A stretch of 60,318 nt of DNA, counting the filler, from Catajapyx aquilonaris (Eukaryota): assembly GCA_000934665.2 (NCBI GenBank). It is 2 parts of 2 records of this genome, joined end to end, with 100 filler letters (N's around TTAATTAATTAA, not from the genome) between each part and the next. Parts side by side here need not be neighbours in the genome. Positions count along the whole stretch, not along the records: positions 1 to 31,228 come from JYFJ02004836.1; 1 more part is not named here. One strand, written 5' to 3'. A program made the position numbers and the translations under genes. Under the pieces are notes generated by a model that was not told where the DNA came from, did not search any database, and was given only the letters and a program-made list of their open reading frames with translations. Positions 1 through 60,318 of the stretch are shown in pieces (within the stretch, counting starts at the first letter, position 1; each line of letters opens with the position of its first letter).

Positions 1-102
1 ACGACCCAGCGACGGGTCTCTTCTGCCTGCGCACTCACTCACTCGATTTGTAAACAGTGGCAACAATGGAAGCGCTCTCCATGGGCTGATGTTTGAATTG
101 GC

Positions 103-186
103 CCGCCGGACAGGGTTGCCAGGTAACCCCGCCGCCGCCGCTGCCGGAAAAAAAACATTCAGCGACGGCTATTATGTCCAGCACTG
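103..186. mobile_element. Right half of a Tc1/mariner-type MITE (same family as 8253-8375)
   Basis: Near-identical to the centre and right arm of 8253-8375, and ends ...gtccagcactg followed by TA. Confidence 0.65.
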
Positions 187-298
187 TACCAAGAATGGCA
201 TTCGCATTTTTTTTGGACAGTTTAAATATAAGCAAAATCATTCATTTGGTTCCATAATCGATTCATCCTGAGGTATAATCTTGTTTCAGAATACCACC

Positions 299-1258
299 AT
301 GGAGTCTCCAGTGGTCCGTTTGCAAGTCACTGCCCCATCAAGCTTTTGTGAGATGCTTCAGGCAGTTGAGAAGGACATCATCATTGTGTGCCGTGACGGA
401 CATGTTGCTGCCCACAAGTTGGTCCTCTACGCTATGGTTCCTTATCTACAGACAATTTTTAAGGAGACACCATCAGCTGATGCAATCTTATTGCATGAGT
501 TCAGTAAGGTTGTAGTAGAATGTTGCCTTCGGCTGATTTACACTGGGAATCTCAAGCTCAGTGTGAGCCGGTTTGTTGAATTTGAACAGTTGATTCTGGC
601 TCTAGACTTTAATCCTAATATACAATGGTCTCGGATACCTGGTGCGGAAACTAGCACTAGTGAAGCTAATAGCCCTAGTTTCTTTTCCAGTCCCGATACC
701 ACACCTTCTAGTAGTGGAGTAGTTGTAGAGTCTGAACCAGAGAACCCAGACATTAGGTGTGATACATGCAATATGCAATTTTCTACAGAAGATGAAGCTA
801 AGCGTCACATTGAACAAGTTCATATAACTTCTGAAGTAATTGTGTGCAAGTTTTGTAACCAGAAGTTTGTAAGTACGACCAGACTGTTGTCTCATGAGAA
901 GATGTGCAAGATAAATAGGGAAAGGAAGCAGCTTAAAAGTCGTAGAGGTCCTCGGGAACTCCAGAGACTCCACTGCACCTTGAACGTGGAAAAATCTCCA
1001 GGAAAATCACGAGAGTCAAGCAATCAAAAAGAGAGTCAGACTTCTCATCGAAGAAGTAATGACTCAAATCGGAATTATGTGACCCAAGGTCAGTTGAATG
1101 TGAAGATTATGAAATATACCTGCCCTATTTGCAGACAAGAGTGTAAATCCAAAGTGTCTTATCGGAATCATACCAAAAAGCATGGCTTTTCCAAGTGTTC
1201 CCAATGCAAGAAGCTTGTCAGAGATTTCTCAAAGCACAGATGCAGTTTCTCACATTGA
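299..1258 (+). CDS. BTB/POZ domain + C2H2 zinc-finger protein (paralog 1), single coding exon
   Basis: The N-terminus has a BTB signature (DIIIVCRDGHVAAHKLVL...CLRLIYTG). C2H2-type motifs follow: CDTC..H..H, CKFC..H..C, CPIC..H..H and a partial CSQC. The real start is probably the ATG at 299 (accaccATGg), just after a splice acceptor ttgtttcag ending at 289. The ORF-track start at 281 is TTG. Confidence 0.85.
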   Translation: MESPVVRLQVTAPSSFCEMLQAVEKDIIIVCRDGHVAAHKLVLYAMVPYLQTIFKETPSADAILLHEFSKVVVECCLRLIYTGNLKLSVSRFVEFEQLILALDFNPNIQWSRIPGAETSTSEANSPSFFSSPDTTPSSSGVVVESEPENPDIRCDTCNMQFSTEDEAKRHIEQVHITSEVIVCKFCNQKFVSTTRLLSHEKMCKINRERKQLKSRRGPRELQRLHCTLNVEKSPGKSRESSNQKESQTSHRRSNDSNRNYVTQGQLNVKIMKYTCPICRQECKSKVSYRNHTKKHGFSKCSQCKKLVRDFSKHRCSFSH

Positions 1259-1345
1259 AGAGAACAAGTAACAAGTACAGCACATTGATGCATAATGTTT
1301 CAAGGATTTGTTTTGGGGGACATGCAATCAAGAACGTGTGTTATA

Positions 1346-1942
1346 GCCAGCGGTCCCCGAGAATGCATGTCTGGCACCTCCCACTTTTCACATTTTCACA
1401 CATGCTCCAAGGAGAAAGTGAGGGTACCAAGTGAAGCGAACATTATCTCATTATTTTTATTTTTATTTAGTTTACCCCGTGATGACCCTTATGGGTGCTA
1501 TAGGGGGGTGGCATACCGCCATCAGTTTTCTGTATATTTTTTTTGCTTCATTCACTGGTGCAAGGAAACAGGGACAATGGAAAGGATAGGGATTTTTGGG
1601 GAGGGAACATGGGTGCAAGGTGCAATGTCATAGCTATGGGTCATGTGCTGTTCCCCAGGAGGTTATGTTGCCAGACACCTCCTTGGTGCAGTTCAGAGAC
1701 CCTCCTGACGCAGGTGAAAGGAAAGTTCCCCAGGCGGGGATCGAACCTGGGGCCTTTCACTCAGCAAGCCGAGACGTTACCATCTGGGCCATCTACACCT
1801 GCCCACATTATCTCATTAAAAACATTACACTGGCAAAGGAAATATTATTCCTAAGGTGCTTGTGATTTTCATAACCAGGAGTCGTTTGTGAAAATTTGAA
1901 AAGTGGGAGGTGCCAGACGTGCATTCTCGGGGATCCGCTGGC
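1346..1942. mobile_element. MITE with long TIRs, interrupted by a SINE
   Basis: gccagcggtccccgagaatgcatgtctggcacctcccacttttca at the left end is the reverse complement of the sequence ending at 1942. TATA flanks both ends. Confidence 0.8.
1454..1804 (-). mobile_element. tRNA-derived SINE, family B
   Basis: The minus-strand head has A/B-box-like sequence (gatggcccagatgg...ggttcgatcccc) and there is an A-rich tail. A perfect 14-bp TSD acattatctcatta lies at 1440-1453 and 1805-1818. Confidence 0.85.
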
Positions 1943-2054
1943 TATAGTAATTCCATCAAGTGTTAGAAAGGATGATCTGAGATATTTTCCTAGAAGCAAG
2001 TCAGTGGCAATGTTATCTGGGTTTCCTTGTGATTCCTAAGTGTCAGTCTGCATA

Positions 2055-2397
2055 GGGAGGTGGTGTGGCGCTGCGGTAACGTATGGGTATGCCCTCACGG
2101 ATGTTAAGGTCCCGGGTTCGATCCCAGCCCCGGGTTCCCCCCTTCATCTTGTGCAGAGTTGGGCCATCTCTTGCTTCGTCTCGGGTGGAATTTCCATAGA
2201 CTATTCCACCCGGGGGAGTTCACAAAATGACCACACCAATGACATTACACTTTTGCACATCCCCTCCTGTCATTCTGCCCGTGGGCCCGGGCGTTACTTA
2301 AAAAGGTTCCAATAAATGTACAGTACAGGACATAATAAAGCTCCGTGCTATCCGATGAGGTCAAGCACTACCTGGATTATTATTTAAAGGGAAAAAA
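2055..2397 (+). mobile_element. tRNA-derived SINE, family A copy 1
   Basis: A-box-like tggcgctgcgg and B-box ggttcgatccc. A 17-bp TSD aagtgtcagtctgcata lies at 2038-2054 and 2398-2414. Two further copies are in the window. Confidence 0.9.
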
Positions 2398-5351
2398 AAG
2401 TGTCAGTCTGCATAATAGCCAAGTAAATCTTGGTCTTGGACGTAATATCCTGGTGATATTGCCACTGTGTCTTCATGTTTGTGAATTGAAATGTGCTCAC
2501 TCTTTGCACATTACACAATGTTAATTACATCCAGGGCCTGAAATAGGCTTGTCACTAGGATAGTATTGACATAGTGCAGCATGTAATATGAGGCTGGGAA
2601 GATTTTTAACAAGTGTGCGAACTGTGAGTTAGTGTACGTTCTGGTAGGACAAAGCAAGGTACTTCCTATTACTTTGTTCCTAATATTTTGTACAATGTCC
2701 TTTTAATTTTGTACCTCAGCATTCATATGTAATATTGTAAACATATGCCATAATTATGTGTTGGCAAGGGTTGATGGTGTTGGGTATGATCTGATCCTGT
2801 AAATGTCGAGTATGATCTGGACTGTGTTGGGCGTTACATATCAAGCAATTAACACCACTCAGAATTTAGTTACAGATACCTAAGTTACAACTCGGGTATC
2901 TGCACTCACCTGCGCTTATATCAACATTATTGCCCTACATCTAATTCTAGTTCTTCAGGCTTCTGTAATGCATTAGATTCTAATGCATTACAGGTGAGTC
3001 TTGATTATCCAGATGCCCATATTTTCCAGACCTGCACTGGCATTTTTTAAAAACCACTATTTACCAGGTTCTGCGATGTGGAGGTGTACTGTGAATGTGG
3101 AGGTGTGCTGTGAATTTACGCATTTACTCATTTGTATGGCAGCGAGTCATGTAGACAAACATTGGGACTTGCAGGTGCAGTAGAAACCTGATTAGGACAC
3201 TTGGGCCTGATTAGTGTGGATAATTGAGACTAGACTGCAATTTCTGAGTTTATTTACTGGCTAAAAGCTTGATGCCGTGCAATAGGGTAATGGCTATGAG
3301 GTTGATATTCCTGGTAAAAGTTAAACAGCGGAAAAGCCTCATTGGGACCTCCAGGAAGAATGTTATACTGGAGTGAAACTCTTTTTTTGTTGTTTTTGTT
3401 TTTTTGTTTTGTTTTTTTGCTAGATTGGTTGTTGGAAACCAGATGGTATGCTGTAGGCTGTAGGCTACTATAGTGGAATGAAGTTTTAGTTCACATATCA
3501 AAGGTGGTTTTTTTCGTACATTTTTAGTGATCTTTAAGAATCCATGGTGTGATAATTTACGTTATAAGTTGTGTGACACAAGACTGAGAAGCCAAGCTGT
3601 AATACTGTTTTAGTGTGATTATTTACAAAAAATACAAGAGATGTGTAACTGTTGGTACTAATTATTGCATCTTCAATTTTATCAACACCCTATACTACAG
3701 CCAGCCGTCAATAATTATTTGCAGCATAGTACCTAGAATCAAAGGTAGATTAAATTTTTACAATCCCCATCAACAAAATAATGAATGTTATTTTCCCGCT
3801 CGTTCCCACATGTTATTTCCAGGCCTGCAGAGCCTTTCTAATCTGTGGGAGCTCGTGTGGCGCGGAGGGATTGGGGAGATGCTATCTCCGGTTGCTAGGA
3901 ATTTTCTCTCTGCGCGGGTTGCCAGATGTACCGGTACAGTACACATTCCGGAATTGCATACCTGCACCGGGAAGCCCTTTCCCCTAAAATGCCTGATTAG
4001 TGATTACCCTACTTGTTGCGCACCCTTAGAACCTGAAGAAATTCCAACATTCACTTATTGTTAGTGTAAAGACAGTACAGCACAGCCTGGTCCCTGGTGT
4101 ACCGCAGCAACGTACAGGAATTTTCAGAGGTTGGTACCCGATCTTCGGATAACGGATTTGGCAACCCCTGCGCAGGAGAGAGGAGGGGGAAATGGCCAAT
4201 GGGAATGGGGGTAACAGAAAACCGTGGCGCGTAGGGTCGTATGTATCAAGTGGTAGCTGCGTAGCTCAACTCCTCAAGCCTGAAAACTGAAGAGTGCCAG
4301 TTGTAGGGTAGGGATAGGGAAAAACAACGGTTGATGAATACTCTCGTATGGTACGGTACATACAGCACGTACACAATACAATGAAACCTAAAACCTTGCG
4401 GGGCTACGGCACTCGACTGACAAGTTCGCGAAAAGTATGGCAAAAATATATATATTCCGAGGTTCCAATTTGTTTTTCTCAGAACCGAGCGGTAACCCCA
4501 GGACAAAAGGTAAAAGTAGGGGAGTCGCGTACTACAATGGGTTCATCAGTTGAGGGGGTAAATATCACGTTTCCTGGAAGGAGAGCATGAGCCTGGATGT
4601 ATGAGGACAGTTTACTAGCAGATACCCTCCCTGCGGGTGTTGCCATATAAGTTCGTGCCACTTGTCTCTTCGCGTCATATGTAGCGACGACGCGACGTCT
4701 TTCAGGCTGACTGACATTAGCTCTGGCGTTGCCGTTGATTGCGTCCTTGGATGTAGATTACTTTTTTTTATTTTTTAAAGTTACTTTTTGCGGTAGAACT
4801 GGTGAGACTTTGCCCTGCCCGGGCGACCCGACATCGCGCAGGCTGAACGTGATTTCCCGCTCGACTCTGATAACTCTCGTAGGTTCTGGGGTCGTTTTCA
4901 GTCTTGCCGCAGCTCTGCATGGTGGTGAAGCGCCCGGCTCTTCTTTTTGAACTGCTTACGAACTGCAGATAGAAGGTGGACGTTGGCTTTGATGCTATTG
5001 ATCCTCCCGATATTTGCGCTGCTCCCTCCGCATCTGCCCCATTGCGTTTGTGAAGGGGAAGCAGTGGGGTCACGCTTGTGTTGTGGCTCAGGAAGAGTGG
5101 ATGGTGAAGCGACCATACGGAGCGGATGTGGGTCGACATAGTTGTCAGTGGGTCATTGGCTCAAAATTAAAGCTATCCTAATGTTTTCTAGAGGATTCCA
5201 GGCTAAAGGTCTCATATTTGTTCATGAACCAAATATCTGACTACCAGGAGGCCTGTTCATATTCCCTGCAATACTCGGACTAACACTTCTAGCTTATTTT
5301 CACTGGTTACATAGAGAGAGCACTAATGCTATCGAAACGAAAAATTTAACA

Positions 5352-5575
5352 GGCCTTGGTCTCCTAGTCCTAGTGCGCCTACGCCGCGCCGTTTGGCATA
5401 TCTCGGCCGTCACAGGGAGAACCGCCCTATCTACAAAACCAGTGAGGACGAAAGTCGCGTACAGACCCTGCACGCAACTTCCGTCCTTACTGGTTTATTT
5501 TGTAGATAGGGAGTTTCTCCCTGGGACGGTCGAGATTCCAAATGGCGCGGCACATGCACGTAGGTGGCCAAGGCC
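5352..5575. mobile_element. Foldback MITE with an adjacent partial inverted copy at about 5677-5745
   Basis: The ends are ggccttgg...ccaaggcc and the arms are imperfectly complementary over most of the length. 5677-5745 is the reverse complement of its internal segment. Confidence 0.65.
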
Positions 5576-7687
5576 GGTTACACCCCCCCCNCCCCCCCGG
5601 CTCGATAGCTTTAGTATTCTCGCTAAATAACTAAGGAAAATGAGCCAGAAGCTACAAAATCCGTAAGTACGAAAGATGCGTGCAGGGTCTGTACGCGACT
5701 TTCGTCCTTACTGGTTTTGTAGATAGGGCGTTTCTCCCTGGGACGACATCTCTTGCAGCCAATCGCGGAGCCAGGTCGTCACCCCAGGAACGTCGTAGTT
5801 TGAAATATAATGGCGCCTTGATGTGGAAACGCATCGGTCAGTCATGCATGGGTTCTCGAGGCCCACGAGAGTTTATATTGTCAAAGAAGCCAACTGCGCA
5901 TCCGCGGGTTTCCCGTAAGGGCAACAGAGGAAAAGTAGAAAATTTTCAACTTTGTCGGAGCCCTCTTCCGAGCACGACAGAGGCGATCGAGTCCGCCTCG
6001 ACGTACAAGATTTCTCGTGCTACAGACGCTTGACAAGAGATAATCTTGTGTGCATACCGGCCTTGACCCCCGGGGTTGCCCCTGGAAAAGTGCGGAAGAA
6101 GGATTATGGGTCACCGACCCACCCCATGGGGTTATCCCGAGAGAGCAGTTTGCTGTCGACAGTGTTAAGACAAAAGTGGAGATCGTACACGGGAACACGG
6201 GAGTGTAGTCAACTGGTCCAAAGTGGAGATGCAAAGGGGCCTGTTTGTCGCGAGCCAGATGGAATACTAGACCGGGGCAGGGATAGCGGAGGAAGACAGG
6301 AAAACGGGCCGGGAGGGGATGGACACTGCGACTATGCTCCACCAGTGGGTGTCGAGATAGCTTACGTAGCTGTTGCTCTCTGTTGGTGAACGGACAGAAA
6401 CATCCAAACTGCTGCGCAGCAACTAGTGTGATAACGGCGTACTAGGCGTTAATAGGTGGAACGTCTATACATTGTTATACGCAAACACTTGTTGAGGGTG
6501 GGTGGATGAGGCGGAATTCCTAGGCCCTGGCCACACGTGAAGCAAATGTCGGGAAAAATCTCCCGTGGCATCAGGAGACAAGCTGCAATCCTCCGCGACA
6601 TATGATGCACTCAAGGCCACGTTCCAACGGAAGAGCATGAGAATTGGGGGAGAATAGTGTCCTAAGAGTCACATGAAAATTTAGCTGTTTTAATTTCAAG
6701 ACTTGTTGTACGTGGTCACTCGAAAGGTTGATTGGACACACTGGGTATTTTTTTCGCAGGAGACAAAATGGCAGATTTGTTTCACCTGTGACCTGGAACT
6801 AACAACTGCAATGCACCCTGAAGCAGAATCGTGGAGTTTTTCCTAACTAGTTATAACATCATATGGGCGCAGATGTCGCAATTCACCTCATAATATCTCG
6901 CAGTTACGGATTTTGTTCAGGTCACCGCCGGAAAATCCCTAGTACTGCATCACGATACATGAAGGCTGGGTGCAAAGTACGCAGCGCCGCGCCGGGTTTC
7001 CCAATAGGCAGAGTAGGCAATTGCATAGGGGCGCCAGAAATTTGGGATGTGATTTTTTAAAATACAAGACAAAGGCGAGCTACATACTGGCGGGGGGGGG
7101 GGGGGGNGGGCAGGAGGGGAAATCCGGCGCTGAAAGTACGATATGTCGGTCGTCCACATAACCTTCTCCCTCAAACATCATGCCGTTGTCAGTTTTTCGA
7201 AGAACTTGCCATTTATTCCTTTCCTACCAACTTGATCCAGGAGTGATGCCCAAGCTGCAATGGAAGTTGGGCGACTAAGGAGTCTTTTATGAATTTTATT
7301 ACGGGTGACATTTCTTCAGACTTCGAGAGCCGTCGCCAGCAATCTACCACATCAAGAAATGTTTTGAAAACATGGCCACATTCATTTGGTCTGGCGCAAA
7401 CAGTATGAAAAGTGGAAAGTTCCCTTGAAAGTTCCAAAGGTGCATTCTCAGACATAGTTGAATATACATTATATCATCATTACAAAAGTTGGTACGCGAA
7501 ACGCCGATTTCTAACTCCCCACGCACACTTTTGAACTAGAACGTGTCGATGACACCTTGGCAACAGGACATGGGGTGGTTGGGGGGCAGCTGGAAAGGAG
7601 GGAGCGCGGAACAACGAGAGAAGGGGTGGAAGAACTGAATGTCAACGGGATTTATCAACGCAACCCATAGAGCGCTCGAGATGTATA

Positions 7688-8034
7688 GGCTCATTCACAC
7701 GAGCGACCCTTGGCCAGGAATTCCTGGCCAATACGGAAACGTGGCCAGCGCCTGGCCAGGAATCGAAAGTAACGGTTCACACGAGCGACGTTGTTGGGGG
7801 ACAAGTGAGCATCGCGGGGCGCTTGGGAGGGCCGCTACTGCGCATGCGTTACTCCCGGCAACCATCTCTGGCCATGGCTAGCCATCTTCCGGAGCATGGC
7901 CAGCTCGGCTAGCTTTTCCTGGCTCGGGTGGCGACCTTCCCTTCCTGGCCGAGCCTGGCCATTAGCGTGTGAACGGTCTTGGCGACTTTTGGCCAGGAAA
8001 CTTCCTGGCCAACGGTCGCTCGTGTGAATGCGCC
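7688..8034. mobile_element. PIF/Harbinger-like MITE
   Basis: TIRs gg(ct/cg)cattcacacgagcgacc, with internal repeats of tggccagg and ttcacacg. The superfamily is inferred from the GG termini only. Confidence 0.7.
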
Positions 8035-8063
8035 AATGTGATTGACCACTGACAACAGCAAGC

Positions 8064-8189
8064 ATCATTACTGAGTCTCCCATGGACCATTACACATTTT
8101 ACTGCTCTTGCAGTGCTTTTGTTGCAAAAAAAAAGCATTACAAGAGCATTAAAATGTGATGCTCAATGGGAGACTTGAGTAGTGATGAT
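8064..8189. repeat. Imperfect palindrome / small foldback MITE
   Basis: agtctcccat...cacattttactgctcttg pairs with caagagcattaaaatgtg...atgggagact. Confidence 0.6.
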
Positions 8190-8252
8190 CCTTTCATACT
8201 TTGCGGTTTACAGTTTTTGGGTAACTTTTAATGCGGAAGGTCAATGGGCGTA

Positions 8253-8375
8253 CAGTGCTGGACATATTAGCCGTCGCTGAATGTTTTTTTTCCCGCCGGA
8301 CGGGGTTGCCAGGTAACGCAGCGCCGTCGCCGACGGAAAAAAAACATTCAGAGACGGCTAATTTGTCCAGCACTG
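8253..8375. mobile_element. Tc1/mariner-type MITE
   Basis: About 40-bp TIRs starting cagtgctggaca, TA on both flanks, and a second copy at 103-186. Confidence 0.8.
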
Positions 8376-9877
8376 TATCTGATTTCACCTCAATTTTGTG
8401 TTTACGGCATCTGTGAGGCTTTGAGCTAACCGAACCTGCGCGCTGTCCATGGCTTTTCCCGAAGATACCAGCTCAGCTATGCGCATGGCAAATCCACAAT
8501 AACATTCATTGGCCTACTGAGCACTAGACGTACATCGTTGTTGTCGGATACATTACTCACAATAAGCGCTCAGCTCGCATTGCTCGCAATGAACTAAAAT
8601 CATCGGCAAATTCGAAAGGACAATTCTGGTGCAGTCATTTCAAGACCACACAATACACCAACACAACAAAGTGCTATATCCATCATTCCATTACCTCCAT
8701 CTCTCTTTGCCCAGGGGTCGCCCTTGAGCGCAAAAATTCATTTCAGCCCTTCCTTTCCAAGTACAGTGCCGGCAGACCGACACTCATCCCGTTGCTCCCT
8801 AAAGCAGGCCCCACACTGGCTTATTTTCTCTCAAGGAACAGTCCCATTTAAAGCCGGTATCCACGTTAGAGTTTCTCTCATAAGAGTCCTCTTGTGCGAG
8901 AAATCTTGTACGTCGAGACGGACTCTTTGTCGCCTCAGGGCCCCTCTTGTCCCTCTAAAAGGGGATTAAAGTTGAAAATTTTCAACTTTTCCTCTTTCCT
9001 CGTATCCGGGCATGCGCAGTTGGCTCCTCTTATGAGAGAAAACTCTTACGTCGGTACCGGCTTTTATGAGAGGTTGCGTGTGAGAAACTGAGCCAGTGTG
9101 GAGCGCTAATCCGATTCAATTCATGACGCCACGTGAGGGTACGAGTCAGCGCTCATTACTCCCCATTCGTCACACTTTGTCAAGCGGGGTACACACGTAG
9201 CCAGTAACTCGCCCGAGCATGAGAGTAGCTTACTGCACATGCTCACTCGCCTCCTACTCGCCTTCCGAATAGAGCGGGCTACACACGTTGCGAGTTACTC
9301 GGCCGAATAGAGGATTACGCTTGCGCAGTAGCCTACTCGCTCTCCAACTCGCCCTGTGAATAGGCGTGAAACCGATTCGGGAGGCGAGTGAGCATGTGAA
9401 GTAAGGTACTCTCCGCACTGCTGGGCCGATACCCAGCAGCGAGATTGTGACCCACGGGAAGGTTGCACACTGACCAAAGATGTTAGAAGTTGTCCCCCTC
9501 CAACTGGGTTTTCTCCTATGTGGAACGCACATCAGGAAAAGTGGGAGCACGAGGAATACAGGAATAACAGGACAGCACTTGGGGGATTTTCACCATGCCA
9601 GAAAATAAGCTAGTGTGGAACCGGCTTGTACAGTACATTCCTCCATTCCGTTCCGCCGTGGCCTGCTCTCATCGCTCCTCATTCCGCGCCGCGCCTTCTG
9701 CTATGACGTCATGGCGTGACGTCACAATTGAATACAGGCACATGAAACTATTACGGAAGACGAAGGTTAGGTTTTGTTCAGCGAAAGAATGTCATGACGT
9801 CATTCTTTCGATGAACAAACTACATCCTTGTTATAATCGTTGGCAACAACGAACTATTTCGGTATTGGGTATATGTA

Positions 9878-10002
9878 CAGTGGTTGAAATTAATGGATAA
9901 GCACAAGTATCGCCGCCTGGCGGGGTTTTTCCTTTACATGAAGCAAAGGAGAAGCTCCTCCAGGCGGCGATATCTGTAATTATCCATTGATTTCCACCAC
10001 TG
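9878..10002. mobile_element. Tc1/mariner-type MITE
   Basis: TIRs cagtggttgaaattaatggata / tatccattgatttccaccactg with TA flanks, plus an internal inverted pair atcgccgcctgg / ccaggcggcgat. Confidence 0.75.
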
Positions 10003-13000
10003 TACTGTACTGTACTACTGATTGCTGGCACGACTGGTAGACATTGATACGCGCTGGTGCAACTGCAGCGCTACTCTTGGTAGCTCGGAGAAAATACTTT
10101 CTGCCCAGTGACGTCAGTTGAAGGCTGCGCCTGCGCACGTTCTGGGTAACTTCTCCTTGCACTCGCCTCAACTGCATCAACAATTGCCGCCACTTCTACC
10201 CGCGGAGCAACAACCCGCCACCAAGCGCCACGACGATGCCTTAATAACAATTTCCTCCACCTCAGTCGGCTACACTTTGCCATTCACGTGTCATGTCCGA
10301 GTGGGAGTTAAGAAATCCATGCACCACTATCGACGTGTCAAGTGTTCCGGATGTCCAGGGCAATCCACGACAGGAAATGTAACTCGATGTAACTAGCGCA
10401 AACGGCCGTTATTAGGCGCAGTTACAGAAGGTGGGGTAGACGCGTTCGAGACGCGGTTACGACTCCGGATCAAGTCTAGAACGGCACCAATTGTCCCATC
10501 GCCAGGGTTCGCTTGACGGTTGCGGCAGCGCCAGTAGCCACAACATCCACCATCTTGCTGTGTGCGTCTCACACCGTCCGACCTTGTAACCACACCCCGC
10601 AGCGAGGGACGCCAAATTGCTACATCAGCACGGCGCCTGACGTCCAACCGCTCCCTCTGGGCAACGCCAGTCCTGCCGGGAGGGAAAGTAGGACGAGGGG
10701 TTCTGGAGACGGGAGCAAGGGGTGGGGAGGTTCGCCTGTTGGGAAGCCTCCGATTGGCTCTCTCTCGTGCCAACTTCTCTCCGCCACGATTCCCCCTTCC
10801 CGCTGCAGTGCACCCCCCCTCCCCCTGCACAAAGAGACTGGACATCAGCACGGCTAGTTCGGCGTCCGTTGTTGCTCGTGTGTAGCGGCCTTTGTTCAGC
10901 ACAGAACGCGGCTTCAGGTAAGTTCTGTTTGCAATACGGGTTAGCACAACGGGCGGGTACGGATCCCCCGCATAGCCAGCCCGGGATGGGTGGTGGGGCG
11001 CAAGGTGGGGCGTGTGGAGGAAACGAGGCAAGCTGCACGCCAGACCTTGTTCGATCCGGGTGCCTGGGAGTGACGGCCTCGATAGTAGCATCAGGGTGGG
11101 GGGAGCCGAGCCAGCCGGTTGGGACAGTGGGGGGNAGAGCAGGCAGGATGGCGTGGGAAGCGCTGCATGAAAAAGAGCTCCAAGGCCGCTTCCCTTTCCG
11201 ACTCCGCGATGCGGCATATGTTCAGTGGCCGATGTGCTGCACATAGGGCGGCTCAGCCTAGCGCAATAAAACGAATGTGCCGGAAATACTGCTCAGTGGT
11301 GGGAGGAAATATAGTTGCAGGAAACAAGGTCCGTAGCGGCGCCTTCAAGATATAGGTTATCCGGTGAATTTTTGTTGGACGTTGGAGTCGGGAAAAGAAG
11401 ACATTTCCCCCGGCCCCTACCTCTGCGTCACGCGCCTCGTTCCATGTCACCCCTCCAAAAGACATTGCACGGTTTATCTCTCGGATCTCGTTCCGGATTA
11501 TCTCCCGGCCGGCAGGCGCCATGGTGGTGCACCAAGGCCTCGCTGTCGCACCATTCCCGAAAATTCGACTATATTGTGTCGGGCAATGGATTTCTTTCTC
11601 TGGGAATAGTTTTAGGCGGTTCTCTGCGTGCTCGCGGGATTTCTGGGGGTTCGCCCTTTTTATCCTCCGATATACCGAAACAAACCCGGCTTAGTTAGCG
11701 ACAGTTATACAGACTGGCACTATTATGATGTTAACGATGAACGCTGCTATATTTTTTGAGTAGGCTACTCTCACATTGTTAGTCGACGACTTTTTGATGA
11801 CCTGCAGTACCCCGTCGAATCACCCGATTTCTCACGCGAGGGTCTGTCATATCATCACGTAATATATGAGCGACCCCTAATGCCTCAGACACCTGGATAC
11901 TGGGTAAAATAGTCCCCACATCATCAGCCATTTGATTAATTTAGATTTGAAGAATATTACGGGTATTTAGGCTAGTGTTACATAGTTAAGTGCCAAATGG
12001 ATACAGAAACTAGGGAGTGTGATATTGAATATTGGGTTTCTGTACCGTCAACAAGACCGTCAACTAACATGAGACGGGGCTTGATAACGCTGGGATAAGG
12101 CAGGCATAAGTCAAAGCCAGAGTTTATCACCATTTAGCCCCATTTGAAGGACTGGCTTTCTATTGCGGCAGAAATTGACAGCCCTGATGTTAGTGCTTCA
12201 GGAATGACTCGTCCGTAAATAATTCTTCATGTCATATGTCAGCCAGTAGACTGATGATATACTGTATGTACAGTAGGCAATGTTACTGGGCCTTATCGCC
12301 TGAATGGCCTAAAATGTATGTCAAGCTGCTATGGGATACACCCCCACAAAAATTAACTTGTCATTAACCTCATGGCATTTTGGGGGTGGGGGGGGGGGGA
12401 TTAGCAGGTGATGTCACAAGCTCATCACCTAGCGCTCTCCCCGTCTCCCTCCCTCCCTCTTCCCCTCGGGCAATGCACAATGTTTTTTTTGTTTTTTTGA
12501 AAGCTAATGCATGTCCAGTGTTGAACACAATAAATTGCGCATTGAACATCAAGTACCTTGTTCATTCATTTGGCAGTGTATAGAAAATGTATAGCAATTG
12601 ACCTACATGTAACAGGTTCAGCTTAGCAAATGATAATTATCAGTAAATTGGTAGACTGTATTTTAAATTTAAAAATTCGGCTTTTGGTCATCAGGAAAGG
12701 AGTCATGAATGTGCAGCGGACATTCAGAGGAAGTTACAGGCTGTGCAGTGTACAAAAATGATGTTTGTTCACTGGTCATTCACTTTTATGCCTGGCTCGG
12801 GGCATCTGACATTTGACCCTCATTTTGTTGGCTATTTAATTGCTTCAAATATGTTATGTCTGGTGCCATATATGTGTGTTCCCCTCCAGTTAATCACATT
12901 ATTTTGTTTCTAACCATATGCTCACTTCACAGTAATTTATTTCATATGTTTCATTGCCTGCAACATAGAGGCATTTCCGAGGATTGGTTCTTGTCTATAG

Positions 13001-13244
13001 TTTTTAGTAAATATTGTTGCTATATCTGGGCCAAAATAAATTCTGTTAACTTAAGTTAATAAATTCAGGTTAATGATTTTGCATTTTTTTCATGAATCTT
13101 CAACAATCTGTAGAAGGCTAATATTAAAATCCTATTCATGGTGTTTGGTAATGCCTTCTGATTGGTCCGACTCATTGTTACCGCGACTCTTCCGAGTGGC
13201 CCCCGTTCCGCGCATGCGCAATGGGGGCGGGACCTGTTCATTTT

Positions 13245-13591
13245 AATAATAATTGGGTTAGTGCACCGCCCGTTGGTGGGCATCTGGCACGGTACCTTTA
13301 TTTGCTTTTTAAGTGTACAGCTACATATTTGGTCCTTTTCCGTAACGCCCGGGTACCGCGAGCGATAGGGGATGACAGGAGGGGATGTGCAAGTGCAGTG
13401 CAATGCTGTACGAGGTCATTTTGTGAACTCCCCCGGGTGGATTTGTCTGTAGGATATTCCACCCAGAAACGAAGCCAGAGATGACCCACACTCTGCACGA
13501 GATGAAGGGGGTGTCCCCGGGCGGGATTTGATCCCGGGACCTTAACATCCGTGGGCGCACACGTTACCGCGGCGCCACTCCGTCTCCCCCT
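13245..13591 (-). mobile_element. tRNA-derived SINE, family A copy 2
   Basis: Reverse-complement match to 2055-2397. A 13-bp TSD acctgttcatttt lies at 13232-13244 and 13592-13604. Confidence 0.88.
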
Positions 13592-14008
13592 ACCTGTTCA
13601 TTTTCGTGCTGACTGGCGGCAGGTACACATCTCGGGAAGCGGATCTCCCGTCACCTCAACTTTCCCCAATCCTCGACCCACCCAGTAACCCACCCTTCAC
13701 TCCTTCACCGCAACAGTTATCGAATTGGTCGCTGGGTATGCCCGTATGCTCGGGTGTAAAAAAACATACGGCCTTTCGCATGATGCGGTAATTGATCAGG
13801 CTGCTCTAGAACTAATGGCGTGGGTGGTAGGGTGGTGGTGTGGGAGGGGGGGGGGACAGTCATGGCAACGGGAGGGGGGGCAAATGCCTACTATTGTTGC
13901 ACAAACACTCCGTAGACTCACTTATAGCCATCTTGCATCAGAACCACGATCAGAGCCCACATGCAGAGCCATTATCTGCTCCTCATTTGTACTACTGCGC
14001 ACCCTTAA

Positions 14009-14556
14009 CCCTTTGAGGCCTGCGTGCGCATCATATGATGTCCTGAGCTTTTTTTAAATTTGGCGCGCTAGGGTGTGCATAGAGAATTCGAACTTTCCGG
14101 TTCAATATGCTCCTGCCATCACTTGGCTGGTGACTCAACTACCATGTCATTCTCAGAATCCACCTGCTTGGACCGCAAAGTTGATTCGTGTATGCCAAGT
14201 CTCCAAGGTCGTGTTGCTGCCGCTTGATCGTTTATGTAAACAAGCGCCCTCAGTACTGTACAGGGTGTCCCGTAAATACTTGACACTTGGGAGTTTCTCG
14301 TAGTGTACAGTGTTGTGGTAATGTGTAACCATAATAACATTGTACTCGTATAGTAAACTTGTTAGGCCTATCGACTTTCTGAGAGCCGGACGATTCTAAA
14401 AAGATTCTTTCTGGGGCACCCTGTAGATGAATTTCTTCTGGCATTTTACATCCAAAAGGACCAAATTTTGGCGTGAAATTGTTATTCATTAATATCGCTC
14501 CTACATTGAATTTTAGGCAACAAAAAAAAACCTGCCAAAATACCGCCGTCAAAGGG
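14009..14556. mobile_element. piggyBac-type MITE
   Basis: TTAA-ccctttga ... tcaaaggg-TTAA termini. Confidence 0.75.
14261..14423. mobile_element. Tc1/mariner-type MITE nested in the piggyBac MITE
   Basis: TA-cagggtgtccc ... ggggcaccctg-TA. Confidence 0.7.
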
Positions 14557-14864
14557 TTAAAACGGAGGCCGGGCGGAGGGTGGGTGGAGGGAGGGGAGTT
14601 TGCTGATGGTTGTTGGATCCATGGGCATCATCACTGCTCAGATCAAATAAGTGATTAACAATATGTCCTCCGCCACCGCAGGCCTAGAAAAAACGAGCGA
14701 AGCTAGAGTTTTTCTAGTTACAGTATTTATATTTTTATGGTTCATAATATTCAGAAAAGTATTTGTTAACTACTAAAGATCAAGATAAATGGATAGTGTT
14801 GAACATTATGGTTGCCAATAACAACTGCTGCTGCTACAACTACTTTTATACGACTACGATTGTA

Positions 14865-15656
14865 CTAGAAAAACCCTCGCTTCGCTCGTTTGTTTCTAGG
14901 CCTGCGACTATTGTTAATTGCTTCGAACTTGGCAAGTGATGACACCCTTGGATCCAACAACCACCCGTCACCGCAAGCCGGACAGACACCTGCACATGTT
15001 CCATTGGCTGGTTCCATTTCAATCCAGACGGAGGGTGCCCAGTCATGGTCTTCGATTTTTTTTAAAAAAATATATGTGAAACCCACATCCAATTGAACCC
15101 TTATGGAGCAATCAGTTTTACGAGATTAAATTTAGTTATCGATATATTAATATTTCTTTCAAGGGGTACCAAAATAACCTTCACGGGAAGTGCACTTTTT
15201 CCATTGCTTTCAATGAGTATATCTCGGGAACTGTTCGGAAAACCAACATGAAATTTTAAACTCATGCTTTTGGAAGAACACNTCTGGGACGGAATGGTGG
15301 TGAGCTCACGTGTTGGACTGTTTGGAACATTTGGTTTGACCATTGACACCTGCTGCTGTTCTGTTGTTTTGTTGTTGATGTTTAGAATGGGGGGATGCGA
15401 GCGGGAGGAGAAGGTAGATGGAATGGCGGAGAGGGGGGACTGGGTATTGGGGTGGGGAGAGACCGAGAGAGCGAAGTGAACTCTCTCTCCCTCAAAGATG
15501 GAATGGCAGTTTTTCCTCCTACCCACCAGAGGCACTGTCTACACCCGCTGCACATGTGTAGAACGTGAGCCAATAGAAGCAGTCCCGGCAACAATATGTG
15601 GCGGACCAATCAGAAGGCATAACCATACAACATGAAAAGGATTTAAATATTATAGA
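14865..15656 (-). mobile_element. Non-autonomous Helitron-like element (copy 2)
   Basis: The minus strand starts tctataatattt and ends gagcgaagcgagggtttttCTAG before a T. Both termini are homologous to 13107-14717. Confidence 0.65.
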
Positions 15657-16155
15657 GTACAATAACTACTGTATGTTATTATTGTATGATAATGGCTAGT
15701 TTACACACAACTGTAATAAAGGGAAGCAGTGTGAAGACAATAAAGTCTAACAGTTCGGTATGAGGATATTCATACTCAGCCGTAATAGTTGCATGATAAC
15801 CATCACAGTTTATTTCTGCTTCCATTTCCTGGTGCATCCAAGTAGGTTGCATAAAACTCTTTCCAGTAACATGTGAACATGTCAGTATACAACTGGATAA
15901 AAATTGTGCCATCCCTAATTTCTGTAAGAATACCAATAAAAATTGCTATTGAAGGTTGCTAATTAAATATCTCAAGTGGGCATTTGAAAAGTCCACTAGC
16001 AAAAAATCATTGAGAGCACAGAGACAAGAAATGCTATCTTCAATTGGAATGGATAAGAATGTAATCACAGCAGTGAATTGAACTGAATCAAAAAGAAAGG
16101 TGTAGTTTGGGTGTCTAATCCAATATTAGTGGCTCTTGAAACTTACATCATGATT

Positions 16156-16161
<6 letters not shown>

Positions 16162-16196
<35 letters not shown>

Positions 16197-16557
16197 TAAT
16201 AATAATAATAATAATAATCCGGGTAGTGCACGAACTCCTTACGAGTTATATGGCACGGACCTTTATTATTACTCATATACAGTAGTATCGTACAGTGGAC
16301 CTGATGATGTAGCGCCCGGGCCCACGGGCAGGGTGACATGAGGGGATGATCAAAGTGCAGTGCAATGTCATTATGTGGCCATTTTTAGTGAACTCCCCCG
16401 GGTGTTTTAGTCTGTTGGAAATACCACCCGAGACGAAGCCAGAGGCGACCCTGAACTCTGCACGAGATGATGGGGGTGTCCCCAGGCTGGGATCGAACCC
16501 GGGACCTTAACATCCATGGGCGCATACGTTACCGCAGCACCACTCCGCCTCCCCTAG
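16162..16557 (-). mobile_element. tRNA-derived SINE, family A copy 3 with (TTA)n tail
   Basis: Reverse-complement match to copy 1. A 16-bp TSD catcatgattagttaa lies at 16146-16161 and 16558-16573. Confidence 0.9.
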
Positions 16558-17014
16558 CATCATGATTAGTTAAAATGCTAAGCTACAGTGTGTTCCAAGT
16601 TTGCAGGTCTTTTTTAGTTATTGCTAATATCACCCAAAGCTGTTATATTTGTGTAGCTTGTTGGGCACCTGGATCGGGATGCAACAAGCTATGACAGCTT
16701 CAGGTGAAATTTCCAAAACCCAAAGCAATGTGCACACCTGGAACACCTTGCATACTATTCTATTATTATACTATGGGGTTAGTCGAACAACCATTGCACT
16801 GCCTAGACAGATTTTGTACCCATCCCTGGTTTGGGGTCTTCCATAAAGCTGACAGGGCCTCAGTAGGATTCAATCGAGGTGGTAGTGTGGTGGTAGGGAG
16901 GTTTTGCCAGGCATGGCGACACACGCATGGTTCCAAACACCTGTAGGCACAAGGACCCGAAAGTTTACGGTACTTCATGAATTCAATGACAAGTGAGAGG
17001 GAGAAAAGCAAAAG

Positions 17015-17296
17015 TTGGAGATGGGAGGTCCGCTGGAGTGTGACATCCTCTCTGGAGGGGGGGATCAGGCCCATGATGATGGTTGTGTGACGTTCCATAA
17101 AATCTCCACGTGGGACATTTGGGAGTCAAAAATCGTCAAAAACACTTGTGAGCACATGGGAACACAAAAGCATATGGGAGTCAAAAATGCTGAGGAGCTG
17201 TGTCTATTACAGAGTGACATGACCAAAGATGATATAGAATGTGCTATTTGCAGTGTTCGCTTTCTGCAATTTCTGAGACTTAGCCAGCATGACTGA
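17015..17296 (+). pseudogene. Possible relic of a C2H2 zinc-finger gene
   Basis: The ORF ends IECAICSVRFLQFLRLSQHD-stop, which is C-x2-C-x3-F-x5-L-x2-H truncated before the last zinc ligand. There is no ATG at the ORF-track start. Confidence 0.35.
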
Positions 17297-17427
17297 TTTT
17301 ATTACAAGTCATGTGATTTTTGTGATTAACTTTTTGTGGCAAGATCCTTCTTTGTTCCTCCTTCACAGAATGTCCAAAATGTCAGGCACAAATAAATGAT
17401 TGGTTTCTTTTGCAGACAGCAACCAAG

Positions 17428-19560
17428 ATGATGCAAATCAGCAATCAGAACTTTAAGAGCATCTTTCAAGACCTGCAGACTGACCAGTTCCACAAGGACA
17501 TCAAGATTGTGTGTAAGAATGGAACCCTCTATGCACACAGGGTCCTTTTGGCCACAGGGACTCCATTCTTGAAGGGCTTCCTCAAGGATCCAGCAGCCGA
17601 TTTGATAATCCTACCAGATTTTCCACTGACCGTTGTCAGCAGGTGGCTAGGTTTAGTTTATGCTGGAGAGTTACTAAGTGAGGAACTGGACCTGCATGGC
17701 TTTGACGAGTTGGTGACCGCTCTCAGCATCAGTGGTGGTGGAGATAACAGCAGATCTTTGAATGCAGTTCCTAATGGTGGGGGAATAGAAGAGGCTTTGC
17801 TTGTAGATCAGAACATTATGATGGATGAGGAGCCGATGATTGAATCAGACCCACTGCTTGCCACAAATGATGGTCGGCATGGTAATGTGGAGGTCATGGG
17901 GATTGGGGGGACCCAGCTGGAAGATATTCTGGAGGTTAATCTAGATGAGGGAAATGAATCCACAAGGACTGAAGATGTAGAGATGGAGGAACAGGAGGAG
18001 GCAGAGGTTGGAGAAGAGCGAGTGAGTGTTTCTGATATTATGAAGTCATTGTCTGCACCCAAGCACAACACCAAGAAACGCGTCTACCGCTGCTATGTCT
18101 GCTTCAGTGAATTTCATTCTACCAGCGCATTGTTAGCCCATGCTAAGAGCCATCAAGGTAAACTCATCTATAGGTGCAACTTATGCCTCAAACCATTCTC
18201 AAATGTCAAGCAAGTGCACAGCCACAAGAAGCGCCCATGCAATTCTGACCCTGTGGCGTCAAAAGCAAAGAAGCCCTCTCATCTTTCTCACCACAAGCCT
18301 AAACCTAAGCCAAAGAATACTTCTGCCAAGGCAGGTGAACGCTACACTTGCCTACAGTGTGGTGATAGTCTTTCTTCAGATGAGGCCCTTCGAGCACATT
18401 ACCGTCACTGCGCCAAACGCCACGCGTCAGTGGACTCAGTAGAGGACCCAGACGTTCCTCAACTACCACCCAGAAATCTCAACAAATGTCCAGTGTGCTT
18501 CAAGGCGTTTTTGACCTCCAGTGCACTTAACCTCCACCTTGATGATGCTCACAGTGACCCATCTCCATCATACAATGGTGATGAAGATGTGGAGGTTCTT
18601 GAAGTTGTCACTCGATATACTTGCCTGATGTGCAAACGCAAGTTCCAAAGTGATAAGGAGCTTATGGAACACCGTGAGTTGCATGGAGACAGAACAGTAT
18701 TTACTTGTGAATTCTGTGCTGACACATTTCATACGGAACTGGACTACCATAAGCATGTCACTACCCATCCAACAGGCTCTCATGTAACCCATAAGTGCTT
18801 GGTCTGTGAGAAGGTGTTGTCACGTCGTCAGAGCCTGGTAGCACACATGCGTGTGCATTACATTTTACCTGTAGCAGGCACAGCATCCAAACCTCAGCCT
18901 TCTAATACATCAACAACACCCTCACATGCAATTCCACCTCAATCTGCCCCCTTCCAACACTACATGCAAGCAAACAATGAGCACCAGTGCTCTGTCTGTT
19001 CACAGTCCTTCCCCGCACTGTCTGATCTTGAGTACCACCACACTTCCCACCCACTGAACTTTCCCTTCCAGTGCAACCGCTGCAAGAACTCCTACAGCAC
19101 CGCCAAGGAACTTTTGTCTCATCCTTGCCGGGCCCAGACTCTTCCCTCAGCTGCTCCACATCCCCCAGTACAATCCAGAAAGTTGCCTTCTCCCCATACT
19201 CCTCCTCCTCCTCCAACATTTTCACAACCAACCCCTAACACTGCTCCCATGCAAGACGAGCACCCAGAGAGAGCCAACTCAAAAAATCCTACTTTTTGCT
19301 TTGTGTGCCATCGTGACCTGGGGTCATATGTAATGTATGTGCATCACAAGAAGTCGCATCCATCGGGTTCACGGTACCGCTGTGACGTTTGCTTCCGGTC
19401 GTATGCCACTGCACATGATTGTCATCAGCACCGTAGCCAACACTTCAGTGCAATGATCTACGCTTGCCATTTGTGCAATCGTTCTTATCCACTAAAGCCA
19501 GCCCTTAATAATCACCTGAGGAAGAGTCATGGTATTTTACAGGGCCGCCAAAGTTATTGA
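17428..19560 (+). CDS. BTB/POZ domain + about 12 C2H2/C2HC zinc fingers (paralog 2), single coding exon
   Basis: BTB signature (DIKIVCKNGTLYAHRVLL...WLGLVYAG), an acidic linker, then about 12 C-x2-C-x12-H motifs. The ATG at 17428 follows an acceptor tttcttttgcag ending at 17415. Confidence 0.92.
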   Translation: MMQISNQNFKSIFQDLQTDQFHKDIKIVCKNGTLYAHRVLLATGTPFLKGFLKDPAADLIILPDFPLTVVSRWLGLVYAGELLSEELDLHGFDELVTALSISGGGDNSRSLNAVPNGGGIEEALLVDQNIMMDEEPMIESDPLLATNDGRHGNVEVMGIGGTQLEDILEVNLDEGNESTRTEDVEMEEQEEAEVGEERVSVSDIMKSLSAPKHNTKKRVYRCYVCFSEFHSTSALLAHAKSHQGKLIYRCNLCLKPFSNVKQVHSHKKRPCNSDPVASKAKKPSHLSHHKPKPKPKNTSAKAGERYTCLQCGDSLSSDEALRAHYRHCAKRHASVDSVEDPDVPQLPPRNLNKCPVCFKAFLTSSALNLHLDDAHSDPSPSYNGDEDVEVLEVVTRYTCLMCKRKFQSDKELMEHRELHGDRTVFTCEFCADTFHTELDYHKHVTTHPTGSHVTHKCLVCEKVLSRRQSLVAHMRVHYILPVAGTASKPQPSNTSTTPSHAIPPQSAPFQHYMQANNEHQCSVCSQSFPALSDLEYHHTSHPLNFPFQCNRCKNSYSTAKELLSHPCRAQTLPSAAPHPPVQSRKLPSPHTPPPPPTFSQPTPNTAPMQDEHPERANSKNPTFCFVCHRDLGSYVMYVHHKKSHPSGSRYRCDVCFRSYATAHDCHQHRSQHFSAMIYACHLCNRSYPLKPALNNHLRKSHGILQGRQSY

Positions 19561-22268
19561 TAACTATGATGCCTGAGGTGCTCAGTGTGTTCTGCTTATC
19601 GGTTGTGTTTACTGGTTTCAAAAGTAATATCTCTTGTTGCTGTGCCCTGGCATTTCTTACATTGTGGCTGGCAGCATCATAACCTGGGATATAATCACCT
19701 CTCCAAGTTCCCTACAGGAAAACTTAAACAAGTGCCAGATTATAAGTTGTATTAACTTCATGCTTTAAACTGCATTCTACTCGTAATTGGTCATACTCCT
19801 CATGTGACTTGAGTCTACTTTATATAGAAATGAATGTATAGCATCACAGGCTGGTTAAATAAGTATGGGGAGGGTCAAAATGTGCCCAAAACGTTAATTC
19901 ATGGTGTGAGTGATCAATGGTGAATTAAGATGCGGTTCATTTGGAAGAGAGGGATTAGTGGATGAAGGATCTTGGAGCAGTAAACAAAGTCTGCCACAAA
20001 TTTACAAACGCTCGCCTTTTGTCATATTTTCATCAATAATAATATTGGTAATTTCTCGTTCTTCCCAAACCCCAAAAGGGTATGCCAGGAACTAAGCAGT
20101 GACAGGGATTAACTTCAAACAACCCAAGGCATAAATTATAGATTAATCCAACAAAATTGATGAGAAGAAACTTTGATGTAACAGAAATGCAGATGATCAT
20201 GGTAACAACTGGACATTTCTCATGTTAAGTATGGGTTATCCAATCATGACATTCCTCTGCTTTGCATATGGACATGAATACCTTCCTCAATTATTACCAT
20301 GTATGCAGCTTGGAAGAGAAATCTTTGGTAATTATTTTTGCAGAACATGTGTTTCATAATTAGATTTTTGCAGTTTGGAAGCAGTTTTATTATCCAGATG
20401 ACGAATGAAGGATTTTTCTTTTTGATAGCTATAGTTCATGCAGGGGGAGTGAGTGGAAAAACCCTCCACATGCTGCAAATCGTGACTTTTGATTTATGTT
20501 TGGCTTTTTATTATGTTTGTGTCACTAATGTTGCAGTGGAATTTCTCTGCGATGGATCCTGGATACCCAGAAACATGTCCATTAGAGAATTTGTTCTTGG
20601 TGTAATTTTTTCATGACCCGTCCACTGTAGGCTTGATTCCCATATTATGTTAAGTTACTTGCAGGTGATCATTGACTTGTGCATTATTGACTTTACTACT
20701 GTAAGTGCATTTGTGTGAGTCTAATTCCAGAGGCGCAACTGGATTTGTGTGGATAAATCTGCCAACATGTAGAAAAGAAAAGCTGTAACTGCAGTGTGTG
20801 ATAATGTTGAGGTGTGCTCAACTCGCTGCATTCACCACATGTGGTCAAGCAAACATTCCATGCTTGTGGAAAATGGTCACTGGAAGGTCTAGGAGAACGT
20901 CCTAATTTGTTATGTATTAGAATAAGCATTTGAGTGGATTTAGTGAGGAAAAAATGTTCCAGGGAAAAAAATAAAGATTTCAAGTGCATCTTATGTGTAT
21001 TAGTCTTTTCAATTTTGAGAAAGGATCTGGAAGTAGAAATAAGTTCTCCCAACACATCCCAAGTCAAGATATATTTGAAGTACGAAGACATTCTCGTACA
21101 TTCTTGAAATACTGCCTATCGAGCACTCTGCACATAGTGGAAACTTGTCCATACAATATTTTTGTTTGCTCCCAGTGGAAGATTTTCAAGGTATTTTGTC
21201 ACGTGTAGTGGGAACTTGATAATTACAGAACATTTTTGTCAAGAAGATTTATTATACCATGTCCAGATTTCAATGTATGGTCTACTCCGGATATCAGAGA
21301 CTTCAAGGGACAGTAGAAATCTGTATAAAATAACCAAGGTTTCCTATACCGAATATACAGACAGGGCATGGTATGGAAGTATGCTGGGACCAGCCTTTCA
21401 AGTTGGCTACAACTGAAGGTTGCTTATAATCGAGGCTCTTATATCCAGAGTCAACTGTATTACACACGAGCCAAAACAAAAGGTGCTCTCAAAATTAATA
21501 TTCCATGAAGGAATGTTTCCTCCAGCACGAGATGAAAACTTGGAAAGTGCTCCAAAATAATGCATCCAACAAAATTCCTGACCGAGATTTTTTTGTCTGG
21601 AATCAAAAATTGTCATCTTAATATTGCAACCATGAGTTTGGGATTCATGGCTGAAACATATTCACAAACTTTTACCATAAGGAACACTTGAGTTTTGCTT
21701 ATTGCAAGTTAAAGATGTCGGGTTTTTCACTAATTGTGAGTTAAACCTGGCAGTATACGCAATATGTCAGAAATATGTGATTCATGTGTGTCACATTAAA
21801 GCATCAAATGAGTGAGACAAGTTCATTTTTTTGGCATTGTTTGCCTTTTATTTATGAAATAAAAAATAATCTTTTGCAAATATGAAGACATTGAGGTTGT
21901 GGTATTGCCAGAAAATCATAACAGAGTGCAGTATAACAGCCGTTACCCAAGGTGGCTGTTTGTCCACAAGACTGCATGCCAAACAATTCGTGTGACAGTA
22001 GTTTTATGTTCCAACAAGAAATATTCACTGCCTTTACAAGAGGCCATACTCGTTCTCACCATTTCTGGGGAAGTCCCACCGGATACCTCCCTTCCCATGG
22101 ACACCCATACCAGGCACCAGGGATCAGGAGCTATCCGTAAATCAAGGGTGGAGAGAGGCTCATTCTGATTTCCAAGAACTTTGTCGAAACTTCGAACCAA
22201 GCTCTACTTCAAGCCCTTGCCACAATTTAGCGGAATATTCCAGAGTACTAGGCAGAAAGTATCCATAG

Positions 22269-23164
22269 CCTCCTGAGACCCGGCGTCCAGTATACTGGAC
22301 ATCTGGAAAAGTTTTTTTGGCGCCAACTAGTGATGCCAACAGAAGTGTAATCTGTTGGTATCCCATGATTACAATCTGGCCTCAATAGCTGTAGCCACCT
22401 AGTGTCGAATATCTGACTTGGGCCGAGAAAATTAAATCGCGGAAAAAATGGCGGATGCCGCTGCAGAAGCAAGGCGCTCATCTGATAAGTTTTATTTTTT
22501 TCCTCATATTTAGAGTGCGATTTTCGTCAATGTAGGGAATGTCCTGGGATTCGCAAGGAATGTGCATTAGAAAATACGAAAAAAATTGTCTGTGACCATC
22601 TTTGTTGCTGTAGAGATCTGGTAATTTTCTTTTCTTCCTGAGACAAAATGTCCATTTGAATGGACATCCTATTTTTATTTTTTTTAGCTGAATGGGTGTG
22701 ACTTTTCTTTAAGTGCCTGTACCTATACACCCACAAGGAAGTGCGCTTTTCACTATGCAGTTCAGTTTCAAAATCTAGAATAGCAAGGTACCACTTTAGC
22801 GGGTAAGAAGGGAAGGAGCAAGTCCCATGCCTGGAGTGGTGGCGTTAAAAAATAATTTCATTTATCTTTAATTGTCTTCTGAGAGGAATTGCTACCACGA
22901 ATTCCACAAATGAATTTAAAAAACATTGTTTTGAGGATAGAGCACTATGTGAGTGATCCATTAAGGGGTATTTCAATTTTCAGCTCTCATCCGTTCTGCT
23001 TCTGTAGCAGCAAATTAATGCCAATGTTCTCATTGGTTGTTTGTCACCATTTTTGTGGATATTTTAAAACTAAAATTTTTTTCTCGTTTCTTATTGGGAA
23101 AATGTTCAGAAAATGCAATTGGAACTGATATTGCGTTACTCAATTCTTCTCGGGTCTCAGGAGG
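22269..23164. mobile_element. piggyBac-like non-autonomous element with ATAG target duplication
   Basis: Perfect 14-bp TIR cctcctgagacccg, with ATAG directly on both flanks (22265-22268 and 23165-23168). Confidence 0.7.
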
Positions 23165-23820
23165 ATAGTCAAAATTTATACTTTTTACCATCTTTACAAA
23201 CGTGAACTCCTGTATTTGGATACCTGCTTCTACCTATTCCTCATCAGATGAATGGGTCTTGCGTCTCAAAGCTCTTGTTGTTTCAAGATTATTGTAGCAA
23301 CCTCTCAGGGGTTAGGCCTTAGTGCGCTAGGTATAAGAGTGGGACGGATACCACAGCTAGGATGACTTGTACAAGTTGGAAATGCCCCGGAGCTGGAGGT
23401 TGAGCTTGGGTTCATGTTGATTATGTGAAGAACAATGAGTAAATTAAGATATTTCAAATACTGCTGATATGCCAGTCTGACCTAAACTGACACAGGTAAG
23501 AATACTGCACTGATGCGAAGAACAAATGTTGCATTTTACACACCACCATGTAATAAATTGATGTACAAAAGCATAATGTGCAGTATTGCATATCTCTACA
23601 CCTTAAGAAGTTCCAGGGACATAATAATTATGCCATAAAACTGTTGAGATTTTTGATTTTTGAGTGCCTCAGAAGTAGTGTTGCTCAGGATCAAGCTACC
23701 AATAAATGCAGTATGTGTCTGAAACAATACCTGAACCATCCCATGCAATTAATCCACCAACATCCATTAATTCTATCTTCATGTCCTGCTACATGAATTA
23801 AATATTCATGTTATTATTAA

Positions 23821-24685
23821 CCCCCTGGCTTTCATGGGGTCATAAGTGACCAAAGGGATATCAAATCTGGAGGTCAAAAAAGCACTGTGCATAAGTACTT
23901 GTGATACACTCGGATATTTATTGCATGCTTTCATTTGTGCAGTTGTATCTTGGAAGTATCAGCTAATGCAAACCAGAAATTGCACTCTTCGCAAACTGAA
24001 GTAAAATACATTTTTCCAATCCATTCCACAAAATGGTATGTGCAGAAGAAATTTCTCTTGCATATATGACAAAAATGCAGGAAAATGGTTACACCGGGAT
24101 CAAACAAATTTCAGTAATGGACTACTGTTATGGTCCAGAGAATCTACAGTAGATTTTCTACTACATTATACTTTTACTGTAGTCAATGGGCACAAAAAAT
24201 ATGACCCATAGAATTTTGACATTAGGAATTTCTGTGCAGGCCTCTGTGACGTTTCCACAAGTACAATGGTATTGCACATTCATAAATTATATGAAGATAT
24301 GGCTAAGGAATTGTCTGAAACTCAAACATCAAGTGCAGTTACCAGACTGCAATCCTACACGTGCATGAGTCAGCAATCCTGCCACCACTTTTCTGTAACA
24401 ACACAATGTATGAGAAGGTCATATGAATGAAATTAGTAACTGTTGTATTATTTCCAGTTCTGGCCAGGTGGTCCTGTCTTGGAAATACCTAAAAGGGTTA
24501 CAAAACTCACGTTTGAGCAAGTACCTGAGGCCCATGAAAGCAAAAAGCATGGCAACAATGCAAAATGGTGGTCCTGCTCAGTTTAAATGGAATTCTTTTA
24601 TTCTTCACAGTGTTTATTATTTGAGAATAAATAATATAAAAACCTCACACACATGTGCTATTCTTTTATAACATGTACCAGGGGG
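23821..24685. mobile_element. piggyBac-type MITE
   Basis: TTAA-ccccctgg ... ccaggggg-TTAA termini. Confidence 0.6.
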
Positions 24686-25081
24686 TTAAAGAGTGATCCC
24701 ATTCAATCACCAATTCTCTACAATACTTTCTAAACGCAACTGCTATAAATCAGTGTCTCTAGTAGTAAACGCATTCTGCCACCCAAAGGCAAAATGTCCT
24801 GTATGCATTTTTAAAAATATCAATTTCAAAGCTAGCCACTTGAAGCTGCACTTTGTATATTTTTGACTGCGGCATGTGACCAACAAAACCTGAGGTATTG
24901 GCAAAACAAAAATTGCGATATGAAGAGTCACAATGACTTTCCTCTCAACTTCACCAAGAGTAAATGTAATGTAGTTTGCCTTTGAGCAGCAGTATTATCC
25001 TCTTCTTGCACTTAAAATGGCCTTAACTTAACACAATGTTCAATTGGCAGTAGTCACATCTTGTCTTCTGGGGGTAGTTGC

Positions 25082-25721
25082 TTACTTTCCAGCATGCATT
25101 TTCTGGTGCTTCTGCAAGTGTGTCTTCTGGGTGAAGTCCTTCCCACAGGTGTCACATGCAAAGGGCCTGAGGCCCATGTGGATCATATCATGTCTTTGCA
25201 GAGCTCCTTTCTGGGTGAACCCCTTTCCACAGAGGGAACAGGTGAAATGCCGCCTCTCCTCCACACTGCCCAGGTGGATTCGCCTGTGGTATGCTAACTT
25301 GCACTGATACACAAAGGCTTTCCCACATGAGTCACACCGATGGGGCTTGCGTCCTGAGTGGGCCCTCTCGTGTCGGCTCAGCTGGGCCCTTTTGCCAAAC
25401 CGCGCCCCACATGTCACACACTCGTGAGATTTCTTTCCCCCCTCCTCTGAGCTTCCTCCACTGGCTGAACCTGGGCTGCCCCCGTGGTCCAGTCGATGGG
25501 CATGGAGTTCTGCAGCAGTGGTAAAACGCTGCCCACACAGGGCACAAACCTGCAGAGGTGGTTGCTCTGTCTGGGGTGGTGGTGGTGGCTGCTGGAGGGA
25601 GCCAGGGTGCTGCAGGTGGACATCCAGGGTCACACCATTGCGGGAGGTCACTACTTCTGCTTCATATGCCACCTCACCAGCATTCTGCAGGTTGGTGAGC
25701 TCTTCAGAAGTTTCCATTCCG
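25082..25721 (-). CDS. C2H2 zinc-finger protein, terminal exon with 5 fingers
   Basis: Five fingers: CALC, CVTC, CDSC, CSLC and CDTC, with TGEKP-like linkers (SGRKPH, MGLRPF). An acceptor tctgattcctcctacccaaacag precedes 25721. Confidence 0.9.
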
Positions 25722-26348
25722 CTGTTTGGGTAGGAGGAATCAGAGTGTTAATAATAATAATCTGCCACCTGCCTACATACAGTCAAAATGAAATGACATT
25801 GATCCTAACACAAATGTTGATCTTCATTAGATATTGCTTGCTCACTGTACTCGTAAATCTGAAGTAAATGAAGCTTTATCTGCGAAATGTGTCCACTCTG
25901 AAGGTATCATGTAAATTAGAGTCAGCATTTCAGTACAAATGTTGACATTTGCAGCCCAAGTTTATGGTTTTGTCCTTCCTTTCATCTGCATGAAAACGTC
26001 AGGTAAAAGGCTGCTTGTTAATGCAAACTAACAACAATTTATAGTGCAGTACAGTACTACTGTTACAAGGCTTCTGGTACAACTTTTTTCCCTTTATTCT
26101 CTCAGAATAATGATACAGAGTGCAGTTGTAAAAAAAAAGTTATGATTTGTCTTCAAGAGTGTAAGCTGATACAAGATGTGTTTGGTAAGTTTGCAGCCTT
26201 TTATATTGAACAACTGACAAATGTATGAATCTAATGATTTCTTCAGGTTTCAACAGTTACTATATAGGGCCCTGCAAAAACATAGTCTGTGCAGTATCTC
26301 AATTTTTTTTGGATTTAGAGACACTGATCCTTGAAGATGTCAAATTAC

Positions 26349-26499
26349 CTGGCAGCTTGAAGTAGACTGTTCCTAGCTATAGCCCCAGTTAGCACAGGCA
26401 TGTGAGAAGTTGCAGGGCTGCTGTCACACCAGTAGGTAACAGCAGTTGTCAACTCCTCAAGCGTGTGAAAACGCCTGGCATACAAAGGGTGCTTCAAAG
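26349..26499 (-). CDS. Candidate upstream exon of the zinc-finger gene, derived from a mariner transposase C-terminus
   Basis: Acceptor ttttttgttctgcccag and donor CAG/gtaatt. The open frame (A)LKHPLYARRFHTLEELTTAVTYWCDSSP...LQAA joins in phase to the exon at 25721. Confidence 0.6.
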
Positions 26500-26955
26500 C
26501 TGGGCAGAACAAAAAATCATATTAAACCATCAGCCAAAATGAAATTCTTAACACTTCAGTAGAGTGAAATCTGCCTGTAACAGCCTACAGGTAGGCGGAA
26601 ATTTGAACATTTGTTTTGTCCCAGCACAGGATTCTCACTGAATTTCTCTGTCACAAAGGAAGGGATTCTATTCACTGCTGGAAAGTTTAGAACAGAGAAA
26701 CTCTGCTAGGTTTAACGTTTGCAAAAGGCCTAATTACAACTGAATAATCTCTTATTATGGCATGACAATATTAAATTAGCTGAACAAAACTTAATAAGAT
26801 TCTGGAGGCATAATCACTTGTTGCAGTGCAGACAAATGCTCCAACTACTGTTATAATGTAATTTCCGATTTTCAAAGCATAAAATTCCGCTTCATCAAAG
26901 TTTTACTTTCATGTGCATTTGAAAAATAAAGGTCATAAGAAAAGGACTCTAGTAC

Positions 26956-27057
26956 CTTCCATTGCAACTTGTTTGATGTGAGGGGGTGCATTGTCAATAT
27001 GAAGGATGGCGCTCTGCTTGCTACCAGACTTCTTATTCTTTAAAACTGGCCGCTGAC
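26956..27057 (-). CDS. Candidate upstream exon of the zinc-finger gene carrying a DNAxxH transposase motif
   Basis: Acceptor ctcactacag and donor AAG/gtacta. 102 nt, phase 1-1, encoding GQRPVLKNKKSGSKQSAILHIDNAPPHIKQVAME. Confidence 0.5.
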
Positions 27058-27765
27058 CTGTAGTGAGCATCTCAACAAATCAGCTGCCAGGATGGATCAT
27101 GCACAATGCCAGTGATTAGGAAGGCTGATTGGCGCAGCTGGCTCTGAAAAATTATTAAAAGTTGTAACATCTCCAAGCTACCCTTAATATCATCAAACTA
27201 CTTGCTAAATAGAACCCCTGTGCAAGATCGTACACATACCTACGAGTACAAAAGGATATTTGAATTGGCAATAAGTAACATGTAATCTATTTCATAGAAT
27301 CATAAGTGACAGTTTTATTTGACAATGCACAACTACAAAAATCAGGTATTATCTGATCTAAAAATTTTAATGAAATATCATACAACTTGCAACCACCCAT
27401 TATGGTGATTAAAAAGTTGAAAAAAATTGCAAAATTAGAACAGGCCTATCCAAGAATAGATGTTCACAACTCCAACTCTCTTTAGGGGGAGGGGGGAATT
27501 ATTTAACTTTTGCTTTTGATATTATCAGGAACCTCCTCCACTATAAATTATTCAAGATTAACTTAAAAATCCTGGAGGAATTATACATTATTCACAACCA
27601 CTTTTCCACCTTGAAATATCATTCCAGCTCAAAAGTACGATCTATAAGGCCGGAAATTCAAAATAATAATTTCTCCTAAAAATTAACATGACCATAACAT
27701 TAACCATAGCTATAGAGTGTGAACCACAGATGTTTAACTCCCACATGACATAAACAGCATGTAAC

Positions 27766-27851
27766 CTGAATTTCTTTCCAGACTGTCAATGTCTGTACCA
27801 TAGTGCAGACCATTGTTGATGATGTTAAAGCCTTCCACTTGATGTACCTCA
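27766..27851 (-). CDS. Candidate upstream exon of the zinc-finger gene
   Basis: Acceptor tgttttgtgcag and a weak donor CAG/gttaca. The open frame EVHQVEGFNIINNGLHYGTDIDSLERNS is phase-compatible with both neighbours. Confidence 0.4.
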
Positions 27852-28665
27852 CTGCACAAAACAATTTTTTGACAGGTGTTAATATACGAGGAATTCAAAG
27901 GAGACGAGTTGATGGCGAGAGTAGGCCTACTTGATAAAGGTTTGAAAAATGTGGTATCAAAATATGGCTCAAAAAATGTTCAGATTGATATATGATTTGC
28001 ATCGAGTGGTAGCTCAAGATCTGATGGTTATGCAGTGGCAGGATATTGGTTATGTTGATTTTTTTGGAGGTACTAATTTAACTTAATTTATTTTAAACCA
28101 AATAGTCCTTCTCACAATTAGACAAAGTAATCTATACTCCCCCCCCAACTCTCAGGTTCAGAACTTTTTATATACAACATTCTCGCTTGCACATGTTTAT
28201 TTCCCAGCTACATACAATTCATTCACAATTACATACTTTCAATGCACTTAGTAAGCCCTCAAATCTGCCATCTGAATTTGTATTTGCCACTATCATATTT
28301 TAAAGTTCAAATTTACACCATCCAAAGTCACATAACAATTTTCTAGTGGCACAGGTAGAAAGAGGGTGTTAGGTAATCAGGAAACGGAAAAAATCAAACA
28401 AATGCACATGCTGTGTGTGTAAAGGTGTGTGACAAAAGCATTTTCAATGAGAGTGGCATTTGCTCCTATTTCAAAAATTGCATTTAGTTCAAGCTGACAT
28501 TGTTTTGATAATATAACATGGTGCACTGTCTTCTCAGAACCACTTGTGCTGGATAAATGTGAAAATAATAAAACATTTGAAATTAATTCAAGTACCCTGG
28601 CTTGCATCGGGCACAAAGATCCACTCGTTCGAGTGTCATTAACCACAATTACGTCTACGTTGCCA

Positions 28666-29343
28666 TCATGTTAGTCTACCCATATACTTGACCCTGGGCA
28701 ACCACTTCAACATTGGCCACTGGACCAAAATATAATTTGCAAAAGGTAGCAGAATCCACCCAGATAATGACAGGGATGTGACTCTGCAAATGCTCTCCAC
28801 AAAGATGACCTTTGCCCCTTTACCTATGCCAGCAAATCTGGCCAGAAATGCAAGGAAGCATATGGGAACACATGTTCCAGGCCCATTGGCAAGAACCAAA
28901 TCTGGATTGAAGCTTCGCAGTACTGGCCATGAGTGACGCAGTGAGATGAGAGTAGAATATACAGCAGTTAAGTACGATTGTCCCACATGTCTGCTGCGAG
29001 GGATTTGATGTGTTTGGTATGAGCCACATTTTGGCCCATACATAGAGGACCAATTTGACTCTAGGCATTCCACTCGGATCCTGCTTGACATGTCAGTATC
29101 TGCCAGCAAGTACAGACGCGGGGAGTAACTACAGGGGTTGACGGCACTCATAAGGCGAAGCATCTCAGCAGTGTGACCTCCAGATCCAATCACAACGAGG
29201 GTTCTAACAGTCTCACCAAGCTTCCTCTTTTTCTTCCCCAATGCTGCATCACCAACCCATGTACACGCAAATGTCCATAGCAGGCGCAGGAGAAACAAGC
29301 CAGAGAGAGCCAGGCACGTGGCAGTGCACACCGAGACTTCCAT
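28666..29343 (-). CDS. ALG14: UDP-N-acetylglucosamine transferase subunit ALG14, intronless
   Basis: An N-terminal hydrophobic helix, then the ALG14 motifs GSGGHTAEM, IPRSRHVGQS, PDLVLANGPGTCVP, FVESICRV..LSLSG and VQWP. An AG acceptor sits immediately before the ATG. Confidence 0.96.
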   Translation of the reverse strand: MEVSVCTATCLALSGLFLLRLLWTFACTWVGDAALGKKKRKLGETVRTLVVIGSGGHTAEMLRLMSAVNPCSYSPRLYLLADTDMSSRIRVECLESNWSSMYGPKCGSYQTHQIPRSRHVGQSYLTAVYSTLISLRHSWPVLRSFNPDLVLANGPGTCVPICFLAFLARFAGIGKGAKVIFVESICRVTSLSLSGWILLPFANYILVQWPMLKWLPRVKYMGRLT

Positions 29344-29654
29344 CTATAATCACTTATAGCAAGTATTCCAGTGTGTTGTGTCTTTTAGTTTTGGCTACAG
29401 AATCTAGAGCTCAGTACTTCATGGCATAACAGCCACTTCCCTATGAAATCATGGGAGAGTTTGTAGATTCCACAGGAACCTAGGAAAAACAATTAAGGGG
29501 CATTCACATACTGGTCGTGCGGCACCAAAAGGGAGCAAATGTGATCTCGGATAAAGGATGTCAGACGTTAGCTTGACAGTGTGAATAGCATGCTTTTGGT
29601 GCCCATTCCCAATGTGTGAATGCAGCTTGAGAGAGACCTTCTGCACTGCTTCAC

Positions 29655-29715
29655 CTTTCTAGTCCTGTGTGTGCCCCACTGCCCTCCAGAGGCGGGAAAT
29701 GAGTGGTGACCCCAG
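29655..29715 (-). other. Candidate shared upstream exon for ALG14 and the zinc-finger gene
   Basis: A long polypyrimidine tract ends in ggacag and the donor is AAG/gtgaag. The frame GVTTHFPPLEGSGAHTGLE is in phase with the exon at 27851. Confidence 0.4.
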
Positions 29716-30203
29716 CTGTCCAGGCAGGCAGGGCAGGCGAAGAGAGAAAAAGAGAGAGGGGGGGTCAGGCTCCCTCTCCTTCACCTCCGGGACCAGGCAG
29801 CCTCGGGGCCCAACCCTGGGCGCAGGACACCCCTCTCAGGACCCTGTCTGGGACTTCAGCGGAGAGGCAGGGGCAGCTTTCACCTCTCGGGATGGGAAAC
29901 GAGATGGATAGGCCAAAAGAAAGAAGCAAGGAGAGAGGCGGAAGGCAGCAGGAGAAGCTTCGGGGATCTGGCCGCAGGGAGGCGGCCAGGCGGGGGAGGC
30001 GGGCCGGACTCAGGCGACGCTGCTCGGAAAGGACTGGAACTCAATATATTATAGTACTGGGTCAAGACATTGGGGTGGCCTCACGCGCAGGATACGAGAC
30101 ACAAACTGGACCCGGCTTAGATCCGTGCCAGATCCGGTCTAGACCCGACCCAGAACCGACACATTATTTGGCTGTAAGCAGCCCATTGCCATCGTTGACG
30201 GCT

Positions 30204-30471
30204 TGACGGCATCGTTTTGTTTACCAACTCCTAGTCAACGGAAATCTGCCGAACACAACCCCTGGAACCCCCCACTTTTCAAGTTTCCGTGGATAAAATG
30301 CCATCAACACTCAACAATGGGAGCCATGGGAGCACAGTCATGTTCTTTTTGTTGACACTATTAGTATTGTTTCATGAAGCCATCTCCATGGGGGAAAAAG
30401 TGGGAGGTTCCACGTGTGGGTTCGGCAGATTTCCGTTGACTAGGAATTGGTACACAAAACGATGACGTTAA
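30204..30471. mobile_element. MITE with long TIRs
   Basis: catcgttttgtttaccaactcctagtcaacggaaatctgccgaac pairs with gttcggcagatttccgttgactaggaattggtacacaaaacgatg. Confidence 0.75.
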
Positions 30472-31228
30472 TGGCAAGTTAGCATGTCCTGCCTGTAGAG
30501 TACCCAAGAGAATGAAATGTCAGTATTTTAAGGGCGATAGCCCTTAAGTAAGACCGTAGCATAGATTTCAACAATGTTTCAACAATGAATTTTTCCTACT
30601 TGTTCTTCTTCTTCTTGTTGTTGTTCTTGTTACGTTTTTTTTATTCGCCCTAACTCAAGTTCTGCTGTAGGTAGAGCTTCCAAATTTTGAACACAGATTT
30701 CCACCGTCGTGACTTGATTTCCTACCATTTACACTTTTACTTAATTCGGCTTGGGTGCAGTTTAGAGCCGCAAAAATCTTGCAGGTTTCTATACATTTTC
30801 TGAATCTACTCGATGAGCTGAGTCGAATGACACTATTCCTTGTGTGCGGAAATGTTTGGTTGAAGAGTAATTGAATTTTGAAATTGCACGTTTTAACAAT
30901 GAATAAATTGAAAGTAAACAAGTGTTCCTTTGTTGAGACTGTTCACTCCCATTGTTGCGTCAGGTGATTCTCCGTGGAAACGTGAGAGATTCCATGGAAA
31001 CGTGCTGTGAGGGATGCTGAATGATGTAAATAAACGGTTATTCTTGGTTCGTTGGACATAGAACGAGAGTGTAGGAGTTTAATTTAACATCATTCAGGAG
31101 CGTCCATGGCCGAGGCATTGCATCGGTGCTTATCTAATACATATTTCTAGACGTATGTCTGTCTCTCCTGTTATTCGCTATGCAAATCCGTACGGAGGCC
31201 CCGACATATGCCCCAGGGGTTTCACTAG

Positions 31229-31328
31229 NNNNNNNNNNNNNNNNNNNNNNNNNNNNNNNNNNNNNNNNNNNNTTAATTAATTAANNNNNNNNNNNNNNNN
31301 NNNNNNNNNNNNNNNNNNNNNNNNNNNN
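31229..31328. other. Assembly gap with a TTAATTAATTAA linker
   Basis: Runs of N surround a 12-mer that gives stop codons in all six frames. Confidence 0.9.
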
Positions 31329-31719
31329 TAGTTGCTGCTACTGCATCCAGCAAACATGTAAAGTGAAGGGCATTTGGGCATTCAATATGACTCGTTTAAG
31401 GTTTTAAAATCTACACTGGCTCAATATTAACGGTAGACCTACAGCAAAACCTGGCTATCATGAAATCACTCTGTTCCACAACACTTTTCTATAGTGGTCA
31501 GGTTTTCATTACACTTGAAGGAAATACACTAAATATTCGGTTCTCTTCTGGACCCAAGTTCAGTAACTGACAATTTTATGCCATATCAATGGTCCATTTC
31601 CAGGTTTTACTGTGTGCTATACTTGGTATGAAGAATGCCAAATGACAAGGAAGGGTGAGAGGGGTGCAAAGTATCTTCTTACTTAAATAAACCATAATCA
31701 TCCCATATAATTAGCTCAC

Positions 31720-32164
31720 AATGTCAATGAAGTAACAGCCTGGCTCAATGGTAATAACCATCCTTGGCTCCATGACCCTGGCAGTCCTAAGTGACCTCTG
31801 ACCAGGAAGGGTTGGCCTCTCTGGGTGCCCTTGCAGGTAGCCTCCCACATCATGGGTATCGCACCCAAGGAAGTGTCCAAGTCCATGAGGCATAAACACT
31901 GCTGCCAGGTTGACTTCCATCATCTTATCCACATCACCCTTCACTACGCCTCCCTTCTTCAAACATTCCAGCAAGACCCGGTTGGCTAAAAGGTGCATGT
32001 CCAGCCAAGAAACACCAGGCTTCAGGGCTTTCAGAACAGCACGGTTGGCATCCAGGACAGCATTGTAAATCAGCCGCTGATCAGCCGTATACTTGCCATT
32101 GGCAGGGTATGAGCAGGTAATGTCTGACGTGTAGCAGTTGTATTCTGCGCCCATGTCAAACAAG
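31720..32164 (-). CDS. PEPD: Xaa-Pro dipeptidase (prolidase), exon 8
   Basis: [40 protein letters not shown] and [10 protein letters not shown] contain the M24B metal ligands. Boundaries are AG/GT. Confidence 0.95.
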
Positions 32165-32586
32165 CTAGAAAAATATTAATGTACAGAACACTGCCTGAGT
32201 AGACCTACATATTTTAGTGAAGCTTGGCCTAAATAGCACCACAACCTCCTTGAAAATATCAGGCCTAGAAAAGGTGACCACCTATAGTAGGTTGACTTGA
32301 GTCACACAGCAGCCTGATTGTCAGAGTTTGAATTATCACATAACATCAGCTCCAGTATATCCTCTATCCTGCTAATAATAAATCGCTTATTGTTAAGTTA
32401 CTCTGGGCAAATGAAGAGAAAGAGGTTGCTCCAATTGGCTTATGATGGGCCGATTGAATTACTGTATCATGTTTCTAGCAACAGGCTTTTGACACAAACT
32501 GTGAAACAGTAATGCTTCCTGTAGACTTCGATTGCACCTCCACTTGCTTCTTTACATGTGCAATCTAACTAAATATAAAACAAATA

Positions 32587-32694
32587 CAGTGAAACTTGTG
32601 TATACAGCAAAATTGTATAGGACCCAAAAAAATTTACATAGGGGACAGGTTTCTGCTAATTATACTCAAGATATATTATGAACAGGTTTCACTG
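32587..32694. mobile_element. pogo/Tigger-like MITE
   Basis: TA-cagtgaaacttgt ... acaggtttcactg-TA. Confidence 0.65.
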
Positions 32695-32730
32695 TACCTG
32701 TCTCATTCCTTGATATGAATAAAAAGAGTA

Positions 32731-33092
32731 CAGGTAGTCCCTGGTCTATGAACGGGGTTACATTCCTGAAATTGTCCATAATTTGTATGTAACTCATATC
32801 TCTGAGGAACAGCACATACACAGTCAGAATGAGCATACAGCATATAAAGATGCTGCTCCAAAGAACCGCTTCCATCATGTGTGTTTGTGCATATGTATAA
32901 GTAATGTACTTTCCCAATTATTTCTTAATTATACAGTATTTACGTTGAACTTGGTGTTGGTCAAAGTATGCAGAAGTGATTTAAAGTGGAGGGATAATAT
33001 ATTATAAATTATCCTTATGGGGAGCCTTGGTAGCCCATTCATAAGTACGGATTGCCATAAGTTGGGTTGTTCGTAAACCTGGGGACTACCTG
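32731..33092. mobile_element. pogo/Tigger-like MITE
   Basis: TA-caggtagtccctggtctatgaac ... gttcgtaaacctggggactacctg-TA. Confidence 0.75.
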
Positions 33093-33276
33093 TATATACA
33101 CATCACCTCCACAATCCAAGACTCAAAATAATGTAAAACAATGCAGCAAGAGGTCACTGGACATCCTTCTTCCTCAGTAGAAGTTATGCATGACTAGCAT
33201 GAGATCATTTATTTTCTACAATTAAAGTTAATACATCCCCATCTAAATGGTAGATAAGAATCCCCATCATACATAC

Positions 33277-33546
33277 CACATATCTCCATCCTTCACTGTG
33301 CGATCATTGGGAGCCCCAGCATGACCATAATGGAGGATAGCCCCATTCTCTCCTGATCCGCAGATGCAGGTGTATGACATATTTCTGCACCCCCCATTGT
33401 AGTAAGAGTAGTGCTGAAAGATGGATTCGCACTGGTACTCCTTCATCCCAGGACGTATCTTGCGCATCACCTCCATGTGAGCCTTTGATGAAATTCGGTT
33501 GGTGTAACGAAGAACTTCTAACTCCATGTCTGTCTTGTGCACACGA
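33277..33546 (-). CDS. PEPD: Prolidase, exon 7
   Basis: [23 protein letters not shown]...[33 protein letters not shown], phase 2-2. Confidence 0.95.
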
Positions 33547-33979
33547 CTGGATAAGAACATATCAAACTTTCTGTTATTGAACAACAACAACAACAACAAC
33601 ATCACGACATTTCCCTATGAGGGGTAGTCAGCGATGAAGGGAGACGCAAGCTAACCCAACATATGAACTAATAAAACTCATGAAAATAAACCTAAAAACA
33701 ACCTGTCCCACCCCCCACCCCTGCCCACCTCAGACATCACCTTATCCTCAGACATATTTACTGTTATTTATTTTCTGTTATTGAAGCTTCTGTGAAATTA
33801 ATTTCTATACGAACAGTTGCACATCAATAACATGAAGGCACATTTTGTTCAGAGTTATATCACAGCTGTCCTATGAAATCCATTCATATGGTGTTTGGAC
33901 TAATGTAAGAATTTGCATTCGCAAAGTTTAGTTCACTTCTAACTCTTCACATTCACTTAAAATTATTATGGGAACTCAC

Positions 33980-34024
33980 CATTCTGCTATTTCAGGATGC
34001 AGCAAGCTGTTGTTCACCTTGAAT
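33980..34024 (-). CDS. PEPD: Prolidase, exon 6
   Basis: FKVNNSLLHPEIAEC, with a tgcag acceptor and gtgagt donor. Confidence 0.9.
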
Positions 34025-34219
34025 CTGCAATGTACAAATGCTAATGTGAATTACTCATTCATAATTTGTCTCCTCATAAATATGATTTATATTATGCCTT
34101 CACCCAGAACTTCTCTGGAGGTGAAAGTCTCCCATATTTAATTTTGATTATTGGCCTAGTTATTCAGTTGATAATAATTTAAGCAGTCATGAAAATATGC
34201 CACCTTGCTATATCTTATC

Positions 34220-34243
34220 ATGATGATGATGATGATGATTATG

Positions 34244-34294
<51 letters not shown>
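34220..34294. repeat. Compound (GAT)n/(TAT)n microsatellite
   Basis: Directly visible trinucleotide run. Confidence 0.9.
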
Positions 34295-34802
34295 GCCATC
34301 ACCATCACTGTCTAGAATAGGCAGGCTCTGTTCTAGACATCCTGGGCCAAAACTGATGAGTGAAGGAAGTAGAGCAGCCATGAATAAAGCTTACCTGCAC
34401 CTATTTCTGGCCCGCGTGGCATCGACCCCTAGCCGGACATATTGATCAAGGAATGAATGTAGTCTACCTGCTCCACATCAGGTGACAAATTATAGATAAG
34501 CTCAAACGGAATTTGTCACAGGCCAGCTGTCATTTACATAGCATCCATACATATATTTTAACTCACATAGGGGCTATGTGCTGTCTGTTACGAACATATC
34601 TGTTGGGGTGGTTTCATGTGCCTCGTACTGTTTGCTTCACAATAGAATAACTCAAGGTTTATTATGCCTCTATTACCATATGATATCTGGAACACCGTGA
34701 CTCAACTGGATAAATATGCACGTGTATGATTGGTACACCTACTGAATATAAATTTCTATTCTTCCTATGGAGAGAAAAAAAAAAAACAGTGAATACACTT
34801 AC

Positions 34803-34864
34803 GTGCTAATTCCGTCGAAGGCAGCTTCTTTGCAAGTGTTCCCGCTGTCAGTGTTCATTCCGTA
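34803..34864 (-). CDS. PEPD: Prolidase, exon 5
   Basis: YGMNTDSGNTCKEAAFDGIS, with a gtaagt donor. Confidence 0.9.
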
Positions 34865-34945
34865 CTATAAATGAAAGTTATTTTAGCAGATGTGGAGATA
34901 TTCTATTGTTAATAACATTAATACATCCTTGTATAATTTATTTAC

Positions 34946-34993
34946 CAGCGTCAGCAGAGCATCAGGCTTCAGGTCAGTCAGCACCTTGACAAT
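34946..34993 (-). CDS. PEPD: Prolidase, exon 4
   Basis: IVKVLTDLKPDALLTL, with a tttcag acceptor and gtaaat donor. Confidence 0.88.
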
Positions 34994-37900
34994 CTGAAAT
35001 AATAAAAAAATACGGATTCTCAAATAATGCAATCTAATTTGGTCGCAAACCCATATTAGTATTGCAGCCTTTCGTAATTATGCGCGAATCAACGTGTGGT
35101 AATATTTCAACCTTTATGAAGGTCAATATATAGGTCGCTATCACGCACCCAATGCGCTGAACGGGATAAAAAATTTCCAACCCACACGTTATCTCTTGTT
35201 TACTAGTCCTGGCTACCCACTCGATATATTGTTTACCAACAAAATGTGGCAGGCTGCAGTCAGTTGAGGAAATCAAATGAAGAGGTGGGTGGGAGTACAG
35301 AGTGGCGGAGAGTGGGGGTGTAATTTGTGATACGGCAAGCTGCGCACCAGAAAAAAAAATGCCAACTAGTCTACAAATCAAGGTCACATTACCACGTTCT
35401 ATTCACCCCACGACCTCCTCAAGGTCAATGTCAAGTCATGTGTTACATAACGCCCTCTCCTGCTAACTCACACACCCAAACACGTGATTGCCAAGTGCTT
35501 ACAAATGGTAATTTATGTAGTACTGCGCATTATCAGGCGCTAACATACCTGTACATTATCAACCGGGGCATAATATAAACTCCCCGAGTAGGGTCCGCTT
35601 TTTTAAAAATGTGACGTACGGTACCCGCAATAATTATTGACACATCCAGTTAACGCACGTTATGCAACAGGCTGGAAATAGCTTGCCAACATGTGAGTTT
35701 ATTTCAAAAGGGTGGTACCACCCAGATTCCTACAATAGGAATTGGCTTCCGTCATTGCTCTCGTTTACTAAACGAGAGAGGTCGTCGTCCTCCTCTACCC
35801 ACCCTGATTGGCCCCAGTCCCAGCCTGCAGAACATTCAGTACATTGTGAAGGAAAATATGCCCCAGGGTTCCTAGGAACTTGCTATGCACAACCTACGAA
35901 AAGTCCAGAGTTTTGGTGTATTACGACAAACGTTACGGAATTTGTGCGTCACAGGCAGCAACTTGTTTACAAACAAGTCGCAATTTGAACCCCTGTTACG
36001 TGACTAACCGTCCCAAAAAGTATCACAAGGTATGTAGCAATCGGTACCAAGTGTTTCCACCAGAACCGGTTTTGCGGTTTAAATGGTATGGAACTGTAGT
36101 TCGTGTTGCACCAGTGACCTTTCAGTTGGAAGGAACCACGAGATTTGCCTGGGAGGCGGTTGGTGCCTCACGACTGCCCCAACCTCTTCTGGATTTATTA
36201 CAACCCCTATGTTGCTCCGGGGAATACATATCAACAGTGGAGGGGAAAAAAACCGGGTCGAAATCATTTACGTAACGAATCCCTATTGTCATGTTTGTCA
36301 TGAGGATACATGACGCAAATTGCGCCCCCCTTCCCAACCGACACTGATTATGTATCGCAGCTCCAGCCAGCAAATTCGCCCATGTAACAATAAACACATC
36401 AATAAAGCCTTGCTTGCTTCCACCGACATACCTAATTAACCTGTAAAACCCTGCATAATTAACTAAAACAGGGGTCATTTAGTTCCGGAATTAATTCCGC
36501 GCCCTATTGACACTGAATCATTTATGGAAATCGCTTTACGCGCCGATACCTCACTTTGCATTCAACAACGCTACACACTTACATGATCCTTGCATAAATG
36601 TATGGACACAAAAAATGCCTACATTGTGTTTTTTGTGACCGATGACGTTTGTTTTTCTGTCTGTCTTGAGATAAAAGGGGCAGGTGTATCCTGAATGGCC
36701 GGAAAGCCTTTCTTAGACCGTGGCGCCTTGGTGCGGTCTCTCTGGTCGAAAAGCCTGGCAGCTGGAAGAAAGGAAATTCCAGAGTGTGCTTTGCCTCGGC
36801 TCGTGTTTTGCCTCCAGAAAACTTCTTTCCCTTTTCCCCTTGACCTTGCAGCAAAGGAAATGCTACAGTCACCCTCCATCTCCCGCGTGCAGCTGCCCGT
36901 TTCGTTTTCTATTCCTTTGGGACAATCCCCGCAAGCGCAAAGACTTCTCCCCAAAACTGATGGTGGTCAAAACATCTGGCGCAATACTGACAACCACAAC
37001 GCTGCGTACTACACATACCAAGTTGTCAAAACAACCCATGAACTGTGCAATCACGAGCCATTCATCATTACCACTGAATTGTTAATAAATCACTACATTT
37101 GGCAACTTCTGTGAATGTTACTAATCGTTTTCATATTTTCATTTCACGCGGTTCCCATAAATATTTGTAGCTACCGTGGGCTACCGTATTGAAAAATCAC
37201 GTGCATTTCATCACGCCTGAATGGCTGCTGTACTGTATTCCATTCCGCAACATCCTCTCCTGCAATGTAACAAAGTTTGAAGTGTTTACGCCTTCGCTGT
37301 ATCGATTTCCTCTCGTATTATTAACTTAGAACGATTTCGAAACGTTGACCTGTCGCCACCTAGTCTATCAATACTTTGAAGGAGATGGGTTAAAAGCGGG
37401 GCGTACCTACGGACTATGTATCCCCTGACGTGGGATAAACAATCCCAATGTGACCTTGACCCTTATTTTTAGTCCGGTAGTGTGCTGGGGGTGCCCCCTT
37501 ACGACAAAGAGCAGCGCAAGGCACTCACGTTCACCACAACATGTGTAGCTTATGTTTGGCTTATCGCGGGCAAAATACACAAACCGGTGCTGGCATGAGG
37601 CCAACACATGACGTCACAAACCTGGCTAGACGACGGGAAATGTGCAAATATCGAATGCAGCGCCTACGTGACGAACGGCACTCAGTGTATGTAGGCCGAT
37701 CACGTGAACACTATTTACTTCAACGCCCATTTACAATTTCAACGGAAGAATCTACCCCAACACAGTTTTATTATTACCTACTTTAAAAGTACACACGGGT
37801 AATCAACATTCCTAAACGCACGCTGCATAATGACATACTGTGTGACGTTTAAATTCCACCATCCTTTCAGCATATCGCTCCTCAATTTCCTGGATGAGGA

Positions 37901-40561
37901 ACCCTCGACTAATCGCGCACGACATTCGTGTTGCCAAACATTGTCGGCTGTGCGCAACAGGATTAGACAATCATACAGCGGGGCTGTACTTCTGCGAATT
38001 TGTGATGACAAATGGGCGCTAAATGTATAAATAGGTATCATCTGTTTCGCAAGCTTCAGGACATTTCTGACAGTTCCTCCTTGTGACGTAAGAGCAAAAA
38101 TAGAGACGGAGGTTGACACCGGATTCTTGTCCATAATAGTTGAGACAGAGTCTTCTTACCGGAAAAGGGGGACACACACAAAAACCCTTCCCGCCCAAAA
38201 TACGGCGACACGAAGGAAGAAGTCAATGTGCCCGTTCCCATTCGCCTGCCATCTTGCGGACTTGCTTTTTTTCTGCGAACTGCCCACTGTTTGGCAACTG
38301 CACTTAAAACCCGTTACTTTGTCAGTACGCAAGGAACAACAAGATATTAAGTAGCACATCGTCGGGATAAGGATACGTGATACACAACCTTTTAAGTTTA
38401 AAAATATAAGGCGCCAGATAAAAGTTGCACTCATCATGTAATTGAGTTCAGTTCATCTCGTTTTTCTGCACCTATCAATAATGATAACAATCGAAGCCAC
38501 TTTTCAAGTATTGCATTCCCGTCGAGGATACTGCAATTATCGCTACGTGAAGCTTCCATAATCTATTGAATGCAATCTGATGAGAAAGTTTTGAAAACTT
38601 GCACAATTGCACAACACATACGACTTCTGGTTTACAGTATTATAAAGATCAACGGATCGGCTTGAACTATAATCCCAGTACTATTTATGTAATGCAGATC
38701 AGCTTCTGAAAAAAAAAAAAAAAATCAATGCGAAGAGTTTTGCCAACCAACCAGAATTGAACAAAACATATAAGCTGTTATTATGTCATATCCTATTGGA
38801 TATCAGCCCACTGCAATCTTGTAACACAAATACCCCTACATCCCCATTGCAACATTACACTGTATCCCAGATGGTAATACAATGTGTATCAAAATGTATC
38901 TAGCGCACCTCCTACACTTTATTTTAAATTCCTTCTGAAAATGACTCGCGCAAGACGTAGCATATAAAGTTGTACACTTCAAAGTGAAGCGCAGTTTTGT
39001 TTACTAATCAACGTCATTCGTCGTCGGATTGTATGCCCGCCTGTCTGATGATATACACATTCATCACGCGAGAGGCCCTACATGCTGCAGTACACACACT
39101 CCCAAAATGGCCACTTTCCTCGGTCCACTGCGGCCAGGAAACACCATTCATCAATCACCAAGTTGAAAAAAACATGTCAGGCGAATTCCTATAGGTGAGT
39201 AAGGATTCTGGGAGTGCATCTCTGAATGAAAACACGGTAGATCCAAAGTAGGCGTAGGTAATATGTCGCAACCACAAAAAGCTGGCAACAAACTAACAGT
39301 GACCTGCAAGGTCCAGGAACTTTATAATCAAACTGCCCTCCACCCTCCCACCGCCTATCTCAGGCCGATCGCCACAAAGACCAAGGGTACGCCCCATAAA
39401 ACTTTAACGCCATCAGCTTGTAAATTCGAGCAGGACTTTCTTTAAAATCCCAAGTCGACCCCCAAGCGGCCAGTTCTAGTTCCGAAGCTAAGTCAGTGTC
39501 GCCCAAACATCCTCCACATCTCGAAGGGGGTTCGCCAGGCCATAAACCTTGACTGGGGTGAAAGTTCCTGGGAGCGGCTCTTGTTTCCAATACAAAAGAC
39601 AATCCTCAGCTTAGTTGCCAGATCCAAGGTTCCTCCGGAGGTTGCCTCAGCAATCATGTCCGAAATACAGCCAGAAGTCAACATTCGCTTATAGGCTTAC
39701 ACTCCGCTCCACCTACATGATCGATTCCACAGGTTGAAACTGGGTTAATAGGCCCACCCTAAAAGTAATTCCCGGTGCTGAAACTGCACAAACAATCCGG
39801 GAGGGCGGTACGTACACAACAGCTTCCAAACATGAATATTTGATAGTTTATTTGGCCCGGCTCCAGTCCTCGCCGGAAGTTCCATCACCTTTCAGTTTGC
39901 TCTCTTTTAATGGGCCTGACAGCGTGGAGCGCCTTTCTCTTTTTGGATGACGGCAGTATGGTTCACGGGCTATCATTTACCTCTGCCCCATTATATGGTG
40001 GTTCCTTGATGCTAAAAGCGCTTCCTGATAACGTTTGCAGAGCGAGCCTGCACTTACTGTTAGTCGGACAAAATCATGCTGAGCCGGTTAATTCGTACTT
40101 GGCACAACCGAGCAATTCTATCCATGGTCATTCAATGTCAGGCTGAGTGGATGCCAAAGCGAACCAAAATATGGAGTTATGCCACAAGAAAGCCCTTCAA
40201 TTATGTCACAGATCAGGTCAGATCTATTGGTGTGCACCAATCACGTGCGGTATTCATATTTTTATCAGTGTGCATGTACAGTAGCAGCTTACACATTGCT
40301 GGTCTGTCGAGTGTTATTTACACGAATCCCCTGTAGATGGTTGGATTATCTAACATCGCTTGATCACGAGCAGTTCCACACAATGTTACCATCTGTCCAC
40401 AAAAAATTCTGAATATAACATTGAGCCACAATTCTCAAATACACGCCCAATGGTTTCTGATAACTTCGGTGTGTCTTACTATATGTAATGATTTATGGAA
40501 GGCATATGATCCCCCTCAGAAAACTTTCAGGATCCAAAGATGTGGTGAAAATGGTACTGAC

Positions 40562-40753
40562 CTCATCGACGTAGTGCACCCGCTCCACACAGTAGCGCTT
40601 CCTGAACTCTTCCAAGGTGGCGATGTGCCCCATGACAACTCGGTAGCTGTCAGGCAGCCGAGGCACAAACAAAATGGATTCTCCAGTTTTGGCGACAATG
40701 GCACCATAGCAGTCGGGTTCTTCCACACCAAAAGCCCAATGGAAGTAGGATTC
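40562..40753 (-). CDS. PEPD: Prolidase, exon 3
   Basis: ESYFHWAFGVEEPDCYGAI...LFVPRLPDSYRVVMG...VHYVDE, phase 0-0. Confidence 0.93.
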
Positions 40754-43700
40754 CTAAAAAGAAATTTCCATAACGCCTATTACAGTGATCTCAGTGGTAC
40801 TACCATCGTTAAAAATTCAATCACACAATCGAAAACAAGTCGTGATTGAAGTATAGCGAAGCAACTCTATACAGTATGCTAAAGACATTCATACAACCGT
40901 TGTGATGTGAATACAGCCTATATCAATTAAAAAAATGTCAGAATATTATTTTCGATTATTTTAATGATCAAAATTCTGTAATAATATATCCAGGGGAAAG
41001 TATAGCCCTTTTTACAAGTCCCGGATGAATCCAGTCAATTAACAAGTTCCTCTTCTATACTGTAAACCAGAGTAAGCCACGACAGTTCGCAAATTTCTAT
41101 ATGCTATAACATACAGTCACACATTCCATAAGTCCAGAAACAAAGATAGATTCAGTGAATTACTCTCTGCATTGTCAATATCATACTGTGTGTATGTTTT
41201 TTTTGTTTTTTTTTGAAACGTGACTGTTGACACATCCGAATTGTTTCAAGGCTGACTGAACTGTTAATGTACCATGGCACACATAAAGCACGCCCTCAAT
41301 AACTCTGTACACAACAAAAATCATGACGCATTTATAACCCACGCGAAACGCAGCATCGCATCGGAAGGAATTCTTAGGTCACCCTGCCATAAAGTCATTG
41401 CTCACAACCATTCCTGCATCCAACGTCACCTCCTCTGATAACCAAGCAGTTTAGCTACCAGCACCATAAAATTTTAATGCGTCCCTATTAGCGCATGTGC
41501 TTTACGACAACTTGTAGGTCAAAAGATCAACGAATGTGAATAGGAAGTGACCCGGTCTTGCAATTTCCAGGAAGGAGACATGCATGAGGAACCCTTCAGG
41601 CAGCATTCCGTAGGCCACAAAAATCGGTTGTATACTCCCGGATTGCAACAAAGCGGCAGTGCAAAATGCCTGGTGAGATCATCCCCCGTAATTGCCACAC
41701 ACCTCGCCTCCGTGATTTTTACCCCGTAAGGCCAGACAACTTGCGTCACCATCATTCTAACGCTCCAGAGACCGTCTGATTCATTTCGACAACGTGGGCA
41801 AACCAACATGCACACGCGCCGCCTTGCCAACACGTGCAGACCCATGCTGCACTTTTGGTATGACAATGCAAGGACAGGAGACATTGCACGCTCGACATTG
41901 TTTCATATGTAGCTACAATAACCTGCTCTCATAATGCTCCTTTTTTCGCCCCCCCCCCCCACTCATTCTAACGCGGAAGACTCAGCTATATATGCAAACA
42001 CCCGTGACGTAATAGAGGGATTTATGAAAGTAACAGGTGAACCTTATTGCCAAACACTTTCTTTCGTCGGGGTGTATAGATGCAGTCACAGCGGGGCGTG
42101 AAAGTTTGTGCCCCAAAGGCTAGGGAGGGTCAATCACAAACCCGACCGGGCTGCAGCACTTATTTGTTATGGCCCATTCCCCGGTATTTCACAGGACGGG
42201 GTTTGCCAATGCTGCTGACTAGTTTCTTCCGGGCTTCAGCACTTGCAACATTTCCCAGAGCCGCTGTTGTACCCTCAAAATCCCTTTTCAACGTCTACCC
42301 CTTTTTCTGTAGTTATTCGCACATTTCCAGGCCACTACCGGTATACATGTAGTGTAGTACACGCACGCATTGGCGCAGAAAAGAGACGAAGAGAAAAACA
42401 AACATTCGGAACCCATATAAGCAAAGAAGGTTGAGGTGAGCGGCCGAATGCACGTTGACAATGGAACCATAACTCCTGCCGTGAACTTCCCTGCGCACAA
42501 ATGTTCCGGATTTTGTTTGGCTCATTCACCTCAAATTCACACCCTGCTCTCCACGCTGGCTTTGCCCCCCTTGCATAATAATAACAACAGGAGCTTGGAT
42601 TCGGCTGGAGACGTCATCTTCTGGTCGTATTCGCTCTACCGCTAACTACACTGACCATAAATTATAGCAGGATCACATTGTCTCTACCTTGTTTATTACC
42701 AAAATGAGTGACTCTGGAATGAGCGCGACTTGGCTGGTATACTGCCTGTGTGTAGGCTACTGCACCTGTGTGCAATACAACCAGTAACACCTGATGTGAT
42801 ATTGTGTGGAACATGTGTATAAAAACGACTCCAACAAAGAGCCCAGCGTACCTGCCAACGGTACAGTTGGGTGGCTTCATTATTTCATAGCATTTTACCA
42901 AGTATTTCAGACAATTTTAAACAAATCTGAGATTTCAATCACGCTCTCATCTAACAATAATATCATGGTCGGAGAGTTACCCAACATCATCACTATCGCA
43001 TTATATAAAGTACAATTTGCGCACTCTAACCCTTGCTCTAACCGCTCAGTGTATCCCAGTTCCATCTACACACCGCTACACACTCCCACCCCGTGTTTCA
43101 TAAACCGGCCTATGGAGAATTTATATCCTTCCTTGATGACTGATGACCTGCTGATAAACCAACGCGTAATCTCAACGTGCCTTACAGTTTTCGACCTTTT
43201 GAACCACACAACATATCACCACCCTACCCTTTTCCCCCTAGCTATGCCTGAACAGCCAAATACGGCAACGACGGAGCCAAACGTTTCCACATGCTTGCAT
43301 TCTGAAAATTCCAAAGTCAACTTTAGATCTGCGCACAGCCGCATACTTGCAGGTATCCACTTTCAGTCGTCCTCCCAGAGAAAACGGGGTCGTACCAGGA
43401 ATGAAAATAGACCCTATTCGGATTTGAGCCCGGCTTCGACTTTCGGGCGCACATGAACCGGGATTATTCTGGCGACGAGGGGACTACAGACCGCCATACA
43501 CAAAAGGGGTTCCATCCTTTAGGCGAGGGCCGGAGGACTCGTTTCGTCATTTTCGTTTATTTTCGTTCCTCCTCAGCCCGCCTACGTCATCGTCAGACTC
43601 CAGCCAAGACTCGGATAACAAACAAAACGGGTCACCTTGGGTCAAGCCAAAATAAGCGGCAGGGTGCTGATCGGAACTGTTGATCACGACGGGGGTTGTG

Positions 43701-45880
43701 ACGCACACCATCTAGCCAAATGGGAATTGTTGCTGATTTTGCCTCAAAACAATGGGATGGGAAAAATGCTCGGATGGAATTTCAAAAACATGTTTACTAT
43801 ATGTGGAATCTCCAAATATTGTACTGGACATTATTCCGCGTGGGTATCGCAGTAAAATGACACGTACTTGCCTCTCCCTTCCTTGAAAACGCAACTACGA
43901 CTACGCAAACCTGGCTTTTATTTTGTTTTGTTCAGAGTCGCCCAATTCATGACCCACTTTCAAGTCCCATGACGTGTCCGGGAAATGTAGTCGAGTCGCC
44001 GGGGAGGCAATGGTGACGCACTGTTTTGCTACAAGTATCAACAAAAAAATATATTGTGGAAGCAACCAGGTGACCTTGACATCAATTACTCCGTGCAGTA
44101 ATTACTGCACATGCAAATCCTATTTACAACCAACAAAAGGCATGCCACCTGCACGTACGCGAGTTGAACCACTTCGTGTGAATAGCACCTCCAAAAAGCG
44201 GCATAGTTCTCCGTTTTTGACCTTTGCCGTGTGATTCAACTCGGCAGGTGTTTTCTCCCTTTGCTGACGTGTCCTTTCATGTTGACGCTTACACTTGTTT
44301 GGCCTTCTGATGTGGAAGAGAAAGGTAATGGATCTCAAACGTGTTCCTGACCTGGATTTTTGGGCAATATTCGCGCGCTTCCATTTCGTTGCAAAATGAG
44401 CTGTCCTCACCATAATCGCTTTCTTATGCAGTTATGCTCGTTGGCACGTGCAGGTGACGCAGGGACATGCTTTCTAAGCCGAACGAGCCTTATGAGAAGG
44501 CTTACAGGTAGTTGTAAAATGTGGTTGCATATGCTGGCTCGACGGGCTTCCTTATTCAAGAGTTATTGACATAAAATCTATATCCTCCTGGGCTCAATGA
44601 CAAACCAGAATTGCGGCATTGTTGCAAACAGCTACGATAAGAACCGGACACCTTGTACCTTAGCAGTAAAAAGTATTGGTGTCAGAACGGTGGCCAACTT
44701 CAATTTGTATGAACTCAGAATCATTCGTTTGCACCTTGAACCAACTTGAGCATCGCGCAAACAACTGACATTTGCTCAAAAACAATGGAATTTTACCACG
44801 TGCTTCCTTTTATTTTTATTATTTTTTTCCTTGTTTGTTTGGAAAGTTTCCCTGCTCCTGTATTCACACACTTTCCTCTTCCTTGTCCTCCCCTATACAT
44901 CTCAACACCACCTACTTTCACTCCGATGATTGCATTGAAATCCTACCAAACGGGCAATCGCAACACATGCAAAAATCCTCTTGCACTTACACCATCTCAA
45001 GAAATACTCGACCGATATGCAATCGATCCACGCCATTAGTTCCTCATTGCACTAGGCATGCTGCCAAATTGTGAAAAATGCTACGGGCATTAATGAATTG
45101 CGCAACAAAAATGTGACAGCATACATGTTATATGAATGGGCTCGACTGGCACATCAACGACAATCTATTTAATACCATCATTTCCACCGATTTCCACCAT
45201 ACAGGGCTTTGCAAATGAATGTATTAGGAGGGCACCAGCCACCTGGTTCTGCACAAGTATGGTATAAGTATCACATTAGCAAAATCATTCATATTCATGA
45301 CAGTCCAAATGGCATTGATTATTACCGTATTATTTAAAACATGCAGCAACTACAAAAGTCGCAATAAAAAGGAAAATTTCATGGACACAGCCCACTGTCA
45401 CCCTTATCACAAAACTATGGGGTTACATCATCATCGCACATGTACCTTGTCAAGCAGGCTTCCTTTCCCTTTAGCCACTGTCATCTGGGATACTTGATGG
45501 TTATACCAAAAATTAGTGCATGTGTATATTCGTTAGCGATAATTTATTACAATAAATTTTTATATAATATTGAGTACTTCATAATAGCCTGAAAGTAGGC
45601 TGATGTAATTGCATATTTATTAGAACTACTACGAATTAAATATGATAAGGGGATAATTGTTCCCCTTTTCGAATTTCTCACGGTGGTTTCAACTCTTAGT
45701 ATACTACACATACGCAGTAAAATATTCATGAAGCATCTTGTAATATGTTACAATGCATCATGTCTATCCCATGGTCTACAGTATACCATCATATGTGGCC
45801 TACCCTAATATTGAGATAACCGCAAGTGTCAACAATCCCTCATCACACATGCAAGGCTAACAACAGCATGACAAACTGAC

Positions 45881-46076
45881 CTGCCGGAAAAGTGGTTGGG
45901 CATCGGTGCAGTGGTGCGTCTGAGTCTCTCCTCCTTGAAGAACAACAACGGCCCCTGCAGGAACTGCAGACTTGGCCCTCAAGCGTTCACACAGTCGAGT
46001 TCTGTTGAGCGCAAAAAGGCCCATGGACACCTTGAGGGTGTGCTCGCCACGGGTGAAGAAGCTGCTGTACATGGTG
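45881..46076 (-). CDS. PEPD: Prolidase, exon 2
   Basis: [28 protein letters not shown]...VVLQGGE....CTD...LFRQ, with a gtcagt donor. The acceptor is ambiguous among three in-phase AGs (exon start 46076, 46064 or 46061). Confidence 0.9.
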
Positions 46077-46372
46077 CTGAAGAAATAAATGTACATGTCT
46101 ACGTTAGACTGAAACATTGTTGATCTAATTTCAGTTATACTCGTAGTTGTCAATGATTTCGTTACCATCTACTTTTGTCACTCCCAGTTTATGTTGACGA
46201 AATCCAAGCATAATGAAGAACACGATTAAAAAATTTTTCACATAAAACGATAAGCATAATTTCACATCAATTAACCCTTGACGCCGACCGAGTGAGAGTA
46301 ATACAATCATTAATTGGTTATCATGAAAATTAATGTGTTACACCGCAAATTATGCTACAATAAAGTACAAAC

Positions 46373-46386
46373 GCATGAGTAGCCAT
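46373..46386 (-). CDS. PEPD: Prolidase, probable first coding exon (MATHA)
   Basis: gccATGgctactcatgc followed by gtttgt. Phase 2 matches exon 2. A further donor (gtaagg, about 47119) suggests a non-coding exon upstream. Confidence 0.5.
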
Positions 46387-48558
46387 GGCCTCTTTCTCTC
46401 CTAACAGCAGTTATCCCCCAAAACTACTGTAACCTTCACACTGCCTCTCCTACAAAAAGATTTCACTTCCCCATATGTACACAGTACGATTCCATTGTGC
46501 AACTAAAGTGGAGCAGTCAACAGTGAGCAGCAATGCGCGATTTCCTTCAGAATATGTGTCAGTCCGTGGAAGATCAAATAGGGGCATTCCCAAGCGATTG
46601 TTTTTTTTTATTATTATTTATTTTCCAATCCGAATCTAATCACCACGAGATCAAGCAGGCAAGATCCAAGTTGGTTGCCAGAAAAGAAAACCACACTACA
46701 AGCTCGCATGTAGGCCAGGGTTATGCACCAAGACGCAAATATACCTCCACAACATTGTATTATTCAACACTCAAGCACCAACACCGTCACAGATGCCGGC
46801 AGCTCATTTCAAATCCCCATATCACCGCTATTTTTTAAACCCATCATTTGGCCAAAAAAGAGGTACACCAGATTGCTATCTCCGTTTCGGTGCATTTCAC
46901 CAGAAAAGACTCTGGCCCTTGTAAGCATCTTCTCCCTTGTCCTATTGATTCGCAGCCAGTTGGAGCAACTCAAGAGTCCTAGTTGTCATGGTAATCCTAT
47001 ACACGGGATGGTTTATTTTTAAGTCTGCTCGCAGAATGGGATATCTTGGCAACGGGCTGCATGAAAGATCACAACAAACAAACCGGTCCGACCACGCACG
47101 AATTTTTCTCGTGCCTTACCGAAGTCAAAGGGCACTCTGAGGACGACGACGGAGGGAACAATATTGGCGCTCTTAAGACATTGTTGCGCAATGGTTGCGA
47201 TCCGTGTTCATTCGCACCGTTCTAATAATAAAGTCACGCCATGACATACACAATTTGAGCCCATGTTTACGCCCTTCCAGGATCCCCCTGAAAACGCTCG
47301 ACAGGGTCGCACATATGTGCATGACCCGTTAAGATGTCATGAAACACAAACATTGGTGGCGATTGCATTGGCGTCATAGAGTGAAAACGTCGAGAGTGAT
47401 AGCCGTTTCCGCCAGAGTAATCTACAAACAAATGTGTCAATGGCCCTCTAGTGTCGTATACTTTACTTACTGTACAGGTACACTATATACTAATTATGTG
47501 AGGCCAGTTCTCTCCTTACAACGTACAGTGCTTATCAAGTCTTGGAACCCTGCCACCGCCCTGTTTTCAACACACGTCACTAGCAACGCAAACGAAATGT
47601 AGATCAAAAATAAGTACAGCAACACACAATACATGCAAAATTGTAACTGTGCCATTACGACGATTTTTAACAGGTATTTATGTCGAAGATGTTAATTCTC
47701 TCTCTGGCCTCTGGCCTGGAAATGACACTTCGGGTCACGATCAACAACAACAAAAATATGTTTTTGAAATGGATTGAAGGTGGCGGTGTTTGAGAAACAT
47801 ATCATGTAAGTGCAATCTTCATAAATGCCACTCTATGCTACACCTAAAATCAACATTAGCATATTCAACTCCTAAACTATATCAGTGTGTTACATACTGA
47901 TACAGCATGACAAATATTTACTTGAGTCTCTGGGTTGCCTAATCTAAGCTTTTGTTTACAACAAAGCACAATTTATCGCGGTGTGTCATGGTTGCATGCA
48001 GAAGTACATTGAGTTCCTTCGGCACCATATATATCAATACAGAGCAGAGGCTGAAAAATAATAATAAAAATGAGGATAAGTAATCAGGGGCAACAGCACC
48101 CGAGAGCCGATAGCTGCAAACATTTTCATATTAGCTATCCGATCAGTAGGAAAACATTCCGTTTAGAAAGAAAAATGTGGATACTGTATTGTCCATCTTT
48201 CTTTACAAGGCAGCTTCCACCCCCACCTTATCAGAATCCACCGCCTCCGGAAGTCCGGATCACTCACCACTCACCAGGATTACTGAACGCGATATGTGCT
48301 GGCTCGGAAAGAGGCGCTGGTGTCAGGCCTTGCTTAGGGTAATATCAGAGGTACCTTGTATTAAGTGCATGGCATAATGATGACAATTCCGCTTTTTATA
48401 CACTTCGTATTGCACTCAGTTATCGCGGTGAGAAATCGTGATTGAGAAGGAATTCAAATGAGGGGGGGTGGGTGGAGCTTCGAAGAAAGACGAACAACAC
48501 CCATTATACCCATGATGTGTAAATACTTCGACCACCTCCGAGGTTTAATGCACGCTAC

Positions 48559-48574
48559 ATTATTATTGTTGTTG

Positions 48575-48646
<72 letters not shown>
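48559..48646. repeat. (TTA)n/(TTG)n microsatellite
   Basis: Directly visible. It explains the poly-L and poly-N ORFs and may be the tail of a minus-strand retroposon fragment. Confidence 0.9.
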
Positions 48647-48647
<1 letters not shown>

Positions 48648-51542
48648 CTGCAACCGACTGCAAGCATAGAGCCAGCCGGAGGCATACTCCCCCCTTGGCA
48701 GTTTTGTGGCCCTTTTACTGCCAAGACATATTTGACTTCCGCCTACTACTCAAACAAAGCCTAATGACTCTCATTTGCTTGATGATAGAACGATGTGCTT
48801 TAGTCCTTGCTCTGCTGTGACCTAGTTCATTTTTAGTTCCAACGTACAGTATGGCTACTTCTAAGAGGAATAAGTCTGCACATGAAGTACATAATGTGAA
48901 ATTATCTGTGTCGCATTTTTTCCCTCAAAGTTTCATATAAAAAAGTTTATGACCATGGACACACAAAGACTTTTTAGACAGTACGGGTTTCCATCCTAAA
49001 TAGGCCCTCAAATTGGGGGGTACTCATCTATATATTTAAAAAAACTCCATGCTACCCGGGAGGAGGATTCTAAATCAGTGGGCTAAAAACAATGACGGGA
49101 TGGTTCCAAACATGTGAATGTAGGTGCCCCATTGACCACATAGTCATTAGCCTACCTACTGCATACTGCATAGCATATACCTTTATTGTACTCCAACACA
49201 CAAAACCTGGATGCACCTATTCACAATGTCGCAATAGCATTGCCCCATTCAAGGCCTTGCACGGAGGAGTGTCATCTGAAATGCATTATTCCCATGCAGT
49301 CATATAACTGCTGGGATAATGCTCACCATTTAATAAAATATGTCAAGCACGTTCAGGGTGTTAAATTGCAAAAGTGCTGCTTACAGTTTATGTTGCACTA
49401 CAAGTGCACTATTCATAATTGTGCAATGCTTTTCTGTGAGAAAATGATAGCTCTCAGACTACAAAGATTGTCACAATCATCAGCCGATAAAAGGGCATGT
49501 ATACAGCACGTGTCACAAGACTTCCAACTTTGTAATTAGTATTGCCTTGTTTTATTGCTGCATTTTCCAACCTTGTTTACAACTTCTGCTTGGAGAACCT
49601 GGTAATGCCGTTGAAAATATGTGATTAGATAGAGAAAGAATGTCACTTGAGGACGTCAATGAGATCGAAAAGTATAGGCTATAATTATTATCGCTGTTTC
49701 TTTTCTTGTCACTTGGGTTCAACTGCCGTTCGTTTTAGCTGCCATTTGTCCAATAGAAATAGGTTCTCACTTGCACCCACATGCCAAGACTCAAACGCCT
49801 GCCCTGGGCGGATTGGAGGAATGCACCAGCAGGCAGTTGGCCCGGGGGCATGGGTAGGTTACTGGTCATCGGAATGTGAAAGAGGACTGGCTGAAATAAT
49901 ACGAAACCTGATGGGACAAAAAGGCATCAGGTCCGCTTTCTCATTCCGGCTATTACAAGCACAGAATATCAATCTTTATCAGTCAACCAGGCAATCAATA
50001 ATTCTTCACTTTTCGTTAAATTAATCATCCACTTGAGACTCGACGATCTGCTCATTCGGTGAGAATTTTGTCACTCCTCAAAAGGTTCGCATGCAGCTTC
50101 ACAACTGTGGTCATTTTCATCTATATAGAGAGTGGTCCAACAAGGAAACTAGCCACTGCCTTTTGAGTTGCTGCAAATTCAGTTATGCGTAATGCCAATC
50201 TAACAATGAAAATATTTTGCATGGGAGTCTCACAATATATTACACATCTCATATGTTATACTGTACATTGCTAGCTGTATAGAACTATAGACTGCCAAGC
50301 AAACAACAAGTGTCCTACTGGCTGGAGTACAGTGCATGGCATGTGCAAGGTTATAGATGCAACAAGAAAGACCAGCAGCTAGTAAGGGTCCAGAACTGGT
50401 TAATTTAGTATCAAGTTAAACTCATACTTAAAGAGATGTGGTTGGTTCTTTCCCATACTTTTCCCTACTATTAACTTTAATAGTAGTGAAGACAGGACAA
50501 AGAACCAATCTGTGATGCACAAACCCACTTGACACTGCTGAATATGCCCAGACAAGCATTCTACAGAGAAGTCCCCCTATAGGCATGGAGATAGCAGGTT
50601 GTACAGTACTCTATCGCTGAAGAATATGGCGACAACTTTGCAAAATCATCTCAATCTTTTTGAACAACAGAATACATACAGCTTTATAAGAAACATCCCC
50701 CTATGGGTAGCGAGAATAGCCTGTTTGTGCTTCCCCATATATCAGCTAACAGAGCTTATCTATTATCTGACACAAGTGAGTCACACACACTTGATGCAGT
50801 CCTGATACATGCAAGTATTGCAGAAGTATTTGTCACTACCTTATGTTATTACAGTATTTTCATGAATTATGACATTCTCACAAAACTGTACTTAATTAAA
50901 ATAATATGGTAATACAAGTATATGAGTTTTCAAAATATACCATTGCAAATTTAGAAGTTAAAGATGAATAATAATGCTGACAAAGAATTTCACAGCAGTA
51001 ATAACATCACATTACAGTATGAAACCATTACAGTACAATAGTAGGCTACTGGTGTGTGTACTTCTAAAATCAATTCCCATGGGTATAAAACTATAAATAA
51101 TTTTGGTAGTGCACTTCATATTTAACTGGGGATCTAGCAGAAGGCAGGAAAGCTTTACAAAAAAACAAACAAACAAAAAAAAAACCTAGAGATATCAGAA
51201 AATGCTTTGTACTGTATGGTAGCAGGTTTCTCTCGTTCTATGGATTTCCTTGTGAATCGAATTTTTCATATTGCATGCTGCACAGGTGCCAGCACAATAG
51301 CAGCTACATGTTTCCATTTAATGTGGGATGACAGCACAAATCTGCAACCTTCATGTGATATAAAAACTGACATAATGAATCACTTGCCAGTTAGGGAAGC
51401 AATTATCCCCTGTAGCATATTTCTCTGCATAAATGTCACATTTTCTTCAAGGTCAGTGAAGTTTGGGGAAAATATGGATCTGCTCAAAACTATGCCACAA
51501 TTATCAATTAATGATGATGTACACTACAGATCGTGGGAATTT

Positions 51543-51650
51543 GGGTGGAATTTTCGTCTCACTGATAGTTACTGCTAACTTAGCAGTACCCTTGCCAACA
51601 TTGGTACTGCTAAGTTAGCAGTAACTATCAGTGGGACCAAAGTTCCACCC
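51543..51650. repeat. Long hairpin / foldback element
   Basis: cactgatagttactgctaacttagcagtacc is perfectly inverted across a 12-nt loop, with an imperfect extension outward. Confidence 0.85.
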
Positions 51651-52818
51651 ATTGTTTCTACTACTTTAATACTGACAAGATATAAGAAAACTTTGATTTA
51701 CATGCAGGTAACTGCATGTTGCTTATTGCTATCAGGCATGCCAGAGGCCCACAATAACAATAAGAATGGGCTCTCAGGGCGATGGAACTTGAAGCATTCT
51801 ACGAATGGCAGCAGAATGCTATCATGCGACACATTTTTCATAGTATGTGAGATGTGAATATTATACATTAGGTGACATTTCCCCAAGGCCATTAGCAAAT
51901 GACTGGCACCTGAATACAGCATATGACCCACTAAATGAAGTATTGTAATTTCCATCAATTATCAGTATTGTGTAATGTTGCGCACTTAGCTACCCCTCAT
52001 ACATGCCAGTGTCTCGAAGTGGCTGGTGCTAATCCCCGCTAACTGGCCTGACAGTGTAAACATTCAAGTCACGAGTCCTGATATCATATTCCTGATATCA
52101 TACGTGGCAATATGTTGGGACAATCTGCGGTACTCCCCCTGCTCCCACATATTGAAATAATGACACCTGGCATAAAATCCCCGCGATATTACCCTCCTCA
52201 CCCACAACAGCAAACCCTACTATATTTTAAAAAGAGCGGGCCCCAAATCCAACCGCGACGCTTCCACATCCCTTCCCTCTCTGTCAATCCACAACCGCCC
52301 CTGGGCCAGCCACGAGCGGCCCCGATGACCCCCACCCACCCTGCCTCGACCCATGCCCTTCGCCATCCCATCCCCTCTCCACAAAACCCCCAATTTCGAT
52401 TGAAAAGTTGACAGAAAGGCAGCCTACCTTGCCACACTAGACGCCATCTTGGACAATGACTCGTTCCGAAGCTGGTTGAACTGGAAGCACGTGATGTTGG
52501 CTGGCCGACGGATCTACGCTGCCCTCGTGCACTTGTTTCTCTCTCCCCTTCTCCCCTCTGCAGCTGCCGGTTTCAGATCAGGGAACTGGAGACCTTGAAT
52601 TTCCAACAGACTCAAGGACTGACAGTGTGTCTGCCCAGTTGGGAAATGGGGATTATTACAGGCTTTCCCGTCACTCACCAGCTACAAGTGTTTCATGCAA
52701 ATCTTGCAGGCACTATCGGTGCAGTGGGCCGATTCATGTTACGCATGTGACTCCAAGTCTTACAGCCTCATTGCATAGGCCTTTCTGAACAAATGCGCCA
52801 TTGAGACAATGCGATTCA

Positions 52819-52858
52819 GCGATTGCTGTTTGACCACTAGTGGTCAAACAGCAATCGC
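52819..52858. repeat. Perfect 40-bp palindrome inside a longer imperfect foldback (about 52783-52888)
   Basis: gcgattgctgtttgaccactagtggtcaaacagcaatcgc is its own reverse complement. Confidence 0.9.
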
Positions 52859-55037
52859 ATTGTTCCAATGGAGCATTTGTCCAGAAGATGCTAACTATGA
52901 TTTCAACCTGTCAGTATCCTGCAGCTGCAATCATCTACTTTAGGCTGGCCTGATTGGCACAACTGTTAACTGCCCTGGCTCAATTTAGCAACCTTTCACC
53001 GATCAGAAGAGAGAAAAAACGTACATACCCTTGGGAACAGTTACTGCAGTTAACAATGACTGAGAAGAAATGAGGCAAGGCCTACTTGTCAGGAGGGAAT
53101 AAACACGTTCAACCTCTACTTGAATGTGAAGGTTATCTTGTTTGTATTACAAACACTGCTTATGTGCACAGGGACGATAAAACCAGTCCAAGTCACTGCA
53201 AGAATTACAACTTGCAGGAAAGTTCTGCCACGAATGCAGCATGCTTACGTAAAAATGAACTTGTCCTAGATATTGCCAGGACTGGCGATGCATTTAAATC
53301 GACCAATTTATTGGTTCTTGGGACCTATTAATAGCCTATCAAAATGAAAGCGGACACTTTTGTTGAATTCATAAACGAACTAGTAGGCCATCTGAAAATA
53401 CTTACGCCCAAAATATTGATTCCATGTTGGAGAAAAACAAAAGATAGGGTTTGAAACAAAACAAGGTGGTAATGGATCAAGTCATGTATTTTTTTTTTTT
53501 TCATTTTCTTTTCCTTTCTCCTTATAAGCGTAATGTAGAAACAGCCATGCATTAAAACATGCACAGTTCTCTGGTAAGTAACTCAACGTACTAGCAGACA
53601 TCGCTTCCACAAATCACATGATTGAACCAGAAGAACGGAGGGGAAACATCTATCATATGAGAAGCAATGGCTGGTACCTGTTGCCAACACGGCAGATTTT
53701 TGTTTTTTTTTTCCTTTTGCATTGGTGAGGAAAATTAATGTACAGCTCCCTGAGGAGATGACCCCATAAACATCGCCCACAACAAAAAATAATAATGAAA
53801 GTGGAACATGATCAATTCTCTTAGCCACTGCAGTACAGCAGAAAACACCCAGGTACATTTTTTAACTCTCAAATGTTCACAATAGTTTCATGCACACACT
53901 TGCACATGACACTGCAAAACACTCAAGTTTCATGCTACTCATGTAATAAAAAAATGGCTTATGTCAAAACAAATAATTGACATGATATAAATGGTGGCAA
54001 TGTCATGCTGGCATTATCAACCCCACGTTTTTTTTTAAAAAAAAGGTACAGTAGTGAAGACGGTGTGTATACATACTCACACATTAATCTTGTTGGGTGT
54101 GGTAATTAATAATCGCAACACTTCTGCTTCCTGTGAGATCAAACTTGTTTTTTTCACGTCTAATAGAAAAAAGAGGACCAGTCCCCTTTTTAATCATACA
54201 CACAAATATTTTGTAATTCCTATGCTCACACATACACATTTGTACAACACTTCAATCATACACGTACAATTTCCAAAATCCTAGAAATGTTCATAAGTCT
54301 ATCAGTCCATGAGGGTGAGAAATTAAAACAACCACACTACCATGTACCACAAAATGAGAAAAAAAATGCTGAAGGTGAAAATTTGTTTAAGTTCATGAGT
54401 TTCAGTTCTGTGCATTCCAGCAAACAAAAAGCAAACTCCACACATTCATCGCAACCGCAGGTGTTTACCCTTCATGGCCACTGCACATCTGCCCAGCAAA
54501 GAAGTTGGGATCCATAGGAAGAGAGAAAGAAAAAAAACTTTTGTTCTCCCTGTAAATGTTGGGTGGTGTGTGGAGGAAGATAACACACCAAAATGGCTTC
54601 TGCCTGGGTCTGTCCCATCCCTTTGTGTCTACACCCACACAATAGGCAATTAAATAAACAGGGAAAATGCAGAAAGGGCTATATTCCTCATTATGTAACA
54701 AAAGAGTTAACAAGTTAGTGGTCCCCATTTGCCCAAATTTGATGTCCTGGACGAATTAATTTTGCAGGGAGGTGGCCATCTTCTGTCATGGCAAATTGGA
54801 CTAATCAGTTGATGGCCAAGTTGGACCCAGCCCATTGTAATTTGTGGTAAAATGCGCTGGGTTCAATTGCCAGTTGTGCCCATCTTTGGTCATGAATAGC
54901 AGCCACAAAGGTCTTGTCACTTTAGCCTTTTAGTCACACATGACTGATATCTTGGATCCACACACCACTTTGCTAGGCCCTCAATCTAGTGGCCATATCC
55001 ACCTGCCCCCCCCCCCCTCTCACATGCCCACCCACCC

Positions 55038-55475
55038 TCACACATCCACACCGCACAATCCCACAGGTGTACAGGTCCCTTCATCCAGTTCCCTCAGCAC
55101 TTTTTTATGCCTCTGTCCGCCACTAGCCACGGCCAATCCTTCCTGCAGCCGCCTGACTGCCTCCTTGATCAGGCCTCCTTCTCGCAGAAGCACCTGCAGC
55201 AACTCATAAGGATCCTCAGGAACCTCCTTCCTGCCCCTGAGCTGCCCAGCATCTGCCCCCGAATTGGCCCCTACAGATGGCACCCTGTATGGTGAGGGCC
55301 TCTGCCTCCTCTGGCACCTTGACTTGAGAGAGGTGAGGCGCAAGTTCTCCTTGATCTCCGCCACCAGCTGGTCCACATCCCTGGAGAGGAAGTCTTGTCC
55401 AGTGGCAACCGTCTGGAAGGCAGCCGCAGCAGTTGCAGCACTAGCTACTAACGGGTCCTCCTCCTTGCTCGGCAT
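55038..55475 (-). CDS. FRAT: GSK-3-binding protein of the FRAT/GBP family, 145 aa
   Basis: All three conserved FRAT blocks are present in order: DVDQLVAEIKENLRL, RQRPSPYRVP and DPYELLQVLLREGGLIKEAVRRLQ. The start MPSK resembles the vertebrate start MPCR. An acceptor tatttgcag precedes 55565. Confidence 0.9.
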   Translation of the reverse strand: MPSKEEDPLVASAATAAAAFQTVATGQDFLSRDVDQLVAEIKENLRLTSLKSRCQRRQRPSPYRVPSVGANSGADAGQLRGRKEVPEDPYELLQVLLREGGLIKEAVRRLQEGLAVASGGQRHKKVLRELDEGTCTPVGLCGVDV

Positions 55476-56975
55476 GTTCTGCTGGGTAGGTGAGGAGTCC
55501 ACCGCCACTTGTAGGCAAATCAGGGTTGCAATTGCTTCTTCTTGGACTGCTGAACTCTTTTGAATCTGCAAATATACAATTAAGATGTTATTAATTACAA
55601 AAAATTTCCCACGGTCTGATATCGAATTTTGTGGGGCAACACCTTGACGCACAATCCCATGTGTAGGCCTACTGCCCAATGCACTGTGCTGGTACATACT
55701 GGTGGCACAATTCAAATAAAAACCAGACTGAAAGTACACACCGGCCCCAATTTCGAACGTAAACAAACCTACAAAAAATATCGATCCCACACCTACCAAA
55801 CGAAATTCCGCTGCAGAGTTATTGTGCCCCGAATTCAATGTCCTTTGTAAGCGGACCCCCACCCCCCATTTAAATCCCCACGTTGGAATTCCAAAAAGTA
55901 AACAAAGCATCCTCACAAAAAACCAGAATAGTGAGACGAGGGGTAGGGGGGTGTTGGGTGGTAGTGACGTAGCTAGGCTCCTACCTCCTTTCCTGTGCAA
56001 TGGCCGCGGTGTAGTAGATAGGAAGTTCCTCTCTTGTAGACTAGAATCGCACAGGAACACTGCTTAATTTGTGTAGTGATTGCACACGTTTTGTTGAGGC
56101 CGAGGGGAGGCGGGGCAGGTCGGGTTGTGGTGTAAGGGGGTTGGTGGAAGGCACTGGGGGAGGCGAGATCGCGGATGGATGCGTCCTTCCTGTGCCCCGA
56201 CCTGGGCCTCAATGAAAACAACGGGACTAGGGGACCTCCACTCCACCACTATGTTTTGGTACCGATCACTACTCGATTCTAAAACACGGCTGTATCCATG
56301 CGCACGGGGGGGAGGGGCCACGACCCAAACAAACACGTAGCTGCTATTGGCAGTAACATGCAGTATGCAAAATTATGATGATGTAAGCTGCATGATCAGT
56401 GCAGATTCACTATAACAGTGCCGTCTCAAAAAGTGTTAAACTACCATAAGCGTCAAATTATAATATTTAATCAGACTCTAACTAGAGACTCAAAACAGTG
56501 GCATTACTAAATAGTCTAAATAGTGCACTAGTGTAAGTGCGTAACTACTAACGCTACTACTAGCCAGCTACTAGCATACTAATAAAACTGCTACTTTTTC
56601 CATCTCTTTGTGTATCCTAGCATGTCCGGTAACCTACGCGCCGACAAAATAGTCCGTGTAAACAAACAGGGCTAAAAGCCCGGAACGGTCTCAGAGATGA
56701 GACCTCTCCTCAAAAAACAAGGTGTCGCTGAAATTTGGCTTTGAATATCTCCTAACAAGAGTCTGGGGCCACCCTTGCACAAAGGTAAACAACAACAAGG
56801 AAGAGCCTAGCCCAAGGTTGTTGTAGAGTTAGAGAGTTCTGCACTGTAGCCGCAACGGCGCTAGAAAACATTTGTAATAGTTGGCCACTAGGTGGCCATA
56901 GTAGTGTATGGCGGGCAGGTTTGAGATTGGTTTATAAATTCTAATGTTTAAAAAATTGTTTATTTAGGTTTAAAA

Positions 56976-57383
56976 ATGGACAGCCAGGTGCCCAGCACCT
57001 CGGGCATCTCGGTGAGCAATGGCAGCAGTGAGGACCCTCGTATTAATACCAGGCTGTACGTGGGTCTGCTGCCGGTCAACTACTGCGTCCAGGATTTCCT
57101 CAACCTCTGCCGACCTTACGGGGTGGTGCGAAGTGTGAAGATATCATTCAACAGTAGGAATACCAAGGCTTACGGTTTTGTCACATTCGCACGACCTCAG
57201 GATGCCCAGAGCTGCCAGAATGCACTTCACAACACCCTGCTGGCTGGACAGGTCATCAAGGTCAAGCATGCGACCAAGAGTGGGACTAGGACATGGAGGG
57301 CAGTGTTTTCTATTCCGAGTTCTTTGCCCTTGCCCGCAGCCATCCTCTATGCTGAAGCCAGGCACGTTTCCACACAGATTTAG
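56976..57383 (+). CDS. Single-RRM RNA-binding protein
   Basis: RNP2 LYVGLL and RNP1 KAYGFVTF, followed by AQSCQNALHNTLLAGQVIKVKHA. The ATG is in an aaaaATGg context after an acceptor-like tttatttag. Confidence 0.8.
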   Translation: MDSQVPSTSGISVSNGSSEDPRINTRLYVGLLPVNYCVQDFLNLCRPYGVVRSVKISFNSRNTKAYGFVTFARPQDAQSCQNALHNTLLAGQVIKVKHATKSGTRTWRAVFSIPSSLPLPAAILYAEARHVSTQI

Positions 57384-58144
57384 AGCCTGATTGTGAAGAG
57401 CCAAGCAAGATGGATACATCTTGGAGCCAATGATTTTCATGTAAGGTCAACATTTAGGTACTGTAGTACAGTACGTCTATTACGGTTGTGACACTCATAT
57501 TATTTTTGCCATATTTTATTAGATAGCCCTAGGCCAATGTCCAGGGAATCTACAATCAAAATCATCAAAACTACAGATCACGTTACATCGATGAAAGTAT
57601 TCAACAATGCAGTGCAACTTTTGGGCTGTGATTGGAACATCATATAGAGAGGATTGCAGCTCCTGCGAATTCTGCACAGCATCTTGAATAAAGTCTCATG
57701 ATTTCCTGATTCGGTTTTTTTTGTTTTGAAATGTCGCGTGTCACAATAACTCAAGTTCTAGCAGTAGGCCTAATATGCACAACTTGATTCGATACAAATA
57801 TGTATGTGCTCGCAATTATTAGCTAGCTAACTGACTTGCTTTTGCAGTACACAAGAATACATGTGTTAATGTTGCAGCCTCAAAATCATGGCCTCAATAT
57901 TTCTGGTATCTGGGAACCTGTGGCCCTTCGTATGCATGTATTCGTTATTTCGTTTGCACAGTTGGTTTGCACCAATTCAAGTCACGTGACTGGAGCTTAT
58001 TTGCGTACAAGTAGCGTCACGCGTTGCGCTGACCAATAGAAGCCGGTTGTCTTCCTCATAAAAGCCGGCGACTGGATGGTACAAATTCTCTTTTGCTCTC
58101 AAACTTATTAGTGCGAGGACGTTGTTGGCTGCTTTTCTGGAGAA

Positions 58145-58613
58145 ATGAACAAGGTAGTATAGGCCAATAAGTGTATGGCTAATAAGGTGTAAATGTTTGA
58201 CGTTGTGTTACTTGCAGATGCTTCTCGCCGTCTTCCTGGCCCTTGTGGCGTGCTCCTCGGCTGGATACTACGAAATGACCCCGGCGCCCACTACCTACGG
58301 CTACGAACAGCCGAAGTACGAAAAGCCATCCTATGGTTACGAGCAGCCCAAGTACGAGGAGAAGCAGTCCTATGGTTACGAGCAGCCCAAGTACGAGGAG
58401 AAGCCATCTTATGGTTACGAGCAGCCCAAATACGAGAAGCAGTCCTATGGTTACGAGCAGCCCAAGTACGAGGAGAAGCCATCTTATGGTTACAAGCAGC
58501 CCAAGTACGAGGAGAAGCAGTCCTACGGCTACGAGCAGCCCAAGTACGAGGAGAAGCAGTCCTACGGCTACGAGCAGCCCAAGTACGAGGAGAAGCAGAC
58601 CTATGGTTATTGA
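58145..58613 (+). CDS. Secreted Tyr/Glu/Lys-rich tandem-repeat structural protein (2 exons: 58145-58153 and 58218-58613)
   Basis: An MNK micro-exon with a GT donor and a ttgcag acceptor completes the signal peptide MNKMLLAVFLALVACSSA. Eight units of YGYEQPKYE(E)K(P/Q)S follow. A TATA-like cataaaa lies near 58057 and AATAAA near 58649. Confidence 0.85.
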
Positions 58614-58791
58614 AATGTCGCATTTAAAATGCTTACAATTGCATTTTTAATAAACTTATAAATGGTATGACGTCTACTTTTATATAAACCAAACTGATTC
58701 GGCTCCACCTTGGCTCAACTAATCAAATTATCCCGAGGAATGACAAAGTTAACATTGTAAATTTGCCCAGATATGTCAGGTTTATGAGAGC

Positions 58792-58849
58792 CTGATGGCT
58801 ATTGCGAGCTCATGTAGAGCTCTATACATGAGCTCGCAATAGCCATCAG
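58792..58849. repeat. Perfect 25-bp inverted repeat with an 8-nt spacer
   Basis: ctgatggctattgcgagctcatgta / tacatgagctcgcaatagccatcag. Confidence 0.85.
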
Positions 58850-59350
58850 CCTCCCTATACACTTGCCCGTACTGAAATCGTCTTGATATGCTGCCGCAGG
58901 TTATCTAAAAATAACTCGTGGGTGTGCACCTGTCTTCAATAAGCTGTGGGACAGGAAGTAGTTGTTTTTACTGTAACTGGGACGTTCACTAATCTGTAGG
59001 GACATTTTTTCCCCCACTTGCGGGGACATTACTGTCCCGCAAGAAAATTGCAGGTTTGCTTCTGAAGTAGTGGGGACTTGTCCCCACTATTTCCAGTGGC
59101 AGGGTTTTAGGAAAGTCCATTTTTCTCAGCTAGGTTACGTAGAGTAGCGTAGGTTATGTTAGGGTAGGTAGCAAAATTACTAAACCTAAACAATACACGT
59201 TAATGGAAGTGATCCACATTACACAATGTGATCGCCCTATTAGTGGACCAGGACCTTCGGTTTCACTACGTATAGGCCTAAAACTGGAGCAAGAACATGT
59301 TTTCTTAACTGAAAGTGGCAAAGAGTCGATTAGGGACGCTCATCTGATGC

Positions 59351-59545
59351 CATGGGCGCCCGCACGTATGGGCAGGGGGGGGGGGNNNNNNNNNNNNNNN
59401 NNNNNNNNNNNNNNNNNNNNNNNNNNNNNNNNNNNNNNNNNNNNNNNNNNNNNNNNNNNNNNNNNNNNNNNNNNNNNNNNNNNNNNNNNNNNNNNNNNNN
59501 NNNNNNNNNNNNNNNNCCCCAATAAATTTCCTGCGGGCGCCCATG
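59351..59545. mobile_element. hAT-type MITE spanning an assembly gap
   Basis: TIR catgggcgcccgca with an 8-bp TSD tctgatgc/tctgatac (one mismatch). Confidence 0.75.
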
Positions 59546-59773
59546 TCTGATACTTTTACTAGGGTTGTCTAATCACAGACTAATGGCATTCACTTTCATT
59601 CACGTGATAAAACTCAGCTGTACACATGTATAGTATGTTACTTGACGGAGGTGTCAAAATAATAAAAAATTCAGTGTGTGGTAATTGCAACACGTAATGA
59701 CAATGACAGCATGTGTTAAGAGAGCTATCAGAAATACTGTAGTGTACGGTACCTGAAAACTATAACCCCTATA

Positions 59774-59920
59774 TGCCTGATTGCACCAACGAAATTACCG
59801 ATTCGATAGCTAATAACAGATCGTAACTGGCACGTTAAAAGGGCTCATAACGATCCATTAGAAGATTAGATCGATTGGAGCTATCGGATCTGTAATAATT
59901 TCGGTTGGTGTAATCGGGCA
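59774..59920. mobile_element. Foldback MITE
   Basis: tgcctgattgcaccaacgaaatta pairs imperfectly with taatttcggttggtgtaatcgggca. Confidence 0.6.
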
Positions 59921-60318
59921 TTACAATCTAACATCAGCGGCTGTTACTTTCATGAAAAATATGCCATCTGTACAGGTGTACTGGCTTTGAGTAGTTAGTG
60001 CGTTAGGCACACGAATCACTGAAATAAAATATTTCCAGGCTCCTCGTATGTGAGATCAAAAATGTTGCAAGATGATGTAAACTTTTAACTGAAAGATGTT
60101 TTATTTTAATGGGCATGTCAATTGTACTATGGTAGCATTCCAGCTATAGCCATCCTCTGTTGCCTGACAAAATAGTGGATGTAATAATTTTTGATCCATG
60201 CTAGATCCTTTTTAGAGAGACTATATGAGGAGCTTGCCAGCAAAACCAGTTCAATCCACAATTTGCAATTTTTCAGGAGGAGCCAATAAGTGATTACTCA
60301 ATGCTGGTGGCAAAAGTG

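Follow-up and report, generated by a model that had tools for sequence, protein, structure and literature searches.

The analysed stretch of Catajapyx aquilonaris DNA (60,318 nucleotides from assembly GCA_000934665.2, hereafter the window) carries on its minus strand a non-coding leader exon, an ALG14 exon and a gene in which two small exons related to mariner transposases (exons A and B) are spliced in phase ahead of an exon encoding five C2H2 fingers (exon C; Table 1). An earlier note, made from the sequence alone, had proposed three AG/GT-bounded minus-strand segments (27057-26956, 26499-26349 and 25721-25082) joined in phase, and both the sequence and a joining script run on it agree that they form one open frame reading as predicted. 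The gene model is confirmed by a 1,594-nt transcript-like contig from a public run (X1), which aligns to 24497-25721, 26349-26499 and 26956-27143 with 0 other letters. Exactly the two junctions put forward for checking, 26956/26499 and 26349/25721, are present in this one contig, with GT..AG ends, 456 and 627 bases skipped, and a shorter side of 151 letters at each. The donor side of the first small exon (26956) was correctly placed in the earlier note, but not its start, as the acceptor used is the one at 27145-27144, giving an exon of 27143-26956. Bins 25792-26178 and 26566-26952 are uncovered in the run, but are bridged by the zinc-finger contig; bin 30049-30435 is among the other uncovered bins, and no evidence was drawn from these. 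The splice evidence comes from one run of one study, which is not on record as RNA and which was used as contigs only, so that isoform proportions are not readable from it.

Table 1. Features of the zinc-finger and ALG14 transcripts in the window
Feature	Position	Strand	Details	Basis
Non-coding leader exon	29655..30020	-	donor GT 29654-29653; last base 29655; 5' end tentatively set at 30020, guided by a TATA-like run near 30050	
ALG14 exon	28182..29479	-	uninterrupted 225-codon frame 28666-29343; exon skipped by the zinc-finger transcript	contig 28182-29477
Exon A	26956..27143	-	acceptor AG 27145-27144; donor GT 26955-26954	run X1 contig
Exon A content		-	6-codon upstream ORF; in-frame TGA 27082-27080; ATG 27070-27068 opening the 301-codon frame	
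Intronic tail of relic	26500..26521	-	Y-D-F-L-F-C-P in the exon B frame	sequence and profile alignment
Exon B	26349..26499	-	151 nt; donor GT 26348-26347	both joints in run X1 contig
Exon C (zinc fingers)	24497..25721	-	coding 25721-25085; stop 25084-25082; 3' UTR at least to 24497	run X1 contig

The spliced mRNA holds a 301-codon ORF, in which exons A and B supply about 88 residues ahead of the five fingers. The fingers were recognized by Pfam as five tandem zf-C2H2 stretches (E 3.7e-22, frame 25082-25747), and a search among proteins of 116-371 aa found no close homologue of the finger exon, the best match having 40% identity over 60% of the query. The two small frames measure 48 and 58 aa, below the usual 60-aa ORF listing, and are therefore invisible there, as the earlier note had said of the gene. 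The 301-codon frame opens at the second ATG of the mRNA (27070; context GAGATGC), which has C at +4 and lies 9 nt downstream of the upstream ORF; the first ATG, in a weak context with T at -3, opens 6 codons only. Two later in-frame ATGs have stronger contexts with a purine at -3 and G at +4, namely GCAATGG at the end of exon A and GGAATGG in exon C, and would give proteins of 265 and 211 codons, respectively. ATG 27070 is the probable translation start of the 301-codon frame, while the stronger later ATGs mean that part or all of the relic may be 5' UTR. Among 88-codon windows of nearby non-exonic DNA, 44 of 8,666 (0.5%) are free of stops, and the GC content of exons A and B (0.48 and 0.51) stands against 0.34-0.35 in the three flanking introns; the open 88-codon run and this GC contrast hint at constraint.

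Upstream of these exons, the leader contains no ATG by eye from about 30050 to 29655, and an ORF scan likewise found none in its last 106 nt. The zinc-finger contig runs 30 letters onto 29655-29684, a joint from 27143 to 29655 that falls one letter below the bridging rule of 31, and the ALG14 contig uses the same leader donor in a joint from 29477/79 to 29653/55 supported by 32 letters. The leader exon thus appears to be common to both transcripts, as judged from the 30-letter joint. The ALG14 frame matches Pfam Alg14 over positions 2-171 of the 171 in the profile (E 6.1e-53), and an AATAAA lies about 20 nt before the end of its contig at 28182. The ALG14 exon, to which the same leader is joined as an alternative, carries a poly(A) signal of its own, and ALG14 and the unrelated zinc-finger protein would therefore seem to be expressed from one promoter. 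A retrocopy origin of ALG14 in the first intron of the zinc-finger gene was also considered; no poly(A) remnant is visible after 28182.

Both small exons are kin to mariner transposases. Exon A holds a mariner-like stretch with H-I-D-N-A-P-P-H, in which the codon of the second catalytic Asp lies at 26995-26993. Over its six frames, the window has the pattern H.DNA..H once, whereas 100 shuffles never produced it; DNA.PH is also found once, against a shuffle mean of 0.02. In exon B, the mariner-like part corresponds to the residues after the third Asp and includes L-K-H-P-L-Y-A-R-R-F-H-T-L-E-E-L. The only criterion for picking reference loci was a degenerate DNA pattern encoding P-D-L-A-P-x-D-[FY]-x-L-F (107 metagenome loci, 101 ORFs with the motif), and their identity was checked with Pfam, which found Transposase_1 in all five of the longest ORFs and HTH_48 in three of these; where a reference ORF held both Asp motifs, the spacing was 34 in every case (47/47). 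A profile built from 84 segments of metagenomic DD34D mariner fragments was run with all filters off against the 1,994 six-frame pieces of the window of at least 20 aa. The exon B frame (26348-26521, minus strand) came first (E 9.2e-4, 16.2 bits) and the exon A frame (26936-27079, minus strand) second (E 0.11, 9.5 bits; alone not significant), the next match having E 1.6. A second profile, from 45 longer ORFs, returned the same two ranks (E 0.0048 and 0.029) and no other match below E 1. Of the refuting conditions set in the earlier note, the junctions and the profile match were checked, and neither spoke against its reading, which is supported: the junctions are there, and a profile from 84 independent mariner fragments placed both pieces at ranks 1-2, although the Pfam models were silent.

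The arrangement of the matches agrees with their ranks. The exon A frame aligns to columns 22-51 of the profile, around the second Asp, and the exon B frame to columns 77-113, from the third Asp; the two are collinear and share both strand and genomic frame. Of the best 40 tblastn rows, the exon B frame accounts for 21 and the exon A frame for 14, with 31-52% identity over 23-42 residues for both exon frames taken together and 36-52% over 23-36 residues to many mariner fragments for exon B. On this alignment, exons A and B descend from the C-terminal half of a DD34D mariner catalytic domain. Three further tblastn matches were judged to be noise: 27497-27670 (plus strand; one query, E 0.004), which is not among the second-profile matches listed below E 20, 28347-28306 (one query, E 0.005) and 26622-26684 (E 0.039). 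Among ESM Atlas neighbours of the two pieces, PF01359 and PF13358 were the only named families, which was taken as a lead only.

Standard searches were silent on the two pieces. Pfam returned no transposase family for either at E up to 10, neither Transposase_1 (PF01359) nor DDE_3; in the reference ORFs the PF01359 match ends before or near the second Asp and therefore covers little of both pieces. A phmmer search of the PDB gave no match for the 48-aa or the 58-aa piece, and no transposase match came from word-indexed searches of 5.8 billion proteins, which covered the longer proteins at E up to 10 and yielded 7 and 3 candidates, none of them scored. Searched with phmmer against 1.84 billion representatives, the 58-aa piece had only two matches at E up to 0.001, both to repeat proteins with five matched stretches, and these were taken as spurious. 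The stricter mariner motif pattern found nothing in viral contigs, no look-alike stretch turned up in the other genomes scanned, and no second copy of the relic was found.

The remaining hallmarks of a mariner are absent. The full-length profile from 45 ORFs found no helix-turn-helix (HTH) domain of the HTH_48 type upstream of exon A, and Pfam found no HTH on the pieces; no relic of the first catalytic Asp or of HPPYSPDLAP was detected by profile on either strand. Between 25700 and 28700 there are no terminal inverted repeats with a TA duplication, only arms of 14-25 nt with 72-88% complementarity whose positions are not meaningful. The product matches columns 22-57 and 84-113 of the 157 in the profile and includes no Pfam transposase domain. 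Its sole catalytic acid is the second Asp, the codon of the third lying in the intron and the first being undetectable, which bears out the earlier description of the protein as catalytically dead. With a single catalytic acid left of the three and no HTH, the protein cannot bind transposon ends or cut DNA and is not a transposase.

The acceptor of exon B is the clearest point at which transposon codons and splice signals coincide. As stated in the earlier note, the seven codons just upstream of the acceptor at 26499 read YDFLFCP in the frame of exon B. They belong to a 58-aa stop-to-stop frame (26345-26521), and the codon of the third catalytic Asp (26518-26516) is among these intronic codons. 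Rich in T and C, the codons provide exon B with its polypyrimidine tract and its CAG acceptor. In the profile, the 58-aa frame aligns from column 77 onward, where the D-F-F-L-F-P consensus has its Asp. The acceptor lies within the aligned D-F-F-L-F-P codons and the exon A donor inside the aligned mariner frame of a tblastn row, and either site may have come from the transposon. Splicing had also been said to remove a YSPDLAP-D segment; the third Asp codon is indeed in the intron, but the YSPDLAP remnant was not recovered, with 0 matches to SPDL.P in the window and nothing found in the intron by profile. The second and third Asp codons are 159 codons apart in the genome, not 34, and the 456-nt intron between exons A and B is about 400 nt longer than the approximately 19 codons that a mariner has between the two islands.

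The combined results suggest a model for the origin of the gene, to which as a whole we assign a probability of about 0.7: a mariner decayed within an intron, and two of its islands were exonised onto the finger gene. A DD34D-type element would once have inserted in sense orientation into the intron between the non-coding leader, ending at 29655, and the single coding exon for the five fingers. It would then have decayed beyond recognition except for two islands, both of which would now be exons, exon A representing the strand and loop that surround the second catalytic Asp and exon B the segment directly after the third. The splice signals would lie inside the old transposase frame, most clearly where the D-F-F-L-F-P codons may have turned into the polypyrimidine tract of exon B and its CAG acceptor. 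Through ATG 27070, some 88 residues of transposase debris would be fused in phase to the finger exon. Any DNA binding would be performed by the fingers, and the relic would be at most a new N-terminal tail, acting as a spacer, an interaction surface or an effector. The order of these events, and any function, are what we infer from the present structure of the locus.

Other readings of the data need to be weighed against this model. The mariner likeness could be a product of chance and the exons could come from unrelated intronic sequence, which would be in keeping with the silence of Pfam, the PDB and the three large protein searches, and with the low bit scores of the custom profiles. Yet two pieces that had been named in advance came out as the top two of 1,994 with both profiles, an outcome expected by chance in about 2 of 1,994 x 1,993 cases; none of 3,000 shuffles reached the score of either piece; order, strand and frame are all right; and the two pieces account for 35 of the 40 best tblastn rows. 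We therefore consider coincidence very improbable. A more serious alternative accepts the relic exons as real but places them in the 5' UTR only, with translation starting in exon C or at the end of exon A and little or no relic in the protein. The purine at -3 and G at +4 of both these ATGs, set beside the C at +4 of ATG 27070 and its position 9 nt after the upstream ORF, speak for such a start, as does the resemblance of the finger exon alone to complete small zinc-finger proteins. Under scanning, however, ATG 27070 is the one met first after the weak-context upstream ATG, the 88 codons are open across two exons at a length rarely free of stops in the surrounding non-exonic DNA, and both splices leave the former transposase reading frame in phase with that of the fingers. 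On balance, a purely untranslated relic seems rather unlikely to us.

The spliced RNA could also be a side product of ALG14 transcription, in which read-through past the ALG14 exon or skipping of it joins cryptic exons to a downstream finger gene and the joined form has no selected function. The 5' end of the zinc-finger contig does lie on the leader exon of ALG14, no separate promoter of the finger gene was seen, and a single run from a single study is at hand. Against this stand the clean GT..AG joints, with 0 mismatches over 1,594 nt, and the fact that the joined form is a standing contig of the run and not a rare variant, because contigs drop rare forms. The stop codon is in the last exon and nonsense-mediated decay is therefore not expected, and exons A and B differ from the introns in GC like ordinary exons. 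A by-product seems unlikely to us, and exonisation of a decayed intronic mariner is the best explanation overall.

The primate gene SETMAR, a SET domain fused to the Hsmar1 mariner transposase, is a familiar example of mariner-derived coding sequence joined by splicing to a host gene, and in the C. aquilonaris gene transposase-derived exons distinct from the host exons are likewise spliced into one frame, as seen in the contig joints and the 301-codon ORF. The likeness drawn in the earlier note was nevertheless overstated: SETMAR still has the entire transposase, its DNA-binding part and most of the catalytic domain included, whereas here only two fragments of some 30-37 residues are kept, with one of three catalytic acids, no HTH and no transposase domain. 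Fragments of transposable elements are also known to be exonised, for instance antisense Alu exons, in which a T-rich tract serves as the polypyrimidine tract. As in those cases, short decayed pieces have here turned into internal exons by way of cryptic splice signals, the polypyrimidine tract is a T-rich run, and the residues may join the host protein. Unlike Alu exons, however, the element's own ancient frame is read and both exons are in phase with the host frame, and the T-rich tract consists of codons of a conserved protein motif where that of Alu is the complement of the poly(A) tail. Reviews on exonisation of transposable element fragments include PMC7786948 and PMC7275561.

In KRABINER, KRAB exons of bat ZNF112 are spliced to the Mlmar1 mariner transposase; among the host-transposase fusion genes of the same study, the captured splice site was an acceptor just upstream of the transposase ORF in eight of nine traced cases (Cosby et al., bioRxiv 10.1101/2020.05.07.082677). 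The two genes have in common a mariner in an intron of a zinc-finger gene, transposon-derived coding sequence on its own exons spliced to host exons, a splice site supplied by the transposon sequence itself (here a possibility), and parental and alternative transcripts with a common promoter (here apparent). By the same account, KRABINER keeps a full-length transposase with HTH and DD34D core, as opposed to two fragments with about 30-37 recognisable residues and no whole domain; in our case, moreover, the splice sites lie inside the ORF, the relic is N-terminal and the DNA-binding part comes from the host. Caenorhabditis F-box genes are reported to have captured the HTH domain of a Tc1/mariner element (PMC12062965), again placing Tc1/mariner coding sequence on the N-terminal side of host genes, but there the HTH is reported to be functional and spread through a gene family, where we found no HTH and no second copy.

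The event at this locus is transposon exonisation, which is a known kind of event and a fairly ordinary route to new protein sequence, and not a whole-domain capture as in SETMAR or KRABINER. It offers a transcript-backed case in which coding debris of a DNA transposon is read in its old frame within the gene for a putative host regulator, with the D-F-F-L-F-P codons doubling as a splice acceptor. A leader common with ALG14, if confirmed, would be of separate interest for gene-structure annotation. One can go further and suppose that selection has kept the relic exons, which would give a young zinc-finger regulator a new N-terminal module, and that the promoter and leader switch between ALG14 and the transposon-tailed protein through mutually exclusive splicing and polyadenylation; we put this forward tentatively, as doubtful on the present evidence. 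If this were true, fragments of a catalytic core, and not a DNA-binding domain, would have been co-opted, and the splice acceptor would derive from codons of a conserved transposase motif. With the exonised relic, transposase capture is seen to involve sub-domain fragments as well as whole domains, in genes of a kind that are missed by ORF-based and Pfam-based annotation alike.

Splicing evidence came from contigs of a single public run, X1, mapped to 19600-31200; the run is not recorded as RNA, and from its exon-only contigs we infer that it is cDNA. One of these contigs (record 4, 1,594 nt) matched the window in three blocks with zero differing letters, skipping 627 and 456 bases that carry minus-strand GT..AG ends, with 151 letters on the shorter side of each joint. 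The junctions 26956/26499 and 26349/25721, predicted in an earlier note made from the sequence alone, were looked for, and both are present exactly in this contig; the first small exon (exon A), which the note had begun at 27057, instead starts at 27143, behind an acceptor AG at 27145-27144. Since the introns are missing from this contig at canonical splice sites, a spliced RNA must exist or have existed, whether X1 is a cDNA run or otherwise.

The three segments originally proposed, namely exon A in its shorter form, exon B and the finger-encoding part of exon C (25721-25082), are flanked by AG and GT on the minus strand. Joined by coordinates, they form one continuous reading frame that closes with an array of five C2H2 fingers (Pfam zf-C2H2, E 3.7e-22, five stretches), which bears out the claim that they splice in phase. 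Between stops the two small frames span only 48 and 58 aa, and they are therefore absent from an ordinary ORF listing, hidden from the ORF track as the note had said. The seven codons preceding the acceptor at 26499 read Y-D-F-L-F-C-P in the exon B frame, again as reported, and the note's observation is confirmed. In the mRNA, assembled by coordinates for ORF reading, the last 106 nt of the non-coding leader exon hold no ATG, the first ATG has a weak context and opens six codons only, and the second (27070-27068) opens 301 codons. Exons A and B encode residues 1-88 of this predicted product, the codon for residue 89 straddles the B/C joint, and everything after it comes from the finger exon; the stop codon lies in the last exon. 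Two downstream in-frame ATGs, one closing exon A and the other near the beginning of exon C, sit in stronger contexts, so translation may begin at any of the three. Two long single-exon frames elsewhere (272-1258 and 17326-19560, plus strand) each carry a BTB/POZ domain and C2H2 fingers, an X1 contig at 19600-20190 directly following the second. Downstream of the zinc-finger gene, at 22309-23469, many X1 contigs pile up with 90-99% likeness and numerous variant letters, which looks like an expressed multi-copy repeat.

Coordinates of the spliced exons, the mariner profile matches and the ALG14 joint
Feature	Position	Strand	Basis
Exon C (five fingers)	24497-25721	minus	record 4 contig match
Exon B	26349-26499	minus	record 4 contig match
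Exon A	26956-27143	minus	record 4 contig match
Profile rank 1 (exon B frame)	26348-26521	minus	E 9.2e-4, 16.2 bits
Profile rank 2 (exon A frame)	26936-27079	minus	E 0.11, 9.5 bits
ALG14 exon splice to leader exon	29479 to donor after 29655	minus	X1 contig
ALG14 coding frame	28666-29343	minus	225 codons, unbroken

For either small piece, Pfam gave no transposase family at E up to 10, and neither phmmer against PDB (both pieces) nor word-indexed protein searches gave a match. Two phmmer matches of the 58-aa piece among 1.84 billion representatives were rejected as repeat proteins, and ESM Atlas neighbours of the pieces were mostly unnamed, the only named families, PF01359 and PF13358, serving as a lead only. 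Metagenome contigs scanned with a degenerate DNA pattern encoding P-D-L-A-P-x-D-[FY]-x-L-F, which the spliced product does not contain, supplied an independent reference set. The scan gave at least 107 loci and 101 motif-bearing ORFs; among the five longest, Pfam detected Transposase_1 in every one (E 1e-28 to 2.9e-11) and HTH_48 in three. Asp spacing was 34 in 47 of 47 ORFs with both Asp motifs, the remaining 54 ORFs lacking the upstream one. The first profile (84 segments, 157 columns) reached 60 residues N-terminal and 85 C-terminal of the motif, with one segment per locus retained from the 101 ORFs and those below 60 aa or with X excluded. It was searched, with all HMMER filters off, against the 1,994 stop-to-stop pieces of at least 20 aa in six frames of the window.

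The exon B and exon A frames took the top two ranks, followed by a third piece at E 1.6, and a second profile (45 ORFs of at least 100 aa) returned the same two at E 0.0048 and 0.029. Mariner kinship, which the note had suggested checking against profiles, was thus found at ranks 1 and 2 of 1,994 with a purpose-built profile and not in Pfam. None of 3,000 shuffles of each piece reached its own score (maxima 6.5 and 7.7 bits), and the best 40 tblastn rows (~42 queries, reference ORFs of at least 110 aa) comprised 21 in the exon B frame, 14 in the exon A frame and 5 isolated. Exon A aligns to columns 22-51, around the H-x-D-N-A-P-x-H strand bearing the second catalytic Asp, and the exon B frame to columns 77-113, the first of which is the third Asp; both matches are collinear with the profile and share a single genomic frame. 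Though each score alone is small, chance likeness to mariner is practically excluded.

Nothing else of the element was recovered. Profile searches found no remnant of the HTH, the first Asp or H-P-P-Y-S-P-D-L-A-P on either strand, and no terminal inverted repeats were found. The genomic distance between the second and third Asp is 159 codons versus 34 in the reference, an excess of ~400 bases. The product retains the second Asp alone, the third Asp codon (26518-26516) lying 17 bases into the intron; consequently it is neither a transposase nor a binder of transposon ends, in agreement with the catalytic death the note had proposed. The further claim that splicing removes a YSPDLAP-D segment holds for the intronic Asp codon and not for the motif, of which no remnant was found on either strand. 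The T/C-rich D-F-L-F-C-P codons, where the reference consensus is D-F-F-L-F-P, form the polypyrimidine tract and CAG of the exon B acceptor, which supports its proposed recruitment from inside the transposase frame. The GC content of exons A and B (0.48 and 0.51, against 0.34-0.35 in three flanking introns) and their stop-free run (44 of 8,666 88-codon windows in nearby non-exonic DNA are stop-free) are hints, not proof, of constraint. Selection would leave the element recognisable only in its exons, and so would a rearrangement that removed the middle. Within the intron that precedes exon A, a low-depth X1 contig (record 5; 27488-27749, 262 nt, one differing letter) overlaps a plus-strand tblastn match of one mariner query (27497-27670, E 0.004), which is not among the second-profile hits listed and may represent either another relic, in inverted orientation, or noise.

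The final 30 letters of record 4 match 29655-29684, immediately before a GT, and record 6, the ALG14 contig (28182-29477), connects by 32 letters to the same leader position; an AATAAA lies ~20 nt before 28182, where that contig ends. A leader exon common to both transcripts is graded probable, not more, because the 30-letter joint is one letter under the tool's bridge rule; an overhang of this length would be expected where a 31-mer assembly graph branches. Given this apparently common leader, one promoter may serve two unrelated proteins, ALG14 and the zinc-finger protein, via alternative splicing and polyadenylation. Upstream of the leader donor, a G+C-rich, ATG-free stretch at 29700-30060 with a TATA-like run near 30050 is probably the common promoter and 5' UTR. 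Upstream of this region, in window coordinates, are two exons of a Peptidase_M24 gene (31711-32175 and 33267-33614, minus strand; E 5.6e-30 and 8.6e-17). A frame with a short GSK-3_bind match (55038-56063, minus; E 5.8e-7, 27 residues) has a divergent RRM_1 neighbour (56952-57383, plus; E 7.6e-12), and an open frame at 58158-58613 (plus), without a Pfam family, encodes ~ten tandem Tyr/Glu/Lys-rich units of 11-12 residues after a signal-peptide-like start.

For splicing, mariner descent and catalytic death, the analysis supports the earlier interpretation. The host-transposase fusion genes described by Cosby et al. (bioRxiv 10.1101/2020.05.07.082677) arise when a transposon in a host intron is alternatively spliced through transposon-borne sites, the captured site usually being an acceptor that shortly precedes the ORF, and keep whole, mostly DNA-binding domains. 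The locus follows the same route, with an intronic transposon spliced to host exons, but unlike those fusions keeps no domain, has its sites inside the ORF and relies on host-supplied DNA binding. Exonisation of transposon fragments, an already known type of event, is the better classification for this locus; what is unusual is that both relic exons keep the reading frame of the old element.

What the first reader, a model, noticed from the sequence alone, without database searches (positions are those of the whole stretch)
27766..29715. ALG14 appears nested on the same strand inside an intron of the zinc-finger gene, possibly sharing its first exon(s)
Seen: a 61-nt segment upstream of ALG14 (29715-29655) has a very strong polypyrimidine acceptor. 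It joins in phase to a segment downstream of ALG14 (27851-27766), which joins in phase to the transposase-like exon. ALG14 is intronless with an AG immediately before its ATG. The 25.7-29.6 kb stretch is CpG-poor, and the nearest CpG-rich promoter-like region is at about 29.8-30.2 kb. Inference: one promoter yields either ALG14 or the unrelated zinc-finger chimera by alternative acceptor and poly(A) choice. The start codon of the chimera is not secure. One candidate is MAMGCLQPNNVSVL near 30190 with a weak donor, and several other donors are also weak.
Basis: partly seen in the sequence, partly recalled or inferred. Interest (0 to 1): 0.7.

Follow-up and report, generated by a model that had tools for sequence, protein, structure and literature searches.

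The report
ALG14 and zinc-finger gene share leader
Two unrelated genes, the sugar-transferase subunit ALG14 and a five-finger DNA-binding protein, are spliced onto the same non-coding first exon in this arthropod genome, which is a known way of running two genes from one start and is not rare in this genome.

Summary
The core idea holds; most of its details do not.

Assembled contigs of one public run (X1, type not on record, but it behaves as RNA) join the same donor at 29655 (minus strand) to two acceptors:
- 29479, which gives a two-exon ALG14 mRNA. That contig stops 14 nt after an AATAAA.
- 27143, which removes the whole ALG14 exon inside a 2,511-nt intron and continues through 26499-26349 into the zinc-finger exon.

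So ALG14 lies in intron 1 of the zinc-finger transcript, and both share a leader exon.

What fails:
- The predicted junctions 29655/29343 and 29655/27851 were not seen.
- The 86-nt segment 27851-27766 is skipped and has no cover.
- No joint uses the 29715 acceptor.
- The leader adds no codons. It has no ATG, and a TGA lies three codons before the zinc-finger ATG at 27070.

The zinc-finger product is a 301-codon, five-finger C2H2 protein that starts in exon 2. "Transposase-like" rests only on weak language-model leads.

This is a new member of a known kind (CPNE1/RBM12, ChAT/VAChT). The scan had already noted similar leader sharing by other gene pairs on other pieces of this genome. TSS, isoform ratios and conservation remain open.

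The parts
29655..29905 (-). Shared non-coding leader exon. The 3' end (donor) at 29655 is exact. The 5' end is unknown; it lies at or below 29905, probably between about 29803 and 29905.
   Evidence: both contigs carry 30 nt of 29655-29684. Bin 29575-29905 has depth 20.9 and bin 29906-30236 has depth 0. No joint is listed at 29715; donor AAAG|GTGAAG; no ATG anywhere in 30060-29655.
29480..29654 (-). 5'-UTR intron of ALG14 (175 nt, GT..AG).
   Evidence: table 5: joint 29477->29653 with 'cut +2', ends CT..AC on the + strand; acceptor TTTTTCCTAG|G at 29479.
28182..29479 (-). ALG14 terminal exon. 5' UTR 29479-29344 with three tiny uORFs; CDS 29343-28666 (225 codons plus stop); 3' UTR; AATAAA at 28201-28196.
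   Evidence: record 6 (1,328 nt) is colinear over 28182-29477/9. PF08660, E 6.1e-53; uORFs at 29452, 29427 and 29422; AATAAA; the contig ends 14 nt after it.
27144..29654 (-). Intron 1 of the zinc-finger transcript (2,511 nt). It contains the whole ALG14 exon and its poly(A) signal.
   Evidence: table 5: joint 27143->29655, skips 2511, CT..AC; acceptor AATTTTTCAG|A at 27143.
26956..27143 (-). Zinc-finger gene exon 2. It holds a 6-codon uORF (ATG 27100), an in-frame TGA, and the main ATG at 27070. The coded part carries a DNAPPH motif that I recall as mariner-like.
   Evidence: record 4 piece 26956-27143. ORF and uORF. Atlas leads PF01359 (0.88) and PF13358 (0.87).
26349..26499 (-). Zinc-finger gene exon 3 (151 nt, coding).
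   Evidence: record 4 piece 26349-26499, with joints 26499/26956 and 25721/26349, both CT..AC; splice contexts.
24497..25721 (-). Zinc-finger gene last exon. Five C2H2 fingers, stop at 25084-25082, 3' UTR to at least 24497, AATAAA at 24618-24613 and 24602-24597.
   Evidence: record 4 piece 24497-25721 with 0 mismatches; zf-C2H2, E 3.7e-22..
27766..27851 (-). Not supported in this run.
   Evidence: a contig joins across it, and the depth of bin 27589-27919 is fully explained by record 5, which ends at 27749; no Pfam family in any of its frames.
29800..31099 (.). CpG-rich (unmethylated-type) region upstream of the leader; the candidate promoter region.
   Evidence: CpG o/e 0.61-1.05 here, against 0.00-0.46 in all windows starting from 24000 to 29600.

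Best explanation
There is one minus-strand transcription unit with a non-coding leader exon that ends at donor 29655.

- Proximal path. If the donor pairs with acceptor 29479, the result is a two-exon ALG14 mRNA. Its second exon is terminal and is closed by the AATAAA at 28201-28196.
- Distal path. If polymerase reads through that poly(A) site and the donor pairs with acceptor 27143, the whole ALG14 exon is removed inside a 2,511-nt intron. The mRNA then continues through exons 27143-26956, 26499-26349 and 25721-24497. It encodes a 301-codon protein with five C2H2 fingers, starting at ATG 27070.

The two proteins share no residues; only the 5' UTR, and probably the promoter, are shared. In alternative-polyadenylation terms ALG14 is a 'skipped terminal exon'. 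The choice is a competition between proximal splicing plus cleavage and distal splicing.

Shown: both junctions, the exon chain, the ORFs, and the poly(A) signal position.
Inferred: a single TSS and promoter in the CpG-rich region, the competition mechanism, and that both proteins are made.

I also infer that ALG14 is the old resident of this promoter and the zinc-finger gene a later passenger.
For: - Junctions. Record 4 (1,594 nt, 0 mismatches) chains 24497-25721 | 26349-26499 | 26956-27143 plus 30 nt at 29655. Record 6 (1,328 nt, 4 mismatches) runs 28182-29479 plus 30-32 nt at 29655.
- All 4 listed joints have GT..AG ends on the minus strand.
- Introns have zero or fully explained depth while exons are covered, so the run behaves as RNA.
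- Both contigs stop exactly 30 nt into the leader. As I recall the method, that is the k-1 overlap expected at a branch of a 31-mer assembly graph, so the leader is where the two paths diverge.
- Strong acceptors and donors at every junction.
- ORFs. In ALG14 a TAG sits directly before the ATG. In the zinc-finger gene a TGA lies three codons before ATG 27070, and the 301-codon ORF is open across three junctions.
- Domains: PF08660 at E 6.1e-53 and zf-C2H2 at E 3.7e-22.
- The leader has no ATG over 406 nt.
- The ALG14 contig ends 14 nt after AATAAA.
- CpG depletion is continuous in windows starting from 24000 to 29600 and changes only upstream of the leader.
- For the passenger reading:
  - The first 105 residues coded by the finger exon found no relative among 26 candidates.
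  - In 10 of 10 related ALG14 loci examined, out of 80 fetched, the match lies in one open frame of 211-250 codons, so an intronless CDS is common and need not mark a retrocopy.
  - 0 of 80 loci holds any match to the finger exon.
Against: - The evidence is one run of unrecorded type, seen only as contigs. Contigs cannot show starts, strand, level or rare forms.
- The contig that covers the leader itself was among the 80 pieces not displayed, so the leader's 5' end and the non-use of acceptor 29715 rest on the absence of a listed joint and on depth arithmetic.
- 12 loose ends were not displayed, so a further upstream exon cannot be excluded.
- An additional own promoter for either gene is not excluded.
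- The zinc-finger protein has no detected orthologue, so selection on it is untested.
- The conservation test is weak. The organisms of the fetched loci are unknown. Of the 10 loci examined, only two (L008, L009) reach the 3.6 kb downstream that is needed. The closest ones, at 50-53% identity, reach only 0.5-2.2 kb.
Confidence: 0.83

Rival explanations
1. These are two independent genes with their own promoters. The leader-to-27143 junction is a minor read-through (conjoined-gene) by-product of ALG14 transcription.
For: Read-through chimeras between neighbouring same-strand genes are common (general knowledge; PMC2568002, section 5, lists fusion-type pairs). Only one run was available. Contigs drop rare variants and show no starts.
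Against: Record 4 runs unbranched from the 3' UTR through acceptor 27143 into the leader. No contig covers 27144-27487 or 27750-28181, where an own first exon would lie (depth arithmetic). CpG depletion is continuous, with no CpG-rich island between 25.8 and 29.6 kb.
Confidence: 0.08
2. The shared leader and the splicing are real, but the zinc-finger arm is a young or decaying non-functional alternative 3' end, not a working gene.
For: - No relative was found for the first 105 residues coded by the finger exon or for the exon-3 peptide.
- The start exon looks transposon-derived, though only as leads.
- There is a uORF before the ATG.
- No finger array lies beside ALG14 in any of 80 fetched loci.
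Against: - The 301-codon ORF is intact across three splice junctions, and the stop lies in the last exon, so the usual exon-junction rule for NMD does not apply.
- Five fingers match zf-C2H2 at E 3.7e-22, with all Cys and His ligands in place by my reading of the translation.
- The contig is assembled at full length.
Confidence: 0.15
3. ALG14 is a retrocopy that landed in intron 1 of a pre-existing zinc-finger gene and borrowed its leader, so the host is the zinc-finger gene.
For: The coding sequence is intronless, and it is nested on the same strand.
Against: - ALG14 has its own spliced 5'-UTR intron.
- I read no A-rich tract directly after the contig end at 28182.
- The ALG14 match lies in one open frame in 10 of 10 related loci examined, so intronlessness is not special to this copy.
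- The zinc-finger gene, not ALG14, lacks detectable relatives.
Confidence: 0.07
4. Upstream coding exons (a start near 30190, then 29715-29655, then 27851-27766) join in phase to the transposase-like exon.
For: Acceptor- and donor-like sequences exist at 29715, 27851 and 27766. Two frames of each segment are open.
Against: - There is no joint at 29715 or 27851/27766, and a contig joins across the 86-nt segment.
- Depth is zero at 29906-30236.
- Stops occur in all three frames between 27143 and ATG 27070.
Confidence: 0.03

Closest known systems
CPNE1/RBM12-type promoter and 5'-UTR sharing in vertebrates (Yang et al. 2008, PMC2568002; I read the abstract and sections 5 and 12)
   Same: Two genes with unrelated coding sequences lie on one strand and share the most 5' non-coding exon(s), and presumably the promoter. 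The shorter gene has its own AAUAAA upstream of the longer gene's coding exons. The authors propose that polyadenylation and alternative splicing decide which mRNA is made.
   Different: The gene pair is different (ALG14 and a C2H2 protein). This is an arthropod rather than a vertebrate. Here the evidence is contigs of one run, not cDNAs plus RT-PCR in several species. Conservation is not shown here.
Cholinergic gene locus (VAChT inside the first intron of ChAT; passages of PMC3053374 read)
   Same: [quoted passage not shown] That paper says different mRNAs arise from multiple promoters and alternative splicing.
   Different: ChAT and VAChT act in one pathway and the arrangement is conserved from nematodes to mammals. 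ALG14 and a zinc-finger protein have no known functional link, and I found no conservation.
Su(var)3-9/eIF2-gamma fused locus of insects (Krauss et al. 2006, PMC1435931; abstract read)
   Same: It is an insect case of two functionally unrelated genes in one transcription unit, with one gene's exon lying in an intron of the other.
   Different: As I recall, the shared exons there are coding, so the two proteins share N-terminal residues. Here the shared exon has no ATG and adds no residue.
Host-transposase fusion genes made by transposase capture (Cosby et al., bioRxiv 10.1101/2020.05.07.082677; I saw only the search listing and the start of the abstract)
   Same: If exons 2-3 are mariner-derived, a DNA transposon supplied a splice acceptor and coding exons to a host gene.
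   Different: The abstract start says transposase domains are captured; that these are mainly DNA-binding domains is my recollection. Here only short pieces resembling the catalytic-core and tail region would be kept, in front of host-type C2H2 fingers. The transposase origin itself is not established.

Membership tests
Promoter/5'-UTR-sharing gene pair (CPNE1/RBM12 kind) | Two ORFs of unrelated sequence on the same strand | tested here: met
   PF08660 (Alg14) against zf-C2H2. Both lie on the minus strand.
Promoter/5'-UTR-sharing gene pair (CPNE1/RBM12 kind) | The same 5' non-coding exon is spliced to both genes' own exons | tested here: met
   joints 29655/29479 and 29655/27143, each with 30 nt of the leader; the leader has no ATG.
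Promoter/5'-UTR-sharing gene pair (CPNE1/RBM12 kind) | One common transcription start and promoter | not testable with these tools
   Contigs cannot show starts. The only CpG-rich region lies upstream of the leader.
Promoter/5'-UTR-sharing gene pair (CPNE1/RBM12 kind) | The upstream (shorter) gene has its own poly(A) site ahead of the other gene's coding exons | tested here: met
   AATAAA at 28201-28196; the ALG14 contig ends at 28182. No poly(A) tail was seen.
Promoter/5'-UTR-sharing gene pair (CPNE1/RBM12 kind) | The arrangement is conserved in related species | tested here: inconclusive
   0 of 80 fetched ALG14 loci hold a match to the finger exon. Their organisms are unknown, and the closest ones reach only 0.5-2.2 kb downstream.
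Cholinergic-locus kind (nested single-exon ORF in the host's first intron) | The whole nested ORF lies in one exon inside intron 1 of the host, on the same strand | tested here: met
   CDS 29343-28666 lies inside intron 29654-27144.
Cholinergic-locus kind (nested single-exon ORF in the host's first intron) | The two products act in one pathway | not tested
   I know of no link between ALG14 and a C2H2 protein. One paper search that included ALG14 listed no paper holding that term among the 15 shown.
Su(var)3-9/eIF2-gamma kind (shared coding exons) | The shared exon contributes N-terminal residues to both proteins | tested here: not met
   no ATG in 30060-29655; an in-frame TAG directly before the ALG14 ATG and a TGA three codons before the zinc-finger ATG.
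ALG14 (Pfam PF08660) | Full-length match above the curated cut-off | tested here: met
   179.8 bits against a cut-off of 27, profile positions 2-171 of 171; 1,238 relatives, the best at 49% identity (a cockroach); 40 invariant columns shared with 16 relatives.
C2H2 zinc-finger protein | Tandem C2H2 fingers with intact ligands | tested here: met
   zf-C2H2 at E 3.7e-22 and zf-H2C2_2 at E 1.5e-20. Five fingers by my reading of the translation.
Tc1/mariner transposase-derived exon (PF01359 / PF13358) | A significant match to the transposase profile | tested here: not met
   Searches gave no transposase family at E up to 10. Searches gave no PDB chain. One search gave none of 7 candidates. Only Atlas leads exist: PF01359 at 0.88 and PF13358 at 0.87, and PF13358 on 15% of one cluster at 0.91.
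Retrocopy (processed gene) | Intronless where relatives have introns, plus a poly(A) remnant | tested here: not met
   the match lies in one open frame in 10 of 10 related loci. ALG14 has its own 5'-UTR intron; no A-tract after 28182 (my reading).

The most novel reading that the evidence does not exclude
The zinc-finger gene is a young, lineage-specific gene. A mariner-type transposon fragment downstream of ALG14 supplied an acceptor and a start codon in front of a C2H2 array, and the new gene lives entirely off the leader and promoter of a housekeeping gene. Together with the other leader-sharing pairs that the scan noted in this genome, this would point to leader capture as a regular, operon-like route of gene birth and co-regulation in this arthropod lineage.
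Probability: 0.25. Interest if true: 0.55.

Novelty: new member of a known kind. Interest (0 to 1): 0.3.

Why it matters
It adds a junction-supported arthropod example of two unrelated proteins made from one leader exon by choice of splice acceptor and poly(A) site.

On its own this is an annotation point. ALG14 here has a 5'-UTR intron, and the zinc-finger gene starts at 27070 rather than upstream.

It gains some weight because the scan has noted several other same-strand nested pairs that share a first exon in this same genome. A systematic count could show whether leader sharing is a general mode of gene organisation, and of new-gene birth, in this lineage.

Tried and rejected
- Whole genome: not held for this window, so I could not search for paralogues, processed copies or other mariner copies.
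- RNA runs: no RNA holder is listed. One run of unrecorded type was offered and laid. I treat it as RNA-like only because of its GT..AG joints and uncovered introns.
- Parts without cover (29906-30236, 27750-28181, 25934-26264, 26596-26926) are used only where a contig joins across them.
- Relatives of the finger-exon N-terminus: 26 candidates, none scored.
- The exhaustive representative search with the 212-residue exon product was swamped by poly-finger proteins. 137,603 hits had E up to 0.001, and nearly all of the 150 listed matched only the finger part, from about residue 95 on. No orthologue could be picked out.
- Tests of the transposase likeness:
  - Pfam on 10 minus-strand frames of 26.3-28.1 kb gave two weak, unrelated hits.
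  - NCBIfam on 3 fragments gave one irrelevant hit.
  - PDB sequence searches gave 0 hits each.
  - A search among longer proteins gave 7 candidates, none scored.
  - A blastn of 25750-28200 against the window found no second copy.
  - Pfam on 124 further ORFs of the window found no transposase.
  - What remains is the resemblance I recall to the region around the second catalytic Asp and to the C-terminal tail of mariner transposases.
- Earlier notes of the scan: none near, none in relatives, none by sequence. For the word ALG14, the 8 notes shown of 37 were all prokaryotic.
- Synteny: the two Peptidase_M24 exon products and the three zinc-finger exon products found no tblastn hit in the 80 fetched loci.
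- The bacterial-type promoter and terminator scanner was not used, because it does not suit a eukaryote.
Full report
**What is in the sequence.**
- The window is eukaryotic.
- On the minus strand, 29343-28666 is an uninterrupted 225-codon ORF. It matches Pfam Alg14 (PF08660) over the whole model at E 6.1e-53.
- Its 1,238 relatives in the large protein collection are led by insect ALG14 proteins. The best is 49% identical, so the genome is arthropod, with no close relative in that collection.
- About 2.9 kb downstream on the same strand, 25747-25082 is open and carries C2H2 fingers (zf-C2H2, E 3.7e-22).
- Upstream on the same strand lie the last exons of a Peptidase_M24 gene (31714-32175 and 33270-33614).
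CpG observed/expected is 0.00-0.46 in every 300-nt window starting from 24000 to 29600. It is 0.61-1.05 in windows starting from 29800 to 30800.

**The decisive evidence.**
- No whole genome is held. Only one public run, X1, holds the stretch. Its type is not on record and it is kept as Logan contigs.
- Laid on 21300-31228, it behaves as RNA. Exons are covered, introns are not, and all four listed joints have GT..AG ends on the minus strand.
- Record 4 (1,594 nt, no mismatch) chains 24497-25721, 26349-26499 and 26956-27143. Its first 30 nt lie at 29655-29684, a jump of 2,511 nt.
- Record 6 (1,328 nt, 4 mismatches) is colinear from 28182 to 29479. It then jumps 175 nt to the same 29655.
- Both contigs stop 30 nt into the same upstream exon. 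As I recall the method, that is the k-1 overlap a 31-mer assembly graph leaves at a branch point. The leader is therefore the point where two mRNA paths diverge.
ALG14 lies inside intron 1 of the zinc-finger transcript, and both use the same donor.

**Corrected gene models.**

ALG14:
- Leader ending at 29655.
- Intron 29654-29480.
- Terminal exon 29479-28182.
- The 5' UTR part of that exon holds three uORFs of 2-3 codons.
- The ATG at 29343 is directly preceded by an in-frame TAG.
- AATAAA lies at 28201-28196, and the contig ends 14 nt after it.

Zinc-finger gene:
- The same leader.
- Intron 29654-27144, which contains all of ALG14 and its poly(A) signal.
- Exon 2, 27143-26956.
- Exon 3, 26499-26349.
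- Last exon, 25721-24497.
- The acceptor and donor contexts are strong at every junction.
- Exon 2 has a 6-codon uORF, then a TGA, then the ATG at 27070 three codons later.
- From that ATG, 301 codons are open across the three junctions, ending at 25084-25082.
- By my reading of the translation there are five fingers.

The leader has no ATG in 406 nt (30060-29655), so the shared exon is non-coding for both genes.

- The predicted junctions 29655/29343 and 29655/27851 are not seen.
- The AG before the ATG exists but is not the acceptor used.
- The 86-nt segment 27851-27766 is skipped. The depth in its bin is fully explained by a low-depth contig that ends at 27749.
- The 'in phase' joins cannot give a longer protein, because all three frames have stops between 27143 and 27070.
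- The proposed start near 30190 lies in a bin of zero depth.
- The 'very strong acceptor' at 29715 has no listed joint.
- Depth arithmetic on bin 29575-29905 also argues against a 61-nt exon:
  - Mean depth 20.9 over 331 nt gives about 6,918 depth-nt.
  - About 1,170 of these come from the two 30-nt overlaps.
  - The remaining 5,750 or so would need depth about 94 for a 61-nt exon.
  - They fit a colinear leader of about 150 nt at the summed depth of the two contigs, or up to 251 nt at lower depth.
- This is inference. The leader contig was among the 80 pieces not displayed, and 12 loose ends were not displayed either. I put about 70-75% on a colinear first exon that runs through the pyrimidine-rich tract.

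**How it most likely works.**
- One primary transcript starts upstream of 29655, and there are two outcomes.
- Pairing of the donor with the near acceptor defines a terminal exon, closed by cleavage after the AATAAA. This gives the ALG14 mRNA.
- Read-through of that site and pairing with the far acceptor discards ALG14 as intron. This gives the zinc-finger mRNA.
- Yang et al. discuss the same decision for CPNE1/RBM12 (PMC2568002, section 12).
- Shown here: the two junctions, the exon chain and the poly(A) signal position.
- Inferred: a single TSS, the competition itself, and translation of both ORFs.
- Contig depths (21.3 and 17.1) are not a measure of relative use.

**Which gene is the host?**
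- I read ALG14 as the old resident and the zinc-finger gene as a passenger.
- ALG14 has its own spliced 5'-UTR intron.
- In 10 of 10 related ALG14 loci examined, out of 80 fetched from metagenome contigs of unknown organisms, the match lies in one open frame of 211-250 codons. L003 and L005 are near-identical. An intronless CDS is therefore common and no sign of a recent retrocopy.
- The zinc-finger gene has no detectable relative for the first 105 residues coded by its finger exon.
- None of the 80 loci has any match to the finger exon.
- That test is weak. Of the 10 loci examined, only L008 and L009 reach the 3.6 kb downstream that is needed. The closest loci, at 50-53% identity, reach only 0.5-2.2 kb.

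**The 'transposase-like' exons.**
- Exon 2 codes a DNAPPH motif. Exon 3 codes a stretch that I recall as resembling the tail of mariner transposases.
- No test supports this at significance. These searches found nothing: Pfam, NCBIfam, PDB sequences, a search among longer proteins, a self-comparison of the window, and Pfam on 124 other ORFs of the window.
- The two Atlas look-ups give leads only. For exon 2 these are an arthropod cluster with PF01359 on 85% of its members at 0.88, and one with PF13358 on 53% at 0.87. For exon 3 it is a cluster with PF13358 on 15% at 0.91, rank 28.
- I keep mariner origin as a lead at roughly even odds. Any catalytic function is excluded in practice, because only two short pieces are kept.

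**Comparison with what is known.**
- The arrangement works like the promoter- and 5'-UTR-sharing pairs of vertebrates. Examples are CPNE1/RBM12 and more than 20 other human pairs (PMC2568002, abstract and section 5).
- It also works like the cholinergic gene locus, where the VAChT ORF is one exon in the first intron of ChAT (PMC3053374, passages).
- It differs from the insect Su(var)3-9/eIF2-gamma locus (PMC1435931, abstract). As I recall, there the shared exons are coding.
- If the mariner lead holds, it also touches transposase capture (bioRxiv 10.1101/2020.05.07.082677, listing only).
- One paper search that included ALG14 listed no paper with that term among the 15 shown. I claim nothing wider about print.
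- Earlier notes of this scan, which I did not check, report other same-strand nested pairs sharing a first exon on other pieces of this genome. These are ITFG1/GTF3C4, COP1/LAP3, YIPF5/PLEKHM2, THUMPD2/CNTROB and PITRM1/METTL25. This pair would be one more of a recurring kind.

**Verdict.**
- Observation: partly confirmed.
- Interpretation: right in its core, wrong in its junctions and in the coding chimera.
- Novelty: a new member of a known kind.
- Interest: modest (0.3). It would rise only if leader sharing proves to be a systematic, gene-birth-related feature of this lineage.

Noticed in passing
window 30203-30471: An imperfect inverted repeat with arms 30203-30280 and 30394-30471 (78 nt, 79-88% complementary, 113 nt apart). 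It looks like a MITE or hairpin element and sits about 300-550 nt upstream of the highest possible leader start.
   Followed up: partly
window 272-1255 (+) and 17326-19557 (+): Two long single-exon ORFs with a BTB domain followed by C2H2 fingers. These are further transcription-factor genes near the locus, on the opposite strand.
   Followed up: no
window 31714-32175 and 33270-33614 (-): Exons of a Peptidase_M24 (Xaa-Pro dipeptidase-like) gene. They end about 1.8 kb upstream of the leader on the same strand. No contig links this gene to the leader in the stretch laid, which stopped at 31228.
   Followed up: partly
window 22300-23300 and 30570-31230: Many short, divergent contigs (90-99% alike) pile up here and run on into unlike sequence. 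This suggests expressed multi-copy repeats (tables 2, 3 and 7).
   Followed up: no
It could be pre-mRNA, a minor exon or a repeat.
   Followed up: no
window 55041-56063 (-) and 56952-57380 (+): An ORF with a GSK-3-binding (PF05350) match and, diverging from it, an ORF with an RRM domain.
   Followed up: no
window 58158-58610 (+): An ORF made of many tandem repeats of a Tyr/Glu/Lys-rich unit of about 13-14 residues behind a signal-peptide-like start. It has no Pfam family.
   Followed up: no
window 26774-26902 (-): Inside the intron between zinc-finger exons 2 and 3, one frame reads a short SDY-containing stretch. I recall a similar motif near the third catalytic Asp of mariner transposases. 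If real, a decayed element would span both exons. No tool supports this.
   Followed up: partly
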